From contig JAGVEL010000008.1 in assembly GCA_020058285.1 (NCBI GenBank), positions 1-58,109 of the forward strand: a DNA stretch of 58,109 nucleotides, written 5' to 3'. Origin of the DNA: Candidatus Omnitrophota bacterium (GTDB lineage: Bacteria > Omnitrophota > Gorgyraeia > JAHJTE01). Both the position numbers and the translations under genes were made by a program. How positions within the stretch are numbered: the stretch's first letter is position 1; each line of letters starts with the position of its first letter. This document shows, in pieces, positions 1 through 58,109 of this stretch. The notes beneath the pieces were generated by a model. The model worked only from the letters and a program-made list of their open reading frames with translations, was not told where the DNA came from and did no database searches.

Positions 1-428
<428 letters not shown>

Positions 429-464
429 GGCTATTAATTTTCAAAGAACGGATTTTATACAAAC

Positions 465-495
465 AAAAAAGGCACCCCACAAGAGGCGCCTTTTT
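465..495 (-). terminator. Hairpin plus U-tract between the C25 peptidase gene and the 16S gene (intrinsic terminator or rRNA leader stem)
   Basis: The minus strand reads AAAAAGGCGCC-UCUUGUG-GGGUGCC-UUUUUU, a 6-bp GC stem with one G.U pair followed by U6. It lies only ~40 nt upstream of the 16S 5' end, so its role is ambiguous. Confidence 0.4.
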
Positions 496-651
496 ATGAA
501 TGCCCTTATGTCTTTTTTATAGCTTAAGCTGAATTGTCAAAAATCTTGCACTTGGTACTTAACCTTATATCTTTCAAAATTTTACCCCTCTGGGTAATTG
601 TAAACTATAACACAATAATTTTTTAGTGTCAAGGCTTTTTTTATTAAATTT

Positions 652-755
652 TACGCAAAAACGCAAAAAAAACCGCAAAAACGCAAAAAATTTATTTAAC
701 AATTTTGCGCCTTTGCGGTACGGTATATATACTGGTTTTTTGCGCCTTTGCGGTT
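652..755. repeat. Degenerate REP-like repeat patch (CGCAAAAA runs and two copies of TTTTGCGCCTTTGCGGT)
   Basis: 652-690 contains ACGCAAAAACGCAAAAAAAACCGCAAAAACGCAAAAAA. TTTTGCGCCTTTGCGGT occurs at 703-720 and 737-755 and is partly complementary to the first block. It is related to the GCCGCAAAGGCTTTTGCGGC hairpins of the other REP arrays. Confidence 0.45.
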
Positions 756-3700
756 ACTTATTCGCCTTATATTTTCCTGCACTCAACAGGATAAAGCTTC
801 TATCTTGTGTAGGTATCGATAGGCTGGAAAATTCCAGGCTAATTGATTGGTCCTTAACTGTAACTGCCGGCTTGTTATCCGCCTGCTCTAAAATCGAAAG
901 AACGTCTTTACCTTGAGAATGAACTGCGCGAAGTAATGGCAATTCGCTCTTTACCACTACTACTTGCTTTGAAGTATCTAGGCCAACAAAATCTACGCGA
1001 TGCGGTTTGGTCCATTCTATTTTTACTTTTAAATCACCCTTAACCTTATCCAGATATTTTTGAGGTATATTTACAGCCCACTCATCCCAGAATTGATGCG
1101 GATGCACCACTGAGATTTTCTGCCAATTCTTTTCATTCATTAAAACATAAATGTGCAAAGAATCATTACTATTGAGTATCGGCCTAGGCGGGCACTTTAA
1201 ATCTGTGCGCATAATAAGACGCGCTCCATTCTGCTTATCTTTAATTGACCCAAAATTCATTATTAAAACATCACCTTTTTCTCCATAATAACTATGCTCC
1301 TCATCATTTTCAATCTTATTCACTTTGACAAGTTGACTATTATTATTTTTGTCAATCGCCGAGAGTGCTACCGAGGGGTCCTTATAAGACAATATCTCGC
1401 CTTCGGGCGTTGGAGCAATATTTGTGCCTTTAGGATGATCTACCTGGATTAATTTTACCATATCAATCCAGCTAGTCTCATCTTCAGAATCAACAATATT
1501 AATCAGATATTTGTTATCCTTAGAAACTAGCGGCTTCATCAATTTATAATAATCCTTGTAATACATCGGATTTCCTGCAGGCAATATATCATTGTCTTTT
1601 ATAAATTGCGAACCGTTCCATGTGTAAATATAAGGACAAGACGTACGCCGTGGCTCGCCTGAACTAAATGGAGTAACTGTAATCGTGGCTTCAAACGGAA
1701 TAAAATTAGGTTTGGTTACAGTTAGATTCATTGTGCCGGCTGAATTAACATTTACATAAACCAACACCTGTCCATTTACGCCTGTCAACTCTGTACCAAA
1801 AGCATCATTATCCTTAAGGAATGTAACCCTTGCTCCTGAAACTGGCTGGCTATTACTATCAGTAACTGTAACAATATAACCGTTATACTGGATCATCGAC
1901 GGCACATATTGCACATTAAACTGTTGAGGCGTATCTGTCCAGATAGGCATTTCCGGATCGCCCAAGAGATTCAAGGTAAAAAGATTCTTCCTGAATTCGG
2001 CAACTGTATTCGGATCAAAATTTCCGTTGCCGGCAAAATCATTTACCATATCTAATTTCATATCATAAAGTGCCTGGCCAACGCTGGATTTACCTAAAGA
2101 GAAAATCTGCTCATTAAACCTGTACAGCTCTCCTAATCCGCCACCTTGGGAAGGCGAATTCCAACCTATCCAATAATAGTCTAACCTGGAATTGCCAATG
2201 AAAGCTACTCCCCAGTCATGTATAGGAATGGTATCTTCACCTCTTAGGATTGAATCACCTAGACAATAAATATGCCCATAAGGAGGCGTAGAAGTATGAA
2301 GATCAAATTTGCCATTGTCGCAAGATTCTGCAAACACAACTGACTGCTTAGAGCCATTAGCAATATTGTTCATAAAATATACAAATCTTTGTGCACTTGC
2401 GCCATTTTGATCTACTGAAGTCCACACGCTACCATGAGCAGACCATTCAATCAAAGCTTTGCCAGCTGATGCATAGGATATAAAATTTGCTTCAGTGAGA
2501 TTAGCATCTTTTGGATAGGTATTAAGAAAATTTAATCTAAAACTTGTTAAACCAGCAGCATCTAAAAAATCATTTTTAATGTACTGCATTACTGATGCAC
2601 CATCAGTGTAATCATCTAGTTTACCTCCACAAAGCAAAGCTTCTTTTGTCCATGAGCCTACTGGAGGAGTTTTTTCATAATTGATAATTTTATTAACTAC
2701 TTTACTAATATAAGAATAGCTATTTACCGGAATTCTGCCAACATAGGTATCTAGAATCCAACGAATATCATCAGCAGGTTCACCATAAATACCATTATTA
2801 TTAGTGTCCCAATCATAGATAAATGAATCAGCAACACTGCCGCCAGCACAATCAGCAAAATAATAATCAGCCGGGACTGTTTCTGTATCAATTGGATCAG
2901 GATGCCAAGTAACCGGGCCAACGTAACGGCTGGGTAATTTTACTCCTTCAGGCGGTGGATTAAATTCCGGCATGCCTGCGCCTTGCTCGCCGGCAATCAA
3001 TAACCAGTCAAATTTCGGGCTATAAAACGGGTTGTTCGGAGGATTTACACTAGCTTCAGTTAAGAATTTCCTGATTTTTTCCTGCAGATCTGCACCGGTG
3101 TAATTTGCCTCAATATCTTCTACAGTATAAACCTTGGCTGGAATACCTTTTTTAGTCTTCCAATCAGCTAGGGGTTGAGCTGCATTGACGTTTGCAGCCA
3201 AAGTAATAATCGCATATTTTATCGGAACCTGGTCAATTGGAATGAAGGAAACGCTTTGAGTTTGTGTTGGAGATTTTAAAGCCTGGTTTTCAGAATAATT
3301 ATAAATTATGTTTTCGGCGAGTTTATCAAAAGCATCGGTTCTTTTTGCCTGCATTTCGCTATTTAATTTAGCTTTAGTTTCGTCAAGCGTATATTGAATT
3401 CTAATCGTAAAAACCTCATTAAATTTAAGCTCATTGGTTCTTAAATTTTGGATTAAAGGATTTATGCCTACGCAGATTAAACGATGGCCTTTAAGAAAAG
3501 ATTCTCCGAGATTTTTAAAAATACCTTCGGGAAAAGTAGCCAAAGTATATTTTGCTCTTGCTGCTGCTAAATTAGGCTTTACTGGTGTAGTGTCATTATT
3601 AGGTGCCATACCTTGGAATGCAGCTAAGTTTAACACCTGGCCCAAAGAGCGGGAATTAGTGCTAACCAGGCTAACGCTTACATCCTTAGCATTAAACGGA

Positions 3701-3966
3701 ATCTCAAAATAATATTTCTTATGCGGCAGAAGCGGTAAGCCTAGCACAGTATTAAGGCCAAAGCCTTTAATCTCATAATAAGCCTTGCCTCCTACGTCGC
3801 GTACAGTAAATTCCGGAATTGAAACAGAGTATTCTTTCACTATCGGAGCAGCAGAAGAGTCCAGCGCATTAAATATGAAAATAAAGCTAAAAACGAAAAA
3901 AAATGTAATAGAAATAATCAATCTCTTATTCATTTTAATTGTCCCCTTTTTAATAAAAAATCGCAA
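754..3966 (-). CDS. Secreted clan CD / family C25 (gingipain-like) cysteine peptidase with an Ig-like linker and a C-terminal module shared with the 556-aa pilin fusion
   Basis: The N-terminus looks like a signal peptide (KRLIISITFFFVFSFIFIFNALDSSAAP); an alternative ATG lies at 3933. The motif pair WSAHGS...(37 aa)...FAESCDNGKFD parallels the gingipain catalytic TGHGS...FDVACVNGDF. The His511 codon is 2434-2436 and the Cys549 codon is 2320-2322. Residues ~695-765 resemble a CarboxypepD_reg/Ig-like fold. Residues 777-1070 are homologous to the C-terminus of ORF 4735..6405. Confidence 0.8.
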   Translation of the reverse strand: MRFFIKKGTIKMNKRLIISITFFFVFSFIFIFNALDSSAAPIVKEYSVSIPEFTVRDVGGKAYYEIKGFGLNTVLGLPLLPHKKYYFEIPFNAKDVSVSLVSTNSRSLGQVLNLAAFQGMAPNNDTTPVKPNLAAARAKYTLATFPEGIFKNLGESFLKGHRLICVGINPLIQNLRTNELKFNEVFTIRIQYTLDETKAKLNSEMQAKRTDAFDKLAENIIYNYSENQALKSPTQTQSVSFIPIDQVPIKYAIITLAANVNAAQPLADWKTKKGIPAKVYTVEDIEANYTGADLQEKIRKFLTEASVNPPNNPFYSPKFDWLLIAGEQGAGMPEFNPPPEGVKLPSRYVGPVTWHPDPIDTETVPADYYFADCAGGSVADSFIYDWDTNNNGIYGEPADDIRWILDTYVGRIPVNSYSYISKVVNKIINYEKTPPVGSWTKEALLCGGKLDDYTDGASVMQYIKNDFLDAAGLTSFRLNFLNTYPKDANLTEANFISYASAGKALIEWSAHGSVWTSVDQNGASAQRFVYFMNNIANGSKQSVVFAESCDNGKFDLHTSTPPYGHIYCLGDSILRGEDTIPIHDWGVAFIGNSRLDYYWIGWNSPSQGGGLGELYRFNEQIFSLGKSSVGQALYDMKLDMVNDFAGNGNFDPNTVAEFRKNLFTLNLLGDPEMPIWTDTPQQFNVQYVPSMIQYNGYIVTVTDSNSQPVSGARVTFLKDNDAFGTELTGVNGQVLVYVNVNSAGTMNLTVTKPNFIPFEATITVTPFSSGEPRRTSCPYIYTWNGSQFIKDNDILPAGNPMYYKDYYKLMKPLVSKDNKYLINIVDSEDETSWIDMVKLIQVDHPKGTNIAPTPEGEILSYKDPSVALSAIDKNNNSQLVKVNKIENDEEHSYYGEKGDVLIMNFGSIKDKQNGARLIMRTDLKCPPRPILNSNDSLHIYVLMNEKNWQKISVVHPHQFWDEWAVNIPQKYLDKVKGDLKVKIEWTKPHRVDFVGLDTSKQVVVVKSELPLLRAVHSQGKDVLSILEQADNKPAVTVKDQSISLEFSSLSIPTQDRSFILLSAGKYKANK

Positions 3967-4049
3967 GTTTCATCTTGCGATCATCTGTGGAATTAGACTT
4001 ATTTGATCTTTTAGCCATACTTTTTATCCATAAGTGACTGGTAGCTAAA

Positions 4050-4078
4050 AGTATACACGCTAAAAGCTGCTTTGTCAA
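4050..4078 (-). promoter_or_regulatory. Sigma70-type promoter for the C25 peptidase gene
   Basis: The minus strand reads TTGACA (4073-4078), a 17-nt spacer, then TATACT (4050-4055), about 85 nt upstream of the ORF start. Confidence 0.5.
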
Positions 4079-4146
4079 GCAAGAACCACCAACTGGTGCT
4101 TGGTTTTTGCTTGATGCCGCAAAAGCTTTTGCGGCGCAAGGAAAGG
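4076..4146. repeat. Single REP-like unit (two hairpins)
   Basis: The sequence is CAAGCAAGAACCACCAACTGGTGCTTGGTTTTTGCTTGATGCCGCAAAAGCTTTTGCGGCGCAAGG. It has the same architecture as the units at 11377-11615 and 32675-32918. Confidence 0.7.
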
Positions 4147-4180
4147 TTTATAAAAAGTTTAAAAAAGTATTCTATCGATC

Positions 4181-4714
4181 TCATTCCGGTCTAATAATCC
4201 GCTCAACTGCTGCTGCAACGCCTGAACCGCCTACACTAATCCACGCAGCGCCAGGTATAGCATCACGATAAAAAATACCTGTTTGGTCAACCTTAAACGC
4301 AAACCTGCCAGTAATATTGTACGCTTTAGGCTCAGCAATTGCGCTGTAGGTATTGGCGGAAAATGACTCTTGTTCTATTCTAAAATTATACCCACCTTTT
4401 GAGCCAGCTCGTAATAATTCATCAATTGAAAGTGTGGGATTAACAATAACCAGTTGTGTCAAATCCTGTGGGTAAGTTTTATATAAAGTCCGGTAAACCT
4501 CCATAGCCGCAGAAATCTTGCCTAATGAGGCAAGTGCACTAGTTTCTTTTGCATGGATATAGAGGTTTACTAAATGAGGCAGGCTCAACGCAACCAAGCC
4601 AACTATCAAACCAATAACTATGATTGCCTCAATGAGAGTAAAACCCTTGATTTTTAATCTGTGCAATTTTGTTTTTAAAATCTGTGTAATCATAATTTTA
4701 ATCTCTGTAATCAA
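4181..4714 (-). CDS. Type IV pilin-like protein (prepilin N-terminal cleavage/methylation motif)
   Basis: It has a KG|FTLIEAIIVIGLIVGLVAL class III signal with Glu+5. The globular part is paralogous to pilA and to the N-terminal third of the 556-aa protein (SALASLGKISAAMEVYR..YPQDLTQL; GYNFRIE...ITGRFAFKVDQTG). The real start is probably the internal ATG near 4693. Confidence 0.8.
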   Translation of the reverse strand: MITEIKIMITQILKTKLHRLKIKGFTLIEAIIVIGLIVGLVALSLPHLVNLYIHAKETSALASLGKISAAMEVYRTLYKTYPQDLTQLVIVNPTLSIDELLRAGSKGGYNFRIEQESFSANTYSAIAEPKAYNITGRFAFKVDQTGIFYRDAIPGAAWISVGGSGVAAAVERIIRPE

Positions 4715-4734
4715 GGGCGGCGTTTTTTGACGCC

Positions 4735-6405
4735 CTATTTTTTCAATTGTTTATACCAACCCTCGCTAACAAATATGTAATCTATTGCTTCTCTTCTCAT
4801 TAAGCTTTGTTTGCTTGGGCTAGCAAATTTCAAGCTAATTTCATCGCCTTTATTCATAGCGGCATAACGATTATCTGAAAGCTTTAATAAATTTAATACA
4901 TCTCCGGCTCTATTGTGTTTAGCCTCGAGTAAAGCTAACTCTTTAACTTTAATTGGCACTTGCTTAGACTCATCTAAAAGCACAAAATCTAGTTTGTGCT
5001 CATCTCTCCAGGTAACCTTTATCTTTAGATTGCCTTTTACTTTATCCTTAAATGCAGCTAAATCAACTGCCCAGATATCCCAGTTTTCATGAGGATGGAT
5101 AACAGCTATTTCTTTCCATTCTTTACCTGAGACTAATAGTTCTATATGGATAGACTTAAATTCAAGGCACTCTTCCGCCTGACAAACTGGTACGCAGCCT
5201 GCCCCGTAACAACTGCTACATGGCTTACCAATACAATCATCTGGAATGCATCCCTCACCAGGGCATTCAGAGCATGGTTGCCCCACACACGGACCCGCTT
5301 GAGCAGCAAAGGCATCTTCCAAATCTGAACTTAAAATAAGGCGTAAATCTTTCTGGGTGTTTTTAACCAAACCAAAATCAAAAGTGATAAAATCTCCAGT
5401 AACACCGTGATAATTACCATTATCTTTACTGGCAACTAATTTTAAGACATCCTTGCCTTTTTTATCCGCAGCGGTAAGAGCCTTAGTCAAATTCTTGTTC
5501 TCAAAAGTAACAATCTTACCTTCTGGAGTTGGTGCAATCTTCACAGATTGCGGATGGATAACTTCTAATAAGCTAAGCCTATCCAGGTGAGATTTTTCAT
5601 CCAATGGCTCAATAATCTTAAACAGCAACTCACCCTGCTTATCCATTTTTGGAGCCTTGGTTAACTTATAATAATCAGTATATTCACCGGATTTGCCTCC
5701 TGGAATAATATCATTATCTTTAACAAATTGTTTTCCATCCCATGTATGAATATAAGGACAGCTGCCACCAGAACCACCAGTGCAGCCTGTGCCATTACAG
5801 ATAGAACAAGGTATACCAGTACAATCTTGCCCACCACTAGTGCAGCCTGCGCCATTACAGATAGAACAAGGTATACCAGTACAATCGGGAGTTGTCCCTG
5901 AACCTCCTCCACCCTCAACACCCACTGCAGTCCAAGGGCCACCTGCAGGTCCACCAGCAATAGTAGCATAATATGCGCTGCCATTTGCTTCCTGCTCGCT
6001 TGAGCCTATTTTAAAATAACGATTTCCAGTAACGCCAAATTGAGTCGGGTCAGCAAAAATCCTAAAGGCATAAGTCGGCACAACATCACTTTCAGTTGAA
6101 ACCCTAAAAGTATAACCCTGTTTTTGGCCGCTTGTTGCCCAAGCTAAATCCATCAAAGGCGGCTGGGTATTACGCAACTGGGTAAAAGTTGTGGGATATG
6201 TACCAAACATAGTGCGGTAAGCTTCAAATGCACCAGCAAGCTTATAAAGATTGACTAATGCTGCACTTTCATTATTTACCAACTTAGCCCGCAAAAAATT
6301 CGGTATTGCTATTGCCATCATCACCACTACCACCAACGACACAACAATTAACTCTACAGTATGAAACCCGGTTTTCAATATTTTCTTATTCATTTTGCAC
6401 CTCAT
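4735..6405 (-). CDS. Pilin-like fusion protein: prepilin N-terminus and pilin globular domain, Gly/Cys-rich linker, and a ~340-aa C-terminal module shared with the C25 peptidase
   Basis: It has a TG|FHTVELIVVSLVVVVMMAIAIPNF prepilin motif. Residues 1-165 are paralogous to pilA. Residues 175-208 and 372-413 carry four C-x4-CxxCxGxG-C units. Residues 216-556 align colinearly with residues 777-1070 of ORF 754..3966. Confidence 0.85.
   Translation of the reverse strand: MRCKMNKKILKTGFHTVELIVVSLVVVVMMAIAIPNFLRAKLVNNESAALVNLYKLAGAFEAYRTMFGTYPTTFTQLRNTQPPLMDLAWATSGQKQGYTFRVSTESDVVPTYAFRIFADPTQFGVTGNRYFKIGSSEQEANGSAYYATIAGGPAGGPWTAVGVEGGGGSGTTPDCTGIPCSICNGAGCTSGGQDCTGIPCSICNGTGCTGGSGGSCPYIHTWDGKQFVKDNDIIPGGKSGEYTDYYKLTKAPKMDKQGELLFKIIEPLDEKSHLDRLSLLEVIHPQSVKIAPTPEGKIVTFENKNLTKALTAADKKGKDVLKLVASKDNGNYHGVTGDFITFDFGLVKNTQKDLRLILSSDLEDAFAAQAGPCVGQPCSECPGEGCIPDDCIGKPCSSCYGAGCVPVCQAEECLEFKSIHIELLVSGKEWKEIAVIHPHENWDIWAVDLAAFKDKVKGNLKIKVTWRDEHKLDFVLLDESKQVPIKVKELALLEAKHNRAGDVLNLLKLSDNRYAAMNKGDEISLKFASPSKQSLMRREAIDYIFVSEGWYKQLKK
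5773..5886. repeat. Near-perfect 60-bp tandem duplication inside the pilin-fusion CDS
   Basis: 5781-5826 and 5841-5886 are identical except for one position (T/C at the 10th base). They encode DCTGIPCSICNGAGC and DCTGIPCSICNGTGC. Confidence 0.9.
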
Positions 6406-6451
6406 TTTAATCTGCTTAATCTCCTTATTTATCCTCTAATCTCATTATTAT

Positions 6452-6582
6452 AAAAAAATCCTATCCTTCATTTCCAAGGATAGGATTGTACATTTTGCTT
6501 TCGGTAACCAGACTATCCTTTTAAAGAAGGACTCTTGGCTTTGCGCCCTATGCTTACGCATAGTTTGCCCTTATCGAGCATA
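6452..6582 (-). promoter_or_regulatory. c-di-GMP-I (GEMM-I) riboswitch #1 with intrinsic terminator, in the leader of the pilin-fusion operon
   Basis: The minus-strand RNA reads GGGCAAACUAUGC-GUAA-GCAUAGGGCGCAAAGCCAAGAGUCCUU...AAGGAUAGUCUGGUUACCGA. It shows the conserved GGCAAAC / GNRA-capped P1 hairpin / GGRCGCAAAGC / GGUUACCGA blocks of GEMM-I, close to the V. cholerae Vc2 aptamer as I remember it. It is followed by AAUCCUAUCCUU-GGAAAUG-AAGGAUAGGAUU-U7 (6452-6488). Confidence 0.85.
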
Positions 6583-6600
6583 CCTTCATTACCAAAATAA

Positions 6601-6629
6601 AGTATACCACAATAAAGGCCTTATTTCAA
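6601..6629 (-). promoter_or_regulatory. Promoter driving riboswitch #1
   Basis: The minus strand reads TTGAAA (6624-6629), a 17-nt spacer ending in TGG (extended -10), then TATACT (6601-6606). The GTGGTATACTTTA box recurs upstream of riboswitch #3. Confidence 0.5.
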
Positions 6630-6791
6630 GTATCTTATAAATATATACTTAATCTAACTAATTGCTATACAAGGTGTTACAATATTTTTATAAACTTGTA
6701 AATTTGTACTTTTCACCTTGCGTCAGACTTCTATTTATGATAGACTAATTAAGATTAAAAGTCAATATAATCTTCTATTTTCTCCTAATAT

Positions 6792-8507
6792 ATGAAAAAA
6801 ATTCCTGTTGACAAGAATTTGCTAAAAGTAACCTCGGTCAGCATTATAATCGCTTTGTTCTATTTCTTTTCATTTAGCAACATACCTAGTTTAAGCTTCC
6901 TGCAATTAAAAACCGCAGACTTTTTTAAGCAGCTCACCTATGCCATAAAACCAAAGCCAAACGAGATAAAAGACCTATGCGTGATTAAAATTGATGATGA
7001 ATCATTTATGGCCTTAAATAAAAAGTGGCCTTGGCCGCGCAGTATTATCGCCGAATTCTTAGAAAATTTGAATGAATATAAACCGAAAATTATAAGCTTA
7101 GACTTATCATTTATCGGAGAAAGTGAAAGCGTGGATGCTGATTTAAGGTTAGCTCGGGCAATCAAGAATTGTGGCAATGTAATCTTAAGTGCTTACATTA
7201 CTCCTGATGGCACTTTTAACAAGCCTTTTTTACCTTTAAGAGAAGCAGCTTTAGATTTTGGATTTGTAAATAAACCCCGGGATATAGACCTGATTGTGCG
7301 CCGGGTAAGAGTAATTCTGCCAACAGAAAAAAACCAGGAACAATTTGACTTGTCTTTTGGCCTAAAGAGTGTGTTACATTACTATTCAAACTCAGAAAAA
7401 ATTCATTTGGCTAAAATTAAGAATAATTCCTTTCTGATCAAAAATCTGGGTAATGAAAAAACAAAAAAACTGCTGTTAAGTACGGATAATCAAGGAACCG
7501 CAGCCTTAAATTTCCAGGCAAAAGATAAAGATTTCATTTCTGAATCATTCTATAAAATACTTAACAAAAGCGCGGACGCAAAATTGATTGAAGGCCGGCT
7601 GATAGCTATTGGCGTAACTGCTGAAATATTCCATGATGTCTACCCTACGACCTTAGGGATTCTCTCTGGCGTCAGCTTGAATGCCAATGAGATGTTGATG
7701 TATTTATCCGGAAACTTCCCAAATAAAGTGCCGGATAACTGGCAATTGTTTTTGATTGTTATTGCTGCGCTTTGGTCTTCAATATTAACCTATAAATTTA
7801 AAGTGGTTAAAGGCCTTATAAGCCTTTTAACCCAGCTTGTAATCTTATCGCTACTAGCCCTAGCTGCTTCTTATTTTAATTTTAGATATGATTATTTTGG
7901 CCCGATTTTTATTGCCTGCTTTATTTATGCCGGAACAGAAACTTATAAATATGGCCATTTGATTATTGAAGCTACAATATTAAAGAAGCTTTCGATTACC
8001 GACGGGTTAACCGGCTTGTACTTACACCGCTATCTAATATTAAGGCTGGATCAGGAATTCAAGAAGGCTTACGATGAAAATTCTCAATTATCGCTGTTGA
8101 TTATGGATATTGACCACTTTAAAAGAATTAATGACACCTATGGCCATGAACAAGGAAATGTGGTGTTAAAAAATATCGCCAAAATTATTCAGGATGCAAG
8201 CCGAAAGCTAGATATTGTTGCCCGCTACGGCGGAGAGGAATTCTGCGCAATATTACCCAGCACGAATGAATTAGGTGCAAATATCTATGCCCAGCGTTTA
8301 AGAAAAACGATTGAGGAGTTTAATTTCCCTTATAAGGAAAACCAGCCACTAAAGGTAACGATTAGTATCGGAATTGCCTCGTCAAAACAGACCTTGGCCC
8401 AAAATCCTGCAGAGCTTATCTCATTTGCGGATAAAGCCCTTTACCAGGCAAAAGAAACTGGAAGAAATACGGTATGCACTTTTGTCCCGCCTCCGGAAAA
8501 AATTTAA
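6792..8507 (+). CDS. Membrane diguanylate cyclase: CHASE2 sensor domain, TM segments and a GGDEF domain (active-site GGEEF, intact RxxD I-site)
   Basis: The CHASE2 signature is IKIDDESFMALNKKWPWPRS...LDLSFIGES, followed by 3-4 hydrophobic helices. The GGDEF domain shows DGLTGLYLHRY...MDIDHFKRINDTYGH...RKLDIVARYGGEEFCAILP...KALYQAKETGRN. Confidence 0.88.
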   Translation: MKKIPVDKNLLKVTSVSIIIALFYFFSFSNIPSLSFLQLKTADFFKQLTYAIKPKPNEIKDLCVIKIDDESFMALNKKWPWPRSIIAEFLENLNEYKPKIISLDLSFIGESESVDADLRLARAIKNCGNVILSAYITPDGTFNKPFLPLREAALDFGFVNKPRDIDLIVRRVRVILPTEKNQEQFDLSFGLKSVLHYYSNSEKIHLAKIKNNSFLIKNLGNEKTKKLLLSTDNQGTAALNFQAKDKDFISESFYKILNKSADAKLIEGRLIAIGVTAEIFHDVYPTTLGILSGVSLNANEMLMYLSGNFPNKVPDNWQLFLIVIAALWSSILTYKFKVVKGLISLLTQLVILSLLALAASYFNFRYDYFGPIFIACFIYAGTETYKYGHLIIEATILKKLSITDGLTGLYLHRYLILRLDQEFKKAYDENSQLSLLIMDIDHFKRINDTYGHEQGNVVLKNIAKIIQDASRKLDIVARYGGEEFCAILPSTNELGANIYAQRLRKTIEEFNFPYKENQPLKVTISIGIASSKQTLAQNPAELISFADKALYQAKETGRNTVCTFVPPPEKI

Positions 8508-8540
8508 AATTAGGAATTAGGAATTAATAGGAAGGTTTTC

Positions 8541-9749
8541 TTAAACGGTGATTTTGAGGAAGCGTGTCTTGCCGATTTTTAAAATGCCACTTCGGCTTAT
8601 TGTAAATTTTTCGTCTTTTATTGGCTGGTTATCAAGCCGAACTGCTCCATCGCGGATAAGCCTGCGGCCTTCGTTTCCAGAAGTTACCTGCCTAGTTTTA
8701 ACCAAGACTGATAAAATATCCTCTGAAACTTTGTCTTTTAGTTTATATTCCTGAATATCCTGAGGTACATTACCCGCGCTAAAAACCGATTCGAAATTTT
8801 TCCTGGCTTTGAGCGCTACTTGATTTGAGTAAAATCTGGCAGTTAAACCTTCTGCGAGATTAAGTTTTGCCTGTTTAGGGTGCATCTTTTTAACCGCGTC
8901 CAGATTATCTTCAGTAAGCAGATCATAATAATTCACCATCAACTCATCAGATATCGACATAATCTTGCCAAAGATCTGATCCGCAGGCTCGGTAATTGAA
9001 ATATAGTTATTGTAGCTTTTTGACATCTTTAATGCGCCGTCTAAACCAATGAGCAATGGCAGGGTAATTACAACCTGCGGGCTCTGACCATAGGCTCGTT
9101 GAATATCTCTGCCGACTAAGAGATTAAATTTCTGGTCACTGCCCCCTAGCTCAATATCCGCAGACAACACAACTGAATCATAGCCTTGCATCAGGGGATA
9201 TAAAAACTCTAAAACACTTATTGGCTTACCGGCTTTTAATCTGCTTGAGAAATCGTCACGCTCAATCAAGCGCGCAACATTATATTTAGATGCTATTTCT
9301 AAGAATTTATCTAGGTTTACGCCTTGCTTTGAATCTGCCTGTTTAAAAAACCATTGGGAATTATAACGGACTTCCAGGCTTTTTTTATCTGTAAGCAGGA
9401 CTTTAGAAACCTGCTTGAGGTAAGTTTTGGCATTTTTAGAAACCTCATCACGGGAAAGAATTTTTCTGGTTTGCGATTGGCCAGAAGGATCGCCGATAAG
9501 CGCAGTATAATCGCCAATCAACAGAATTGCTTTGTGCCCTAAATCCTGAAAGGTTCTTAATTTACGCAGTAATACAGTGTGTCCGAGATGGATATCGCTC
9601 GTGGTAGGATCAAACCCTGCTTTTACTCGCAAGGGCTTGTTTAATTCTAAAGAATATTGAATCTTCTGAGCTAACTCTTCTTCGTTGATAACCTCTAAGC
9701 TAGCGCGCTTAATCTTTTCAACTTGTTCTTTAACTTTTATCTGCTTCAT
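8541..9749 (-). CDS. tyrS: Tyrosine--tRNA ligase
   Basis: It has the class I motifs HLGH (DIHLGHTV) and KMSKS, a C-terminal S4-like domain (RRLIRDGAVRLDNQPI), and a length of 402 aa. Confidence 0.9.
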   Translation of the reverse strand: MKQIKVKEQVEKIKRASLEVINEEELAQKIQYSLELNKPLRVKAGFDPTTSDIHLGHTVLLRKLRTFQDLGHKAILLIGDYTALIGDPSGQSQTRKILSRDEVSKNAKTYLKQVSKVLLTDKKSLEVRYNSQWFFKQADSKQGVNLDKFLEIASKYNVARLIERDDFSSRLKAGKPISVLEFLYPLMQGYDSVVLSADIELGGSDQKFNLLVGRDIQRAYGQSPQVVITLPLLIGLDGALKMSKSYNNYISITEPADQIFGKIMSISDELMVNYYDLLTEDNLDAVKKMHPKQAKLNLAEGLTARFYSNQVALKARKNFESVFSAGNVPQDIQEYKLKDKVSEDILSVLVKTRQVTSGNEGRRLIRDGAVRLDNQPIKDEKFTISRSGILKIGKTRFLKITV

Positions 9750-11292
9750 TTGAAACTATAGCGCTTAAGCCAATCTTCATTGCCTCAATATCAACCTTGA
9801 TAATCTTTGCTCTTATTTTATCCCCGGGCTTCAATTGATCTTTTATACTATTTTCAATTTCGGTGTTAAAAATTAAGCCTTCTAAATCTTCTCTTAACTT
9901 TACAAACACCCCGAAATTGGTTGCCTGGATAACCTCAACTTCTAGCTCCTTACCCACGGTAAATTCTTCAGCTATTTTTGACCAGGGATTTTCAGTCAGT
10001 TGCTTTAAGCCTAAGGCGATACGTTGATTTTTGGGATCAACGGATATGATAACCACTTCTATCTTTTGCCCTTTTTTTAAAATCTCCTGCGGATGATTAA
10101 TCTTCTTGGTCCAGGACATATCTGAAACATGAATCATGCCCTCCAAGGTTTCGGGTAATTCTATGAATGCTCCGTAATCGCTAAACCCTCTAATCACACC
10201 CGTAACCTTGTTACCCGGTATATATTTATCGCTAACCTGCTCCCAGGGGTTTGGTTCAAGCTGCTTTATGCTCAAGGAAATTCTTTTACTTTGTTTCTCG
10301 ATACTTAAAATCTTCGCTTCAACAACATCTCCGATAACGAATGTTTCTTTTAAATCGTTTATCCTCTTGCTCCAAGAAATCTCAGAGATGTGAATAAGGC
10401 CTTCTATGCCTTTTTCCAGCTCAATAAATAAGCCGTAATTTAAAATATTGACAATCTTGCCTTTTATTTTAGTGTCAATAGGAAATTTTTCTTCTATCCC
10501 CTCCCAGGGATCAGGACTGCGCTGCTTTAAGCCAAGAGAAACCTTACCATTATCTTTGTCCATATTTAAGATTGCCACTTCAATTCTATCGCCAATCGCC
10601 ACAACCTCGGATGGATGTGAAACGCGCGACCAACTCATATCAGTTATATGCAGTAAGCCGTCAACTCCGCCCAAATCAACAAATGCGCCAAAATCAGTAA
10701 TTGCCTTAACCTGGCCCTGGCGGACATCTCCAACTTTTATCTCTTCCCAAAGTTTGCGTTTGGCAGATTCTTTTTCTTTGGCTGCGGCGTCTTTTCTGGA
10801 AACAACCAGGCTGCGGCGTTGATGATTAATCTTAACAACCTGAAACTTAAACATCTGGTTAATTATTTCAGACATTGGCTTTCCCCTAAACGTAGATAGA
10901 GACTCAGGTAAAAAAGCATCAATGCCCATAATATCCACTGTATAGCCGCCCTTAATCTTACTTCTCACTCTGCCGTCAAATACCTGTTCGCCCTGGACAA
11001 CCTTTACAATCTGCTCCCAGCCTTTAATCTTGCTAACCTTTTCTTTTGAAAGAACAACCATCCCGTCTTCGCTCTCTAAAGACTCGATCAATACCTCAAC
11101 GACATTACCCAATACCAACTCTTCGCTTCTAAACTCCAGCATCGGCACAGCTCCTTCAGATTTAAAGCCGATGTCAATCATTACTTCTTTTGGCCCGATG
11201 CTGATAATCTTTCCTTTAACAATCTGGCCTTCGCTAAAATTAGTAAAACTTGTTGAATATAAATCTGCTAACGAGTCATTCTTTGAAAACAT
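9730..11292 (-). CDS. rpsA: 30S ribosomal protein S1 (six S1 domains)
   Basis: It contains repeated S1 OB-fold units (G.V..I..FGAFV.L..G..GL.H.S..SW). Confidence 0.92.
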   Translation of the reverse strand: MFSKNDSLADLYSTSFTNFSEGQIVKGKIISIGPKEVMIDIGFKSEGAVPMLEFRSEELVLGNVVEVLIESLESEDGMVVLSKEKVSKIKGWEQIVKVVQGEQVFDGRVRSKIKGGYTVDIMGIDAFLPESLSTFRGKPMSEIINQMFKFQVVKINHQRRSLVVSRKDAAAKEKESAKRKLWEEIKVGDVRQGQVKAITDFGAFVDLGGVDGLLHITDMSWSRVSHPSEVVAIGDRIEVAILNMDKDNGKVSLGLKQRSPDPWEGIEEKFPIDTKIKGKIVNILNYGLFIELEKGIEGLIHISEISWSKRINDLKETFVIGDVVEAKILSIEKQSKRISLSIKQLEPNPWEQVSDKYIPGNKVTGVIRGFSDYGAFIELPETLEGMIHVSDMSWTKKINHPQEILKKGQKIEVVIISVDPKNQRIALGLKQLTENPWSKIAEEFTVGKELEVEVIQATNFGVFVKLREDLEGLIFNTEIENSIKDQLKPGDKIRAKIIKVDIEAMKIGLSAIVSNEADKS

Positions 11293-11376
11293 TATCTATC
11301 ACCCCAAAAATTAAATTTTATCCGCCAATCTTTGTGGCGGATAATCCTTATAAAGTATCCTAAATTAAAAGGAAAG

Positions 11377-11615
11377 TCAAGTAAAAACTACCAGCTGGTG
11401 CTTAGTTTTTACGCCGTGCCGCAAAGGCTTTTGCGGCCAAGTAACCATAATTGCCAGCTGGCGCTTTAAATTTCGCTTGTGCCCTGCCTGCCGAAGGCAG
11501 GCGTGAAGGCTTTTGCGTCAAGTAAAAACTACCAACTGGTGTTTAGTTTTTACGCGATGTCCTGCCTGCCGTCAGGCAGGCGTAAAGCTTATCCGACGCA
11601 AGCAAAAACCACCTA
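11377..11615. repeat. Tandem array of 3-4 REP-like two-hairpin units in the plsC-rpsA intergenic region
   Basis: The units are 60-80 bp, each starting with CAAG. Hairpin 1 is GTAAAAACTA-CCAGCTGGTGC-TAGTTTTTAC. Hairpin 2 is either GCCGCAAAGGCTTTTGCGGC or CCTGCCTGCC-NNNN-GGCAGGCG. The last partial unit abuts the plsC stop. Confidence 0.8.
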
Positions 11616-12212
11616 CAACCCCCCTAAAGCTGACTGCAGGCGGCTTAATCCTTGCGGATAATCTTCGTTATCTTCCAGGATAAACGGCTTAGCAAACTTA
11701 ACTGTTATTTCAGTTCCGCGATTAATCTTTTTGGCGTTTCTAGGCCAAGCCAAATCAGTGCCATAAATTTTTGCAACTACGATTGGAACTTTAGCCTTTT
11801 TAGCTAAAAGCAAAAAACCTTTTCTTAAACTTTGGAATGACTCCCCGGAATCTTCCTGCCGCGTACCCTCAGGAAACATCAGTAAAGCCTCTCCCTTATT
11901 TAGCGCACTTATAGACAGCTTAATTGCCTTTAAATCTGGACTATCGCGCTTAACCGCAATAACATTAACCCATCGCATCCAGGCTCCTAAAAACTTATTT
12001 TCAAATAAGTCTTGGCGGGCTATAAAAACAAACCGACGCTTACAACTTGTTCCGATTAGGGCAGGATCAAGGAAACTCAGGTGGTTGGAAATTAAAATAA
12101 ATGGACCGGTTGAGGCTATATTTTCTTTACCGATAACTTTAACCTTAAACCGATATATGAATTTAATTAGTAAATAAATGAGGAATCTTGAAAAATAATA
12201 GCCAATCCACAC
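11613..12212 (-). CDS. plsC: 1-acyl-sn-glycerol-3-phosphate acyltransferase
   Basis: It has the HX4D motif (NHLSFLDP) and the FPEGTR motif, and is 199 aa. Confidence 0.85.
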   Translation of the reverse strand: MWIGYYFSRFLIYLLIKFIYRFKVKVIGKENIASTGPFILISNHLSFLDPALIGTSCKRRFVFIARQDLFENKFLGAWMRWVNVIAVKRDSPDLKAIKLSISALNKGEALLMFPEGTRQEDSGESFQSLRKGFLLLAKKAKVPIVVAKIYGTDLAWPRNAKKINRGTEITVKFAKPFILEDNEDYPQGLSRLQSALGGL

Positions 12213-12214
12213 GT

Positions 12215-13627
12215 TTAGATCATTTTCTTGCCTAAAGAAATCAATTTTTCTGCCCGGTCTTTAGTTTTGGCTTCCGAGTAAACCCGGACGATTGGCTCAG
12301 TACCTGAGCCGCGCAGCATTAGCCAAGAGTCATCCTCGCAGATAAACTTTAAGCCGTCTTTTTTGTCTATTTTAACAACTTTTTTACCTAGTAACTCTTC
12401 CGGAATTTTAATATTTGCTAAACTAAACATCTCTACACTACTTAACGCCAGGCTATCCTTGGTATAATAAAAAGAGCCAAATTCACGCTTAAGGTCAGCT
12501 AAAAGATTATTTATGTTGCAGCGCCTAAAGGCAAGCATTTCTAACAAAAGTAGGCCGGCTAGCGAACCATCGCGCTCTGGTATATAATTTTTAAATCCAA
12601 TGCCGCCTGCCTCTTCTCCGCCAATCAGGACATCTCCCTCTTTCATTAATTTACTTATATATTTAAATCCGACTGGCGTTTCAAACAATTTTAACTTTAA
12701 GCGCGTGCATATTTTATCAATCATTGACGAGCCGACTATCGTCTTAACCACTGCACCAGTCATTTTCCTATCCTGGACAAGATGCAAAATCAAGAGGCAA
12801 AGGATAACCTGTGGGCTGATAAATTCTCCGTTAGAATCCATAGCCGCAATCCTATCTGCATCGCCATCAAGCACCAAGCCTAAGTCAAATTTTTCCTTTT
12901 TCATTCGGCTAATCATCGGTGCCAAATTTTCCGGCAGAGGCTCTGGCCGGCTGCCATCAAACGATGGATTAATATCACTGCGCATCAAGGATAAATTTAC
13001 ATTACTTTCTTCAACGCAATCCGCAATAAACCCATTTCCGCTTCCGTGCATAACATCAACCAAAACCCTTAGCTTAGCCCTGTTTATAGTTTTTAAGTCC
13101 AAATAGCTTTTCAAGAATTTTCGATAGTCGTTAGTTAAGTCGCAAACTTTAAAATTGCTTGAGGATTTCGAAGCTATCAAATCATGCTTTTTAACATCGG
13201 ATGTTTTTAGCAATTTTTCAATAGCGCTGGTTATCTCAGTATCTGCTGCTCCTCCGGAACTATCTTTAATTTTAAACCCGTTAAACTCCGGCGGATTGTG
13301 GCTGGCAGTAATAACAACGCCAAAATCACAATGCAATTTTTTCACCGCAAAGCTTAATGCCGGAGTAGGCAAAAATTTGTCGGAAAATATTACTTTTATG
13401 TTGTTAGCAACGCAAACCTTAGCTACCTCTAAGGCAAAATCCTTAGATAGAAACCGGGTATCATAACCAATAGCACAGGTTAAATCCGGGCGGGCTAAGG
13501 CAGCCTTAAAATAATCACAAGTTGCCTGGGTTAATATTGAAACGTTTTCAAATGTAAAATCGCGGCCGATAATTGCTCTCCAGCCGTCTGTTCCAAATTT
13601 AATTGCTTCAAAGCTAGCCGCTGGCAT
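12215..13627 (-). CDS. Alpha-D-phosphohexomutase (phosphoglucomutase/phosphomannomutase family)
   Basis: It has the active-site TASHNPPEFNGFK, the metal loop DGDADR and the sugar loop GGEEAGG. Confidence 0.85.
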   Translation of the reverse strand: MPAASFEAIKFGTDGWRAIIGRDFTFENVSILTQATCDYFKAALARPDLTCAIGYDTRFLSKDFALEVAKVCVANNIKVIFSDKFLPTPALSFAVKKLHCDFGVVITASHNPPEFNGFKIKDSSGGAADTEITSAIEKLLKTSDVKKHDLIASKSSSNFKVCDLTNDYRKFLKSYLDLKTINRAKLRVLVDVMHGSGNGFIADCVEESNVNLSLMRSDINPSFDGSRPEPLPENLAPMISRMKKEKFDLGLVLDGDADRIAAMDSNGEFISPQVILCLLILHLVQDRKMTGAVVKTIVGSSMIDKICTRLKLKLFETPVGFKYISKLMKEGDVLIGGEEAGGIGFKNYIPERDGSLAGLLLLEMLAFRRCNINNLLADLKREFGSFYYTKDSLALSSVEMFSLANIKIPEELLGKKVVKIDKKDGLKFICEDDSWLMLRGSGTEPIVRVYSEAKTKDRAEKLISLGKKMI

Positions 13628-14261
13628 GTTTAAGACTCCTTATCGCGCTGGCATAATCCTTTGATTTAAAGATAAAATTCCCTGCAACCAAAATATTTGC
13701 CCCGCAGGAAATCAATCGCCGAGCATTATCAGAATTAACTCCACCATCAACTTCAATGTCAAACTTGAAATATTTTCTTAATGTTTCTATTTTTTTGTAG
13801 ACTATCGGCATAAATTTCTGGCCGCAGAACCCAGGGTTTACACTCATTAAAAGAATAAAATCCAGAAAGTTAACAGCTGGCAGTATTTTTCCGAGGCTCG
13901 TGCCCGGATTTATCGCCAAGCCTAACCTTACGCCTTTTTCGTTTAGGGCTTTAGCTTTGGATTTAAAATTAGTCAAGGGAACAGTCTCTACATGCACGGT
14001 AATTATATCCGCACCTGCATCCACAAATGAATCCAAAAGTTTGAAGGGTTTTTTAATCATCAAATGCACATCCAGGGGTAATTTTGTGCTCTTCTTAATC
14101 GCCGCTACCTGATTTGGCCCTAAAGTAATATTCGGAACAAAGTGGCCGTCCATAACATCTATGTGAATAAGATCCGCCCCGGCTGCTTCAATTCTTTTTA
14201 ACTCTTTGGCCAAACAACTAAAATCACAAGCCAATATTGATGGCGCAACAAGTATTTTCAC
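13614..14261 (-). CDS. rpe: Ribulose-phosphate 3-epimerase
   Basis: It contains HIDVMDGHFVPN, DVHLM and MSVNPGFCGQKF. Confidence 0.9.
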   Translation of the reverse strand: MKILVAPSILACDFSCLAKELKRIEAAGADLIHIDVMDGHFVPNITLGPNQVAAIKKSTKLPLDVHLMIKKPFKLLDSFVDAGADIITVHVETVPLTNFKSKAKALNEKGVRLGLAINPGTSLGKILPAVNFLDFILLMSVNPGFCGQKFMPIVYKKIETLRKYFKFDIEVDGGVNSDNARRLISCGANILVAGNFIFKSKDYASAIRSLKHASG

Positions 14262-14830
14262 TTATATAATCCTTTTCTGTTAATAAACGCTAACACCTTT
14301 TTATCTAATAAATATTCTACGCCTTTTCCGGTATTAATGCGCTTTCTGACATCTGAGGAAGAAATGTCAATCTGCGGGATATTGATAAATTTAATGCCCT
14401 TGTGGATCAATTTTACGCAAAATCCCGGCCGGGCTGCCACAACAAATTTAGCCAGTTTTTTTATTTTATCAAAATTCTTCCAGCGGCCTAAATCAGATAT
14501 GGCATCAGAACCGGCTAGAAAAAAAAGTTCGGCACTTTTACCTTTAAATTTACGCCGCATTATATCTAATGTCTCGACTGTATAAGATTTACCGCCACGT
14601 TTTATTTCCAAATCTGATATAGAAAATTTCTTTGCGCCGCGTAATGCAAGGCGTAGCATTTTTAGCCTGTCTATGCCCCTAGGAACCCAGCGAGAAGATT
14701 TGAGCGGTTGGATATTAGCCGGAACAAAAATAATTTTATCAAGCCTTAAAATCTCAAGTGCTGACTGAGCCAAAATCATATGGCCAAGATGCACTGGATT
14801 AAATGTTCCGCCGAGGATTCCAATTTTCAT
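14258..14830 (-). CDS. nadD: Nicotinate-nucleotide adenylyltransferase
   Basis: It has the N-terminal GILGGTFNPVHLGH motif and an ISSSDVR-type motif. Confidence 0.9.
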   Translation of the reverse strand: MKIGILGGTFNPVHLGHMILAQSALEILRLDKIIFVPANIQPLKSSRWVPRGIDRLKMLRLALRGAKKFSISDLEIKRGGKSYTVETLDIMRRKFKGKSAELFFLAGSDAISDLGRWKNFDKIKKLAKFVVAARPGFCVKLIHKGIKFINIPQIDISSSDVRKRINTGKGVEYLLDKKVLAFINRKGLYK

Positions 14831-14833
14831 TAT

Positions 14834-16099
14834 TTAATTAGTTCTAATCTGGCCGTTGCCGTAAACTTGGTATTTATATGTCGTAAGCTCTTCAACAGCC
14901 ATTGGGCCGCGGGCATGAATCTTATCCGTGGAAATTCCCATCTCCGCACCCATGCCGAATTCATAGCCATCGCTAAACCGGGTAGAAGCATTGACAAAAA
15001 CACAGGCTGAATCAACCTCAGTTAGAAATTTTTCAGCCGCAAGTTTATCGTTAGTAATAATGCTGTCCGAGTGGTGCGAGCCATATGTATTAATATGCTC
15101 AATCGCCTCATCTAAATCTTTAACAACATCAACTGCTAAGATTAGATCCAAGAATTCTGTTTTAAAATCAGCATTTTTTGCAGCCTTTAAACTAGAGTCA
15201 AATTTCCTGACAGCAGCTGTTCCTCTTATCTGGACATTATTCTGCTTAAATTGCTCAAGCATGCGCGGTAAAAATTTAGAAGCAATCTCCTTATGCACGA
15301 GTAAAGTTTCCATTGCGTTACATACGCCGGGGCGCTGAACTTTAGCATTTAAGCATACCTTAAGCCCAAGCTCTAAATCAGCATCCTTATCCATAAATAT
15401 TGTACAAATTCCTTTGTAATGTTTTATCACCGGTATCCGAGACTTTTTAACTACTTCTCTAATTAAACCTTCTCCGCCCCTAGGAATGACCAAATCAATA
15501 GAATCAGTTAACTTTAACAATATATCAACAGATTTTCTGTCAGTATTCTTGATTAATTGAAAGGCTTCGCTGGGAAGGCCTTTTTGCTTAATCGCCCCTA
15601 TCAGACAATTATAAATTGCGATATTTGAATTTAACGCAGCGCTTCCGCCTCTTAAAACAAGAGCGTTTGAGCTCTTTAAACATAAACCAATGCAATCGCT
15701 GGTAACGTCTGGTCTTGATTCATAGATTATTGCTATAACTCCGATAGGCACTCTGACTTTTTTTATTTCTAATCCTGATGCAACGCGCCAAGATTTAATT
15801 ACCTCAAGCATAGGATCTTTGATATTCGCTATTGATTTTAGAGATTGCGCCATTTTTTCTAAACGCGCCCCATCTAACGTCAAACGCTCAATGAAACTTT
15901 TAGATTGATTTTGTTCGCTGGCAAGCTTTAAATCAATATTATTCTGTTCAATAATTGACAGCTTATTATCCAATAAACTCTGAGCCATTGCCAGAATAGT
16001 ATCCTTTTTCACTTCGGCCTTAACTTTTGCCAGAGAAAAACTCAGCCTTTTGGCAAGCCTAGCTATTGCAACTATCTCTTTTTTGAGTGTGTTGTCCAT
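14834..16099 (-). CDS. proA: Gamma-glutamyl phosphate reductase
   Basis: It belongs to the aldehyde dehydrogenase-like ProA family (VCNAMETLLVH; VNASTRFSDGYEFGMGAE) and lies next to proB. Confidence 0.92.
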   Translation of the reverse strand: MDNTLKKEIVAIARLAKRLSFSLAKVKAEVKKDTILAMAQSLLDNKLSIIEQNNIDLKLASEQNQSKSFIERLTLDGARLEKMAQSLKSIANIKDPMLEVIKSWRVASGLEIKKVRVPIGVIAIIYESRPDVTSDCIGLCLKSSNALVLRGGSAALNSNIAIYNCLIGAIKQKGLPSEAFQLIKNTDRKSVDILLKLTDSIDLVIPRGGEGLIREVVKKSRIPVIKHYKGICTIFMDKDADLELGLKVCLNAKVQRPGVCNAMETLLVHKEIASKFLPRMLEQFKQNNVQIRGTAAVRKFDSSLKAAKNADFKTEFLDLILAVDVVKDLDEAIEHINTYGSHHSDSIITNDKLAAEKFLTEVDSACVFVNASTRFSDGYEFGMGAEMGISTDKIHARGPMAVEELTTYKYQVYGNGQIRTN

Positions 16100-16107
16100 A
16101 TTGAATC

Positions 16108-17172
16108 CTAAATGATCACAAGGTCGTCGCGGTGGATTATTTCCCGTTCGCCTTTTTTGCCTTTGATATGTACAACATGGCTTGAGGAAAACCTGGTTAT
16201 GCCTTTAGCAAAATTTTTATTGCTTGAATCAGCGATAAATACTACATCGTTTTCCTTAAATTCACCGTGGACATTAACAATTCCTACGCCGAGCAAGCTT
16301 TTATTCTTTGACTTAATTGCGGTCTTTGCCCCATCATCTACGATTATCACACCCTTAGGTCTTGCGCTGTTTGCAATCCAATTTTTACGGGCTAGGCGTT
16401 TATTGCCTGCGCAAAAAAATGTCCCGGGATTTTTTCCTTCCACAATGTCTATTAATATATTATCAGTCCGGCCGTTAGCCAAAACTGCAGGTATGCCGCT
16501 TTCGTTTGCTATCTTTATTGCTTCCAGTTTCGAAAACATACCACCCACGCAGCTAAACTTTGTACTAGTGCAAGCCAAGCTCATAATCTTAGAGTCGATT
16601 TTTTCCACATATTCAATCAGCTGGTTACTTTTTCTATCTTGCAGGCCATCAACATCGGTTAATACAATCAACAAATCACAAGATACTAGCGTGGCAACTA
16701 ACGCGCTTAGTTTATCGTTATCCCCAAATTTTATCTCTTCCATTGAAACCGAATCGTTTTCATTGATAATTGCTACTGTCTGATATTTATATAACTGATT
16801 AATAGTTTTTTTGGCATTTAAAAACCGCTTGCGGCTGGAAAAATCATCCCAGGTTAGTAAAACCTGTGCACAATTCTTTCCAATCTGCTTAAATGCATCC
16901 TGATAAGCCTGCATAAGCGAAATCTGGCCGATAGAAGCCAACGCAGCTAATTCTGATAGGTCAGACGGACGTTTAGATAAATTTAAGGTATCCAGGCCGC
17001 AGCCAATAGCACCGCTAGATACAACAATCACTTGTTTGCCGCAATCCATAAGCACGCCAATCTGGCGTACGATATTGGCGATTAAATCCGCGTCCAAATG
17101 GTTATGCTTATCGGTCAGTATACTTGTGCCAATTTTAACAACTATGCGTTTGAAGTTTACGTCTGATTTCAT
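16108..17172 (-). CDS. proB: Glutamate 5-kinase with C-terminal PUA domain
   Basis: It contains RIVVKIGTSILT, VVSSGAI and ENDSVS, with a PUA-like C-terminus. Confidence 0.92.
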   Translation of the reverse strand: MKSDVNFKRIVVKIGTSILTDKHNHLDADLIANIVRQIGVLMDCGKQVIVVSSGAIGCGLDTLNLSKRPSDLSELAALASIGQISLMQAYQDAFKQIGKNCAQVLLTWDDFSSRKRFLNAKKTINQLYKYQTVAIINENDSVSMEEIKFGDNDKLSALVATLVSCDLLIVLTDVDGLQDRKSNQLIEYVEKIDSKIMSLACTSTKFSCVGGMFSKLEAIKIANESGIPAVLANGRTDNILIDIVEGKNPGTFFCAGNKRLARKNWIANSARPKGVIIVDDGAKTAIKSKNKSLLGVGIVNVHGEFKENDVVFIADSSNKNFAKGITRFSSSHVVHIKGKKGEREIIHRDDLVII

Positions 17173-18106
17173 AAATTAATTCCTCTAAACCCTTTTTTTC
17201 TAAACAAGAAATGGAAATAATCTTTTCACCTAAGGCTTTAGTTAGTTTTTTTAAGTTAGTCTGCCAGCCGGGTAAATCAATTTTATTTGCAACAATTATC
17301 CTGGGTTTTTTTTCTAATCCTGCACTGTAAGATTTAAGCTCAGTATCGATAATCTTAAAATCAGAAACCGGGTCATTTGTCGCCTCTGGGGAAATATCAA
17401 CCAGCTGCAAAACTAATTTTGTCCTTTCAATATGTTTTAAGAACTCTATGCCTAAGCCTTTACCGAGGTGCGCGCCTTCAATCAAACCCGGAATATCAAC
17501 TAAAACGCAAGAAAAATCATCGCAAGCTAGAACTCCCAATATCGGCGCTTTTGTCGTAAATGGATAACTAGCAATCTTCGGGCGGGCATTGGATATCGCA
17601 GTAATTAAGCTAGATTTGCCAGCGTTGGGTTTTCCCACGATTGCCACATCCGCAATCAGTTTTAACTCTAGGCTTACATCTCTCTCTTCGCCAAGTTGGC
17701 CCTTCTCTGACTGGCTATGGGTAATTATATTGCCCTTGCCGCCAAGGCCGCCTTTAGCGGCAATCACTTCTTCGCCGGAATTTTTTAAATCCCTTAAAAT
17801 AAAGCCGGTTTTTATATCACGAATCAAAGTACCGCAAGGAAGCAAAATTTTCAAATCTGCGGCATCCTTGCCCTTTTTGCAGTTAGACCCGCCCCGTTCT
17901 CCATTTTGAGCTTTAAAATGCTGGCGATAGCGAAAATCCAAAAGCGTATGAATCTTAAATTCGGCGCGTAAAATTACATCCCCGCCTTTGCCGCCGCTGC
18001 CGCCGTCAGGAGTGATATGCCTTTTTCTGCGATGATGATAATGACTATTGCAGCCATCGCCGCCATTACCGGCTTTAATACTTATCTTGGCAAAATCAAT
18101 GAACAT
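17135..18106 (-). CDS. obg: GTPase Obg (short form without a long C-terminal extension)
   Basis: It has the Gly-rich Obg fold (FIDFAKISIKAGNGGDGC...GGSGGKGGDV) and the G1 motif GKPNAGKSS. Confidence 0.92.
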   Translation of the reverse strand: MFIDFAKISIKAGNGGDGCNSHYHHRRKRHITPDGGSGGKGGDVILRAEFKIHTLLDFRYRQHFKAQNGERGGSNCKKGKDAADLKILLPCGTLIRDIKTGFILRDLKNSGEEVIAAKGGLGGKGNIITHSQSEKGQLGEERDVSLELKLIADVAIVGKPNAGKSSLITAISNARPKIASYPFTTKAPILGVLACDDFSCVLVDIPGLIEGAHLGKGLGIEFLKHIERTKLVLQLVDISPEATNDPVSDFKIIDTELKSYSAGLEKKPRIIVANKIDLPGWQTNLKKLTKALGEKIISISCLEKKGLEELIYEIRRKLQTHSC

Positions 18107-18130
18107 TTTTAATTTTCTAGGCCTGGAGAG

Positions 18131-18451
18131 TTAACTTGCGCTTATCTCTTTTATCTTTAGGCGAGTAAATTTTTGACGATGGCCCTTTTTCCAATGCCAA
18201 TCCTTCCGACGGTGGTACTTAAAGGCTATTACCTTATCTGCTTTTATTACTGGGCTCAAAACCTCAGCCTTTACAGAAATATTTTTTAAATAAGGCTTAC
18301 CCACCTGCAGGTCTTTTCCATCTGAAAACATCAAAACCTTGTCCAGGGTCACTGTCTTAGCATGCGCGCGTAGATGCAATTTCTCAATGTCAATCTCGCT
18401 ATCTGCCTGTACCCGGTACTGTTTTGAACCACTCTGAATTATTGCGTACAT
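18131..18451 (-). CDS. rplU: 50S ribosomal protein L21
   Basis: It begins MYAIIQSGSKQYRV..., contains KFTRLKI, and is 106 aa. Confidence 0.92.
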   Translation of the reverse strand: MYAIIQSGSKQYRVQADSEIDIEKLHLRAHAKTVTLDKVLMFSDGKDLQVGKPYLKNISVKAEVLSPVIKADKVIAFKYHRRKDWHWKKGHRQKFTRLKIKEISAS

Positions 18452-18555
18452 AGAAATCCTCCTCTAGGGATTAAATTAGATACTTATGTTAACATAACTA
18501 AATTGAACAGGCAAGAAAAAACAATAATCAGTAACATACTTAATCTTTAGAACTC

Positions 18556-19070
18556 AAATCCCCTTTCCTCTCTCGCTTTCGGTGCTTGTTCAAAAACGGG
18601 TCACCCGCTACATTTGCTTCTGGGATATGTTCGCTGTGCTCTAAATCTTTTGCCGTCTGCTGCGGTTTACGTCTCGCTCGTTTGGCGAAATTCCCTTCGG
18701 TCAGTTTCGCCACTCGCTTGCCGTAATTCCTTGCAGACATTTGCCAAAAAATTTCTTATGCACGCTCACAAATCCCACCGCAAATTAATTATTCACGTAC
18801 CTCTCAACATAATGAACCTGGTAATTTTCGAGCGATATGTCGATTTTAGTACTTCGACGCGCCCTTCGGGCTTGCTCAGTACTTGTCCTTTACTACTCCA
18901 AAATGGGTGGCAAGGTTTGATATGAGCAGGACGTAGAGGCGACGAGCGGGCACGGTGTCCGAGCACAAAGTGCGAGGACGAGCGAGGAAGCCGAACCGAG
19001 AGAGCTTTTCCCCGCTGGGGAAAAGCGAGCGTTCCTGCGAATACAAACCTTGACAGGACCCATTTTCCAA
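18556..19070. ncRNA. Unclassified GC-rich, highly self-complementary non-coding element (copy 1); the minus strand is slightly favoured
   Basis: No credible ORF is present. Long-range complementarity links 18900-18932 (AAAAUGGGUGGCAAGGUUUG..GCAGGA) to 19033-19066 (UCCUGC..CAAACCUUG..ACCCAUUUU). On the plus strand, CUCUCUCG..UUCGG (18566-18581) pairs with CCGAA..CGAGAGAG (18991-19005). Local hairpins include GCUUUUCCCC-GCU-GGGGAAAAGC and GUCC-GA-GCAC-AAA-GUGC-GA-GGAC. Positions 18841-18999 are ~98% identical to 57951-58109. Confidence 0.5.
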
Positions 19071-19174
19071 AGGGCATTAAAGAAGAAACAACAGAAAGCG
19101 GGAAAATTGTCAGGGTCATTATAAACAAAAGTTAATTTAGCCAATTTATTTGAGACTACCAATAATCAGCCAAA

Positions 19175-20665
19175 TTATTCGATTATAATCTTCTCTAAGT
19201 GTAAATGCGGACTGGGGTTTAAGATAATCGGGGTTCGAAACCTGGACTGCAGGTCCTTAAGCGTCTGAATGTGTTGCACGTTCAGGAACTCAACAACCTG
19301 AGGATTAAGGCTAACTAAAAGTTTCGGTTTCTTGCGCTCTTTTAACGCCTGGCTAAGCGCCCTCAGACACATAATCGCAACAGTTGCTGTTGACTTTACC
19401 TTACCCTTGCCCAAGCAATAAGGACAAGCCTGGAATGATAAGCCTTCAGCGCTCTTACGCTGGCGTTGGCGAGTCATCTCCAGTATCCCAAAGTCAGAAA
19501 TCCTAATGACTTCTGTCTTGGCCCGGTCAGTCTTAAGTAAATCCTTAAAATGCACTACCAAAGCTTTGCGATTTGAGTCTTTGGACATATCAATAAAATC
19601 TATAACAATTAAACCTCCTAGATCCCTCAAGCGAAGCTGGCGGCTAATCTCATCAGCAGCCTCCATATTGACATTAAATGCCATCTCTTCCTGAGCTCTT
19701 GGCCCGGCAGATGAGATATTGCCTCTATATTTTCCGCTGTTAACATCAATTGCCACAAGCCCCTCCGTAGGTTCAATATAAATATAGCCTCCGGATTTTA
19801 GATTTACCTTTCGCTGATAAAGGGTCTCAATCTTCTCCTCAACCTTAAATTTTTCAAACAATAATTCCTTGCCGTGATAGAAAATAATCTTGCGAAGTAA
19901 ATCCGGAGAATATATTCGCACAAATCTGCGGATAATATAAAATTCCCTTTTTGAATCTACAAAAAGATTAGCAATATCTTCAGTAAATGAATCGCGAACT
20001 ATACGCATGAGTAAATCATATTCTTCATGGACTAACGCCGGTGCTTTTCTTTTCTGCGCCTGGCGATATATAGTTTGCCAAAGCCGGATTAAAAATTTCG
20101 CATCCCGAACTAACTGCTTTTTACCCACGCCAACGCTTACTGTGCGCACAACAAATCCGCTTTCTTTTGGAAAATTAAGGCTATCAATTAAAACTCGCAA
20201 TCTGCGGCGCTCTTCCTCATCATCAATCCGACGCGATATGCCGACACTATGGTCAAAAGGAAGTAAAACTAGATATCTACCCGGCAGGGATATATTTGTA
20301 GTAAGCCTCGGGCCTTTAGTGCCAAATTGCTCTTTAACTACCTGGACAATTAACTCCTGGCCTACTTTCAGGTCTTCGGTCTTAAAGGTACTGGCTGATG
20401 TTGCAATCGCTTCAAGATCATCGCCAGAAAAACTCATTGCCTTGTCCACCTTGCTTAGGTAAAGAAATCCTTTCTTAGGCAAGCCAATATCAACAAATGC
20501 CGCGTTTAAAGACGGAGCTATTGAATCAACCCTGGCTTTATAAATATTTCCGACAATAGTTTTTTCGCTGCCGCGTTCAATAAAAAATTCATCAATCCGG
20601 TCATTATCCAAGATTGCTACGCGATTCTCCAGGTGTCCCGGATTCATTAAAATTAATTTAGGCAT
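19175..20665 (-). CDS. rng: Ribonuclease G/E family endoribonuclease
   Basis: It has an S1 domain (VGNIYKARVDSIAPSLNAAFVDIG), the catalytic core LGGLIVIDFIDM, a Zn-link CPYCLGKG, and is 496 aa. Confidence 0.88.
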   Translation of the reverse strand: MPKLILMNPGHLENRVAILDNDRIDEFFIERGSEKTIVGNIYKARVDSIAPSLNAAFVDIGLPKKGFLYLSKVDKAMSFSGDDLEAIATSASTFKTEDLKVGQELIVQVVKEQFGTKGPRLTTNISLPGRYLVLLPFDHSVGISRRIDDEEERRRLRVLIDSLNFPKESGFVVRTVSVGVGKKQLVRDAKFLIRLWQTIYRQAQKRKAPALVHEEYDLLMRIVRDSFTEDIANLFVDSKREFYIIRRFVRIYSPDLLRKIIFYHGKELLFEKFKVEEKIETLYQRKVNLKSGGYIYIEPTEGLVAIDVNSGKYRGNISSAGPRAQEEMAFNVNMEAADEISRQLRLRDLGGLIVIDFIDMSKDSNRKALVVHFKDLLKTDRAKTEVIRISDFGILEMTRQRQRKSAEGLSFQACPYCLGKGKVKSTATVAIMCLRALSQALKERKKPKLLVSLNPQVVEFLNVQHIQTLKDLQSRFRTPIILNPSPHLHLEKIIIE

Positions 20666-20990
20666 TGAGCACCTTATTACTCTCCAATAATTTTCCCGAA
20701 CTAATCCTTATGCCTTGCGGCAATTGTTTTGCAAGTCTTGCAATAAACTCTTGAGCTAAAATTTTTTCATTTAACGCAAACTGACAACTTAGTTCATTAG
20801 ACTCTAAGCCTAATTTAATTGCCGGCCTAACACTAATCTTGGGATGGGGATTAAACCCGCAGGAAGTTTGCAGATTTAATTTTGCCCTGTTTGTACAGCG
20901 AAGAAAAACGCGCAATAAATCCAGGTGAGAAATATAACGCATCAAGCCTGTCTTGGAAAATGTAATTTCAATAATAAATTTTGATTTCAT
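20658..20990 (-). CDS. DUF2344 (TIGR03936-type radical-SAM-associated) protein, N-terminal half only by length
   Basis: FIIEITFSKTGLMRYISHLDLLRVFLRCTNRAKLNLQTSCGFNPHPKISVRPAIKLGLES matches the family N-terminus as I remember it. I start at the ATG at 20990 because the track's 21026 start is a TTG. At ~110 aa it is about half the usual length. Confidence 0.65.
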   Translation of the reverse strand: MKSKFIIEITFSKTGLMRYISHLDLLRVFLRCTNRAKLNLQTSCGFNPHPKISVRPAIKLGLESNELSCQFALNEKILAQEFIARLAKQLPQGIRISSGKLLESNKVLNA

Positions 20991-21064
20991 TTTAACAGAA
21001 CAGCCCTTGACGAGTAAACTTGCCAAGGGCTGACTTATTTTATTCGCTTAGAAATTTTAGAAAT

Positions 21065-22975
21065 CTATTGTACAGCTTTTGGGTTTTCAACTGTTACTGG
21101 TTTTTGAACTTCAGCTGGTGATGCAACTTGCGAATTCTCAGGTAATATTGACCTTACCGGACTGTCCATATTTTGCCTTAAAGTTACAAAATCTTCGTCT
21201 GACTTTACAATAGTTGCAGTTATAAAAATAATCAAATCAAGCTTTTGTACATCATTTGACTTGCGCTTAAAAAACCAACCAATGATCGGAATATCCTTTA
21301 AAAAAGGTATTCCATATTCTGCTTCTCCTTTTATATCTTTAAGTAAACCGCCAATAACGATTGTTTCACCGTCCTTAATCAGCACTTGAGTCTCTGTTTC
21401 ACGGGTATCAATTACTGGATATCTATTAGTACCAACCTCGGCAGTTTTCGAGGTTATCGCAGGGTGTATGATTAAATTTATATACCCCTCATCGTTAACC
21501 TGAGGGACAACGTTAAGTTGAATTCCTAAATCTTGATAATAATCTAAGCTGGTAACAACTGTTGCACCAGCTTCTGTGCCCACCTCAGAAGAAAGTATAG
21601 GCCACTTTTGTCCAACAAGAATTGAAGCTTCCTGGTCGCTTAATGTTAATATGCGCGGTGCAGAAAGGACATTTGTATGAACATCTTCTTGTAAAGCATG
21701 TAAAATTACTTCAAACTGATTTCCAGTGACCTTTTTAAAATATGCAGTTATACCAGAATTAAATGGACTAACACCTGCGATAGAAGTAGCAATGGGTGAA
21801 AATGTCGATGGTGCCACCGAAATAGCTTGAGATTGAGCTTTAAGTTGGGTTGCTGCATCACCATCGCTTTTTTTACTAGTCGTAATGAATGATGCCGCAT
21901 CGGCACCTGTTCCAAATTCAACACCTAAATCTCTTAATTTATCACGGTTTACTTCCAAAATTCTAGCTTCAATTAAAATCTGTTGTGGTCGCCTATCTAT
22001 TCTACTAATAACCTGTTCTAATTTTTCTAACACTGGAGGTATATCAGAAATAATAAGGATTCTTGATTTGGTCTGTTTCTCGCCCACGCGTTTACGTTTA
22101 CCCAAATCTGCTCCGGCAAACTCCCAGCCTGCTGTACCTGTTTGAGATAAGACTGTAATCTTGCCGCGCGGCGATAGCTGCGGATCAAGCGCCTTTTTCA
22201 TATCTTGTGCATCAGTAAATTTTAAGCTTACGACTTTAGTAACTGTAGGCTGGACTTCAGCTAAAGCAGCCTCTTCTTTTTTCCGGGAAGTAAGCATTTC
22301 CATAGGATAGACTGATATAATATTTTCTTTGCGCTCAAATCCAAATCCATAAGTGCTTAAAATAACATCTAAGGCCTTATCCCAAGGAACATCAGTAAGC
22401 CGAATAGTCACTACGCCTGTAACCTCAGGTGCAGCAACAATATTAATACCGCTTTTATAAGATAGGATTCTTAATACATTCCTAATGTCAGCTTCCTTAA
22501 AATCAAGAGATACTTTAGTAACCGGAGGGGTAACCGGCGCTTCGGCAGCTTGAGCAGATTGTGCGCTTACTTCGGGTTGTTTGGCTTTTTCTTCTACTTT
22601 TGGCGCAACAGCAACTGCTTCTGGTTGTTGGCTGGTTGCAGATTCGGCAAGAGGCTCTGCAGTTAACGCCTCAATATCTTGCGGGGTTAGGGCCTCTTCG
22701 CTGATTTTAACTTCTGGCGCTGAAACAGGAGCTGCTTCTTGTACAGGAACTGCTGTTTCAATATCAGCGGAAGGCAAATTTTCATCCAAACCAATAATCT
22801 CAACATCATAGTTCAGCTCTGAATTATTAGTAATCAGATTTTCAGGATTGGATGATTCCTGTGCGCTTAAATTATTAGTAGAACTAATATTTAAAACTAA
22901 CAAAAAGCAAAATAAAGAGAATAATAGAACTTTACCTAACAAGGTAAATCCTTCTTTCTTTTTATTGCTGTTCAC
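21065..22975 (-). CDS. pilQ: Type IV pilus secretin PilQ
   Basis: It has a signal peptide, an Ala/Pro/Glu-rich linker and an N0/secretin_N region (VSLDFKEADIRNVLRILSYKSGINIV). The secretin domain shows VLSAPRILTLSDQEASI...GIPFLKDIPIIGWFFK. Confidence 0.9.
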   Translation of the reverse strand: MNSNKKKEGFTLLGKVLLFSLFCFLLVLNISSTNNLSAQESSNPENLITNNSELNYDVEIIGLDENLPSADIETAVPVQEAAPVSAPEVKISEEALTPQDIEALTAEPLAESATSQQPEAVAVAPKVEEKAKQPEVSAQSAQAAEAPVTPPVTKVSLDFKEADIRNVLRILSYKSGINIVAAPEVTGVVTIRLTDVPWDKALDVILSTYGFGFERKENIISVYPMEMLTSRKKEEAALAEVQPTVTKVVSLKFTDAQDMKKALDPQLSPRGKITVLSQTGTAGWEFAGADLGKRKRVGEKQTKSRILIISDIPPVLEKLEQVISRIDRRPQQILIEARILEVNRDKLRDLGVEFGTGADAASFITTSKKSDGDAATQLKAQSQAISVAPSTFSPIATSIAGVSPFNSGITAYFKKVTGNQFEVILHALQEDVHTNVLSAPRILTLSDQEASILVGQKWPILSSEVGTEAGATVVTSLDYYQDLGIQLNVVPQVNDEGYINLIIHPAITSKTAEVGTNRYPVIDTRETETQVLIKDGETIVIGGLLKDIKGEAEYGIPFLKDIPIIGWFFKRKSNDVQKLDLIIFITATIVKSDEDFVTLRQNMDSPVRSILPENSQVASPAEVQKPVTVENPKAVQ

Positions 22976-23411
22976 TTGGCTCCTCCTTTATTAACTCTAT
23001 TATATGTGAATTTTCGCCATTTTGCAAAATAATTTTATCTTTTTTTATTTCTTTTAAGGTAAAGCCGCCAAGGCTATCATTTTCAGCAATCACGTTGCCG
23101 TTAATCACAGCATATGATTTACCTGCCGGATCAAAGATTATACCTTCAAGATGGATATCTGAAATTTCCCCTTCTGGCTGAGGATTAATCAATAGGCCAT
23201 CAGGCGTGACTAACGCAGAGAAAGGATCGCGGTTGTTATGAGCAGTGTAGATAAATACTGGCTTAAGAGTTTCACTTGCCGGCAAGGAAGTTATTGATTC
23301 AGTGTTTTGAAAATTATTATCTTGAGCAGAAATTTTATAAGGGATGAAGAAAAATACAGGGCTAAATATTAAAACACTGATTAATAATTTTAAACTTCTC
23401 GATCTTTTCAT
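22962..23411 (-). CDS. PilP-like periplasmic pilus assembly protein
   Basis: It has a signal peptide, sits between pilO and pilQ, and has a C-terminal beta-domain motif (LEGIIFDPAGKSYAVINGNVIAENDSLGGFTLKEIKKDKIIL). Confidence 0.55.
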   Translation of the reverse strand: MKRSRSLKLLISVLIFSPVFFFIPYKISAQDNNFQNTESITSLPASETLKPVFIYTAHNNRDPFSALVTPDGLLINPQPEGEISDIHLEGIIFDPAGKSYAVINGNVIAENDSLGGFTLKEIKKDKIILQNGENSHIIELIKEEPSEQQ

Positions 23412-23419
23412 AACTTGAT

Positions 23420-24010
23420 TTAAATATTCTCAACCACGAAGATAGAGATTAATAATTTTATATCCAACTCCTTAGAGCCTTCTGCTTGAGACATAATATC
23501 CAGAGTATTCACTTTTATAAAAATTGTGCTGTTTTCAAGTTTATTTATGAATTTACCTAAGGCATGATACTCGCCTTGGGCAATAACTGAAATCGGCAGA
23601 CTGTAAAAGCGAGTCTTAGCTGCAGGATTTGGTTTTTCATCAGAACGAATCTCTTTATGCGGCCTGATTTGCATTATCTTTAACTTCTCAGCATCGGCCA
23701 TCCTGGAAATCTCGGTTAACAAATTGGGGATATTTTCTTCGTTAACAATACCCAGCTTCTCTTTTGAAACAATAGTATTCAATTCTGCTAAGCGCTTCTT
23801 AAAGCTATCTAACCTAAATACTTCGCCTGAAGACTCGACAACCTTTTTGCGTGTCTCAATAAGCGCTGGCTTTAAGGCAGAAACCTGTGACAGCTGTTTA
23901 GTAAGCACAAAACTAAAATCTATAATTAGGATAATTATGCCTAAAATAATAAAACTAATCAATTCCTTGGTTTGTTTATTGTTTAAAATAGAAAGGTCAA
24001 ATTTTTTCAT
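23420..24010 (-). CDS. pilO: Pilus assembly protein PilO
   Basis: It has a single TM segment, a coiled coil and a ferredoxin-like C-terminus (YSLPISVIAQGEYHALGKFINKLENS). Gene order also supports the call. Confidence 0.75.
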   Translation of the reverse strand: MKKFDLSILNNKQTKELISFIILGIIILIIDFSFVLTKQLSQVSALKPALIETRKKVVESSGEVFRLDSFKKRLAELNTIVSKEKLGIVNEENIPNLLTEISRMADAEKLKIMQIRPHKEIRSDEKPNPAAKTRFYSLPISVIAQGEYHALGKFINKLENSTIFIKVNTLDIMSQAEGSKELDIKLLISIFVVENI

Positions 24011-24573
24011 TGATTTAATAAACCTGCGAGATTAAAATCCACGACTTCAATTATTTTGATTGTCCGGCGTTGGATTGATTTTAAAGCTAAATCAGAAAAA
24101 TCAGAAACAAATTCCGGATTCGCCTTCAGGCTTTCCAGGAAAGAATTAATCGTCTTCATCTCCTCTGCCTTTGTGGAAACTGCAGTACCCTCTAGGGAAA
24201 AAATATTTTCAGTTATAATAATCCGGGTTAACCACAGGCCTTGCGGCAAAGAATCACTTAAGTAATTGAGCTTCTGACTCCAAATAAAACGCTTGCCAAA
24301 GAGCTTACTCATAATTTGTTGCTGCTCCTCAAGCTTTTTAATCTCCTCTTTCATCGTGGCTATCTCTTTTGCCCTGGGTAACTTCTCGTTAACCTGAGAA
24401 TTGAGCTTATGCAAATAAACCTTTGTTCCGAAAACTATGAGAATGATAATAAGATGAACACCGATTAGCGCTCCCAAAACCATGCAGAATATTTTTAGGG
24501 GTAGTCCGGAAGGAATATTTATTAATTGTTTCTTATGTTTAAATTCCGATGGTAAAAAATTTATTTCAATCAT
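24007..24573 (-). CDS. pilN: Pilus assembly protein PilN
   Basis: It has the N-terminal IEINFLP motif, a single TM segment and a coiled coil. It overlaps pilO by 4 nt. Confidence 0.8.
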   Translation of the reverse strand: MIEINFLPSEFKHKKQLINIPSGLPLKIFCMVLGALIGVHLIIILIVFGTKVYLHKLNSQVNEKLPRAKEIATMKEEIKKLEEQQQIMSKLFGKRFIWSQKLNYLSDSLPQGLWLTRIIITENIFSLEGTAVSTKAEEMKTINSFLESLKANPEFVSDFSDLALKSIQRRTIKIIEVVDFNLAGLLNQ

Positions 24574-24578
24574 ATTTT

Positions 24579-25574
24579 TTATCTTAATGCTAGTCCTAAG
24601 GCTATGGCGATTGTCCTAACTTGAGACGACAAAATTTCTTTATTCACCTTATTATCAATATTCAAATTTGCAGTCGGATCCCAGAATTTGGTAGTTAATG
24701 ACAAATTCTGATTAAGCGACTGTTCAATCCCGGATTGACTTGTGCCTTCACCGCTTAAGTATATTACCTCTAAAGGCCTGCCAGATTGACTTTCATAAAA
24801 ATCAAATGAACGGCGTAATTCTTCAGAGAGATTTAGCAGTTGTGCTTCTGGGGCAGATGAAGCAGTAGCATTCTCCTGCTCATTATCGATATTCAACACG
24901 GTTGTTGCGCTAGCTGTCCTTGAGCCCATAGGGATATCCCGAGTAAGCCGAGGAAGCCCGTTTTCAATAATCGTTAGATTACTAAACCTTATTCCGATAT
25001 CTAAAAGAGCAAATGATTTATCTATGATTTCTCCTTTTTCCTGGAAATTTAAAAAGGCATTTATCAAGGCAATAGTGCTAACCTCAATAATATTAATCTC
25101 TAGGCCTACAGAATGCATCATTTGAATTGATTGCTGGACTAATTCTTTTTTTACTGCAGCCAGTAATACCAACATCTGACCGCTCTTTGGTTCATCTAAA
25201 ATATGCGCATCTAAAAAAACTTCTTTTACTGGAAAAGGAATATGTTTTTCAGCCTCGAATTGAAGTGCACCGCGCAATTCTTCCTTAGTCATTTTAGGCA
25301 GGTTAATATAACGGATAATTACCCCTGAACCGGATAAACCGATATTAACCCGCGAACCTGAGAGATTTAAAGAATTGACAACCTGCCTGACGCTTTCTAA
25401 GGTATTGCGTTCTATGGGTGAGTAAGCAAAAGCGCTGATTCTGGGTTTATCTTTGCCTGTGGTTAAGATGAGGGCGCGCACGCCAGACTGGCCAATATCT
25501 AAGCCAACTTTTACTTTTTGTTCTGAGCCTTTTCTAGGATTAAAGCCTTTTAAGATATCGTTAAATGATTTCAA
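24579..25574 (-). CDS. pilM: Pilus assembly ATPase-like protein PilM (actin fold)
   Basis: It contains VGLDIGQSGVRALIL and LLDIGIRFSNLTI, with the usual length and position upstream of pilN. Confidence 0.85.
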   Translation of the reverse strand: MKSFNDILKGFNPRKGSEQKVKVGLDIGQSGVRALILTTGKDKPRISAFAYSPIERNTLESVRQVVNSLNLSGSRVNIGLSGSGVIIRYINLPKMTKEELRGALQFEAEKHIPFPVKEVFLDAHILDEPKSGQMLVLLAAVKKELVQQSIQMMHSVGLEINIIEVSTIALINAFLNFQEKGEIIDKSFALLDIGIRFSNLTIIENGLPRLTRDIPMGSRTASATTVLNIDNEQENATASSAPEAQLLNLSEELRRSFDFYESQSGRPLEVIYLSGEGTSQSGIEQSLNQNLSLTTKFWDPTANLNIDNKVNKEILSSQVRTIAIALGLALR

Positions 25575-26053
25575 AATATAACTATGCCTCTCCTGTGTAG
25601 ATCTTGGACATCCTTGTCTGTAGGATTTAGTTTTTCGGAATTTTCAGATTCAGGCGCAGACGTACCTTCTTGGCTCTGACTTAAATCTGCCCCAGCATTA
25701 GAAGTGCCAGCTGTAATTGTGTGTTCTGAAGAATTGTAATCCTGCTGTATGCCTGCGGATAACTCTGCTTGTTCTTGCTCGAAGGTTTTAATATTTTGCT
25801 TAGGCACTATCGTAACTATTTTGTTCTTTTCATCAACCTTTGGCAGGACGCGAACTTCACGTTTTTGAGTGGTTGCGATATCTAAGTCATAAATAGATGG
25901 TTTTTCAGGGGCTTGTTCTTGCAGGGAAGTATTACTAGCAATATTAGCAATTGATTTAGTATCTTTAACAACTTGAAGGCTTAAGAAGATTATTAGAAGT
26001 AACCCAATACCTAAAACTATTGCCACAATGATGAAAATATTTTTTTTATCCAT
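25571..26053 (-). CDS. Hypothetical membrane-anchored protein with a Ser/Gln/Glu-rich disordered tail
   Basis: It has a single N-terminal TM segment (IFIIVAIVLGIGLLLIIFL), no recognisable motif, and is translationally coupled to pilM (ATGA overlap). Confidence 0.5.
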   Translation of the reverse strand: MDKKNIFIIVAIVLGIGLLLIIFLSLQVVKDTKSIANIASNTSLQEQAPEKPSIYDLDIATTQKREVRVLPKVDEKNKIVTIVPKQNIKTFEQEQAELSAGIQQDYNSSEHTITAGTSNAGADLSQSQEGTSAPESENSEKLNPTDKDVQDLHRRGIVIF

Positions 26054-26068
26054 AGTATTTGTGAGCTA

Positions 26069-27565
26069 CTACTCGTTGATTAGCGGAACGTCAGGTCCGG
26101 GTGCATTATAATACTCAAAACCTAAGTTTTCCTGCCATACAAGTTTAAGATAATCGCCGGTTTGCGGAAAATAAGGCGGAGGGCTTGCGGCAAACCGACT
26201 ATCGTAAATGTAATTCTTAGAATATCCTGTACTAATACTGTTTGTCTCGGAATTAAAAGTGCCAACTGGTCCACGCTGATTTTGAATTATCCCGCCAAAT
26301 ATCTTTAAAGTTCCTTTATGTTGTATACCACCAGTGCCAGAGTCACTATCCAGATTCCAGTTTTCAACCATAAACGACCTATCCATGGCCATAATTGAAC
26401 CGTCAATCTCTACATTATAAGGTGCAGAAGAACTGACAATGACTTGCTTTTCCGCGACAATCCCTAGCGTACTGGCGCTACTTGAACAAAGCCGGCCTGA
26501 GCCATCATTAGCCAGTGTAACATTATCAACGCTTCCGGCTGGACAAAAAGTACTATTCAACGGCACTTTGCTATATTTAACATTATCGTTAATAATTATA
26601 TCGCGGTTAGTGCCAACTGTCAACGAACCGCTTAAAGTCCCGGAAAGAGTTAAGTTTCCACCGGATACATATAAAGCATTATTTGTTGGTAAAGCTACGC
26701 CATCACAAGGATTGCAAGCATGCTGAGTAGAATATTGGCTATTAGTAATTTTCATTGTACCATTTGAGTTTAAAACAATAATAGAATCGCCGTTAAGCAC
26801 CATGCCGCCTTGAACAGAGGCAGTATGCAAAGCAATTGCTTGGTTAGGCATATTAATTGGCTCTGTGCCTAAAGTCAAGCCTCCTAAAAACTGCGGATTA
26901 TCAGGTGGCGAAGTAGGATTAGGCGGAGTGTGATAATAAGTAAGGTAATCATCAACAGAAGCAACGCGATCATTAAATACGGGACTGCCTGCAATGTGAA
27001 AATGGCCGTTAGTATGCGTTGGTCCGGTAATTGTATCTCCGCTGATAAACCACACTGGGTGACGCTCCCCTTTACCATAATGTTCGTTATCAGAAAAATA
27101 AGCAAACCGAGCAAAGTTATCTGTCTGGACAATTGTACTTAAAGTGCGCGAAATTTGGCCTACTGTAGCTGTTACTGTAATAGTAAATCTACTGCTAGTC
27201 GGATGTTGGTGATTATCATCAGCAGGATCAATACTAGCTGAATATGTACCAGATGCGCTAGTGCTACTAGCACAATTAGATAAACTAGCTTCTGCGCACA
27301 AAGTCTGGGTTCCGCTAAATGGATCAAAAGGCGCATCCAAATCAGCGCTTGGTTGGTTTACTCTTAAATACGCGATAACCCGATTAATGCCCGCTTCAGC
27401 AATATTAGCAGCTAAGATATTATCCTTATCCACATTTGCAATTTTTCTTTCACTCGTTGAGCGGCTAAAAAAAGCAGTACCCAGAATTGCTAATGTGACA
27501 ATCAGCAAATAGGTTAAGATTAATATAAACCCTTTATTATTTTTCAAGTTATTTAAGCTCCTCAT
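26069..27565 (-). CDS. PilX-N-like large minor-pilin/tip-associated protein (possibly beta-helix-like C-terminal region)
   Basis: It begins MRSLNNLKNNKGFILILTYLLIVTLAILGTAFF, the PilX_N style without Glu+5. I start at the ATG at 27565, preceded by GGUGA, because the track's TTG at 27586 lies inside the riboswitch terminator. The Gly/Asn/Thr-rich repeats end with GYSKNYIYDSRF. Confidence 0.7.
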   Translation of the reverse strand: MRSLNNLKNNKGFILILTYLLIVTLAILGTAFFSRSTSERKIANVDKDNILAANIAEAGINRVIAYLRVNQPSADLDAPFDPFSGTQTLCAEASLSNCASSTSASGTYSASIDPADDNHQHPTSSRFTITVTATVGQISRTLSTIVQTDNFARFAYFSDNEHYGKGERHPVWFISGDTITGPTHTNGHFHIAGSPVFNDRVASVDDYLTYYHTPPNPTSPPDNPQFLGGLTLGTEPINMPNQAIALHTASVQGGMVLNGDSIIVLNSNGTMKITNSQYSTQHACNPCDGVALPTNNALYVSGGNLTLSGTLSGSLTVGTNRDIIINDNVKYSKVPLNSTFCPAGSVDNVTLANDGSGRLCSSSASTLGIVAEKQVIVSSSAPYNVEIDGSIMAMDRSFMVENWNLDSDSGTGGIQHKGTLKIFGGIIQNQRGPVGTFNSETNSISTGYSKNYIYDSRFAASPPPYFPQTGDYLKLVWQENLGFEYYNAPGPDVPLINE

Positions 27566-27583
27566 GATCTCACCTGCCTTGAA

Positions 27584-27708
27584 CAAAAAAACCTATTTGC
27601 CAGTAGCAAATAGGTTTTTCCCTATCGGCAACTGGCTGTCCCGAAATTCCGGGACCCTTTAGCTTTGCGCCCCATGCTTACGCATGGTTTGCCCTTTTCA
27701 GATAGGCT
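27584..27708 (-). promoter_or_regulatory. c-di-GMP-I (GEMM-I) riboswitch #2 with intrinsic terminator, upstream of the PilX-like gene
   Basis: The minus-strand RNA reads CCUAUCUGAAAAGGGCAAACCAUGC-GUAA-GCAUGGGGCGCAAAGCUAAAGGGUCCCGGAAUUUCGGGACAGCCAGUUGCCGAUAGG. It is followed by AAACCUAUUUGC-UACU-GGCAAAUAGGUUU-U tract (27584-27617). Confidence 0.85.
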
Positions 27709-27737
27709 TTCTAAATAGTCTTCAACCTTGTAACTAA

Positions 27738-27766
27738 AGTATATCATAAAATTTAATGACTAACAA
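27738..27766 (-). promoter_or_regulatory. Promoter driving riboswitch #2
   Basis: The minus strand reads TTGTTA (27761-27766), a 17-nt spacer ending in TGA (extended -10), then TATACT (27738-27743). It lies immediately after the stop codon of the PilW-like gene. Confidence 0.45.
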
Positions 27767-27774
27767 CCTAAAAT

Positions 27775-28356
27775 TTAGTTTTCCAAGTGCACCCAGGAAC
27801 TTAATGTATAGGTAACTGGCTGAGTAGTGCCTGGAATATTTTTGCTTGTAATAACTTTAATCTCAATAAGCTGAGGGGCTCCGCTTTCTCTGGTAAATTG
27901 TAAACTGCTTACATTATTAGCTAATACTTTAGTGCCGCCTCCAGCCACACTTCGGAGAATCTGATTATTGACTAAAGAATAGGTTATTTTATCAGACCAA
28001 TCAACTACATTACCACTGGCGTTAAGCACTGTGCCATTGTTATCAATATCAAAAGGAATTCTAAATGTAACTGACGTATGCGGCTGATCATCAGTCGGAA
28101 GGCCCTCTAAAATAGCTACTGATGCTCCGCCTCCGACCATTCCTGTGCCGGCGCGAGTCTGCTTTAATTCTTTAGCCATAAAGCTAACAGCTTGCCGCGC
28201 TTGCTGCTGAATATCCAATTGGCTTGTTCCTACTCTCCAATAAAGCCTTCCAGTATAAGTTACTGTAAATATTGATCCAACAATAATCGTAAAAATGACA
28301 ATACTTACCATCATTTCTAAAAAACTCATTCCCGAAATATTTAATATCTTTTTCAT
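27775..28356 (-). CDS. PilW-like minor pilin
   Basis: It has the prepilin motif SG|MSFLEMMVSIVIFTIIVGSIF, is 193 aa, and lies in the minor-pilin operon. Confidence 0.7.
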   Translation of the reverse strand: MKKILNISGMSFLEMMVSIVIFTIIVGSIFTVTYTGRLYWRVGTSQLDIQQQARQAVSFMAKELKQTRAGTGMVGGGASVAILEGLPTDDQPHTSVTFRIPFDIDNNGTVLNASGNVVDWSDKITYSLVNNQILRSVAGGGTKVLANNVSSLQFTRESGAPQLIEIKVITSKNIPGTTQPVTYTLSSWVHLEN

Positions 28357-28358
28357 TA

Positions 28359-28886
28359 TTATCCGGCCGTTAAAAACGCTACCAATTGAACCGGCGAATC
28401 AATTTTACCGTTACTATTCGTATCTTCTCCGGTATTTAGGGCGCCGTTCAAGGCATTCGCAGCAATATAAGGAACCCCTCCATTATCCTCGCCAATTATT
28501 CTGCCGCTTTTCTGTCTCCAGGAAACCGAAATCACTACTCTTAACATCTTATAATCGCATGAGGTACAGTTGTTGCAAGAAGAATTAGTAGTATAGCTTG
28601 AATAAGGGTAAATATAAATTACGCCCCGGCTGTCCGGCATATCTGAAACTGTAAATGTTGTAGCATTATAATCACTACAGGCATTGGCAAAAGAATAATC
28701 AGTTATCTCCGCCATTTTTGCCTGGGCAGCATTCATCGCCAAGGTTACATTTTTCGAGGTTTCGTTTAAATCAAAACAAGCAACATAAGAAGCTAATAAC
28801 CCTACCAAAATTATTACAAGTACCAAAGAAGCAATCATAATTTCAGCCAAGGTAAACCCGCGATTATTATCCTTTAAATTAGCCAT
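28359..28886 (-). CDS. PilV-like minor pilin
   Basis: It has the prepilin motif RG|FTLAEIMIASLVLVIILVGLL typical of PilV, and is 175 aa. Confidence 0.7.
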   Translation of the reverse strand: MANLKDNNRGFTLAEIMIASLVLVIILVGLLASYVACFDLNETSKNVTLAMNAAQAKMAEITDYSFANACSDYNATTFTVSDMPDSRGVIYIYPYSSYTTNSSCNNCTSCDYKMLRVVISVSWRQKSGRIIGEDNGGVPYIAANALNGALNTGEDTNSNGKIDSPVQLVAFLTAG

Positions 28887-28962
28887 AATATTAACTCTGA
28901 TAAATTTCTCAACTCATTCCTTTACATACATTTACATTATTTTATATCAGCAAAATTAAAAG

Positions 28963-30933
28963 TCAATGCTTTTTAATCGTTTCAAGTTGTTTGCGCACCA
29001 AAGGATAAAAGGGCACAGACTGCGGGATACCTAATAACTGTTCCAATGCAGGCTTCAATTCATTTAGCTTGATATATAAAAGCCCAAGATTAAATTTTGC
29101 CTCGTAATAATTATTATTTAATTGGATTGCTTTTGAAAAATTTTTGATAGCCTCAGACTGATTACCCGTAATGGCATAAACAATAGCCAGATTATTATAC
29201 GCCTCAGGCATTTGTGGATTTAACTTCAACGCCTTTAAATATTCCTCAACAGCCAGGGTGAATTTAGCCTGATCCTTATAAACTAAACCTAGGTTGAGAT
29301 GTAATGCTGGATTATTTGGCTGCCAATAAATTGCTTTTTCAAATTCTGCGATTGCCAAATCACTTTTCCCTGCTTGATGATAAAGCAAGCCCAATTCCGA
29401 ATAAAGCGAATAATCCCAAAAAGCTGCTTTTTGAGCTAGCTTAAAAGCCTTTTCAAACTCCGAAATCGATGCTTCTAAATTTCCAGCTGCGCTATAAGCC
29501 TTGCCCAGATTATAATAAAGTGCTGATTGATTAGGCTCCTTCTTAACTCCTTGTTTAAAAATACCGATTGCCTTTTTAATTTGGCCTTTTTTGAAATATA
29601 ATTTTCCCAGATTATTCAGCGCAAGCCCATCCTTAGAATTTAATTGAAAGGCGCGCCAATAAAACTTCTCTGCCTCTTGATTCAAACCCCTTGCCTCTAA
29701 TTCTGCTCCCAAATTATTATACGCAGCAAAACTCCCTGGAGATAACTTAATTATGCGCAGGTAAAATTTAATCGGATCAGACCAGATCATGCCGTAGAGA
29801 AACGTTGCAAATGAAAGCATGATAATCACCGAAAACAGGCTTAAATATAAATAGCGCCGCTGCCTTCCCTCAAGAACCTTAAATAAGCCTAAGAGAATTA
29901 TGAAAAATAAAGGATATTGCGATAAATAAATAAAATGCTCGGCAAAATAAGCATTTATCGGAAAAATTCCCGATTGGCTGGTTAAAAAAATAAAAAACCA
30001 AAAAAAGCAAAAATAGAATGCTTTTTTTTCTTTCCTTAAAAAAAATCCTAGAAATATAAAAAATAATACAACAACAATCAGGCGTGCCAGAACAATGAAA
30101 CTAAAAGAGTTAAATACAACTGAAGTATAAGACATGTGCAGATTAACCGGCCAAAAAACAAGCTTTAGATAATCAAATAGATAATAACCAAATGTCCATA
30201 GCCGCGGCAAAATTCCAAAGGTGCTATGTCCAAGCGTAAAACCTAAAACAAAAAACCTAAGAAGTAAATATATTGCACCTAAAATTAAAAAGACTAAATA
30301 ATTTTTAAAGTTAATTTTTTTATCAAGAAGGTAATCAATTAAAACAAATACTAATAAACCGCTTAAGGCTAATTCCTTAGATAGTAACGCAAGGAAGAAG
30401 AAAATACTTGAAAAAATTAGTAAACGCCGGGATGGGGTAATCCGAAACTTAACATAAAATATAAAAGAAAGAGCTAAATTTAAAAGTACTAAGGAATCAG
30501 CCCGGCCAGAGATATAGCTGACAACCTCAACGTTTATCGGATGGACTAAAAAGATACAGGCAGAAAGAAAGGCAATTAGCCTTTTTTTAAAAACAAGTGT
30601 AAATAAATAATATAATAAGAAAGCACAAATAACATGCAGCAAGATATTAGTCAAATGCATTCCGGCAAATTGATTTCCCCATACAAGGTTATCCAAAAAC
30701 AAAGAAAGAGATTGAACCGGCCGATAAAAATTATTACCGATTACAGTCAGGAATAGCCCGCTGGTAAATATATACGGCAATAAACGAAATTGTTTTATCA
30801 GAGGATTATTTACAACTAGCCCTAAGTCATCCCAGACTAAAGCAGCAAAAAAAGATTGGCTATAAATAATTATTCCCAGGATTAAGAAAAATAATAATAT
30901 CTGCCTATTTGAAATATGTTTAGTTTTTATCAT
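28963..30933 (-). CDS. TMTC/PMT_2-like GT-C membrane glycosyltransferase with C-terminal TPR repeats (paralog 2)
   Basis: The first-loop acidic motif is ALVWDDLGLVVNNPLI, followed by YRPVQSLS and HLTNILLHV. It has ~10 TM helices and then 7-8 TPR units (YNNLG.., A...Y..AL.L.P). Confidence 0.7.
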   Translation of the reverse strand: MIKTKHISNRQILLFFLILGIIIYSQSFFAALVWDDLGLVVNNPLIKQFRLLPYIFTSGLFLTVIGNNFYRPVQSLSLFLDNLVWGNQFAGMHLTNILLHVICAFLLYYLFTLVFKKRLIAFLSACIFLVHPINVEVVSYISGRADSLVLLNLALSFIFYVKFRITPSRRLLIFSSIFFFLALLSKELALSGLLVFVLIDYLLDKKINFKNYLVFLILGAIYLLLRFFVLGFTLGHSTFGILPRLWTFGYYLFDYLKLVFWPVNLHMSYTSVVFNSFSFIVLARLIVVVLFFIFLGFFLRKEKKAFYFCFFWFFIFLTSQSGIFPINAYFAEHFIYLSQYPLFFIILLGLFKVLEGRQRRYLYLSLFSVIIMLSFATFLYGMIWSDPIKFYLRIIKLSPGSFAAYNNLGAELEARGLNQEAEKFYWRAFQLNSKDGLALNNLGKLYFKKGQIKKAIGIFKQGVKKEPNQSALYYNLGKAYSAAGNLEASISEFEKAFKLAQKAAFWDYSLYSELGLLYHQAGKSDLAIAEFEKAIYWQPNNPALHLNLGLVYKDQAKFTLAVEEYLKALKLNPQMPEAYNNLAIVYAITGNQSEAIKNFSKAIQLNNNYYEAKFNLGLLYIKLNELKPALEQLLGIPQSVPFYPLVRKQLETIKKH

Positions 30934-32671
30934 TATTAGTCTTTAAATTATCCAAATGAGCCCGAATTTTTTTATCTGTTGGCTCAATTGATAATCCTCT
31001 AAGCCAGATTTTTTTCGCCTTATCCGGCTGGGCACGGTTTACATAAATCACTCCCAGATTATAATATGCCTGCATATTCTCAGGGTCAAGTTTTAAAATG
31101 ATATTTAATTGCCTTATCGCCTCTTCTGCTTCGCCTATTTTTGCTAAAAGTGCTGCTAAGTCATTGCGGGCTAAATGAAAATTTTGATCAATAGTTAAGG
31201 CGCTAATGTAATGATTGCCGGCGCGAGGTAACTCGCCTTTTTGAAAATACAACACGCCTAAATTATAATGCGTCATCTTTATTCTTTCGTTTAATTTTCC
31301 CTCTAAAATACTTTTATCCGGATAGTACTTAAGGCTAATTTTGCTCAAAAGCTCTCTTGATTTATAGTATTGATTTAAAGCAAGTTCATAATTACCTAAA
31401 AATAAGTACTCATTGCCTAGATTTATCCGTAACCGAGCGCTTGCCGGAAAATATTTAAGAGTCCATCTATAAAAACTGATGTTATTCTTCCAGTTAATAT
31501 TATAAGTGCTTGTCAATATCCCGAAAAATAGAACCAGGCCGCAGCAAATAATAATTAATAATCTTTGCTTTGCCGCATCAATTCTCCAAAAGATAAACAG
31601 TCGGCTAAAGATATAAGCAACATAGTAGAAAATGCTCAAACTGGCAAGATACAGAAAATGCTCTGAAAAACTAATATTCGTAAGTATAATATTAGATTGT
31701 GAAAAAATAAGAATTAAAAAAAAGATTGAGAAAAAAAGAAATAGCCTCCGGCGCTCCTTCCCTCTCGATAAGAAAACAAACCCGGTAAGTAAACTTACGG
31801 TAGTTATAAATACCCAGGGGTCAAAAAAAGATGTCGGTTTAACTAAGGCTCTTTCCATATGGAGATTTTCCGGCCAAATCAACAGCTGTAAATAAAACGG
31901 TATACTTTTTATAAATGTATAAAGCCTTAAAGGAAATTCCTGGATGAATAAACTGGGCACTCTTAACGAATTGCTAAATCCCAAAGCATTAATCCTTAAA
32001 ATAAGATAAATTATAACCGTGATTATAAATAATACGTATTGATAAATATACTCTTTTTTAAATCTATTAAAACAAAAATCAAATACAAAAAATAATAAAG
32101 GGCTTGCAAGCGCATATTCCTTAGATAACAGAGCTAAAAAGAAAAATAGTGCAGATAAAGCAAACGCGGTGTATTTATTTCCTTGCCTAAATTTTATAAA
32201 GAAATAAAAAGATCCCAAAACAAATAAGGCAGCTAAGGGATCAGCCCGACCCGAGATGTAGCTAACTGCAGAATGTTGTATCGGATGGACAACAAAAAAT
32301 AAAGCGCTCAAAATTGCCAAGATTGAAGATGCGCCAAGATTTAAAAGGATAAGATACGCAAAGATAGCAGTTAGGATGTGAATTAAAAGGTTAGTTAAAT
32401 GAAATCCAAAAGGATTGTCCTGCCAGAAAAAATAATCAATTGCATAACTTATGAGTTGCAGCGGACGGTAGTAACTAGTTTTGTTGTCAGGCGTGTCTCC
32501 GGGAAAAATATCATTAGAGAAAGCATAACGTGTTGCCGAACCCATACTGCGGATGTGAATGTTATCCTTAACCAAAAATTCATCATCCCAAACAAAACCA
32601 TTAAACAGGCTATTGTAATAAAACAATAACCCAGCAAAAATGATTAAAAGAATTTGTGTTTTTTTACTCAT
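30920..32671 (-). CDS. TMTC/PMT_2-like GT-C membrane glycosyltransferase with C-terminal TPR repeats (paralog 1)
   Basis: It shares the architecture of paralog 2 (FVWDDEFLVKDNIHI, YYRPLQLIS, HLTNLLIHI), with multiple TM helices and C-terminal TPRs. Confidence 0.7.
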   Translation of the reverse strand: MSKKTQILLIIFAGLLFYYNSLFNGFVWDDEFLVKDNIHIRSMGSATRYAFSNDIFPGDTPDNKTSYYRPLQLISYAIDYFFWQDNPFGFHLTNLLIHILTAIFAYLILLNLGASSILAILSALFFVVHPIQHSAVSYISGRADPLAALFVLGSFYFFIKFRQGNKYTAFALSALFFFLALLSKEYALASPLLFFVFDFCFNRFKKEYIYQYVLFIITVIIYLILRINALGFSNSLRVPSLFIQEFPLRLYTFIKSIPFYLQLLIWPENLHMERALVKPTSFFDPWVFITTVSLLTGFVFLSRGKERRRLFLFFSIFFLILIFSQSNIILTNISFSEHFLYLASLSIFYYVAYIFSRLFIFWRIDAAKQRLLIIICCGLVLFFGILTSTYNINWKNNISFYRWTLKYFPASARLRINLGNEYLFLGNYELALNQYYKSRELLSKISLKYYPDKSILEGKLNERIKMTHYNLGVLYFQKGELPRAGNHYISALTIDQNFHLARNDLAALLAKIGEAEEAIRQLNIILKLDPENMQAYYNLGVIYVNRAQPDKAKKIWLRGLSIEPTDKKIRAHLDNLKTNNDKN

Positions 32672-32674
32672 AAT

Positions 32675-32918
32675 AAAGCAAAAATTGCCAGCTGGCGTTT
32701 AATTTTTGCTTATGCCGGCAAAACTTTGCCGGCGCAAGCAGTCAACTATGTTTAGTTTTTGCTTATGCCCTGCCTGCCGCAGGCAGGCTAAAAACTTTGC
32801 GGTACGAGCAAAATTGGCAACTGCCGTATAATTTTGCGAGATGCCATGCCTGCCGCAGCAGGCGTGAAAACTTGTGTGGCCGCAAGGAAAATTACCAACC
32901 GTTGTTTATTTTGATAAT
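32675..32918. repeat. Tandem array of ~4 REP-like two-hairpin units between the pilA terminator and the GT-C genes
   Basis: The units are AAAGCAAAAATTGCCAGCTGGCGTTTAATTTTTGCTTATGCCGGCAAAACTTTGCCGGCG, then CAAGCAGTC...GCCCTGCCTGCCGCAGGCAGGC, then CGAGCAAAATTGGCAACTGCCGTATAATTTTGCGAGATGCCATGCCTGCCGCAGCAGGCG, then a partial unit. Confidence 0.8.
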
Positions 32919-32920
32919 GA

Positions 32921-32952
32921 AAAAGGCGCTTCATAAAGAAGCGCCTTTTTCA
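32921..32952 (-). terminator. Intrinsic terminator after pilA
   Basis: The minus strand reads AAAAAGGCGCUUC-UUUAU-GAAGCGCCUUUUU, a perfect 8-9 bp GC-rich stem flanked by A and U tracts, ~25 nt after the pilA stop. Confidence 0.8.
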
Positions 32953-32975
32953 TTTAACTGCATCTCTCCAGAAGT

Positions 32976-33404
32976 TTATTCAATCGGAGAAGATGTTGAA
33001 GTAGCTGTTCCGCCAGTGCTATATCTAACTACGCCACTTTCATCAACAAAGAAGTATCTAGTACCGGTTGTCTGAGGAGTAGTCGGAGATGCTGTTGCTG
33101 TAAATGCATTGGTACTTCCTAACAAAGCAAAATTATAACCCTGCTTTGCTCCGCTACCTAATACGCTGTCAATATATGGAGGAGTTGCACTAGATAAGCT
33201 GTTTAGACCAACAGGATACGTCGGGTTAGCAGACCGAAAACTCTGAGCACCGGTTGAAAGTGTCTGCATTGCAGCGATTGCTGCTGACTCATTAGCATTT
33301 AATCTTGCACGCAGTAAGTTAGGTATGGCGATTGCGGCCAATAACGCAATAATAGCAACTACAATCATGATTTCAACCAAGGTAAAACCGCGTCTGTTTT
33401 TCAT
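32976..33404 (-). CDS. pilA: Major type IV pilin
   Basis: It begins MKNRRG|FTLVEIMIVVAIIALLAAIAIPNLLRAR, a canonical class III signal with Glu+5. It is 142 aa, has a strong RBS (AAAGGGGGA) and its own terminator, and ends in a Ser/Thr-rich C-terminus. Confidence 0.9.
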   Translation of the reverse strand: MKNRRGFTLVEIMIVVAIIALLAAIAIPNLLRARLNANESAAIAAMQTLSTGAQSFRSANPTYPVGLNSLSSATPPYIDSVLGSGAKQGYNFALLGSTNAFTATASPTTPQTTGTRYFFVDESGVVRYSTGGTATSTSSPIE

Positions 33405-33578
33405 TTTAATTTTCCCCCTTTCTTGACCTTGATTGAACTCTTCGTATCAAACCAGTCATATATAAGAAACGATAAGTTCGTTCTCTTCTGGCTTTGTCTA
33501 CGATTCGTCCTGGTCAATGCTTCGACTCTGCTCAGCATTGATACTGAGCGAAGTCGAAAGTATCAATGTTCGTTCAAT

Positions 33579-33696
33579 AAAAAAACCTATTCCAGTTACC
33601 TGAAATAGGTTGCTCCATTGGTAACTGGCTACCCTTTTTGCAGGGCCCTTTAGTTTTGCGTCCCATGCTTGCGCATGGTTTGCCTTTTTCAATGAT
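33579..33696 (-). promoter_or_regulatory. c-di-GMP-I (GEMM-I) riboswitch #3 with intrinsic terminator, in the pilA leader
   Basis: The minus-strand RNA reads CAUUGAAAAAGGCAAACCAUGC-GCAA-GCAUGGGACGCAAAACUAAAGGGCCCUGCAAAAAGGGUAGCCAGUUACCAAUG. It is followed by AACCUAUUUC-AGGUAACU-GGAAUAGGUU-U7 (33579-33611). Confidence 0.85.
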
Positions 33697-33703
33697 TACT
33701 TAA

Positions 33704-33764
33704 AGTATACCACAAAAAACTAACCCTGCAAAGATTATTATATCAACACAGATTTCAAAGTCAA
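33704..33764 (-). promoter_or_regulatory. Two tandem candidate promoters for the riboswitch-pilA transcript
   Basis: The distal promoter is TTGACT (33759-33764), a 16-nt spacer, then TATAAT (33737-33742). The proximal promoter is TTGCAG, a ~16-nt spacer ending in TGG (extended -10), then TATACT (33704-33709). Confidence 0.5.
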
Positions 33765-33776
33765 GATTTTTCTTAA

Positions 33777-33821
33777 CCCCGTAAGAGATAAATAGATACA
33801 GACGGCCTATCTCTTACGGGG
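33777..33821 (-). terminator. Strong 14-bp hairpin downstream of pilC (possible terminator or processing/stability element; no U-tract)
   Basis: The sequence is CCCCGUAAGAGAUA-(17 nt)-UAUCUCUUACGGGG. It lies 49 nt after the pilC stop and 13 nt before the -35 of the distal pilA promoter. Confidence 0.4.
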
Positions 33822-33869
33822 TGAACCCCATCATAATAATGAGGTTGTAACAATTAGTTAAATTCTCTA

Positions 33870-35069
33870 TTAGTGACCCAACAATTGCGTAATCTTAAAT
33901 ACAGGTAAAAACAAGGCAATAACAATACCACCAATCACCACACCTAAGAATGCAATAACCAAAGGCTCAATTAAACTGGTCATAGAGCTGACTGCTGCAT
34001 CAACTTGTTCATCATAAAAATCAGCAATCTTAGTTAACATCTTTTCCAGCTCTCCGGTTTGCTCGCCTACTGATATCATTCTCACCACCATTGGCGGAAA
34101 AACAGGACTATTACTTAACGGGCCAGCGATTGGTTCGCCTTCTTTTATTGATTGCCGGGCATTATCAATGGCCTCTTCCACGACTTTATTTCCAGAGGTT
34201 TTTGCAACTATCTCTAATGAACTTAAAATTGGTACGCCACTTTTAACCAAGGTAGAAAGCGTCCGGCTGAATTTCGCAACCGCAACTTTCCTTAAAAGCT
34301 CGCCAAAAACCGGAAGTCTTAGTAAATTATAATCAACAATTCTTCTACCGCCAGGCGTGGCTATCCATTTTTTTATAAAGAAAACTATTACCATGAAACC
34401 AGCAACTACAAAAACAAATAATTTGCGAATCACATCGCTCACGCCGATTAAAATCTGGGTAGGTATAGGAAGTTGCCCGCCGAGCATATCAAATATGCCT
34501 TTAAATGTGGGAACAACTTTAATCAGTAAGAAAATAGTAATAATAATCGCCATACAAATTACCACAATCGGATAAGTAAGGGATGATTTTACCTTTCGTT
34601 GCAAAGCACTAGTCTTCTCCAGGTAATTAGCAAGTCTATCTAAGATATCATTTAAAAGACCGCTGGCTTCGCCAGCCTTGGCCATATTGATAAAAAGAGG
34701 TGAAAACACATTTGGGTGCTTTGCTAGAGCATCACAAAAACCTAAACCCTCTTCTATGTCTTGTCTAATCTTTAAAATTACCTGACGAAAATTTTCCTTT
34801 TCCACTTGCTCGCCTAAGATGCTTAATGCCTGAACAAGCGGTATGCCACTATCCACCATTGTCGCCAGCTGACGGGAAAAAATTACTAAATCATCGAGCT
34901 TGACTCTTTTGGTTCTTAAGCGTTTTTTTGATTTTTCCTCAATCAAAAATATCGGCAATAGCTGTTTGTTACGCAAGATTTCAACAGCCCGCTCCTGGTC
35001 TGCAGCTTCTAGGGTGCCGGAAATTTTTTTACCGTAAGTATCTTTTGCCGTATAAGTAAAAACAGCCAT
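33870..35069 (-). CDS. pilC: Type IV pilus platform protein PilC (two T2SSF domains)
   Basis: It is 399 aa with a typical N-terminus (FTYTAKDTYGKKISGTLEA), three TM segments, and a duplicated T2SSF pattern (LATMVDSGIPLVQAL / LSTLVKSGVPILSSL). Confidence 0.9.
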   Translation of the reverse strand: MAVFTYTAKDTYGKKISGTLEAADQERAVEILRNKQLLPIFLIEEKSKKRLRTKRVKLDDLVIFSRQLATMVDSGIPLVQALSILGEQVEKENFRQVILKIRQDIEEGLGFCDALAKHPNVFSPLFINMAKAGEASGLLNDILDRLANYLEKTSALQRKVKSSLTYPIVVICMAIIITIFLLIKVVPTFKGIFDMLGGQLPIPTQILIGVSDVIRKLFVFVVAGFMVIVFFIKKWIATPGGRRIVDYNLLRLPVFGELLRKVAVAKFSRTLSTLVKSGVPILSSLEIVAKTSGNKVVEEAIDNARQSIKEGEPIAGPLSNSPVFPPMVVRMISVGEQTGELEKMLTKIADFYDEQVDAAVSSMTSLIEPLVIAFLGVVIGGIVIALFLPVFKITQLLGH

Positions 35070-35072
35070 CCT

Positions 35073-36773
35073 CTACCCCTCGCTGGCTACACGCAAAACT
35101 TCCTCAAATGTAGTCATGCCTAATTTAAATTTACGCAACATATCATCCCAAATAGTCTGCATAGCGTTATGTTTAACCGCATAATCCTTAATCTCATCGC
35201 TTGAGCTCTTCTTAATAATCATACCACGTATTGTATCATCAAACATCAAAACTTCAAGTGCGGCAATCCTTCCGAAATATCCAGTATTATTACAATGGTT
35301 ACAACCTCGTCCAGTGTAAAAAATCTGATCCTTTGTTGGTTTTATGGAGAATCTTTTAACTATCTCATCTGGAACATCTACTGGTTCTTTGCAGGAGTTA
35401 CAAATTTTACGGCACAGCCTCTGGGCGCAAGTCATAACAATTGATGAAGATACAAGGAACGGTTCAACGCCCATATCAATTAAACGCGTAATTGCGCCGG
35501 CAGCATCATTTGTATGTAACGTTGAAAAAACCAATTGGCCGATTAGAGATGCTCGAACAGCTATATCTGCAGTTTCAGAATCACGAATTTCACCAATCAT
35601 TATAATATCCGGGCTTTGGCGCAATATTGCCCGTAAGCCTGCAGCAAACGTTAGACCGATATCGGGCTTGACATGAATCTGGGTTATGCCTTCAATCTGA
35701 TACTCAACAGGATCTTCAACGGTAATTATATTTCTATCCGTGGTATTAAGCCGGTTTAGTATGGAATATAACGTTGTAGATTTTCCGCTTCCGGTTGGAC
35801 CGGTAACTAAAATCATACCATAGGGTTTTTCTATTGCCTGACGGAATAATTCCATTGGCTCAGGAAAGAATCCCAGTTTTTCTAAACCCATTGATAAACT
35901 TGATTTATCCAAGGCTCTTAAAACAAATTTTTGGCCAAAGGTTGTAGGTAAGGCTGAAACTCGAAAATCCACTTCTCTTCCTTCGAATCTAATCTTAAAT
36001 CTTCCATCTTGAGGAAGCCTGGCCTCAGTAATATCCAATCCACTCATAATTTTTAATCGAGCCATAACCGCGTTTTGGTTAATGCGCGGAAGCGTAAGGA
36101 TATCGTGCAAGCTTCCGTCTATACGATAGCGCACGCGTAACCCATCTTCAGTAGGCTCAACGTGGATATCACTTGCCCGTTTATAAAGGCTCTCCGCAAC
36201 AATCAAGTCAACAACCTTTACGATAGGCGCCCTTTGGCTCTCTTCTATTACAGCTGAAACCTCCATTTGCCCGGCTTCTATACTTAAGGTACGAGTCTGA
36301 TCAGATTCTTCCTCAAGCAGCGAAGAAATAACTGCTGTTTCCGGGTGATAATATTTTTCAATTGCCTTGCGTATATCTGATTCTGTAGCCAGCACCGGAT
36401 CAGTATCCTTGCCAGTCAAAGCCCTTAAATCATCCAAGGCAAAGATGTTCATTGGATCGCTCATCGCTACCGTAATCGTAGAGCCAATTTGCGAAACACA
36501 AATCAGATTATATTGGCGCGCGAGCCGTTCAGGTATAATCTTGATTATATCCGGGTCAATCTTATATTTTGATAGATCGAATGGCGGCAGTTTTAATTCT
36601 TCAGAAAGAACAGCTAATAATTCCTTATTCGTAATCATGCCTTCATTGAGCAGGATATCTTTAACCGAATCTCTCTTTTGCTTCTGAAAAGTCAAAACCT
36701 GTTGCTTCTGCTTAGGGGTTATACGCTTGGTTTTAACCAGGATATCTAATATTTTTTCATTTAATGTATTCAT
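35073..36773 (-). CDS. pilB: PilB/GspE-family assembly ATPase (paralog adjacent to pilC)
   Basis: It has a T2SSE_N domain, Walker A GPTGSGKST, the Asp box, Walker B IIMIGEIRD, a His box, and a tetracysteine motif (CNSC...CNHC). Confidence 0.85.
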   Translation of the reverse strand: MNTLNEKILDILVKTKRITPKQKQQVLTFQKQKRDSVKDILLNEGMITNKELLAVLSEELKLPPFDLSKYKIDPDIIKIIPERLARQYNLICVSQIGSTITVAMSDPMNIFALDDLRALTGKDTDPVLATESDIRKAIEKYYHPETAVISSLLEEESDQTRTLSIEAGQMEVSAVIEESQRAPIVKVVDLIVAESLYKRASDIHVEPTEDGLRVRYRIDGSLHDILTLPRINQNAVMARLKIMSGLDITEARLPQDGRFKIRFEGREVDFRVSALPTTFGQKFVLRALDKSSLSMGLEKLGFFPEPMELFRQAIEKPYGMILVTGPTGSGKSTTLYSILNRLNTTDRNIITVEDPVEYQIEGITQIHVKPDIGLTFAAGLRAILRQSPDIIMIGEIRDSETADIAVRASLIGQLVFSTLHTNDAAGAITRLIDMGVEPFLVSSSIVMTCAQRLCRKICNSCKEPVDVPDEIVKRFSIKPTKDQIFYTGRGCNHCNNTGYFGRIAALEVLMFDDTIRGMIIKKSSSDEIKDYAVKHNAMQTIWDDMLRKFKLGMTTFEEVLRVASEG

Positions 36774-36778
36774 AGTGC

Positions 36779-38494
36779 CTAAGTCGTGCTTTCGTCTGGG
36801 GCAGTTAAGCGTAAAACCTCTTCCAGCGAAGTTACGCCGTCAAGCGCTTTTTCAATACCCACTTCCCTCAGAGTTTTCATTCCTTCTTTTCTGGCTAAAA
36901 TTTTTATAATTGATTCTGGCTGGTGAGTAAGTATTAATTCTTTAACTTTTGGACTTAAAAATAAGATCTCCAAGATTCCTGCCCGGCCAGCATATCCGGT
37001 ATTAAAACAAGCTTTACAACCTTTGGGCGCAAAAAATTGACTGCCAGATTTTATAATCAGTTTTTGGGCAATATCCGGCTTTATCGTATACGGCTCTTTG
37101 CAGTGCTCGCATAATTTTCTCAATAATCTTTGAGACATTATCGCAATTATACTTGAGGCAATCAAAAAAGGTTCCACACCCATATCAATAAGCCTAATTA
37201 TTGAGCCGGCGGCTGTCGTAGTGTGCAATGTGCTTAAAACAAGATGTCCGGTTAATGCTGCTTTAATCGCAATATCTACAGTATCAAAATCGCGAATCTC
37301 GCCGATCATTATAATGTTTGGATCTTGCCGTAATATTGAACGCAAACAGCTGGCAAAAGTAAGACCAATCTCGGCATTGACACTAACCTGGTTAATCCCG
37401 CGTAGTTGATACTCTACTGGATCTTCAACGGTAATAATATTTTTTTCCGGATTATCAACAAATTTAAGTATTGAATAAAGCGTGGTTGTTTTTCCGCTAC
37501 CTGTGGGACCGCAAGTAAGAATCATACCGTAAGGTTTAGCGCTAGATTTTTTTAAAATATCTAACGAGTGTTTATCAAAGCCTAATTTATCAATATCCAG
37601 CGTTGCCGTGGATTTATCCAAAATTCTTAAAGCAACTTTTTCGCCAAAGCTTGAGGGTAAAATTGAAACTCTAAAATCAACCTCCCGGTTTTCGATCTTA
37701 ATCTTAAATCTGCCGTCTTGGGGAAGGCGGTGTTCAGCAATATCTAAACCAGACATAACTTTTATTCTGGAAACAACTGGTGGATGCAGTGCTTTTGGCG
37801 GAGCTTCTATTTCTTTAAGCACCCCATCAATACGCAGCCTCACCCTCACCTTGCGCTCAAAAGGTTCAATCAAAATATCCGAAGCCTTAGCTTCAATACC
37901 TTGTTTTAAAAACAAATTAGTAATCTTTATTACCGGCGCTTCCTGGGTAAGGCGGGCTAATTCCTGCGTATCCATATTATCCTGCTGCTCATCTTGAACT
38001 AACTCCAAAGCTTTATCCTTACCCATATCATCAATAATCTGTTCTATCGCCTGATAAGAAGCCTCGCCGTAATATTGAGTAATGGCGTTCAATACATCTT
38101 CGGGCTTGGCAATAATCGGATTTATATCAAAACCAGTTAATGTCTTTACCGCATCCATTGCAAAAACATTAAGCGGATCAGCCATGGCTAACGTCAGGGT
38201 ATTGCCCATCTTTGAAACAGGAATAATCTGATAGTGCCGGGCTGTTTCGTGCGGAATTAGGCTGGTTACTGCAGGGTCTATTTTAAACCGGGATAAATCT
38301 ATAGGCGGAAGCCCTAAGCCTTCGCTTAAGGCAATGATTAAATCTTTTTGGCTGATAAACCCCAGACGGACCAGGATATCACTTAATCTACCGCCCTCTT
38401 TGCTCTGGACATCTAGGGACTTATCTAAATTTTCACGCGTAATTAACTTGTTCTTAATTAATATTTCTGTCAGGCGCTCTTTTAATGAAACCAT
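36779..38494 (-). CDS. Second PilB/GspE-family ATPase paralog
   Basis: It has the same architecture: Walker A GPTGSGKTT, IIMIGEIRD and CEHC...CKAC. Its N-terminus carries two partial MshEN-like 24-residue motifs (RLTEILIKNKLITRENLDKSLDVQ and RLSDILVRLGFISQKDLIIALSEG). Confidence 0.85.
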   Translation of the reverse strand: MVSLKERLTEILIKNKLITRENLDKSLDVQSKEGGRLSDILVRLGFISQKDLIIALSEGLGLPPIDLSRFKIDPAVTSLIPHETARHYQIIPVSKMGNTLTLAMADPLNVFAMDAVKTLTGFDINPIIAKPEDVLNAITQYYGEASYQAIEQIIDDMGKDKALELVQDEQQDNMDTQELARLTQEAPVIKITNLFLKQGIEAKASDILIEPFERKVRVRLRIDGVLKEIEAPPKALHPPVVSRIKVMSGLDIAEHRLPQDGRFKIKIENREVDFRVSILPSSFGEKVALRILDKSTATLDIDKLGFDKHSLDILKKSSAKPYGMILTCGPTGSGKTTTLYSILKFVDNPEKNIITVEDPVEYQLRGINQVSVNAEIGLTFASCLRSILRQDPNIIMIGEIRDFDTVDIAIKAALTGHLVLSTLHTTTAAGSIIRLIDMGVEPFLIASSIIAIMSQRLLRKLCEHCKEPYTIKPDIAQKLIIKSGSQFFAPKGCKACFNTGYAGRAGILEILFLSPKVKELILTHQPESIIKILARKEGMKTLREVGIEKALDGVTSLEEVLRLTAPDESTT

Positions 38495-38501
38495 TTAAGA
38501 T

Positions 38502-38945
38502 TTATTTATAGTATTTCTTAATTGCTTCCCGAATATCAGAAGTTGTGCTGACAAAAGTCTGTACCTTGCATTTGGTAAGCATCTCTATATCTTCTATGGC
38601 CTGGACATTTAACGGATTAGACATGGCAACCGTAAGTGAATTGCCAATTTTATCTATTGGAATGAGGCAATATTGGACGGCGACATTATTAGGAATTAAA
38701 TCCACAACATTAGCATCTATTTCATAATTTTTTAAAGGTAAATACGGAAAGCCATATTGTGCAGTTAAGGCATGGGCAATATCTTCTTCGCGGGCAAAGC
38801 CCAACTCCACCAGAATCTCACCGATGAGCCCGCCCCTATCCTTTTGAACCTCTAAGGCTTTTTCTAGCTGTTTGGCTCCGATGACTGCCCGCTCAATCAG
38901 CAGCTCGCCTAATTGCTTTGTCATTATTCTCTTAAATGTAGTCAT
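38502..38945 (-). CDS. Stand-alone T2SSE_N / MshEN-like domain protein (no ATPase domain)
   Basis: It is 147 aa with tandem motifs QLGELLIERAVIGAKQLEKALEVQ and LIGEILVELGFAREEDIAHALTAQ. These are followed by GFPYLPL...LIPIDKIGNSLTVAMSNPLN, typical of GspE/PilB N-terminal domains. Confidence 0.75.
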   Translation of the reverse strand: MTTFKRIMTKQLGELLIERAVIGAKQLEKALEVQKDRGGLIGEILVELGFAREEDIAHALTAQYGFPYLPLKNYEIDANVVDLIPNNVAVQYCLIPIDKIGNSLTVAMSNPLNVQAIEDIEMLTKCKVQTFVSTTSDIREAIKKYYK

Positions 38946-38947
38946 AA

Positions 38948-40393
38948 TTATGCCTTAACCAAATTTTTGCCGTGCGCCTTTGCCTGATCGAGCATTTCTC
39001 TTGCATGGTCAATTAATTCTCCGCTGGAAACTCCATCAATCGGATTTTCGCTAACTCCACCGCTCATCGTTAATCTCTTATTAACCTCAGTTTCTTCCTT
39101 AAACAAGTATTCTAATTTTTTCCTTATCTCTTCGGCTATTTTTAATGCCTCTTTTTTGTTGCGTTCCGGAAGAACGACTGCAAAATCATTATCGCCAAAC
39201 CGAGCTACCCTATCTATCTCAGTAACGCTATCCTCCAATGTCAGGGCAATCTTTTTAAGAGCAGTTTCACTAGCCAATTCACCAAAAAGCGTATGATATC
39301 GCCTGAAATTATCTACATTAAATAATAAGAACGCACACGGCCGCTGATAAGCAACTGCACGCTTTATCTCTTCGTCCAAACGCGCTTTTATAAATCTTTC
39401 ATTGTAAAGGCCAGTTAATGGGTCTTTCACTTCGAGCTTCTGCACGCGGAAATGCAGAAAGTCTGTTTCCAGAGCAATGGCAATCTGTTTTACAAAAATT
39501 TCCAATATTTCTAAATCATCTGTAGTATAGAAGAAATCTTCTTTGTTGTTGGCAATGCATATTAACCCCAAAGCCTTGCCGCGCACATACAGAGGAATAA
39601 AAATGGCATTACGCATTCCAAAAGACTCCTGCCAATACCGGATATCAGCCGATGATTGCTTATTATTCTTATCTAAAATAAAAACTTCTTTTTTATGGAT
39701 AACATTTCCTAAAAGGCCTTCGCCTAACCTCACTTTTAAATTGCTAATCCGTTCTGACTCTTGACCTCTAAAACATTTTAGGCTTAAAAAATCTGAATCT
39801 TCAGCTTTAGTTAAAAGCAAACCTAATTCAGATTGGCCGACCTGCATAATCTTATCTACGCTTACCTTTAGTATCTCTTCTAATTTTGAGCCTTGGGAAA
39901 TTAAGTTGCCTATTTGTAATAAATTACTCAAAATTACAACCCGCTTGTGAATCTCAGTATTGATATTTTTTGTTTTTTCGCCGTAATTGCTTAATTCTTC
40001 CATAGACTGACGAATTCTTAAGGTTAGCTTATCTAAGGCAGAACTTAAATCGCCGATTTCGTCATCGCGGCCAATGCCTACTTTAATCACGTGATCAAAA
40101 TTTCCTTCGGCAATGTGGCTGGCTTCCCGGCTTATTTTAATTACCGGATCAATAATCCTTTTTAAGATGTAAAATCCTATTGCGGCAATCGCTATCGTAA
40201 TAATCAAAATCGGCAAGATGTTAAATTTAAGCGGCTGCATCTCATTTACCTTAAATGTAAAATTAAACAAGCTGGGAAAAATCATATTCATTAAAATAAG
40301 TATTGGGATAATCGAAGAAAGCACAAAGGCTACCATGAGCTTCACATTCAAGCTACGTGAATTTAAGTTTAATTTATTTGGCTTATTATTCAT
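38948..40393 (-). CDS. Membrane HAMP-GAF-GGDEF protein with a degenerate active site (GDNDF)
   Basis: It has two TM segments, a HAMP domain (ISREASHIAEGNFDH...DEIGDLSSALDKL) and a GAF-like middle. The GGDEF fold shows DPLTGLYNERF, but the A-site is RFGDNDF, the metal site is FNVDNFRRYH, and the I-site position reads TEID. Confidence 0.8.
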   Translation of the reverse strand: MNNKPNKLNLNSRSLNVKLMVAFVLSSIIPILILMNMIFPSLFNFTFKVNEMQPLKFNILPILIITIAIAAIGFYILKRIIDPVIKISREASHIAEGNFDHVIKVGIGRDDEIGDLSSALDKLTLRIRQSMEELSNYGEKTKNINTEIHKRVVILSNLLQIGNLISQGSKLEEILKVSVDKIMQVGQSELGLLLTKAEDSDFLSLKCFRGQESERISNLKVRLGEGLLGNVIHKKEVFILDKNNKQSSADIRYWQESFGMRNAIFIPLYVRGKALGLICIANNKEDFFYTTDDLEILEIFVKQIAIALETDFLHFRVQKLEVKDPLTGLYNERFIKARLDEEIKRAVAYQRPCAFLLFNVDNFRRYHTLFGELASETALKKIALTLEDSVTEIDRVARFGDNDFAVVLPERNKKEALKIAEEIRKKLEYLFKEETEVNKRLTMSGGVSENPIDGVSSGELIDHAREMLDQAKAHGKNLVKA

Positions 40394-40400
40394 TGTGATT

Positions 40401-40430
40401 CTCCTTAATTTGCCCTCTGATTTGTGTCCG
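40401..40430 (-). promoter_or_regulatory. Conserved 30-nt 5'-UTR motif including the SD (copy A; copy B at 49731-49760)
   Basis: The minus strand reads CGGACACAAAUCAGAGGGCAAAUUAAGGAG, then 7 nt, then AUG. Copy B reads CAGACACAAAUCAGAUGGCAAAUUAAGGAG, then 7 nt, then AUG. The two copies share 28 of 30 positions. Confidence 0.6.
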
Positions 40431-40457
40431 CAAAATAAAAATTTTCGTATATTTTTT

Positions 40458-40486
40458 ACTATAACGGATTATTTTTTAAATGTCAA
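40458..40486 (-). promoter_or_regulatory. Sigma70-type promoter for the HAMP-GAF-GGDEF/MshEN/ATPase operon
   Basis: The minus strand reads TTGACA (40481-40486), a 17-nt spacer, then TATAGT (40458-40463). Confidence 0.5.
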
Positions 40487-40498
40487 TGCCTTTTAGCT

Positions 40499-42277
40499 TT
40501 AATTGCTCGCAAGTTCTGCTTGGGTAGCGGACTCGACCAGCTTTAAGACATCAAGATATTTTTGCTTAAGGCTTTGACTATTAATATTTGCATCTATATG
40601 CTCCCAGGGTAATTTCTGTTCAAGGCTAATTTGCCGATTTACAAAATAGCTAACATCTATACCGCTTTTCTCTATGGCCTGCTGCCAATAAGAAAAGTTA
40701 AAACAATCACCGCTACCATCAAAAACCGCCCCGTTTTCAAATGCGCTAAAAATTAGTTTAGATAATCTTCTATCTCCTCGGGAAAGTAAGGCCTCCAGAA
40801 AACTTGCTTCGATATTCCGGAAGTCAACCTTGGCATTTCTTAACCTGCGTAAAATTGTTGATTTTAAAAACTTCTGTTTACGTTTCAAATTATCAAGATC
40901 ATCCATTGGCAACCACTGGAACACGGTATTCGGCTTGGGGATAAACGGATTTATACTAATGCTAAAATTAAAATTCCTCCTGAATTTGCCTTCTATGCAG
41001 AACAATTCGTAAATAAGTTCCGGGATTTTAGCTAAATCTTCATCCGTCTCAAAAGGCAAACCATACATAAAATAAAACTTTATTCGGCGGTATCCATTAT
41101 TGTAACAAAAAGCAATTAATGCTTTAACCGCTTCTATATCAACTTGTTTGTTAATTATCTGGCGCATCCGACTACTAGCACTTTCTATGGCTAACGTAAG
41201 GCCGGTCTTTCTTATTTTAAGAATTGTCTCTAAAACTTTGATCATTTTTTTAGTCGGCCTAAGTGAACCCAGGGAAATACCTACACACTGCTTCTGAAAA
41301 TAATCTATTAAATCATTAACAATCTCTTGAATCTGCGGATGATCTGAGCAAGATAGGCCAAGCAAAGATATTTCTTCATAGCCACTTCTTGCTTGTGCCT
41401 GGATAGCTAGCTCGATTATTTTTTCCTTACTCCTTATCCGAAAAGGATAATAAAACGACCTTGCCTGGCAAAAATTGCACTCATGCGGGCAACCGCGCAT
41501 TAACTCGATCATAATTCTGTCCTGGATAACCGCAATATAAGGCACCAACCAATCAATTGGATAAAATGAAGTGTCCAAATCTCTAACAAACCTTTGTTTG
41601 ATTAAGCTGGGAATTGTTGCCGATTTAGCCTTAAGCCCAATAAATGAATCATCTCCGGCATATTCTGGCTCGTAAAACTGCGGCACATACACACCATTTA
41701 TCCGAGACAATTTCTCCAGTAATTGTGGCCGGCTAAGTTTATCATGAAAATTTTTAAACTCTGTAATCAATTCTAATAAAACCTCTTCTGCTTCTCCGAT
41801 TACAAAGCAATCAAAGAAATCAGCTAATGGCTCAGGATTACTCAACGCTGGACCACCAGCAATAATCAACGGATGCAATTCATTCCGCTCTCGGGAATAA
41901 AAAGGAATTTTTCCTATTTCTAAAATGTTTAAGATATTTGTATAATCTAGCTCATGCTGGACAGAAAAACCAACTATGTCAAATTCTAAGAGTCGGCGCT
42001 TAGACTCTAAAGATGTGAAGTTCAACCTACCAGCCTTAATAAGCGCCAACATATCTATATCCGGCAAAAAAAATCTTTCGCAAGCGATTCTTGCTTGGCT
42101 ATTTAATAGCCCATAGATTATGCGTAACCCTAAGTTGCTCATTCCTAGTTCGTAAAGGCCGGGGAAACAAATAGCAAACCTAAAGTCAATTTCTGAATCG
42201 CTCTTTTGTTTTAAATTAAACTCTTCGCCGATATAGCGGGCGGGTTTTCTTACACTTAACAGTAAATCTTGCGCCAT
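40499..42277 (-). CDS. B12-binding-domain radical SAM protein (TIGR03960-like)
   Basis: It has the CxxxCxxC cluster motif RGCPHECNFCQA, is 592 aa, and sits next to rodA as in many genomes. Confidence 0.8.
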   Translation of the reverse strand: MAQDLLLSVRKPARYIGEEFNLKQKSDSEIDFRFAICFPGLYELGMSNLGLRIIYGLLNSQARIACERFFLPDIDMLALIKAGRLNFTSLESKRRLLEFDIVGFSVQHELDYTNILNILEIGKIPFYSRERNELHPLIIAGGPALSNPEPLADFFDCFVIGEAEEVLLELITEFKNFHDKLSRPQLLEKLSRINGVYVPQFYEPEYAGDDSFIGLKAKSATIPSLIKQRFVRDLDTSFYPIDWLVPYIAVIQDRIMIELMRGCPHECNFCQARSFYYPFRIRSKEKIIELAIQAQARSGYEEISLLGLSCSDHPQIQEIVNDLIDYFQKQCVGISLGSLRPTKKMIKVLETILKIRKTGLTLAIESASSRMRQIINKQVDIEAVKALIAFCYNNGYRRIKFYFMYGLPFETDEDLAKIPELIYELFCIEGKFRRNFNFSISINPFIPKPNTVFQWLPMDDLDNLKRKQKFLKSTILRRLRNAKVDFRNIEASFLEALLSRGDRRLSKLIFSAFENGAVFDGSGDCFNFSYWQQAIEKSGIDVSYFVNRQISLEQKLPWEHIDANINSQSLKQKYLDVLKLVESATQAELASN

Positions 42278-42282
42278 AAAAA

Positions 42283-43428
42283 TTAAAAAATAATTCGGTG
42301 CTTTGAAATATTGAGCATCAACCCAATGCAGAAATATGAAAGCAGTAAGGACGAGCCACCATAGCTAACAAAAGGTAGTGGCAGACCAACCACCGGCATA
42401 ATACCAGAGGTCATTGCAATATTAATCAAAATCTGAAACGAAAAAAAAGCAATTACCCCAACACTGATTAACCTCCCAAACGGATCATTGGCCTTTGAGG
42501 CAATGTCAATCATCCTCCAGATTAAAAAGAATAATAAAAAAAGTATAACTGCAGAACCGATAAACCCCCATTCCTCAGCAATAATTGAAAAAATAAAGTC
42601 GGTATGGCGTTCCGGTAAAAAATTAAGCTGATTCTGTGTGCCGGCAAGCCAACCCTTACCTAATAACTTACCAGAACCAATGGCAATCTTTGATTGAGTG
42701 ATTGTGTAACCCGCACCCAGGGGATCAATATTCGGATCTAAAAACACTAAAAAACGCGACTTTTGGTAAGCTTTTAGAAAATGCCAGAAAAAAGGAATCA
42801 CAGCTGCGCCTAACAATACAACGCTAGCAATAAATCTCTTAGGCACTTGAGCGCAAAAAATTATAGCGAATAATATTGGAATCAACACAATGCCTGAACC
42901 TAAATCCGGCTGCTTAATAATAAAAACTGCTGGCAACATTACAAGAAAAATAGGAACAAGCATCATCTTAAAAAATATGAAAAATCCGGAATGATATATG
43001 CTCTCGGAAAAATGATATGACATAAGCCGAGTGAAGTAACGTGCCAGAATAATAATTATTGAAATCTTCACTAATTCTGAAGGTTGAAGCGAAAAAATTC
43101 CTAAATCAAACCAACGTTTTGCCCCAGATCTTTCCACGCCGACTACAAGTACCAAAAACAAAAGTATCACGCTGCTGACGTATAGAAACCAAGCCAAGTC
43201 CCAAAAATGGTGATAATTAAAATTAGCCATAAAAATTGCCAAGATTAAACTTAACAATAACCAGATTGCTTGTTTTATCCAAAACGTATTGGATAGACTT
43301 GATAAATCATCTGAATAATTTATATTAGCTTTGCCCGGATAATGTGTCGCACTATATATTGACATAATCCCAACAAGGCTAATAAGTATTGTTATGGCGA
43401 ATAATCCCCAATCAAAATCTCTGGTCAT
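42283..43428 (-). CDS. rodA: Peptidoglycan glycosyltransferase RodA (SEDS family)
   Basis: It is a polytopic FtsW/RodA/SpoVE protein (QPSELVKI, DFIFSIIAEEWGFIG, LPFVSYGGSS). Confidence 0.9.
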   Translation of the reverse strand: MTRDFDWGLFAITILISLVGIMSIYSATHYPGKANINYSDDLSSLSNTFWIKQAIWLLLSLILAIFMANFNYHHFWDLAWFLYVSSVILLFLVLVVGVERSGAKRWFDLGIFSLQPSELVKISIIIILARYFTRLMSYHFSESIYHSGFFIFFKMMLVPIFLVMLPAVFIIKQPDLGSGIVLIPILFAIIFCAQVPKRFIASVVLLGAAVIPFFWHFLKAYQKSRFLVFLDPNIDPLGAGYTITQSKIAIGSGKLLGKGWLAGTQNQLNFLPERHTDFIFSIIAEEWGFIGSAVILFLLFFLIWRMIDIASKANDPFGRLISVGVIAFFSFQILINIAMTSGIMPVVGLPLPFVSYGGSSLLLSYFCIGLMLNISKHRIIF

Positions 43429-43435
43429 AATTATC

Positions 43436-45184
43436 CTATTTAAGCGGTAATATCTTCTCTGCGAGCATTTCCTTAAATAAATCGCGGGCTAACATTGCGG
43501 CAATAAAACTGCCTTCGCAATTTTCTAAAAATACAACAAAAGCTACTTTTGGCTGATCCTTGGGAAAAAATCCCGCTATCCAACCATGTTTACGCCCCAA
43601 ACCAACCTGGGCTGTGCCGGTTTTTGCGCAAATTTCTAATCCCGGTATTTCTAAAATGCGCGCTGAGCCTGTTTCGTCACCGACCACGCCGCGCATAGAC
43701 TGTTTTAAAAAATCTAGGAATTTGGGATCAATATCAATCTTCATTGGCCGCTTGTAAACAATCTTTTTTCCGGCTACCTCTTTAACTAAATGGGGTTTGA
43801 CGAGATAGCCGGAGTTAGCCACTGCGCTGGCCATACGCAAAACCTGAATAGGCGTAAGTAATAATCCTCCTTGGCCGATAGAAAGATTTGCAGTATCGCC
43901 TTGATACCAGCCTTGATTACTAAATTCCATTCGCCCTCTCGGAGATGGAATAAATCCTGTCACCTCATTCGGTAAATCAATGCCTGTTGGTTTACCGAGT
44001 TGAAAAACCTTAGTGTAATCTGACAAATATTCTGCGCCAACAACTAAACCAACATTAAAAAAATAAACATTACAAGAATGTATGATCGCATTTCGTAAAT
44101 CCTGATCATTATGAGTTGACCAGCATTTAAAATCTCTACGGCCAATAGTCTTATGACCAGGACAGAAAAAATGTGTATTAAAATTAATCTTTTTGCTAGT
44201 TAGGCCGGATAGAGTTGTAATAATTTTAAAAACCGAACCGGGTGGATATTGTCCACTGACTGCTCGATCAAAAAGCGGTGCAGCTGAATCTTTCAAATAT
44301 TCAGAGCGTAACCGATTATCCCTTTTTTTTAAAAAAACATTCGGATCAAATGTTGGAGAACTAGCCAGCGCAAAAATGTCGCCGTTAGACGGATCCATCA
44401 AGATAACTGCTCCCCGCCTATTTTCTAAAAGATTCTGAAGTATCTTTTGTATCCTTATATCAATTGTCAGTGAAACACTTTTGCCTTCGCGCGGCGTGCG
44501 CACGCCCACTAAATTAATCTGCCGGCCGCGATTATCAACCTCAATAAGCATTCCTCCGTCTTCGCCACGCAAAAACTTATCTAAATACTTCTCAATTCCG
44601 CTGACCCCAACATTCTGAACTGCAGAAAAACCATAACCTTCAAAACTACCAAAGACAGTCTCGGGCTTTCCCAGGTAACCTAAGACATGGCTGGCGACTG
44701 AGCCAAAATTATAATTTCGTTTTGGTTCATATTCAATAATCAGTCCCGGGAGCTTATTTCTCTTCTCACCGATTAAAAGTGCTCTCTCTCTATCCACATC
44801 CTCGGCAACAACTACCGGGGCAAACGGCGCAGAGAAATTGCTTTTGAATCTTAATTCCAGGGACTCTTTGGATTCTGCTAAAATACGGCTCAGTTCGCTA
44901 AAAGTCGCTGAACGCGATTTTAAATCCTGAGGAATGATTGCGATATTGAGCGAGACGCGGTCTTCAGCCAATATAACGCCATTAGTGTCTAAAATTTTCC
45001 CGCGCAGGCCATTTTGGGGGATAATCCGCACCGCATTACGCTGGCTTTGTATTCTAAGGCTTTCGCCTTTTATAATCTGTAAAAAGAATAATCGCGAAAG
45101 CACAATCGCAAATATTGCAAAGATTAGACTGTAAAAAATTCTGAAGCGCATTTTTTCAATATATATATTACCGGAATTGACCAA
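43436..45184 (-). CDS. mrdA: Penicillin-binding protein 2 (elongasome transpeptidase)
   Basis: It has the SxxK (GSVFK), SxN (HSCN) and KTG (AKTGTAQ) motifs. An alternative start lies at the ATG at 45151. Confidence 0.88.
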   Translation of the reverse strand: MVNSGNIYIEKMRFRIFYSLIFAIFAIVLSRLFFLQIIKGESLRIQSQRNAVRIIPQNGLRGKILDTNGVILAEDRVSLNIAIIPQDLKSRSATFSELSRILAESKESLELRFKSNFSAPFAPVVVAEDVDRERALLIGEKRNKLPGLIIEYEPKRNYNFGSVASHVLGYLGKPETVFGSFEGYGFSAVQNVGVSGIEKYLDKFLRGEDGGMLIEVDNRGRQINLVGVRTPREGKSVSLTIDIRIQKILQNLLENRRGAVILMDPSNGDIFALASSPTFDPNVFLKKRDNRLRSEYLKDSAAPLFDRAVSGQYPPGSVFKIITTLSGLTSKKINFNTHFFCPGHKTIGRRDFKCWSTHNDQDLRNAIIHSCNVYFFNVGLVVGAEYLSDYTKVFQLGKPTGIDLPNEVTGFIPSPRGRMEFSNQGWYQGDTANLSIGQGGLLLTPIQVLRMASAVANSGYLVKPHLVKEVAGKKIVYKRPMKIDIDPKFLDFLKQSMRGVVGDETGSARILEIPGLEICAKTGTAQVGLGRKHGWIAGFFPKDQPKVAFVVFLENCEGSFIAAMLARDLFKEMLAEKILPLK

Positions 45185-45615
45185 ATAGCAGTTAACAACG
45201 ATCCTAAAAAGAAAATTCTTAACACTGGCAGGAGAAAATATTGCCTTCCGGCTAAGATTACATGCAGCATATTATTCAAAAATAGATTAATAAAACAAAC
45301 ACACAACACAAATAAAAATAAGGTTGAGGTCCTTTCTTTTAAGAAGAATCTTACCTCTAAGTATTTTAAGCCGATGCTGATTAAAGAGTAGCTTAATAAA
45401 TTCAACCCGAATAAATCAAAGGAAACTAAATCCTTAAGCCCGCCTAAGAGCACCGCCCAGAAAAAAGAACGCAAGCCTTTGCTGTATAAACTTAAAAAAA
45501 TGACAATGATAAGCAAGAAATCAGGGCGTACGGAAAATAGTGTTAGGCTGGACGGATAGGTAAGTTGCAAAAAAATCAAAAATAAACTCAAAACACTTAG
45601 TACTAGATTTATCAT
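45124..45615 (-). CDS. mreD: Rod shape-determining protein MreD
   Basis: It is a small polytopic membrane protein located between mreC and mrdA. Confidence 0.7.
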   Translation of the reverse strand: MINLVLSVLSLFLIFLQLTYPSSLTLFSVRPDFLLIIVIFLSLYSKGLRSFFWAVLLGGLKDLVSFDLFGLNLLSYSLISIGLKYLEVRFFLKERTSTLFLFVLCVCFINLFLNNMLHVILAGRQYFLLPVLRIFFLGSLLTAIWSIPVIYILKKCASEFFTV

Positions 45616-45649
45616 AAAAAAGTCTCAAAGATTTTTCAATAAATTAAAA

Positions 45650-46432
45650 TTAAGGAATAATTATTAATACTTCAGTAAGTTTAGCCAATTCCTCTACAGG
45701 GCTTACTAAACAATATTTACCTACGCCTGAAGACTCCTCGCCAACAAATTTGACTTTTCCAACAATCAGGCCAGGAGGAAAAACGCTTTTGCTTGTCTCC
45801 AGGGTTAAGCCGCTAGTTAAAACTGTATCACCTACTGCTATATCATCCTTGCGGGAAAGAAAATGCAAGCGGCAATCTCCAAAAAGAGAACCGGTTAATA
45901 AACCCTGTACACGTGAACGTTCTAAAAAACAAGCAGAATTAAAATTCGGATCATTAACTAAAAGAACGCGGGAAGTAGTTAAGCCTGTTTCAGCCACAAT
46001 CCCCACCAACCCTTTTTGGCCGATGACTACTGCATCCTCCCTCACTTTATCTTGCCGGCCTTTATTAATAATAACCGTAGATGCCCAATTGTCCGGGTCG
46101 CGGGCAATGACCTGAGCCGCAACAAGATAAAATTTACTGGATTTTTTCAAATCTAGCAAGCCGGTTAAGCGATCATTCTCGTTCTTCATCTCTATTAGAT
46201 GTCCAACCTCATAATTTAGAAGAGTATTTTCTGTTTTTAAACGTAAATTTTCAGCGCTTATCCTTTGTGAAGAAATTATTAGATTAGAAATTTTTGCGGG
46301 ATAGGTAAATATCTCTAAGAAGGTTTTAAGGGAATCGAAAACTATTATACGCTGCGGGCCAAATTCAGAAACAATGATTAATACGAGGAAGAAAAAAGAG
46401 ATTAAAGGAATGAGGTTTTTTATTCTTATCAC
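45650..46432 (-). CDS. mreC: Rod shape-determining protein MreC
   Basis: It has an N-terminal TM segment, a coiled coil and beta-barrel domains (VIARDPDNW...VINKG..D.V....VV...GLVG.V). Confidence 0.85.
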   Translation of the reverse strand: MIRIKNLIPLISFFFLVLIIVSEFGPQRIIVFDSLKTFLEIFTYPAKISNLIISSQRISAENLRLKTENTLLNYEVGHLIEMKNENDRLTGLLDLKKSSKFYLVAAQVIARDPDNWASTVIINKGRQDKVREDAVVIGQKGLVGIVAETGLTTSRVLLVNDPNFNSACFLERSRVQGLLTGSLFGDCRLHFLSRKDDIAVGDTVLTSGLTLETSKSVFPPGLIVGKVKFVGEESSGVGKYCLVSPVEELAKLTEVLIIIP

Positions 46433-46470
46433 ACTTTGGGATTAACCGGGACAAATTTTATTTAAAGAAT

Positions 46471-47562
46471 CTAAAGCTCGGATCTGACATTAACCATTAC
46501 ACGCCTTAGATATTTAATCTCACTTAATGCCTTGCCTGTGCCTAAAGCTACGGCGGTCATCGGATCATCGGCAATATGTACAGCCAGACCAGTCTCTTCA
46601 GCGATTAATCTATCTATGCCGCGAAGAAGCGAACCGCCTCCGGCCATTACCACGCCTCGTTCTATCAAATCCGCAGCTAATTCTGGCGGAATTCTCTCCA
46701 GGCTAATCTTTACTACATCTAATATTGCCCGAATCGGTTCTTTCAGCGCCTCTCTAATCTCCTCGCTGGTTATGGTAATCATCTTCGGCAACCCCGCAAC
46801 CAAGTCTCTTCCCTTGACTTCCAGGGTTAATTCTTCTTCCAAGGGGTAAGCTGAACCGATTTTTATTTTTATATCTTCAGCAGTGCGTTCACCAATTAAC
46901 AAATTGTAACTTTTCTTGATATATTCAATTATCGACATGTCCATTTCATCGCCACCAATGCGAATCGATTTAGAGAATACTATGCCAGCAAGCGAAATGA
47001 TTGCAATCTCAGTAGTTCCGCCGCCAACATCAACTATCATATTCGCTGTCGGCTCTTGAATCGGTAAACCAACACCAATCGCTGCAGCCATGGGTTCCTC
47101 TATTAAGTATATCTCGCGTGCGCCAGCTCTAACCGCTGAATCCCGGACCGCTCTTCTTTCCACTTCGGTGATTCCAGAAGGAATTGCCACTATAAGCCTT
47201 GGCCCAAATAATACTCTTCTTTTCTGAACCTTGCGGATAAAATAACGAAGCATTGCTTCAGTAATATCAAAATCAGCTATAACACCGTCACGCATTGGCC
47301 TTATTGCCACAATATTTCCCGGAGTGCGGCCTAACATTCTTTTTGCCTCATCACCAACAGCCAAAACATGTGAAGTATCTTTTTCGATAGCCACAACAGA
47401 AGGTTCGCACAACACTACTCCCTCGCCTTTTACGAAAACCAGAGTTGTTGCTGTACCTAAGTCTATTCCCATATCATTGGAAAAAAGACCAGCAAAATAA
47501 CTAAATACAGCGTCAAAAGCACGTTTCACTATTTTTAATACCGCAAATATTTTCTTAACCAA
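46471..47562 (-). CDS. mreB: Rod shape-determining protein MreB
   Basis: It has the actin fold, with [23 protein letters not shown] and GGGSLLRG. Confidence 0.92.
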
Positions 47563-47648
47563 GCTTCACCTTCCTATGATTAATGCTACTAGACATTAAT
47601 ACACATAACTATATCAAAGTCAGCAAGTTGTGTCAATTGAAATTTAGT

Positions 47649-48962
47649 TCACCCCTTAATTGAATTCAGCGCCTTAAAAAAGTCCGGGAAAGATTTACTA
47701 ATACAATCCGTATCATCCAGATAGCTTGTTTTCTTAGTGCAAAGGCTGGCAATAACCATTGACATCGCAGTACGATGGTCAGAAAAACTCTTTAAGCAAG
47801 CAGAATGTAGTTCTTCTCTACCTTTGATTAAAATATTTTCGCAATTTTTATTTTTTTCAACCTTAATCTCTACTCCCATATTCTTAAGATTATAAACCAT
47901 TGACTTTATTCTATCAGCCTCTTTTACTTTAAGTTCTTCTGCGCCGCAGATACGCGTTGTGCCGTAGGCAAGGCTCGCCGCAACCATAAATATCGGCAGC
48001 TCATCGATTAATAACGGAATTTCATCTGAAGTAATTTTTGTAGCCTGCAGTTTAGAATACCTTATATTAATATCTGCAACTGGCTCAAAAGGCCATAAAT
48101 CATTTCGGATATTCGTTAATTTAATATTAGCTTTCATTCTCTTTAAAACTTTCAACAAACCAATCCGGGTAGGATTAATACTAACATTTTTAATCCTAAG
48201 GTTGGAACCGACTAACAAAAGTGTCCCGACAATAAAAAATGCTGCAGATGAGAAATCGCCGGGTATATCAATCTCTTTAGGCGCTACTAGAATTCTTGAC
48301 GGACCAATTAATGTAATACGGTTTTTTATTACAGAAATATTTGCCCCAAATCTAGCCAGTATCCTCTCGGTGTGATCACGGGTCTTAACTTTTTCAATTA
48401 TTTTGGTAGCGCCTTTTGCAGATAAGCCTGCCAAAAGTATTGCTGATTTTACCTGGGCGCTGGCAACAGGAAGTGTATACTCAATCGACTTTAGGTTTCC
48501 TCCCTCAATTAGTAATGGCGGATAAATTTCTTGCTCTGAATCTGAACCTCTAACCTTCGCCCCCATTTGCGTCAAGGGTTTAATGATTCTCTTCATCGGC
48601 CGCTTAGACAAAGAACTACCTGCCTTAAGCAAACACTTACAATTTTTGCCAGCTAACAATCCAGCTAAAAGCCGATAGGTTGTACCGGAATCTCCCAGGA
48701 ATAAACTCTTGGGAAAATTTAAGCCTTCAAGGCCTACTCCGTAAATATCAATAACACATGCTCTAGATTGCTTAATCTTAACGCCTAACTTGCGCATCGC
48801 CTGAAGGCTAGATAGACAATCTTGAGAAGGGTAAAAATTTTTTATCCTGACTTTTCGACTTGTGAGAGAGCTTAAGATTATCGCCCGGTGGGAAATTGAT
48901 TTATCGCCGCCTAAGGTTAGATGGCCGACAAGTTTACGCGCAGGGTAAATAGCCTTAATCAT
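47649..48962 (-). CDS. aroA: 3-phosphoshikimate 1-carboxyvinyltransferase (EPSP synthase)
   Basis: It contains GDKSISHRA, LGDSGTTYRLL and SDHRTAMS. Confidence 0.88.
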   Translation of the reverse strand: MIKAIYPARKLVGHLTLGGDKSISHRAIILSSLTSRKVRIKNFYPSQDCLSSLQAMRKLGVKIKQSRACVIDIYGVGLEGLNFPKSLFLGDSGTTYRLLAGLLAGKNCKCLLKAGSSLSKRPMKRIIKPLTQMGAKVRGSDSEQEIYPPLLIEGGNLKSIEYTLPVASAQVKSAILLAGLSAKGATKIIEKVKTRDHTERILARFGANISVIKNRITLIGPSRILVAPKEIDIPGDFSSAAFFIVGTLLLVGSNLRIKNVSINPTRIGLLKVLKRMKANIKLTNIRNDLWPFEPVADINIRYSKLQATKITSDEIPLLIDELPIFMVAASLAYGTTRICGAEELKVKEADRIKSMVYNLKNMGVEIKVEKNKNCENILIKGREELHSACLKSFSDHRTAMSMVIASLCTKKTSYLDDTDCISKSFPDFFKALNSIKG

Positions 48963-49723
48963 TTTTTTATTACCCTTGCGCCTTCTTTTAAAGAATCAAC
49001 TTTTAGATTAGGCAAAAAGTCAGCTGCAGATAAAGACTCATAAATTTTTTCTACCTTTACCTGGCCTATGTCCTTTTCCTTATTATTCAAACAAACAAAG
49101 ATATCGCCGACTTTAACTCCGTCTTTTTCTCCAAGATCAATTATTAAAAATTTCATCTTTTTATCAATGGACACTATCTGCCCGGATAATGGCTGACTAA
49201 TACCCGGAGTTTTGCCCGGGGTAACAACTATTCTTTCTAGTTTAACCGTCTCTTTGTTCTGCTGCTCTAGGCTTGATATCTTCGTCACTAAATCATCCTT
49301 TTCCTTCTTTAAGGTTTCTAGCTGCTTCTTATCCTGCTCTATTTGGCTCTTTAAATCATCAATACTTTTAGAGTATTGCGTATTCTTACTCTGGGCATTA
49401 TTTAAATCATTCTTCACACTATTTATTGTATCAGCAAGGGCCTTTTTCTCATCTTCTAAGCTGGTAATAGTCGCATTAAGGCTCTTTAATTTAGCTTCTG
49501 AGTCAGATAATGTTCCATTAAGGCGGGCTATTTCTTGGCGCGAACCATCTAAAGAAGCAGAAATGGTTTTATTTTCATTAAGCACTTCGTTTAATCTTGC
49601 ACTAACGATTGTATTCTTCTGGATTTGTTGCTGAAGAAGAAAAGCAGCAACACTGGCTAAAGCAAGAGAAATAAACACCAGAATTATTAAAACAACTTTT
49701 AATAACTTGCCGGACATTGCCAT
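48959..49723 (-). CDS. Membrane-anchored coiled-coil protein of unknown function
   Basis: I start at the ATG at 49723 (MAMSGKLLKVVLIILVF), which is preceded by AAGGAGG, because the track's upstream extension covers the conserved 5'-UTR motif. It has one TM segment, ~130 aa of coiled coil and a small C-terminal beta-domain. Confidence 0.6.
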   Translation of the reverse strand: MAMSGKLLKVVLIILVFISLALASVAAFLLQQQIQKNTIVSARLNEVLNENKTISASLDGSRQEIARLNGTLSDSEAKLKSLNATITSLEDEKKALADTINSVKNDLNNAQSKNTQYSKSIDDLKSQIEQDKKQLETLKKEKDDLVTKISSLEQQNKETVKLERIVVTPGKTPGISQPLSGQIVSIDKKMKFLIIDLGEKDGVKVGDIFVCLNNKEKDIGQVKVEKIYESLSAADFLPNLKVDSLKEGARVIKK

Positions 49724-49730
49724 ATTTGGC

Positions 49731-49760
49731 CTCCTTAATTTGCCATCTGATTTGTGTCTG
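49731..49760 (-). promoter_or_regulatory. Conserved 30-nt 5'-UTR motif (copy B)
   Basis: See copy A at 40401-40430. A promoter with TGGTATAAT (extended -10, hexamer at 49784-49789) lies ~25 nt upstream. Confidence 0.6.
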
Positions 49761-49827
49761 TGAATCAATAACTTATTTAACCTATTATACCAAATCTTAA
49801 TCCTAACTCAATTACTAAAATTTAAAT

Positions 49828-50733
49828 TTACTTCTTACCCAAGCCGTCTAAAAATTCGCTAAACTCACCTGGCATTGGAGAATGAAATTCGATTTCTTTG
49901 TTAGTCTTAGGATGGATAAACTTTAAAGCTTTTGCATGTAGGCATAAACGGTTAAATTTAATCCGGCTGCCATATTTTTTATCGCCTAAAATCGGATGGC
50001 CCAAATATTTCATATGCACTCTTAATTGATGTGTGCGGCCGGTAACCGGATATAATTCAACTAAGCTGAAATCAGAAAAACGCTTAATCACCTTGTAAGT
50101 AGTAGTCGCGCCCCGTGCACAGGAATAGTCAACCTTCATCTTTTCTCTATTGCGCGGATCAGGCGCAATTGGCGCATCAATCTCACCCTGATCAAATTGC
50201 ACCTGGCCTTCGACTATCGCCAGGTAAACTTTCTTTACGCTGTGGTTTTTGAATTGATTAACCAGATTCATATGAGCCGGATTATTTCTGGCTATTACTA
50301 CCAAGCCAGACGTATCCTTATCTAATCTGTGAACTATGCCTGGGCGCTGCGGATCAATGCTGGAAAGTTGTTGCGTATAAGAAACTAAAGCGTTGGCTAA
50401 GGTGTTATCCTTATTGCCTGCCCCAGGATGGACAGACAAGCCAGTTGGTTTATCTACAATAATTATATCGTCGTCCTCGTAAATAATCTTTAAATCAAGC
50501 GGGGTAGGATTAAGTGTCAGTTCTTTTTCTACGGGTAGTTCACCGGTTAATCTATCGCTAGACTTAACTTTATGGCTGGGCTTAACGATTTTTTCATTTA
50601 GCATTACCTTATTTTCAATAATGATTTTTTTAATTATATTTCTGGAGAACTCCTGGCCTAAATATTTAGTTAAGATTGTATCCAGGCGCAGGCCTTCATC
50701 TTCACTATTAACCACAAAATTAAATGTTTTCAT
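49828..50733 (-). CDS. rluD: 23S rRNA pseudouridine synthase, RluA/RluD family
   Basis: It has an S4 domain and the catalytic HRLDKDTSG motif. Confidence 0.88.
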   Translation of the reverse strand: MKTFNFVVNSEDEGLRLDTILTKYLGQEFSRNIIKKIIIENKVMLNEKIVKPSHKVKSSDRLTGELPVEKELTLNPTPLDLKIIYEDDDIIIVDKPTGLSVHPGAGNKDNTLANALVSYTQQLSSIDPQRPGIVHRLDKDTSGLVVIARNNPAHMNLVNQFKNHSVKKVYLAIVEGQVQFDQGEIDAPIAPDPRNREKMKVDYSCARGATTTYKVIKRFSDFSLVELYPVTGRTHQLRVHMKYLGHPILGDKKYGSRIKFNRLCLHAKALKFIHPKTNKEIEFHSPMPGEFSEFLDGLGKK

Positions 50734-51481
50734 GGACTATTTTGTTCTGGCGCCGTCGAAGTATTAAATATAAAATTATTCCAGCAAAAATTGAGATTAG
50801 TGAAAAGATTTGATAAAGGCTAATGTTTATCAGAGTAGGTATAGTATCCCCTCTAAAAAATTCCGTGAGGAAACGCTCTAGCCCGCAAAGCAGGAAATAT
50901 AACGAAAATACTTTTCCGGAAAAATTTCCCTTTTGTCTCTGGATAAATTTTAGAATAATAAAAATTAAAAATAGACCAAAGCTGGAAATTAGTTGCGTAG
51001 GATAAACTTTTTGGGAAAGGTTTGCCAGATATATGCCAAATGAAGAATCGGTGGGCTTACCAAAACAACAACCATTTAAAAAACAACCTATCCGGCCAAT
51101 GCTTTGAGCCAGGGCAATGTAAGGAACGCAAATATCAACCAGGATAAAAAATGATATTTTATATAATCTTGAAATCGCAATAAAAGCAAAAATTGCAAAA
51201 ACCAGGCCCCCGAACCAAGAAAGCCCACCGTGATAAATTTTTACTAGTTCTAAAGGATTACTGATAAAAAAAGTAATATTGGTCAAGATATAAAGCAACC
51301 TTGCCCCGATTATCGCAGTAATTAATACCCAGAAATATAAATCATAAAATATTCTGGAATCTAAGCCTTGCCGCCTGCCTTCCTTAATTATAAAAATAAG
51401 GCAGGCTAAAGAACCCAGCGCAAACATCAGGCCGTAAGAGTAAATTGTAATTGGTCCTATTTGACAAATTATCGGATGCAT
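50720..51481 (-). CDS. lgt: Prolipoprotein diacylglyceryl transferase
   Basis: It contains YGLMFALG and GRIGCFLNGCCFGKPT, and is polytopic. Confidence 0.9.
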   Translation of the reverse strand: MHPIICQIGPITIYSYGLMFALGSLACLIFIIKEGRRQGLDSRIFYDLYFWVLITAIIGARLLYILTNITFFISNPLELVKIYHGGLSWFGGLVFAIFAFIAISRLYKISFFILVDICVPYIALAQSIGRIGCFLNGCCFGKPTDSSFGIYLANLSQKVYPTQLISSFGLFLIFIILKFIQRQKGNFSGKVFSLYFLLCGLERFLTEFFRGDTIPTLINISLYQIFSLISIFAGIILYLILRRRQNKIVHENI

Positions 51482-51488
51482 ATAATTT

Positions 51489-51977
51489 TTAGTGTTTAGC
51501 AGTTAAGGTTGGTTGCTTTTTAAATATGAGTGTAAAAATTAACAAGCTGACCCCAATTGTTATCGCGGAATCAGCTAAATTAAATACCGGCCAGATTCTA
51601 AAATCCAAAAAATCAACTACGAAACCGTAAGTAAGCCTATCGACTAAATTGCCTACTGCTCCGGCTAAAATAAGCGAAAGAGAATAAAAATAAATCCGAT
51701 TAACAGACTTTAAGTTTAAAAATATATAGATGATTATAAAAATTGCACAAAAAGAAAAAAATACAAAAAATGGGGCGAGATTCTTAAATAACCCAAAGGC
51801 GCTCCCTGTATTTGCTACGAGGCTTAAGTTAAATATAGAGCGAACTACGGGTAGACTTTGACCAAAAGTTAAATTTTCGAGAATTATTTTTTTAGAAAAA
51901 AAATCAAGAAGGAATATCAGGAAGGCAAACAGAAAAAACTTTACTTTCTCTCCAACTTTTCCTGGCATTTTTTGCAT
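51489..51977 (-). CDS. lspA: Lipoprotein signal peptidase II
   Basis: It contains NTGSAFG, GNLVDR and FNLADS. Confidence 0.9.
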   Translation of the reverse strand: MQKMPGKVGEKVKFFLFAFLIFLLDFFSKKIILENLTFGQSLPVVRSIFNLSLVANTGSAFGLFKNLAPFFVFFSFCAIFIIIYIFLNLKSVNRIYFYSLSLILAGAVGNLVDRLTYGFVVDFLDFRIWPVFNLADSAITIGVSLLIFTLIFKKQPTLTAKH

Positions 51978-52327
51978 AGCCGTGTATAGGGTAATGCCTT
52001 AAGCCTGGTTTTGGCAATAGATTTAGAACAACTCTCACAGGCACCAAAAGTCCCGTCATCTATACGTTTTAAAGAATCCTCTATCTCAAATAGCACCTTT
52101 TGATCGCTAGAAGCTATACCTAAGGAAAATTCACGATCATAGCTATCTGTAGCAATATCTGCCATATGCAAGGTATAGGCGCTTATATCGCCTGCTGCAT
52201 CGCGCTGTGATTGATTCAAGGCGTCTTCTTTTATATGGCGCAATTCCTCTTGTATCTCTTCTTTTCTTTTTAAAATTAGCTTCTTAAAATTCTTTAAATC
52301 GGTCTTTGAAAATTTCTTTTTAGTCAT
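51941..52327 (-). CDS. DksA/TraR-family C4 zinc-finger protein
   Basis: It has a coiled-coil N-terminus and CESC-x17-CKKC. Confidence 0.8.
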   Translation of the reverse strand: MTKKKFSKTDLKNFKKLILKRKEEIQEELRHIKEDALNQSQRDAAGDISAYTLHMADIATDSYDREFSLGIASSDQKVLFEIEDSLKRIDDGTFGACESCSKSIAKTRLKALPYTRLCKKCQEKLERK

Positions 52328-52345
52328 CTCGAAGAGTCTCCTTTT

Positions 52346-55117
52346 TTACTTTAAAGCTTGACTGCACCTTGAACAGATTAAAGGATTTTCTTTATCCTGG
52401 CCTACGCTTTCATCATAATTCCAACAACGCACGCATTTATCTCCAGCCGCTTTTTCAACAAGAATATTAAATTTTCCACTTTTTTTAAAAGTTACCCAGG
52501 ATGTTATAAATATCAAATTTAAGTAATCTCTGTATTTATCTAAAAGCTTAAAATCACTACTACTTTCCAAATCCAAAGTTACTTTTGCCTCCAAAGAACT
52601 GCCAATCAACGCTTGAGAGCGCTTTTCCTCTAAGGCTTTTAATACTGAATCGCGAATCTCCAAAATCCGCATGAAATCTTTATCCAGAAATGTATCTGTC
52701 CACTTCTTGTCAATTTGCGGCCAATCAGACAGAAAAACCGATTCGCTATTTTTCTCCGGAATAAGCTGCCAGACCTCCTCAGCTGTAAAGCTCAAAATCG
52801 GCGAGATAAGTTTAGTGAGATTAACTAAAATCTGATAAAGAACAAATTGGCTAGCCCGACGCTTCGTTGAATTAGACCTAGAAGTATAGAGTAAATCTTT
52901 AAGCACGTCAAGATAAAAAGAACTTAAAAGAACTGTGCAGAAATTATATATTTCCTGATGGGCTTTATAGAAATTAAATTCATTGAAATGTTGCGTTGTT
53001 TCTTCTATTAACTCTGTTAGCTTAAACATCACCCAGCGATCTATTGGGCTTAACTCATCTAAATCTAGATTGATTTCACTCGGGCAAAAATCAAAAAGAT
53101 TACCCAAAATAAATCTTAAGGTATTTCTTATCTTCCTGTAACTTTCTGAAAGCCGCGAGATTATCTCGGGGGAAATGCGCACATCAAAATTATAATCGCT
53201 GGACGCAACCCAAAGCCGCAATATATCTGCGCCATATTCCTTGATTATCTCTTGGGGCGAGATTACATTGCCTTGCGATTTTGACATTTTCCTACCTTGA
53301 CCGTCAACAACAAAGCCGTGAGTTAAGACTGTTTCAAACGGCGCTTTGTCATCAATTGCCATACTCACAATCAAAGAAGATTGGAACCAACCACGATGCT
53401 GATCAGAACCTTCTAAATATAATTGACTTGGGAATTCAAGGCTTTCTCTAGTTTTTAATACTGCCTGGCTGCTTACTCCTGATTCAAACCAGACATCAAC
53501 AATATCCGCGCCTTTCTTAAACAAGTCGTTCTGGCAATGCGGACATTTGAATGCCTTTGGCAAGAATTCTTTCAAATCATTGATAAACCAAGCATCTGTT
53601 CCGAGTTCTAAAATCACCTTAGCAAAATTATCCATTACTTCTGGTACTAAAAATTCTTTATTGCAATTTTGGCAGACAATTGCTGGAATTGGCACGCCCC
53701 AGTAACGCTGCCGGCTTAAACACCAATCCGGCCGCAGCGCAATCATTGCTGAAATCCTCTCTTGTCCCTCAGCCGGAACCCAGGTAATCTTTTTATTTAC
53801 ACAATCTAATAATTTCTTTCTTAGATTTAATTTATCCACATCCATAAACCATTGCTCAGTTGCCCGGAAAATTATCGGTTCTTTACATCTCCAGCAATGC
53901 GCATAGCTGTGCGAGATCTGACCGGAATACAATAAATTACCATTACCCTTTAACTTATCAATAATATTTTGATTCGCCTTAAGCACATGCTGACCCTTAA
54001 AATCTATGGCTATATCTTGAAAGAATTTGCCTTTACTATCTACAGGCATAACTGTTTCTAATTTGTACTTCTGGCCAGTAATGTAGTCCTCTTGTCCATG
54101 GCCAGGAGCAGTATGCACACAACCTGTACCTTCTTCTTTTGAAACATAATCTGCCAAAACAAATTTCAAATTAGTATTAGCCGGCCGGTCAAATATATCC
54201 TTATAATTCACGCCTTCTAATTCTTTGCCTTGAATATGACTAATCACAGAATAGTCTTTAAGCTCTAATTTTGTCATCACCGAGTTAATTAAATCCTCTT
54301 GTATCAGCCAAACTTCATTGTTCGCCTCTACTAAACTGTATTTAAAATTAGGATGCACTGCGATTGCAACATTGGCGATTAATGTCCAGGGTGTGGTAGT
54401 CCAAACAACTGCAAAAATCTTTTTACTTCCAGCAATCTTCTGAAGTAAGCTTTTATCTAAATCCAGAATTTGAAATTTGACATATACTGAAGGCGAGTTA
54501 CGATCAATGTATTCTACCTCTGCCTCGGCAAGCGCAGTTTCGCATCTAAAACACCAGTTAACTGGTTTTAACCCCCGATAGATGTAGCCTTTTTTAACTA
54601 GCGTGGATAAAGACTTAACTATTATTTGTTCATAAACTTTATCCAAAGTAAGATATGGTTTATCCCAATCAGCGAATACGCCAAGCCTTACGAACTCTTC
54701 CTTTTGAATTTCCACGAACCTAAGGGCATAGCTGTAAGCTTTTTTACGAAAATCAACTTGCTCAATCTCTGTTTTTTGAATGCCTAATTCTTTAAATAAC
54801 TGATGTTCTACGGGAAGTCCGTGGCAATCCCAGCCGGGAATAAAAGGTGAATCAAAACCCTGCAAGGTCTTAAATTTTACAACTATATCTTTAAGCGTTT
54901 TATTTAATGCGTGTCCAATATGGATTTGGCCATTTGCGTAAGGTGGGCCGTCATGCAGGATATATTTTTTCTTGCCGGAATATTTTTTGCGGATCTTTGC
55001 GTAGATATCAGACTTATTCCAAAACTCTAAAATCTTAGGCTCATTCTGAGCAAGATTAGCCTTCATGCTGAATGCCGTCTTGGGTAAATTTAATGTACTA
55101 CGATAATCTTGGTTCAT
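52346..55117 (-). CDS. ileS: Isoleucine--tRNA ligase
   Basis: It has HIGH (QIHIGHA) and KMSKS, a CP1 editing domain, a C-terminal Zn-binding CxxC pair, and is 923 aa. Confidence 0.93.
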   Translation of the reverse strand: MNQDYRSTLNLPKTAFSMKANLAQNEPKILEFWNKSDIYAKIRKKYSGKKKYILHDGPPYANGQIHIGHALNKTLKDIVVKFKTLQGFDSPFIPGWDCHGLPVEHQLFKELGIQKTEIEQVDFRKKAYSYALRFVEIQKEEFVRLGVFADWDKPYLTLDKVYEQIIVKSLSTLVKKGYIYRGLKPVNWCFRCETALAEAEVEYIDRNSPSVYVKFQILDLDKSLLQKIAGSKKIFAVVWTTTPWTLIANVAIAVHPNFKYSLVEANNEVWLIQEDLINSVMTKLELKDYSVISHIQGKELEGVNYKDIFDRPANTNLKFVLADYVSKEEGTGCVHTAPGHGQEDYITGQKYKLETVMPVDSKGKFFQDIAIDFKGQHVLKANQNIIDKLKGNGNLLYSGQISHSYAHCWRCKEPIIFRATEQWFMDVDKLNLRKKLLDCVNKKITWVPAEGQERISAMIALRPDWCLSRQRYWGVPIPAIVCQNCNKEFLVPEVMDNFAKVILELGTDAWFINDLKEFLPKAFKCPHCQNDLFKKGADIVDVWFESGVSSQAVLKTRESLEFPSQLYLEGSDQHRGWFQSSLIVSMAIDDKAPFETVLTHGFVVDGQGRKMSKSQGNVISPQEIIKEYGADILRLWVASSDYNFDVRISPEIISRLSESYRKIRNTLRFILGNLFDFCPSEINLDLDELSPIDRWVMFKLTELIEETTQHFNEFNFYKAHQEIYNFCTVLLSSFYLDVLKDLLYTSRSNSTKRRASQFVLYQILVNLTKLISPILSFTAEEVWQLIPEKNSESVFLSDWPQIDKKWTDTFLDKDFMRILEIRDSVLKALEEKRSQALIGSSLEAKVTLDLESSSDFKLLDKYRDYLNLIFITSWVTFKKSGKFNILVEKAAGDKCVRCWNYDESVGQDKENPLICSRCSQALK

Positions 55118-55986
55118 TTTACGTATTTGCCTATGATAATTTCTAAATCTCTTTTTGTCTTAGCCGGAATAAGTTTGCGATCGGTAATAATCGCATTTTT
55201 TAAAGCATCCTTGCAAACACAGGTCCTCTTTGCCGGAAGTTTTTTTATAACCGCACCGAGAATTTTTTTAGCATTTTCTGTGTTTTTATGCAAATTATTT
55301 ATTACCATTTCCACGGTTATCTTTTCATACTCTGGATGCCAACAGTCATAATCAGTTACGCAGGCTAAAGTGGAATAACAAATCTCTGCCTCGCGCGCTA
55401 ATCTTGCTTCAACCATATTTGTCATGCCAATTACGTCCATACCCCAGGACCGATATAGATTTGACTCAGCTAAGGTTGAAAATGCCGGCCCCTCCATATT
55501 TATATAAGTCCCACCTTTATGCATCTTTATTCTTAGTTCTTTACTTATTCCATACCCGGTATCGTAGATTAAATCGATTAGCTCAGGACATATCGGGTGG
55601 GCGAACGAGATATGGACAACAATACCTTCGTTAAAAAAAGTCATATGCCGGGCTTGATTTGTCCGGTCGACGAATTGATCCACTACCACAAAATCTAACG
55701 GCCGGTATTCCTCTTTTAAGCTACCACAGGCGGTAACAGAAATAATCCTCTCTACACCCAAGGATTTCAGGGCATAAATATTGGCGCGGTAATTAATTTC
55801 GCTGGGCGATATACGATGGCCGACTCCGTGACGCGGCAAGAATACCACATCTTTATCCTCCATGATTCCTAAAATGAATTTATCCGAAGGCTTACCAAAT
55901 GGCGTATTCAATTCCACCTCTTTTATATTCTTGATACCTTCAAGATTATATAATCCGCTTCCGCCGATAATGCCGATACGACCCAT
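55114..55986 (-). CDS. mtnP: S-methyl-5'-thioadenosine phosphorylase
   Basis: It contains GIIGGSGLY, FLPRHG, YRANIYALK and GMTN. Confidence 0.88.
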   Translation of the reverse strand: MGRIGIIGGSGLYNLEGIKNIKEVELNTPFGKPSDKFILGIMEDKDVVFLPRHGVGHRISPSEINYRANIYALKSLGVERIISVTACGSLKEEYRPLDFVVVDQFVDRTNQARHMTFFNEGIVVHISFAHPICPELIDLIYDTGYGISKELRIKMHKGGTYINMEGPAFSTLAESNLYRSWGMDVIGMTNMVEARLAREAEICYSTLACVTDYDCWHPEYEKITVEMVINNLHKNTENAKKILGAVIKKLPAKRTCVCKDALKNAIITDRKLIPAKTKRDLEIIIGKYVK

Positions 55987-55987
55987 A

Positions 55988-56821
55988 TTATGCCCCCCTA
56001 GATAATTCTTCAGCCCTTTTCAATGCGGCCTGAACTGCCTGGCTTAAATTTCCGCGCATTTCTAAAACTTCTAATCCCGCCTGAGTCGTACCACCTTTGG
56101 ATGTAACCTGTTCTCTTGCCTCGGCTGCAGTAATTTTAGTTTTCTCAAGATAAATAATACTTCCCCTGGTTGTAACTTCAGATAAAATATTTGCTTGCTC
56201 TATACTAAACCCTAATCTTTCAGCGCTTATCTTAAGCTCAGGAATAAAATAATCCTTTGCATAACTTTTGGCTTCATCTAAGGATTTATTTTCAACTAAA
56301 TAGTAAAAATAGCCTGGCCCGCTACCGGATATGGCTGTTGCCGCATTCATTAACCCTTCCCTTATCTCTAAAGTCTCGCCCAGATGAGCAAAAATCTCTG
56401 CTGCCTTGGCCAAATCATAATTTTGCGCATATTTACCCTTAGCTAAACAAATCATACCTTGGCCAATTTTTGCCGGAAGGTTTGGCATAGACCTGACTAC
56501 TCTAGCCTTGCCTAAAATTTTCTCCAGATACACAGTAGTTATACCCGCAGCTATTGAAATAACCAATTTATTATTTCCTACAGGCCTAATCTCAGGTAAT
56601 ACAGATTCAAAATCTTGCGGCTTAATTGCTAAGATTAAAATATCACTACTTTCTAAAAGGCTTTTTATATCAGAGCAAAGTTTCAAACCCAACAAATCTT
56701 TAGTCTTGTTATTATCTTTATCAAAAACAAAAACCTGATAATCGGCTTTAAGCCTCCCAGCTATCGCCGAACCCATATTACCGAAACCGATTATTCCTAT
56801 CTTTTTTTTATCTGCGCTCAT
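55988..56821 (-). CDS. proC: Pyrroline-5-carboxylate reductase
   Basis: It has the Rossmann motif IGIIGFGNMGSAI and the C-terminal VTSKGGTTQAGL. I start at the internal ATG at 56821 (MSADKKKIG); the track's start at 56887 adds 22 unlikely residues. Confidence 0.85.
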   Translation of the reverse strand: MSADKKKIGIIGFGNMGSAIAGRLKADYQVFVFDKDNNKTKDLLGLKLCSDIKSLLESSDILILAIKPQDFESVLPEIRPVGNNKLVISIAAGITTVYLEKILGKARVVRSMPNLPAKIGQGMICLAKGKYAQNYDLAKAAEIFAHLGETLEIREGLMNAATAISGSGPGYFYYLVENKSLDEAKSYAKDYFIPELKISAERLGFSIEQANILSEVTTRGSIIYLEKTKITAAEAREQVTSKGGTTQAGLEVLEMRGNLSQAVQAALKRAEELSRGA

Positions 56822-56948
56822 TGCTATTTGCCTTATCTGTCCCGACTCATAAGATGCGGGAAATTTTAGAATAAAATTTCCCCGCATTCGTCGGGATAAA
56901 TTCGGCCAACAAACTTACGTTCAGCTTACGCTTCCGTAAGTTTAGGCC

Positions 56949-57638
56949 TCATTTAAATATAGCCCTGCCAATCCTAATCATATTTGACCCTTCTTCTATT
57001 GCTATTTCAAAATCATCAGTCATACCCATAGATAAAATGTGTATTGCGTTGTGTGCATTGCGCTGTACGTTAATCTCATCCCTAAGCTCTCTTAATTTCT
57101 TAAAAAATGGCCGAGTTTTTTGAGGATTATCAACAACCGGAGCAATAGTCATTAGGCCACACATATTAAGATTTTTAAAATTAGAAAGCTGTTTAATAAG
57201 TCCTATTGTCTCCTCTGGTTTTATCCCGAACTTAGAGACTTCTCCAGAGGTATTAACTTGGATGAGAATATTTTGTATTTTATTTAAATCTTGCGAGTGT
57301 TTATTTATAGCTTGCGCAAGTTTTAGGCTATCCACAGAGTGAATTAAATCAAAAATCCTTACTGCCTCTTTTACCTTATTTGTCTGAAGGTGGCCGACCA
57401 TATGCCATTTTAATCGTTGTGCGTATTGCGTAGTGCAGATTGAGTTATATTTTAAGACAGCTTCTTGGGCTCGGTTCTCTCCAATATTATTTATCCCGCA
57501 GTCAATTGCCAGCTTAATCATTTCTACGTTTGCAGCTTTAGTCACAGCAACCAGTGTAATTTCGTCGAGCCTCTGATTAAGACGCCCACAAATCAAAGAA
57601 AGTTTTTTTTGTAGTTGCGCAACGTTATCCGAAATCAT
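56949..57638 (-). CDS. yggS: YggS-family pyridoxal-phosphate homeostasis protein
   Basis: It contains LVAVTK (PLP Lys), GENRAQE, HMVGHLQTNKV and RIGRAIF. Confidence 0.88.
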   Translation of the reverse strand: MISDNVAQLQKKLSLICGRLNQRLDEITLVAVTKAANVEMIKLAIDCGINNIGENRAQEAVLKYNSICTTQYAQRLKWHMVGHLQTNKVKEAVRIFDLIHSVDSLKLAQAINKHSQDLNKIQNILIQVNTSGEVSKFGIKPEETIGLIKQLSNFKNLNMCGLMTIAPVVDNPQKTRPFFKKLRELRDEINVQRNAHNAIHILSMGMTDDFEIAIEEGSNMIRIGRAIFK

Positions 57639-57715
57639 TTTTATTCTTACCTTAATATTATACTAAGGGTTTAAATTAACATAAAATAAAAAGCGTGTCA
57701 ACGAAAAAGGGGAAC

Positions 57716-58109
57716 TCAACCCCCTTTCCTCTCTCGCTTTCGGTGCTCGCAGCTATTCGTCTCAACTTTTCCTGTATGTCCCCCCATCCCCCACAGGGGG
57801 TTTTTGCAGGGTAGAAGTACACGGAAAAGTCTCACCTCATATGCTTAGCTCCTGCGCTCCGTATGCTCGTTCGGAAACGGTCTTGAGTTTTTTCTAAAAA
57901 ATGAATCTGGCAATTTTCCCTGCCTGCCGGCAGGCAGGGAGCGAAGATCACGATTTTAGTACTTCGACGCGCCCTTCGAGCTTGCTCAGTACTTGTCCTT
58001 AACTACTCCAAAATGGGTGGCAAGGTTTGATATGAGCAGGACATAGAGGCGACGAGCGGGCACGGTGTCCGAGCACAAAGTGCGAGGACGAGCGAGGAAG
58101 CCGAACCGA
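57716..58109. ncRNA. Second, window-truncated copy of the unclassified GC-rich structured element
   Basis: 57721-57747 equals 18560-18586 (CCCCTTTCCTCTCTCGCTTTCGGTGCT). 57951-58109 matches 18841-18999 with 3 mismatches in 159 nt. The middle is divergent and carries an inserted REP hairpin, CCCTGCCTGCCGGCAGGCAGGG, at 57918-57939. Confidence 0.5.

Follow-up and report, generated by a model that had tools for sequence, protein, structure and literature searches.

Modular type IV pilins displaying adhesive modules are well established, and are exemplified within the account of Raynaud et al. (2021, PMC8179133) by Streptococcus sanguinis PilB, which carries a vWA module, and PilC, which carries a ConA-like lectin module. 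The pilin fusion described here is a modular type IV pilin of this known kind. Its N-terminal part carries a class III signal peptide and a small but complete pilin module, and a linker joins these to a bulky functional module at the C-terminus. The grafted module is also found on non-pilin proteins, and a ligand-binding role is expected on the filament, probably at its tip. Unlike in the known examples, the grafted module lies outside any annotated family, the bacterium is of a diderm Omnitrophota type with secretin-containing type IVa machinery, CxxxxCSxCxGxGC Cys-rich motifs occupy the linker and one module loop, a c-di-GMP-type riboswitch precedes the gene, and the module also forms the end of a neighbouring protease. 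We name this module the CPY domain after its invariant Cys-Pro-Tyr/Phe start.

The tip minor pilins CofB of ETEC and TcpB of Vibrio cholerae use β-sandwich C-terminal domains to bind a secreted partner, CofJ or TcpF. These systems likewise place a pilin with β-rich C-terminal domains and a secreted protein in one locus, and they are a precedent for coupling a pilus to a secreted protein. There, however, the partner binds via a short peptide and has no domain in common with the pilin, whereas here a homologous domain is common to both proteins. Gingipains and other C25 enzymes (RgpA and Kgp with their haemagglutinin/adhesin domains; PorU) resemble the peptidase of this locus in the C25 His/Cys dyad, the Ig-like domain and the non-catalytic β-sandwich C-terminal targeting extensions. 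The peptidase differs from them in having neither a Cleaved_Adhesin domain nor a type IX secretion CTD; PorU models score far under their cut-offs, and the extension is a CPY domain here and a dockerin in L001, one of the six related loci (L001–L006) compared below.

Three other systems offer partial parallels. As in cellulosomes (dockerin/cohesin, CBMs), one non-catalytic C-terminal module occurs on many secreted enzymes of a lineage, passengers are exchanged on a constant module (L004), and a true dockerin replaces the module in L001; unlike in cellulosomes, no cohesin-like partner or scaffoldin was identified, and the only scaffold candidate is the pilin. C-terminal sorting domains (type IX secretion CTD, PGF-CTERM) are also mainly at the extreme C-terminus of diverse secreted cargo, but they comprise roughly 80 residues (CTD) or a short transmembrane tag, whereas the CPY domain has ~295 residues, no transmembrane segment, internal copies and members in both archaea and bacteria. 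Hedgehog/intein (Hint) domains share a C-terminal location and an invariant first Cys (rarely Ser) after Gly, but the CPY domain is twice the Hint size and has neither a Hint match among the best-listed Foldseek hits nor the TxxH or HN motifs.

A C25 peptidase and a type IV pilin end in the same module

The window, which is the whole stretch of 58,109 nucleotides analysed, encodes a secreted gingipain-like C25 peptidase at 754..3966 on the minus strand (1070-residue open reading frame from TTG; translation probably begins at the ATG at 3933, which yields the 1059-residue P0005). Its N-terminus reads as signal-peptide-like. Pfam Peptidase_C25 matches residues 251-674 (1945..3216, minus strand) with 131.8 bits against a cut-off of 23. 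The conserved pair His511 (nt 2428-2442 region) and Cys549 (nt 2311-2331 region) is present and invariant across a three-orthologue alignment, in agreement with the first-pass annotation of a C25 protease with an intact catalytic dyad; the L001 and L002 orthologues show 59% identity. The catalytic domain is followed by an Ig-like or carboxypeptidase-regulatory-like β-sandwich (residues 695-766; 1669..1884, minus strand) with sub-threshold matches to Pfam Big_1, CarboxypepD_reg and Peptidase_C25_C, the last of which reaches its cut-off in the L001 orthologue. The top NCBIfam match of the peptidase is the T9SS sortase PorU, at 34 bits versus a cut-off of 420.

The pilin fusion lies at 4735..6405 on the minus strand (556-residue open reading frame; translation from the likely ATG start at 6393 yields the 552-residue P0189). 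Its pilin module (approximately residues 1-165; 5911..6405, minus strand) begins with the class III signal peptide KTG|FHTVE (nt 6352-6375) followed by a hydrophobic helix, both read from the sequence, and the earlier description of a bona fide prepilin N-terminus stands. NCBIfam GspG/PilA N-terminal models match with E values of 4e-5 to 2e-4, under their cut-offs, and the pilin part is 38% identical to the product of a major-pilin-like gene at 32976-33404 and 31% identical to the adjacent small pilin. The linker (residues 174-208; 5782..5886, minus strand) contains two copies of DCTGIPCSICNG(A/T)GC followed by GGSGGS, and the linkers of P0002-P0004 carry related CxxxxCSxCxGxGC motifs. The small type IV pilin (177 residues; 4181..4714, minus strand; N-terminus KG|FTLIE) gives weak N_methyl and GspG matches under the cut-offs. 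Its gene comes directly after that of the pilin fusion, as it does in every case, and it is present in L001-L006.

BLASTP of the two long proteins returned a single colinear alignment of peptidase residues 778-1070 with pilin-fusion residues 217-555 (E = 7e-65; 128/343 identities, or 37%; 56% positives). This match is far outside chance and confirms the C-terminal module first recognised by eye. The copy in the peptidase (residues 777-1070; 757..1638, minus strand) is passenger-type and starts with CPYIYTWNG, and the copy in the pilin fusion (residues 216-556; 4738..5760, minus strand) is pilin-type and starts with CPYIHTWDG; the nucleotide ranges originally assigned to these residues, 754-1640 and 4738-5760, agree with them. 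Both copies were recovered by a six-frame HMM scan, which found no others in the window. The majority of the 54 gaps in the alignment are due to a 54-residue Cys-rich insertion found only in the pilin copy (residues 363-416; nt 5158-5319), which maps to the sole internal loop with pLDDT < 50 in the AlphaFold model of the peptidase copy. The pilin-type module of the window shares 52-55% identity with those of four further pilin fusions.

The CPY domain is widespread on secreted proteins

An exhaustive profile search for the CPY domain returned 3448 cluster representatives at E <= 1e-3, 1494 at <= 1e-10 and 393 at <= 1e-30. The domain has no match in Pfam, NCBIfam or PDB sequences, and no Pfam family covers it in any protein scanned (the window proteins and 63 members), so that, as in the first-pass annotation, it could be assigned to no named family. 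Of 189 complete modules, 155 form the terminal domain, ending <= 10 residues from the C-terminus, and 30 (~16%) are internal, with > 30 residues downstream. A Gly/Pro/Ser-rich linker precedes the module; among 78 modules whose start was located by motif, Gly makes up 25% of the eight preceding residues, often as GGGG|C. The passengers of the 63 members include PKD, PPC, CARDB, beta-helix/NosD, S8, C1, LamG and FG-GAP domains; C25 is the passenger in the window and is not in the tallies of these 63 other members. The module lies nearly directly behind the signal peptide in P0013, P0118 and P0147. Pilins account for about eight of the best 152 of the 3448 representatives, and nearly all of the 3448 have no pilin N-terminus. 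Taxon labels, held by about ten members, name Thermoplasmatota, DPANN archaea and Omnitrophota in a family that is mostly archaeal.

Both window copies belong to a subclade of 14 representatives with the motif HPHxxWDxW. It includes five pilin fusions, and its passengers range over C25, S8 with FG-GAP and beta-helix, FG-GAP with two LamG, LVIVD with Ig, and TSP_3. Within it, pilin-type modules group apart from passenger-type modules, and each group is conserved separately.

The AlphaFold2 model of the peptidase copy is all-β (pLDDT 85.4, pTM 0.84), and the N-terminal half modelled alone reaches pLDDT 74 and pTM 0.49. Among the matches listed, structural neighbours are jelly-roll, ConA-like, CBM, Eph-LBD, APC10 and phage receptor-binding proteins, all of them weak (TM <= 0.33), and the lectin/CBM analogy therefore extends to the general fold class only. 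No enzyme family was matched by sequence or fold (Pfam, NCBIfam, PDB sequences, Foldseek). The first residue of the module is Cys in 192 and Ser in 5 of 198 modules, and the next is Pro in all 198. In 36 modules no second Cys is present, so the residue is not kept for a disulfide. The conserved residues are C9, H79, H213, H240/S241, D23, D40, D70, D78, D153, D216, D221 and D254. The many conserved Asp/Asn would also fit Ca-dependent lectin-like modules.

The pilin-peptidase cassette recurs but is not obligatory

A survey of gene neighbourhoods, as first proposed, found the three-gene cassette (pilin fusion, small pilin, C25 peptidase) again in related loci, with a link between pilin fusion and peptidase module that is not obligatory. 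The pilin fusion adjoins a module-bearing peptidase in the window, L002, L004 and L005. In L006, no C25 gene adjoins the pilin fusion. The L001 peptidase is 59% identical over residues 1-764 and continues with two FN3-like repeats (identified by eye, no Pfam match) and a dockerin where the module would be (Dockerin_1, 24.3 bits versus a cut-off of 22.9). This dockerin was counted towards a tethering-type role. In L004, the module of a second gene (FG-GAP and LamG) matches the peptidase module at 99.2% DNA identity, and the L005 strain, 99.8% identical to L004 over the shared cassette, lacks this second gene; the comparison points to passenger exchange on a constant module.

Function of the CPY domain

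The two copies in the window, one grafted onto a complete type IV pilin and one at the end of a C25 peptidase, are best explained, at middling confidence for the explanation as a whole, as old paralogues within one large unnamed extracellular all-β family of ~295 residues. The first-pass annotation had read the shared module as the mark of a pilus-coupled protease. This is not upheld across the 3448 representatives, nearly all of which have no pilin N-terminus and which carry many unrelated passengers; sharing of a module present on thousands of unrelated secreted proteins is by itself no proof of a dedicated pilus-protease device. The first-pass annotation had named a common, well-characterised domain on many unrelated proteins without pilin linkage as the outcome that would refute it; the module proved to be such a common C-terminal domain, but not a well-characterised one. 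Of the two roles originally offered, a common target-binding domain stays the best reading, and homotypic docking is retained as an alternative. We favour, with about as much doubt as conviction, a promiscuous binding or tethering domain that serves as a common handle, with no dedicated two-part machine behind the pilin-protease link. The CPY domain would be a non-catalytic targeting or tethering module for one kind of surface ligand, and the type IVa pilus would share one binding specificity with several secreted enzymes of the lineage, so that attachment by the pilus and the activity of the enzymes would be directed at a common surface. Several points count against it. The structural matches are weak, and taxon labels cover only about ten members. 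A near-invariant Cys with three well-conserved His is a pattern expected of a site for catalysis, metal binding or self-processing more than of a plain binding module, and the dockerin swap in L001 speaks for tethering to a scaffold of the producer itself over an external target.

Docking of the modules to each other, with the pilin copy as a scaffold recruiting module-tagged enzymes (C25, FG-GAP/LamG and others) to the pilus fibre, would be analogous to cohesin-dockerin display on a pilus and is unlikely. The conserved adjacency of pilin fusion and module-bearing peptidase in four loci, the two separately conserved module groups in one subclade and the bona fide docking module in the L001 orthologue are consistent with it, and the tip pilin CofB with its β-sandwich domains, mentioned by Raynaud et al. 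(PMC8179133), is a precedent. It is opposed by the mostly archaeal family, whose members have no pilin partner there and whose conserved residues must therefore serve a pilin-independent function, by the persistence of the pilin fusion where the peptidase has no module (L001) or is not adjacent (L006), and by the separate promoter-like elements of the two genes. Self-processing or covalent attachment, in which the first Cys (or Ser) would attack the preceding peptide bond by an N-to-S acyl shift and so free the passenger or hand it on to an acceptor, in the manner of Hint domains at Gly|Cys, appears decidedly unlikely. The constancy of the Cys/Ser-Pro start, its status as sole Cys in 36 modules, the Gly-rich approach and the conserved His79, Asp70 and Asp78 of the N-terminal half all suit such chemistry, but no Hint or intein was among the 50 best-listed Foldseek matches, the TxxH and terminal HN motifs were not seen in the module, P0013, P0118 and P0147 have nothing to release, and Pro at +2 is, to our knowledge, atypical of acyl-shift sites.

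The conserved Cys, three His and several Asp could instead form a metal or active site that adds its own chemistry to pilus and enzymes, and the poorly predicted fold of the isolated N-terminal half would fit a site between halves. Against this stand the missing enzyme-family match and the placement as a terminal appendage on already catalytic proteins, typical of an accessory module, and we consider this option very unlikely. It is highly improbable that the module is a recognition domain for secretion or surface attachment, with the C25 peptidase as a PorU-like processing enzyme that is itself tagged. The extreme C-terminal position on diverse cargo and the PorU match, also a C25 enzyme, point that way, but that match is far below its cut-off, known sorting domains are far smaller than the module, 30 of 189 copies are internal, the family spans archaea and a diderm bacterium with unlike envelopes, C25 is merely one passenger, and the pilin has its own export and assembly route.

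Regulatory elements and gene neighbourhood

A c-di-GMP-I-GGC riboswitch aptamer (6499..6578, minus strand; Rfam RF03167, 69.7 bits, gathering score 59) lies in the leader of the pilin fusion gene. Between aptamer and gene lies a 12-bp terminator-like hairpin with a T-run (6457..6487, minus strand), which is probably the expression platform, and a promoter-like element known by consensus match, TTGAAA-17-(TG)TATACT (6601..6629, minus strand), lies upstream of the aptamer. The same riboswitch element also precedes the pilin fusion in L001 and L006, and L002 and L005 have weak 32-bit matches at the same place, under the 59-bit gathering score. The peptidase gene is preceded by its own promoter-like element, TTGACA-17-TATACT (4050..4078, minus strand; 11/12 consensus matches), and the window, L001, L002 and L005 all retain CTTGACAAA...GTATACTT plus TACCAG.C.CTT in this upstream region. 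The riboswitch with its hairpin and the promoter-like element kept in four loci support the original assignment of the two genes to separate transcription units.

The 5' part of a 16S rRNA gene (1..425, minus strand; Rfam SSU_rRNA_bacteria, 375.5 bits) lies directly downstream of the peptidase gene, as in L001, L004 and L005, and is a synteny marker outside the system. The window also encodes a complete type IVa pilus machinery with a secretin and two PilB ATPases with MshEN domains. A divergent gene (6792..8507, plus strand; 571 residues, GGEEF at residue 480) takes its CHASE2-GGDEF diguanylate cyclase label from its own motif and from synteny with the L001 and L002 genes at this position, which carry precomputed Pfam CHASE2 and GGDEF matches. 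The riboswitch and terminator-like hairpin, this GGEEF gene and the MshEN PilB ATPases have been cited, for the binding or tethering reading, as adhesion-type regulation.

A domain shared by a C25 peptidase and a pilin fusion

Three co-directional open reading frames on the minus strand encode a 556-residue pilin fusion (4735-6405), a small pilin of 177 residues (4181-4714) and a C25 peptidase of 1070 residues (754-3966). BLASTP aligned peptidase residues 778-1070 with pilin fusion residues 217-555 in a single colinear stretch (37% identity, 56% positives, E = 7e-65). The first-pass annotation had proposed a module common to these two proteins, and its matching blocks and coordinates were correct when checked on the sequence. 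Most of the alignment gaps trace to a Cys-rich stretch of 54 residues inserted in the pilin copy (residues 363-416); the insertion site is the sole internal low-confidence loop in the AlphaFold model of the peptidase copy. A six-frame HMM scan located only these two copies of the module in the 58-kb window. Recent intragenomic duplication was rejected as the origin of the pair because the copies are only 37% identical and orthologues of each type are 52-71% identical. By these comparisons, the two copies are old paralogues of two functional types.

The peptidase matched PF01364 (Peptidase_C25) at 131.8 bits (cut-off 23) over profile positions 1-373 of 374. His511 (SAH511GS) and Cys549 (AESC549DNG) are invariant in three orthologues and presumably form the catalytic dyad, an assignment that rests on their position inside the Pfam match and on the known features of the family. 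Neither model of T9SS PorU reached its cut-off (NF033707, 34.1 bits against 420; NF052324, 14.9 bits against 450). The Pfam scan found no Por_Secre_tail CTD in the window proteins and no Dockerin_1 in the window peptidase; among the orthologues, Dockerin_1 occurs only in the one at locus L001. The profile matches identify the protein as a predicted C25 enzyme with an unusual C-terminal extension.

The CPY domain family

A word-indexed protein search returned four relatives of the module, which seemed rare. An exhaustive HMMER search overturned this apparent rarity: a six-sequence profile run against 1.84 billion cluster representatives yielded 3448 carriers at E <= 1e-3, 1494 at E <= 1e-10 and 393 at E <= 1e-30. 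Anatomy and position counts were taken from about 200 of the 3448 members. The module, here called the CPY domain, ended within 10 residues of the C terminus in 155 of 189 complete cases and was followed by more than 30 residues in 30; a check of such internal modules for membrane anchors revealed no hydrophobic tail. Carriers are 334-2228 residues long and mostly have classical signal peptides; prepilin N termini occur in only about 8 of the 152 best representatives. In a Pfam scan of 63 members, the domains ahead of the module included PKD, PPC, CARDB, β-helix/NosD, Peptidase_S8, Peptidase_C1, Laminin_G_3 and FG-GAP, among others, and no Pfam family covered the module itself. The module of both window proteins likewise had no Pfam or NCBIfam match at E <= 1.

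The few members with a named source come from Nanoarchaeia, Micrarchaeota, Thermoplasmata/Thermoplasmatota, 'Euryarchaeota' and Candidatus Omnitrophota/Omnitrophica, and are annotated as 'hypothetical' or with the name of the passenger; a repeated look-up of cluster names yielded no further taxonomy. The names of the closest homologues are the basis for placing the window in Omnitrophota. Many of the family's lineages are regarded as host-associated. A further member, unlabelled, is encoded on a 447-kb contig beside the archaeal markers FTR and PurP-type DUF1246/DUF1297. Two pattern scans of GTDB species-representative genomes, for the module and the peptidase respectively, detected no relatives, and a literature full-text search on the module motifs and the riboswitch variant returned nothing relevant. 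These results show that the module belongs to a family of extracellular domains that is promiscuous and lacks annotation. What is truly new is this family: it is large, is missing from Pfam, NCBIfam and PDB, starts with Cys-Pro and has a cross-domain distribution. Comprising thousands of 50%-identity clusters and spanning archaea (Thermoplasmatota, DPANN) and Omnitrophota, with an invariant N-terminal Cys-Pro, it clearly invites curation and structural study.

Anatomy and predicted fold

An alignment of 28 sequences and an HMM alignment of about 200 define a domain of ~295 residues. The first residue is Cys in 192 of 198 sequences and Ser in 5, and the next is Pro in all 198. A Gly-rich linker usually precedes the first Cys, often as GGGG|CPYV. 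This Cys is the sole Cys in 36 modules and is therefore not kept for a conserved disulfide. The other strongly conserved polar positions are D23, N24, D40, E61, D70, D78-H79, R151-D153, H213, D216, D221, H240-S241, D254 and R280.

AlphaFold2 predicted the whole module confidently as an all-β structure (pLDDT 85.4, pTM 0.84). The N-terminal half modeled alone from a deeper alignment (module residues 1-160; window 1180-1659, minus strand) lost several strands (pLDDT 74, pTM 0.49) and was dropped as a cleaner fold query. The poorer model of the isolated half suggests an interlocked fold built from both halves, an intertwined unit and not two beads. Foldseek searches of PDB and BFVD gave only generic jelly-roll or β-sandwich relatives (TM <= 0.33 on the query). 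The best matches, at TM 0.24-0.33, include a carbohydrate-binding module (CBM; 2c26), an Eph ligand-binding domain, APC10 and a ConA-like phage protein; ConA-like proteins and phage tail/receptor-binding proteins are also among the matches. PDB sequence profile searches with the 6- and 28-sequence alignments returned nothing or chance matches to MANF at E 0.4.

The pilin fusion as a modular pilin

A class III signal peptide consists of a short positive leader ending in Gly, a hydrophobic residue at +1, Glu at +5 and about 20 hydrophobic residues (α1-N). The N terminus of the pilin fusion, MRCKMNKKILKTG|FHTVELIVVSLVVVVMMAIAIP, read directly from the ORF, has these features, with KTG|FHTVE followed by a hydrophobic helix. 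It aligned with GspG, PilA and ComGC models (E 4e-5 to 2.5e-3), in each case under the whole-protein cut-off. The segment 1-162 shares 31% identity with the small pilin next to it (E 7e-24) and 38% with the product of a major-pilin-like gene at 32976-33404 (E 5e-19); the Pfam match to ComP_DUS reached E 0.03 only. By homology, the first ~162 residues form a complete pilin, including a globular head related to those of other pilins. Between this pilin and the module lies a Cys-rich linker with two copies of DCTGIPCSICNGxGC. Other genes in the window encode a secretin, PilM, PilN, PilO, PilC (T2SSF) and two PilB proteins (T2SSE+MshEN), so type IVa machinery is at hand; no prepilin peptidase was identified among the window ORFs scanned.

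Modular pilins in the sense of Raynaud et al. 2021 combine a pilin module with an additional one that is not peculiar to pilus biology. Those presenting adhesive modules are an established kind, and many extra modules escape database signatures (PMC8179133). The extra module here is found on more than 140 non-pilin representatives among the best 152 hits (of 3448), which carry signal peptides and unrelated passengers, and the pilin fusion is, on sequence grounds, a new member of this known class. The class thereby gains a well-supported example from a phylum that is uncultivated and probably host-dependent. An Omnitrophota overview paper mentions type IVa pili and makes no mention of the CPY module, C25 or c-di-GMP.

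Cys-rich motifs (CxGxPCSxCxGxGC) occur twice in the linker between pilin and module (5782-5886, minus strand) and again in the 54-residue surface-loop insertion of the pilin-type module (5158-5319, minus strand). Related motifs are present in the linkers of the homologous proteins P0002-P0004. At L006, a related locus, an 865-residue protein encoded beside minor pilins (4916-7513, plus strand) consists largely of CCEGCYxSSNCTDxCPSTS repeats. The motifs and repeats may be disulfide- or metal-stabilized spacers.

Passenger exchange at related loci

In a neighbor-joining tree, the two window copies fall within a subclade with the marker motif HPHxxWDxW, whose 14 representatives are five pilin fusions and nine passenger proteins. 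The modules of the five pilin fusions are 52-55% identical to the window pilin module. Passengers in the subclade are a C25 peptidase; S8 with FG-GAP, β-propeller and β-helix; FG-GAP with two LamG domains; LVIVD with Ig; β-helix/NosD; TSP_3; and LamG. The gene order TyrRS, CHASE2-GGDEF (divergent), pilin fusion, small pilin, C25 peptidase and rRNA operon recurs in the related loci L001, L002, L004 and L005. The peptidase has the module in L002, where it is cut by the contig end, and in L004 and L005.

The orthologous C25 peptidase of L001 (12535-15621, plus strand) is 59% identical over residues 1-764. Its end consists of two FN3-like repeats, recognized by eye and without a Pfam match, and a Dockerin_1 domain (24.3 bits against the Pfam cut-off of 22.9), and the module is absent. 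L004 has an extra gene of 1116 codons between the peptidase and the rRNA operon (7562-10912, plus strand) that encodes six FG-GAP_3 repeats, two Laminin_G_3 domains and a module. This module and the peptidase module of the same locus have 99.2% DNA identity over 906 nt. An assembly artefact was rejected because the copies differ at 7 of the 906 nt. L005 is without the extra gene, though 99.8% identical over the shared cassette. The extra gene looks like a recent passenger gain by recombination through the module. L006 has a pilin fusion with a Thr-rich linker and a small pilin, with no adjacent C25 gene. The related loci show passenger exchange on a constant module, which behaves as an exchangeable handle; the pairing of pilin and protease is frequent, not obligatory. 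Domain shuffling is caught mid-process here: one strain has acquired a passenger on a module of 99% identity, and another locus has swapped in a dockerin.

c-di-GMP-type riboswitches and promoter-like elements

Rfam detected a c-di-GMP-I-GGC aptamer (RF03167) in the leader of the pilin fusion (6499-6578, minus strand) at 69.7 bits, above the gathering score of 59. A 12-bp hairpin with a T-run (6457-6487) resembles a terminator and lies after the aptamer and before the ribosome-binding site and start codon, making it a candidate expression platform for a putative riboswitch. Two further aptamers of this type on the minus strand lie in the leader of a 505-residue DUF4900-type protein (aptamer 27623-27702; gene 26069-27586) that heads a minor-pilin cluster, and in that of the major-pilin-like gene (aptamer 33616-33693). 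The three aptamers of the window, all in leaders of pilus-related genes, score 65-70 bits against 59. The pilin fusions of L001 and L006 are preceded by this aptamer too; L002 and L005 have weaker matches with an insertion at the same place (32 bits, far under the 59-bit gathering score). L006 also has two canonical c-di-GMP-I aptamers, one ahead of a minor-pilin cluster and one ahead of a gene for a 203-residue secreted protein.

A separate promoter-like element serves the peptidase gene and is conserved across four loci, which agrees with the earlier placement of the two genes in adjacent transcription units. Co-regulation of the pilin fusion and the peptidase is not implied. A hairpin with a T-run in the peptidase leader (3959-3982, minus strand), between the conserved promoter-like element and the ribosome-binding site, is not conserved in L001, L002 and L005. 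Behind the small pilin gene lies a second hairpin, rich in GC and lacking a T-run (4113-4133, minus strand).

MshEN is a c-di-GMP-binding domain. The window encodes two tandem PilB-type ATPases, each with MshEN, and beside them a HAMP-GAF-GGDEF protein (35073-36773, 36779-38494 and 38948-40393, all minus strand). Together with the riboswitches and the CHASE2-GGDEF-type neighbor, these proteins point to multi-level c-di-GMP control of the pilus. The pilin comes with a complete regulatory circuit, formed by the CHASE2-GGDEF neighbor (by synteny), the c-di-GMP-type riboswitch and the MshEN ATPases, and this context makes the modular pilin a concrete handle on what these pili bind.

Proposed role of the CPY domain

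We propose that the module would act as a non-catalytic binding or tethering unit, through which pili and several secreted enzymes would share one target specificity. The first-pass annotation had read the window pair as a pilus-coupled protease. Several observations argue against a dedicated pilus-protease device: the module family is broad, most of its members are archaeal and have no pilin partner, L001 and L006 depart from the pairing, and the two genes have separate promoters. The dockerin swap in L001 favors a tethering or a docking role. In a docking role, the CPY domain would recognize itself or its paralogues, and the pilin-borne copy would recruit module-tagged enzymes under c-di-GMP control, so that the C25 protease, the S8 protease and the FG-GAP/LamG proteins would be displayed on a pilus scaffold. 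Alternatively, the domain may originally have been an archaeal cell-surface binding module captured by Omnitrophota, and these host-dependent bacteria would aim their pili and proteases at archaeal hosts. We consider this pair of readings, docking or host targeting, improbable; either one, if true, would amount to a new principle of surface display or predation.

The module could also contain a self-processing or metal site, to which the conserved His residues and the single invariant Cys behind a Gly-rich linker might point. No Hint structure was among the best 50 Foldseek matches listed, and Hint had no Pfam match in either window protein or in the 63 members. Cys1 is conserved, and the 28-sequence alignment showed no other Hint motif (TxxH, C-terminal HN). 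A shared binding or tethering unit is the reading we prefer.

Features flanking the peptidase gene and outlying homologues

The 5' part of a bacterial 16S rRNA gene occupies positions 1-425 (minus strand), directly downstream of the peptidase gene, and the same synteny is present in L001, L004 and L005. A listed ORF between the two genes (626-916, plus strand) is probably spurious. Upstream of the rRNA gene are a promoter-like TTGACA-17-TATAGT (604-632) and a terminator-like hairpin (466-495).

P0001 (ENA ERZ1426824), the closest word-indexed match, is a 259-residue protein that is 58% identical and starts inside the module. Overlapping genes of 118 and 165 codons precede it near the contig start, and it probably represents an orthologous peptidase that is frameshifted or fragmented, not an isolated module. 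P0009 (MFH0817545.1), labelled Candidatus Micrarchaeota, is a LamG protein with a module of the Omnitrophota passenger type (HPHQLWDEW) that is 53% identical to the window peptidase module; it reflects either cross-domain transfer or a mis-binned contig.

Follow-up and report, generated by a model that had tools for sequence, protein, structure and literature searches.

A predicted c-di-GMP-I riboswitch of probable OFF type ahead of pilin-like genes in an Omnitrophota bacterium

Introduction

The reference aptamer of the c-di-GMP-I (GEMM-I) riboswitches is Vc2 from Vibrio cholerae, whose bases G20, A47 and C92 contact the ligand (PMC4744006, PMC5888326). The interhelical Watson-Crick pair C44-G83 is universally conserved, and this pair is described together with the AAA linker as a feature of the class (PMC4744006, PMC1950547). 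An 11-nt tetraloop receptor is found in P2 only if the loop of the first hairpin is GAAA, as in Vc2, while the second common GEMM form has another tetraloop and no receptor (PMC1950547). An A at the G20 position is the signature of GEMM-Ib, the form that senses cGAMP (PMC9481103). Vc2 itself is reported to be a translational switch (PMC9262584).

Among the transcriptional switches, the position of the terminator relative to the aptamer goes with the direction of control: in the ON switch pilM the aptamer and the terminator are mutually exclusive, while the OFF switch Cd1 lets both of them form and an antiterminator competes with them (PMC9262584). Cd1 belongs to c-di-GMP-I and precedes flgB in Clostridioides difficile; it consists of a class-I aptamer and a separate terminator, and without ligand its read-through needs an antiterminator by which part of the binding pocket is unfolded (PMC9262584). 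The pilM riboswitch of Geobacter metallireducens is a GEMM-Ib element with a homologous fold that responds to 3'3'-cGAMP at the level of transcription and precedes pilMNOPQ (PMC9262584). Another riboswitch of pilus genes, the c-di-GMP-II element Cdi-2-4 of C. difficile, lies directly upstream of the major pilin gene pilA1 and also works by termination (PMC6366702). A full-text search for Omnitrophota and riboswitch found no published description of riboswitches of this kind in that phylum.

Here we analyse a leader, called rs1, in a contig of a Candidatus Omnitrophota bacterium, together with two paralogous copies, rs2 and rs3, in the same stretch of 58,109 nucleotides (the window). In its layout rs1 is most like Cd1, with which it has in common a class-I aptamer and a separate, coexisting terminator. 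However, Cd1 has a long expression platform with a decision point near nucleotide 148 and controls flagella, whereas in rs1 the spacer is 12 nt long and the cargo is pilin-like; an rs1 equivalent of the Cd1 antiterminator is a proposal of ours, and it would be formed by the upper 3' strand of P2, not by the pocket-closing pairs that are used in Cd1. Compared with Vc2, rs1 has the same G20, A47 and C92 and the interhelical C-G pair, but it is terminator-based, and in the window aptamers the loop is GUAA or GCAA and P2 is short and lacks the receptor, which is the alternative form. The genes behind pilM parallel those behind rs2, but pilM has A at the G20 position and a terminator overlapping the aptamer, whereas in the window copies G20 is present and the terminator lies clear of the aptamer. 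Cdi-2-4 is like the window copies in its place before pilin genes and in its use of termination, but it has the unrelated class II fold, and c-di-GMP permits read-through there, opposite to the OFF logic that we infer for rs1. Finally, Rfam family RF03167 has in common with the window copies a compact 80-nt architecture and a short P2, but its consensus has a conserved G at the A47 position, where the window copies have A.

Results

The rs1 aptamer

The whole window was compared with all 4227 Rfam families by cmscan, and the E values given refer to the whole window. The matches consisted of one 16S rRNA fragment and three riboswitches, all three on the minus strand and all covering the full model. 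The match at 6499-6578(-), rs1, is complete (model positions 1-80 of 80) and reaches 69.7 bits with an E value of 1.8e-14, compared with a gathering score of 59 for RF03167, and it is far beyond chance.

The initial annotation had read a class-I c-di-GMP aptamer from motifs on the minus strand. All of these motifs are present, namely GGGCAAAC at 6570-6563, the hairpin CUAUGC-GUAA-GCAUAG at 6563-6548, GGGCGCAAAGCC at 6548-6537, the second stem CCAAGAGUCCUU / AAGGAUAGUCUGG at 6538-6508 and UUACCGA at 6507-6501. The proposed identity is upheld by the full-length clan match above the gathering score and by the canonical contact bases, and rs1 is almost certainly a c-di-GMP-I riboswitch.

The cmscan alignment contains all helices of the class, that is P1 (6576-6575 with 6503-6502), P1a (6568-6567 with 6544-6543), P1b (CUAUGC-GUAA-GCAUAG, 6563-6548) and P2 (6540-6506), all on the minus strand and with zero pairs flagged as non-canonical. 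In the same alignment, the equivalents of the ligand contacts G20, A47 and C92 are 6569, 6542 and 6504, and those of the interhelical pair C44 and G83 are 6545 and 6513. C6545 belongs to a 3-nt bulge that follows P1b and G6513 to the AG bulge within P2, and the AAA linker occupies 6542-6540; C6545 and G6513 would be expected to form the tertiary pair, and the predicted aptamer would be expected to bind c-di-GMP. The A preceding C44 is replaced by G in rs1 and rs2. The loops of the first hairpin in the three copies (GUAA, GUAA and GCAA) are of the GYRA type, and P2 is short, lacks the 11-nt receptor and has bulged A residues near its base. Judged by its sequence, rs1 is the class-I form with a GYRA tetraloop and without the tetraloop receptor.

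Upstream of the aptamer, a promoter-like site at 6601-6629(-) consists of TTGAAA, a 17-nt spacer and TATACT with TG before the -10 hexamer (TGgTATACT). With its extended -10 element and 10 of 12 consensus positions matched, it is sigma-70-like by consensus match only. Transcription is expected to start near 6594-6591, which would leave a leader of about 15 nt before the 80-nt aptamer (6578-6499(-)).

Terminator and downstream genes

The consensus scan found an intrinsic terminator hairpin of 12 pairs at 6457-6487(-), composed of AAUCCUAUCCUU as the 5' arm (6487-6476), the 7-nt loop GGAAAUG (6475-6469) and AAGGAUAGGAUU as the 3' arm (6468-6457), with a predicted energy of -15.9 kcal/mol and followed by the U tail at 6452-6456(-). 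The 12-bp stem proposed initially is real, while the U7 reported with it includes two U of the stem: the U run at 6458-6452 takes in two stem bases, and the element can be read as 12 bp with U5 or as 10 bp with U7. A 12-nt spacer separates the end of the aptamer at 6499 from the start of the 5' arm at 6487, no base is common to the terminator and P1 or P2, and the hairpins of both elements occur together in the minimum-energy fold of the full leader. A search for transcript evidence of the rs1 stretch among public sequencing runs gave no match.

The first gene behind the leader (4735-6393(-)) encodes a 552-aa pilin-fusion protein. Its maximal open reading frame starts at 6405 and has 556 aa, but the second ATG at 6393 is the likely start, as GAGGUG, retained in the orthologues, stands before it, and the gene call in the database likewise has 552 aa. 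The order and context given in the initial annotation, a 556-aa pilin fusion followed by a 177-aa pilin, hold, while the length of the former is likely 552 aa; the distance from the U tail to the start codon, first estimated at about 45 nt, becomes about 58 nt. An exact-protein look-up of the 556-aa frame gave no match.

The 552-aa protein has a prepilin-like N-terminus (G|FHTVE), Cys-rich CxGxPCSxCxGxGC linkers and two predicted beta-sandwich domains. Its matches to pilin and GspG models are weak, confined to the N-terminus and below the cut-off (Pfam, NCBIfam), and only six relatives were found among 5.8 billion clustered proteins, all from Omnitrophota, one of them labelled Candidatus Omnitrophica; the related loci are Omnitrophota MAGs. 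The AlphaFold model is of moderate quality (mean pLDDT 59.5, with the two beta domains mostly at about 70-88), and a Foldseek search of the PDB with this model returned no hit below E = 0.001, the query-normalised TM-scores being at most 0.18. On the model, the two domains may be called beta-sandwiches only, and the label goes no further.

The second gene (4181-4714(-)) is a 177-aa open reading frame with the prepilin motif GFTLIE, and it is the next gene after the pilin fusion in all orthologous loci. A gene for a C25 (gingipain-family) peptidase possibly belongs to the same operon, with a 215-nt gap that contains a promoter-like site making its co-transcription uncertain. On the other side of the leader and divergent from it, a CHASE2-GGDEF diguanylate cyclase is encoded at 6792-8507(+) (GGDEF 9.3e-50, CHASE2 1.6e-37), and it keeps this position in the related loci L004, L007 and L008.

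Direction of switching

Because its aptamer and terminator do not overlap and coexist, the window leader is of the Cd1 type by the distinction made in PMC9262584. This anatomy points to an OFF switch, and the rs1 leader probably is one, with c-di-GMP terminating transcription. The initial annotation had stated that the element gates the operon and had given no direction.

The proposed antiterminator strand is AAGGAUAG at 6513-6520(-), which comprises the upper 3' strand of P2 with the AG bulge, where the G of the interhelical pair is located. This strand is identical to the beginning of the terminator 3' arm and complementary over 8 nt to positions 6483-6476 in the 5' arm (P ~0.024 for the exact complement under a hairpin-preserving null). 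In a transcript ending before the 3' arm, AAGGAUAG pairs with CUAUCCUU (6483-6476) with a probability of about 0.98, and the energy of this duplex is -9.9 kcal/mol (p = 0.013 versus shuffled arms). The aptamer and antiterminator folds are nearly iso-energetic, with -33.7 versus -32.7 kcal/mol, and in the full leader the values are -40.0 versus -39.5 kcal/mol, the 5' strand of P2 also taking the terminator 3' arm in the antiterminator fold. The gain in whole-transcript energy from pairing the 5' arm upstream, compared with shuffled arms, is not significant for rs1 (62/200) and rs3 (118/200), and in rs2 and four relatives the same control is only suggestive and uncorrected. The OFF call is not rested on folding energies alone.

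Two other strands were considered as the antiterminator of rs1. The 3' strand of P1, the usual design, was rejected because CCGAAAGC is without a complement in the 5' arm, and the 3' strand of P1b was ranked below the 8-nt complement in P2 because it needs a C·C mismatch (5 + 4 bp).

In rs3, a 9-nt complement is formed by CCAGUUACC with GGUAACUGG (P ~0.0016, hairpin-preserving null) and is retained in the orthologue L009a; here CCAGUUACC comprises the base of P2, the C92 equivalent and the first P1 base, and its partner lies in the terminator loop and 3' arm. In rs2, the 3' strand of P1 pairs with the terminator 5' arm in the minimum-energy fold of the truncated transcript. The partner strand thus differs among the three window copies, and in most relatives it is the 3' strand of P1b. 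Since it varies among copies and relatives, the antiterminator pairing is without clean covariation support, and the upper P2 strand is put forward for rs1 as the candidate that its sequence favours.

In the proposed mechanism, transcription would begin about 15 nt upstream of the rs1 aptamer. If c-di-GMP is present, it would bind at the three-helix junction (G6569, A6542, C6504) and lock P1, P1a/b and P2, so that the 5' arm at 6487-6476 would be left with its own 3' arm only. The hairpin with its U tail would then form, and RNA polymerase would halt ahead of the genes, which is the OFF state. At low c-di-GMP, P2 would be unlocked and would open, AAGGAUAG (6520-6513) would pair with CUAUCCUU of the 5' arm as the antiterminator, and the 5' strand of P2, GUCCUUC, could additionally take GAAGGAU of the terminator 3' arm. 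Read-through into the genes of the 552-aa pilin fusion, the 177-aa pilin and possibly the C25 peptidase would follow. The same module and logic would serve the major pilin gene (rs3) and the PilX-like, pilMNO and secretin genes (rs2).

The opposite direction, an ON switch with the same aptamer and ligand in which c-di-GMP would block termination and induce the pilin-fusion and pilus genes, is unlikely on account of the leader layout. The 5' arm begins 12 nt past the end of the aptamer and has no base in common with P1 or P2, and both structures fit into one minimum-energy fold, which means that a ligand-locked aptamer cannot exclude the terminator. Moreover, the 3' strand of P2 copies the 3' arm of the terminator and not its 5' arm, while the ON design described in PMC1950547 needs the reverse, and in the 12-nt spacer no anti-antiterminator relay was found. 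The ON direction would nevertheless suit the biology of the cluster, with its MshEN-domain PilB ATPases and two GGDEF cyclases by the pilus genes. The characterised riboswitch-controlled pilus operons are ON (PMC6366702, PMC9262584), many GEMM terminators overlap P2, which gives ON logic (PMC1950547), and the whole-transcript antiterminator control of rs1 that was not significant also counts on this side.

Paralogues and conservation in Omnitrophota

The two further copies that had been noticed in the main pilus cluster were recovered at 27623-27702(-) and 33616-33693(-). The first, rs2 (27585-27704(-) with its terminator AACCUAUUUGC...GCAAAUAGGUU-U7 included; Rfam 66.2 bits), lies upstream of a PilX-like gene and the genes for PilM, PilN, PilO and the secretin. 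The second, rs3 (33579-33695(-) with its terminator AACCUAUUUCAG-GUAA-CUGGAAUAGGUU-U7 included; Rfam 65.2 bits), lies between pilC and the gene of the 142-aa major pilin, and its downstream genes encode this pilin with TPR/PMT-like partners, and minor pilins. Each of the three copies has its own promoter-like site and intrinsic terminator. Behind pilC, an element equivalent to rs3 recurs in at least 13 further loci of Omnitrophota.

The pilus cluster also encodes a GGDEF-GAF-HAMP cyclase, a stand-alone MshEN protein and two MshEN-domain PilB ATPases. MshEN domains are c-di-GMP receptors (PMC12448109), and with riboswitches and MshEN proteins in one cluster, c-di-GMP would be read at both the RNA and the protein level. 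The OFF logic and the MshEN-domain PilB ATPases of the same cluster stand in apparent contradiction unless the circuit is deliberately incoherent.

The full neighbourhood of rs1 is kept in three relatives (L004, L007 and L008), in the order S1 protein, tyrosyl-tRNA synthetase, divergent CHASE2-GGDEF cyclase, leader, pilin fusion, pilin and C25 peptidase. In the leaders of L001, L004, L007 and L008, the TTGAAA...TATACT promoter stands before a GEMM-I aptamer, and a terminator follows; the orthologue in L007 is the only case with A in place of G20.

Five of these aptamers served to build a covariance model, which was then run on 1.09 Mb from 85 sources, comprising the window, the orthologous loci and 80 Omnitrophota pilC loci, with E values up to 0.01. 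The search returned 24 matches, typically directly after pilC, as is the case for rs3. In these 24 aptamers, 16 of the 21 pairs changed on both sides, and none of 500 shuffles reached the observed values. Paired cells amounted to 83%, compared with 24-47% when the partners were slid, a large margin, though in an alignment that was fitted to the model and so favours structure. In P1a, for example, the pairs alternate between G-C/C-G and G-C/U-A in ten sequences. The predicted aptamer helices are supported by this covariation.

The same conservation makes it improbable that the leader is decayed or ligand-independent, with the terminator acting as a constitutive attenuator or as the end of an upstream transcript. 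The conserved core bases of rs1 are all intact in a full-model match of 69.7 bits, and the fold has been kept through compensatory changes in three paralogues and several orthologues. Decay would account for the insertion of about 86 nt in the leaders of L004 and L008, for the insertions and altered pocket bases of the V. archaeovorus LiM copy, and for the G in place of A before C44 in rs1 and rs2, but G/A variation at that bulge is common among intact relatives. As to an upstream transcript, no same-strand gene lies upstream, the neighbour is divergent, and nothing is transcribed convergently into the terminator.

Assignment to an Rfam family

The top Rfam model at all three copies is RF03167 (c-di-GMP-I-GGC), which is above its gathering score as the best clan member in cmscan. 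At the rs1 locus, exactly one further family of clan CL00126 passes its gathering score beside RF03167. The initial annotation had named RF01051 as the model to be matched; this family belongs to clan CL00126 with a gathering score of 35, and the clan output shows the best member only. What stands of that expectation is the clan match of 69.7 bits with one further clan family passing, while the best model is RF03167.

In the cmscan output the two consensus lines differ at one base, RF01051 reading GACGCAAAgC and RF03167 reading GACGCGAAgC. The differing base is the first unpaired position after P1a, which is the A47 equivalent of Vc2. The GGC variant was defined by Weinberg et al. 2017, and on this consensus comparison we take its name to stand for the bases at positions 20, 47 and 92. 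At this site rs1, rs2 and rs3 read CGCAAAGC, CGCAAAGC and CGCAAAAC, with A at the A47 position in all three, and all three also have G before P1a (G20) and an unpaired C before the 3' strand of P1 (C92). In all 24 related aptamers from Omnitrophota the A47 position holds A, and in none does it hold G. When ten related Omnitrophota aptamers were compared, RF01051 was the best model for eight and RF03167 for two, with similar scores, and RF01051 was best for the closest relative's orthologues of rs2 and rs3.

Membership in RF03167 by its defining base was rejected because the G at the A47 position is absent from the window copies, and membership in GEMM-Ib (c-AMP-GMP) was rejected because rs1, rs2 and rs3 have G, not A, at the G20 position. 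With canonical contact bases and no A47-to-G change, the window copies were filed as canonical c-di-GMP-I. From these bases we conclude that the RF03167 call is the outcome of model competition on a compact aptamer and that the element would be a canonical c-di-GMP-I riboswitch. That it is a specificity variant sensing something else, either as a true c-di-GMP-I-GGC member or as a 3'3'-cGAMP (GEMM-Ib) sensor, is the least probable of the readings: RF03167 does score best and pass its gathering score at all three copies, and the A at the G20 position in the leader of L007 implies that specificity does drift in the lineage, but the window copies carry A at the base that separates the RF03167 and RF01051 consensus lines and G, not A, at the G20 position, relatives sharing the pocket bases are assigned to RF01051, GGDEF cyclases stand beside the loci, and in the general annotation of the window no cGAMP synthase-like gene was noticed.

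A conserved terminator base

Behind Omnitrophota GEMM-I aptamers the base of the terminator stem is nearly invariant and consists of CCUAUU(C/U) paired with (G/A)AAUAGG, then a U run. It is constant across loci in which PilC is only about 60% identical, whereas the aptamer helices in the same set vary freely. The pattern occurs 32 times in 1.13 Mb, and nearly all of these occurrences lie downstream of a detected aptamer, belong to duplicate loci or the palindromic reverse strand, or follow pilC with a divergent aptamer; at the sites after pilC in L027 and L047, an aptamer was not detected. The stems of the other terminators in the window are GC-rich and unrelated to this pattern.

For the 5' arm, the best partner in most relatives is formed by the GNRA loop and the first hairpin's 3' strand, as in GAAAGAAUGGGG with CCCAUUCUUU(GA). 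The complementarity between the 5' arm and the aptamer in 19 related leaders gives a combined p of ~3e-6, for sequences that are related and not independent. The window copies have one mismatch in the tetraloop/P1b pairing and seem to use other strands. As a lead and not a finding, these observations suggest that tetraloop strand invasion may be the usual antiterminator of the family.

Discussion

A wider and rather unlikely reading builds on the conserved terminator base. Omnitrophota GEMM-I riboswitches would share a phylum-wide, sequence-conserved expression platform, and its base would be fixed at CCUAUUC...GAAUAGG because the 5' arm must invade the first hairpin. The GNRA tetraloop would be the toehold, with CUUUU pairing with GAAAG and CCUAUUC with the 3' strand of P1b. 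Ligand-driven docking of the loop would protect the hairpin, a route unlike the usual exchange of the P1 strand. If this were true, c-di-GMP would act as a transcriptional repressing signal for the genes of the pilin, of pilus assembly and of the pilin fusion, and the PilB motors would sense the same signal through their MshEN domains. Pilus production in these ultra-small, possibly host-attached bacteria would then be governed by a circuit that is incoherent and pulse-generating.

The noteworthy points of rs1 are its probable OFF logic on pilus genes, the triple deployment of the element in one pilus system, its mislabelling by Rfam and the conserved terminator base; in other respects it is ordinary, and its class is among the commonest of riboswitches. 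The mislabelling holds a lesson for annotation, as pipelines based on Rfam will name these elements c-di-GMP-I-GGC despite their canonical pocket.

If the OFF direction is true, c-di-GMP would repress the transcription of pilus genes, the reverse of its role in the two characterised riboswitch-controlled pilus operons (pilA1 and pilM). Three c-di-GMP riboswitches, two cyclases and the MshEN ATPases place the type IV pili and the pilin-fusion protein of Omnitrophota under c-di-GMP control, and they provide a firm regulatory handle on this uncultured phylum.

Aptamer variants and terminators

The GEMM-I riboswitch that precedes the pilin-fusion operon (riboswitch 1) has orthologous leaders in several relatives, and the base at a ligand-contact position differs in one of them. 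In the leader of L007 (GCA_017973895.1; L007:3692-3778), the position equivalent to G20 of Vc2 is occupied by A and not G (AAUAGCAAAC). As an A at this position is the signature of the cGAMP-selective GEMM-Ib aptamers, the sequence suggests that the same operon may respond to a different dinucleotide in this sister lineage.

In the orthologous leaders of L004 (L004:3749-3916) and L008 (L008:3640-3807), the first hairpin is separated from the closing strand of P1a by a structured insertion of approximately 86 nt. These leaders have a reduced Rfam score of 32 bits, and the remaining aptamer and the terminator are retained. In the aptamer located after pilC in Candidatus Velamenicoccus archaeovorus LiM (L021:11320-11601), the first hairpin contains an insertion, and a unit of about 47 nt is present twice in tandem between P2 and the 3' strand of P1. 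Its G20 position is A, its C92 position, another of the Vc2 contact bases, is U, and the conserved CCUAUUC...GAAUAGG terminator lies behind it. This aptamer may have decayed or changed its specificity.

Behind the Omnitrophota GEMM-I aptamers, the base of the terminator stem, CCUAUU(C/U)...(G/A)AAUAGG, shows almost no variation; it is present in the window at positions 6457-6487, 27585-27614 and 33579-33609 and at about 20 related loci. The other terminators of the window lack it. Conservation of this kind at the sequence level is unusual among terminators.

Genomic context of the pilin-fusion operon

In the relative L001, a second GEMM-I aptamer (L001:2565-2684, best model RF01051) of the receptor-bearing form was detected ahead of a small pilin gene. 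It lies just upstream of the pilin-fusion riboswitch, so two consecutive riboswitch modules occur within 1.3 kb.

The pilin-fusion protein (4735-6393, minus strand) contains two beta-sandwich domains flanked by Cys-rich repeats (CTGIPCSICNGAGC and similar), and family and structural comparison of these domains gave no match. The repeats of the second linker are present only in the window's copy and absent from its six relatives. The two pilin genes are followed by a gene encoding a C25 (gingipain-family) peptidase of 1070 aa with Ig-like domains (754-3966, minus strand). The position of this gene is kept in L004, L007 and L008, which suggests that the peptidase is functionally linked with the pilin fusion. 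The left edge of the window cuts through a 16S rRNA gene, whose 5' end (1-425, minus strand) lies inside.

Type IV pilus cluster

The genes of two large TPR proteins (28963-32671, minus strand) separate the major pilin gene from those of the minor pilins; the N-terminal region of one TPR protein is of the PMT type (protein mannosyltransferase-like), and a role in pilin glycosylation is possible. Directly upstream of pilC, genes are found for two PilB-type ATPases that carry MshEN domains at the N-terminus, for a stand-alone MshEN protein of 147 aa and for a HAMP-GAF-GGDEF cyclase (35073-36773, 36779-38494, 38502-38945 and 38948-40393, all on the minus strand). These genes represent c-di-GMP sensing at the protein level, beside the sensing at the RNA level.

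Follow-up and report, generated by a model that had tools for sequence, protein, structure and literature searches.

The window analysed here, a complete contig of 58,109 bp from a Candidatus Omnitrophota bacterium, raises the question of what fills the 723 nt (18452-19174) that separate rng (RNase E/G; 19175-20665, minus strand) from rplU (L21; 18131-18451, minus), the latter being followed by obg (Obg; 17135-18106, minus) and proB (ProB; 16108-17172, minus). A first-pass annotation of this DNA had described the gap as a structured, pseudoknot-capable element, to be explained either as a non-coding RNA in its own right or as a structured leader of rplU-obg. As an aside on gene order, obg follows rplU directly (17135-18451) with no rpmA (L27) in between, an arrangement that is also present in the related loci L001-L006.

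Coding content and base composition of the rng-rplU gap

The gap contains short ORFs only, all of which lack a Shine-Dalgarno sequence, and no ORF with a detectable relative was found, in agreement with the annotation's view that no credible ORF is present. When a six-frame pseudo-protein of the large fold-back domain described below (domain B) was compared with 5.8 billion proteins, 0 matches were obtained at E<=10. A small-protein gene in the gap was rejected, given the missing Shine-Dalgarno sequence and the lack of relatives. The gap had also been described as GC-richer than its surroundings: this is correct for 18800-19100, where the GC content is 0.525-0.535 (about 0.53 against about 0.40), but not for the left half of the gap, which at 0.435-0.465 matches the neighbouring coding DNA.

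Two copies with conserved blocks and unrelated middles

The second copy that had been claimed for this element does exist: it lies at 57712-58109 and is ended by the end of the contig. Copy 1 is composed of a 38-nt pyrimidine-rich block GAACTCAAATCCCCTTTCCTCTCTCGCTTTCGGTGCT (module A, 18550-18587), a variable middle (18588-18808) that holds a long imperfect fold-back at about 18611-18785, and a fold-back domain of 314 nt (module B, 18809-19122); the corresponding parts of copy 2 are module A at 57712-57747, the middle at 57748-57896 and an incomplete module B at 57897-58109, inside which the contig ends. The outer blocks are almost the same in both copies: module A is identical at 36 of 38 positions, the core of B at 156 of 159 positions (57951-58109 compared with 18841-18999), and the 5' arm of the outer helix P0 (57897-57918 in copy 2) carries 3 substitutions relative to copy 1, corresponding to about 86% identity. 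The middles, which measure 221 nt in copy 1 and 150 nt in copy 2, are unrelated (global alignment z 0.6), with the similarity between the copies restarting exactly at the base of P0. Folding of the copy 1 middle on the minus strand is well above that of shuffled sequences (z -4.9), while the middle of copy 2 folds at the level of shuffles (z -1.5). Beyond module A, the outer ends of the two copies are again unlike (TAAAGATTAAGTATGTTA versus CCCTTTTTCG). Within copy 1, module A is partly complementary to two segments of domain B, 18991-19004 and 19091-19103.

Multiple copies without coding capacity, a property of miniature inverted-repeat elements (MITEs), were thus found in the form of two copies on the contig, one of them at the contig end. 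The other end of the contig lies inside a 16S rRNA gene (window 1-425, comprising the 5' 424 nt, minus strand), so that both ends are in repeated sequence. Assemblies typically break at repeats, and the placement of copy 2 opposite the 16S gene therefore argues for reading the element as a repeat.

Nested in copy 2 only is a perfect palindrome of 20 nt, CCTGCCTGCCGGCAGGCAGG (57919-57938), which forms part of a separate family of hairpin repeats with units of about 70 nt; members of this family also occur in relatives and at other places in the window. Arrays of such two-hairpin repeats, with units of about 70-76 nt, are located at 4074-4112, 11376-11600 and 32673-32900 of the window as well as at 7507-7640 of L001 and 7507-7580 of L002: hairpin 1 has the sequence GCAAAAACTACCAGCTGGTGnTTAGTTTTTGC, whilst hairpin 2 is a variable GC-rich palindrome, for example CCTGCCTGCCGnAGGCAGG. 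The arrays fill several intergenic gaps and have no Rfam match. The near-identical contigs L001 and L002 differ in the rng-rplU gap by exactly one array unit, which indicates that the arrays are dynamic, and they look like a REP/BIME-like family that is specific to this Omnitrophota lineage.

Folding of domain B

Domain B of copy 1 is closed by the outer helix P0 (18809-18831 with 19100-19122), which extends the set of helices listed in the first-pass annotation. Inside P0 lie hairpin H1 (18848-18883), the composite helix P1 (18900-18932 with 19031-19066), a purine-rich core of 71 nt (18933-19003, 72% purine) and hairpin H2 (19004-19026). The composite helix had been noted before and was recovered in three parts, namely 18900-18908/19058-19066, 18908-18919/19044-19055 and 18926-18931/19033-19038. 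Compared with dinucleotide shuffles, domain B (18809-19122) folds very strongly on both strands, with an MFE of -108.8 kcal/mol (z -6.0) on the minus strand and of -117.3 kcal/mol (z -5.2) on the plus strand; for the whole 531 nt the values are lower, at z -3.2 (minus) and z -3.7 (plus).

The two long-range contacts on which the idea of a pseudoknot had been based are present as complementarity: 18673-18681/18978-18986 for the pairing near 18671-18680 with about 18979-18988, and 18568-18578/18994-19004 for that of 18566-18581 with 18991-19005. However, pairing of the purine core with module A or with either middle is no better than that of composition-matched shuffles (z +1.3 to -1.8), and we therefore treat these contacts as an effect of base composition and have dropped the pseudoknot as evidence. 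The "ornate" secondary structure of the element is the product of its nested inverted-repeat architecture.

Short motifs are iterated within the element: the A-like motif TCTCGCT(nn)TTYGG occurs twice in the otherwise unique middle of copy 1 (18670-18684 and 18705-18724), and the purine core holds two instances of its complement, GACGAGCG (18941-18948 and 18977-18984). On sequence grounds these motifs look like candidate protein-binding sites.

Promoters, terminator-like sites and strand

Between the element and rplU, and outside the former, lies a stretch of native DNA with a promoter on the minus strand (18486-18514), made up of the -35 hexamer TTGCCT (18514-18509), a 17-nt spacer and the extended -10 element TGT-TAACAT (-10 at 18491-18486). 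All relatives examined share this promoter, which could be aligned and is conserved in L002, L003, L005, L006 and L015 with the pattern CTTGxxxG-N-TGTTAACAT (also written CTTGxxxG … TGTTAACATA); in the shortest gaps of the relatives it is found about 30-50 nt past the rng stop codon. With the conserved native promoter on its downstream side, the element occupies a spacer that would be very short without it. The same observation rules out the suggested structured leader of about 650 nt for rplU-obg: the promoter at 18486-18514, conserved in six relatives, separates the element from rplU, and the relatives do without the element.

The extended -10 region of this promoter (18486-18495) is also a perfect palindrome, ATGTTAACAT / TGTTAACA, in all of the genomes (L002, L003, L005, L006 and L015), and the similar sequence TGTTAA is found ahead of yggS. 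From its symmetry, the palindrome could be an operator in addition to a promoter element.

A second, weak promoter-like site on the minus strand faces into the element (19118-19144: TTGGCT at 19144-19139, a 15-nt spacer and TATAAT at 19123-19118) and overlaps the 3' arm of P0. A minus-strand TATAAT had been reported directly after the rng stop codon: the hexamer is there, but about 50 nt from the stop, and its best -35 partner stands at a spacing of 15 nt, because of which the promoter scan did not report the site. At the outer edge of copy 2 we found a terminator-like hairpin on the minus strand (57700-57724; GGGGGTTGAGTTCCC then CTTTTTCGTT), in which the hairpin (57724-57710) has its 5' arm within module A and is followed by CTTTTTCGTT. 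Copy 1 is without the 3' arm of this hairpin, and no terminator-like site was found in 18300-19400; with no terminator between rng and copy 1, transcriptional read-through from rng across the element is likely.

The strand evidence, which had already been called weak and conflicting, proved to be just that. One of the differences between the copies, G18869A, keeps pairing on the minus strand only (as U.G), whereas the G.U pairs of P0 are possible on the plus strand only; likewise, domain B folds better on the plus strand and the middle of copy 1 on the minus strand. Strong folding of both strands without a consistent preference is as expected of inverted repeats at the DNA level, not of a strand-specific functional RNA.

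Searches for related sequences and partner genes

A cmscan search of the whole window against Rfam 15 gave no family at gathering score in either copy, and at E<=10 the two copies returned only spurious miRNA matches (E 3-6). The models for ROOL, GOLLD, OLE, HEARO, raiA, RNase P, tmRNA, SRP and 6S RNA all failed to match either copy at E<=10, and ARAGORN found neither a tmRNA nor a tRNA. These negative results uphold two earlier statements, namely that the element fits no known RNA family and that it carries no hallmarks of RNase P, tmRNA, SRP, 6S RNA or group II introns. A group I or group II intron was rejected on further grounds as well: no intron model matched at E<=10, there is no intron-encoded protein, and the contig contains no reverse transcriptase or maturase.

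Homologues were equally absent from every collection searched. Exact-word scans of 185,579 species-representative genomes gave 0 matches for GGAAGCCGAACCGAGAGAGC and 1 chance match for CCAAAATGGGTGGCAAGGTT (L008); in the JGI metagenome contigs, GTGGCAAGGTTTGATATGAG gave 1 chance match, which lies inside an ORF of 2093 aa (L007), and three seeds scanned against the IMG/VR viral contigs gave chance matches only (L009-L012). No match was obtained with either copy when using blastn (word size 11) against annotated phage and plasmid collections, and a literature search on Omnitrophota repeats or non-coding RNAs brought up nothing relevant.

Across essentially all of the contig's genes, Pfam annotation revealed type IV pilus, cell-shape and division proteins, tRNA synthetases, enzymes of the proline and shikimate pathways, c-di-GMP signalling proteins and a C25 peptidase; reverse transcriptases, transposases, recombinases and RNA-guided nucleases are all absent. 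A retron was rejected, given that the neighbouring genes are rng, rplU and yggS and that no reverse transcriptase domain is encoded on the contig. The same applies to an invertible promoter segment: the inverted repeat between module A and the core is imperfect, and no recombinase is present.

Elsewhere on the contig, three c-di-GMP-I-GGC riboswitch aptamers were detected, all on the minus strand (6499-6578, 27623-27702 and 33616-33693; 65-70 bits against a gathering score of 59), upstream of an unannotated protein of 556 aa and of type IV pilus/pseudopilin genes. The contig that carries these aptamers also encodes two GGDEF proteins (6792-8507, plus strand; 38948-40393, minus strand).

Empty sites in relatives and signs of insertion

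We compared the rng-rplU locus with those of the closest relatives, L001/L002, L003/L004, L005, L006 and L015, in which Rng is 67-71% identical. Gene order is the same in all of them, but the gap measures 110-534 nt and contains nothing that resembles the element: nhmmer and blastn searches of the element against all loci of relatives analysed (about 190 kb of DNA), together with the rest of the window, matched only the conserved rplU promoter. At the site of copy 2, the relative L013 has ftsA, a gap of 55 nt with a promoter, and then yggS-proC-MTAP-ileS, which is the synteny seen downstream of copy 2. Empty orthologous sites, as known for MITEs, are hence found at six rng-rplU loci and one ftsA-yggS locus, a presence/absence contrast that is one between genera (relatives are 59-71% identical in their flanking proteins) and not one within a population.

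The flanks of copy 1 share the 10-nt direct repeat CAATAATCAG, at 18522-18531 on the left and at 19160-19169 on the right, the latter 5 nt from the rng stop codon. A 10-nt word common to both flanks arises by chance in 4.4% of shuffles and in 2.6% of control pairs of real sequence, and the left repeat sits 18 nt outside block A. With 18532-19169 deleted, the remaining gap of about 85 nt aligns with the gaps of the relatives. We regard the direct repeats as suggestive of a target-site duplication. As for inverted repeats, domain B is bounded by a 23-nt pair that extends to 37 nt at 73% identity, whilst the ends of the whole unit from A to B show only a weak match, TAG(nn)CTCAAAT; the far end of copy 2 lies beyond the contig.

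Other GC-rich, structured insertions of 150-450 nt were seen in relatives, in the rng-rplU gap of L005 (2223-2595) and L006 (4385-4918) and upstream of yggS in L014 (255-495). They include motifs of the CTTCGACAAGCTCAG / GAGCGAAGTCGAAGGGC type and are mutually unrelated, and some are placed downstream of the rplU promoter, in the 5' UTR. An Rfam search of the gaps of the relatives gave no match. With their unrelated insertions, these spacers stand out as hot spots of insertion in the lineage.

Nature of the element

Taken together, these observations make a small, non-autonomous mobile element the most likely identity, ahead of a conserved regulatory RNA. With moderate confidence, we read it as a young, lineage-specific, non-coding and modular intergenic repeat of the MITE/BOX/BIME kind, with a length of about 570-630 bp. 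This reading follows from the non-coding and multi-copy nature of the element, its nested inverted repeats, the empty orthologous sites, the possible flanking duplication, the probably passive transcription and a location that tolerates insertions, past a stop codon and ahead of the following promoter. Also in its favour are the discrete block boundaries, with A and the B core near-identical and the middles unrelated, the presence in this genome of other small palindromic repeats, one of which is nested in copy 2, and the different insertions that occupy the rng-rplU gap in different relatives. Such a repeat would consist of three parts, the end block A of 38 nt, a middle that can be exchanged and the 314-nt fold-back B with its 23-nt inverted repeat at the base, and it would have inserted at least twice in this genome in the same orientation, in both instances into a short spacer between co-directional housekeeping operons and just upstream of the promoter of the next operon. 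An enzyme whose gene lies at another place in the genome would presumably mobilise it in trans. Since no terminator separates rng from the element, the minus strand is probably transcribed passively through read-through from the upstream gene; as RNA, the stable fold-back together with the terminal hairpin and U-run of copy 2 could then act as a 3'-end stabiliser or as a terminator between operons.

With MITEs such as the Neisseria Correia elements, the element shares a non-coding sequence of a few hundred bp, several copies, an intergenic location and a fold-back formed from inverted repeats, in addition to its lack at the orthologous sites of relatives and the possible target-site duplication; like them it is likely co-transcribed with neighbouring genes, and like them it can supply promoter-like or terminator-like signals. 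It differs in that inverted repeats at the termini of the full unit are weak, the clear 23-nt inverted repeat being confined to the base of B, in that its two copies have different outer ends, and in that the conserved block does not directly abut the candidate 10-bp duplication; moreover, no parent insertion sequence is known. Pneumococcal BOX elements and enterobacterial BIMEs are alike in being modular, with conserved end modules, a variable middle and partly complementary ends, in lying between co-directional genes, in harbouring smaller nested palindromic units and in their unclear mode of spreading. Here the element departs in size (B alone spans 314 nt) and in its middle, which is unrelated sequence and not a variable number of one box; no sequence similarity to these families is known, the comparison being one of general properties.

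Several observations speak against reading the element as a modular repeat: the contig holds one complete and one partial copy only, the differing outer ends and the left direct repeat 18 nt from the conserved block are unlike a simple MITE with terminal inverted repeats and target-site duplication, and neither an autonomous partner or transposase on the contig nor a related element in any collection searched was found. The pairing of G18869A on the minus strand alone and the plausible minus-strand terminator of copy 2 are further points on this side, and selection on a functional RNA could also explain near-identical A and B core blocks beside an unrelated middle. As the fit to a MITE is imperfect with regard to the differing outer ends and the exchangeable middle, we retain a novel modular non-coding RNA and an ORF-less derivative of a larger element as alternatives.

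The better of these, although in our view unlikely, is a novel minus-strand gene with two or more paralogues, whose product, a large structured non-coding RNA of about 560 nt, would have a trans-acting role such as that of a guide or scaffold to a protein with its gene elsewhere. In such an RNA, B would be the conserved 5' domain, the middle a hairpin domain particular to each paralogue, and A the conserved 3' block, which would end in an intrinsic terminator; this would account for the very strong folding of B (z -6.0), the discrete conserved blocks around a variable domain, the impossibility of assigning an Rfam family and the change G18869A, which is compensatory on the minus strand only. 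The signals that could delimit such a gene are incomplete: upstream of copy 1 stands the promoter-like TTGGCT-15-TATAAT, but its spacer is 15 nt and the start predicted from it would remove part of P0, and a terminator-like hairpin ends copy 2 on the same strand, but copy 1 lacks one. B also folds better on the opposite strand, with the G.U pairs of P0 available on plus only, and the tertiary contacts are not above the composition-matched null. With no homologue in the collections searched, covariation lends no support, and neither does the distribution of the element, which is absent at the orthologous sites of all relatives examined, nor the contig, on which there is no gene for a partner protein. 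Ornate non-coding RNAs such as OLE, ROOL, GOLLD, HEARO and raiA resemble the element in their size of 300-600 nt, their dense multi-helix fold, their GC enrichment relative to an AT-rich genome and the lack of an ORF; the element, however, has no covariance-model match at E<=10, no detectable phylogenetic conservation and no conserved synteny, and its copies are near-identical instead of diverged.

Less probable still is descent from a larger mobile element by loss of its ORF. The middle would then mark the place of the lost ORF, and B would be the parent's structured non-coding RNA or its recombination end, by analogy with the non-coding ends of IS110 (bridge RNA) and IS200/IS605 (omega RNA, subterminal hairpins). 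Conserved ends around an unrelated middle, as in deletion derivatives, and a structured domain of about 300 nt at one end would suit this idea, as would termini that are not clean inverted repeats with a target-site duplication, given that some families make no duplication. HEARO and every other Rfam model were nevertheless silent at E<=10, and we detected neither a remnant of a TnpB, IscB or IS110-like ORF in the six-frame translation nor such a gene on the contig, nor an autonomous relative in the phage, plasmid, viral, genome and metagenome searches.

We give a similarly low probability to the idea that B, middle and A together form a modular RNA (about 560 nt) of a new class, which would travel on a mobile unit and work with a partner protein encoded elsewhere, for instance as a programmable guide or template RNA. 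Its parts would be the ornate conserved scaffold B, a swappable cassette of 150-220 nt and the conserved 3' block with a terminator. The msr-msd RNA of retrons offers a partial parallel, as it too has a conserved structured part and a long hairpin that varies, along with a distal block able to pair with one further upstream (a1/a2-like). Here, in contrast, there is no reverse transcriptase beside either copy or on the contig, the a1-like block lies inside helix P1 and not at the 5' end, and the pairing of A with the core does not exceed the composition null.

Finally, it is very improbable that the element serves the downstream operons in cis, as a structured 5' leader or riboswitch: both copies do lie upstream of, and co-oriented with, operons that include genes of proline biosynthesis (proB/proA at copy 1, proC at copy 2), and no terminator intervenes between copy 1 and rplU, but native conserved promoters are located downstream of the element, relatives have the same operons without it, the terminator-like hairpin of copy 2 stands just ahead of the yggS promoter, and the shared link to proline is probably coincidental, since the gene orders obg-proBA and yggS-proC are conserved widely.

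Should the element prove to be a modular RNA whose cassette can be swapped, a new kind of RNA architecture would have come to light in a phylum that is uncultured and host-dependent. For a mosaic repeat, the reading we favour, the value of the finding is mainly one of annotation: in Omnitrophota MAGs, intergenic blocks that are GC-rich and highly structured can be young, assembly-breaking insertions and not conserved RNAs, and the rng-rplU spacer would be a hot spot for such insertions in this lineage.
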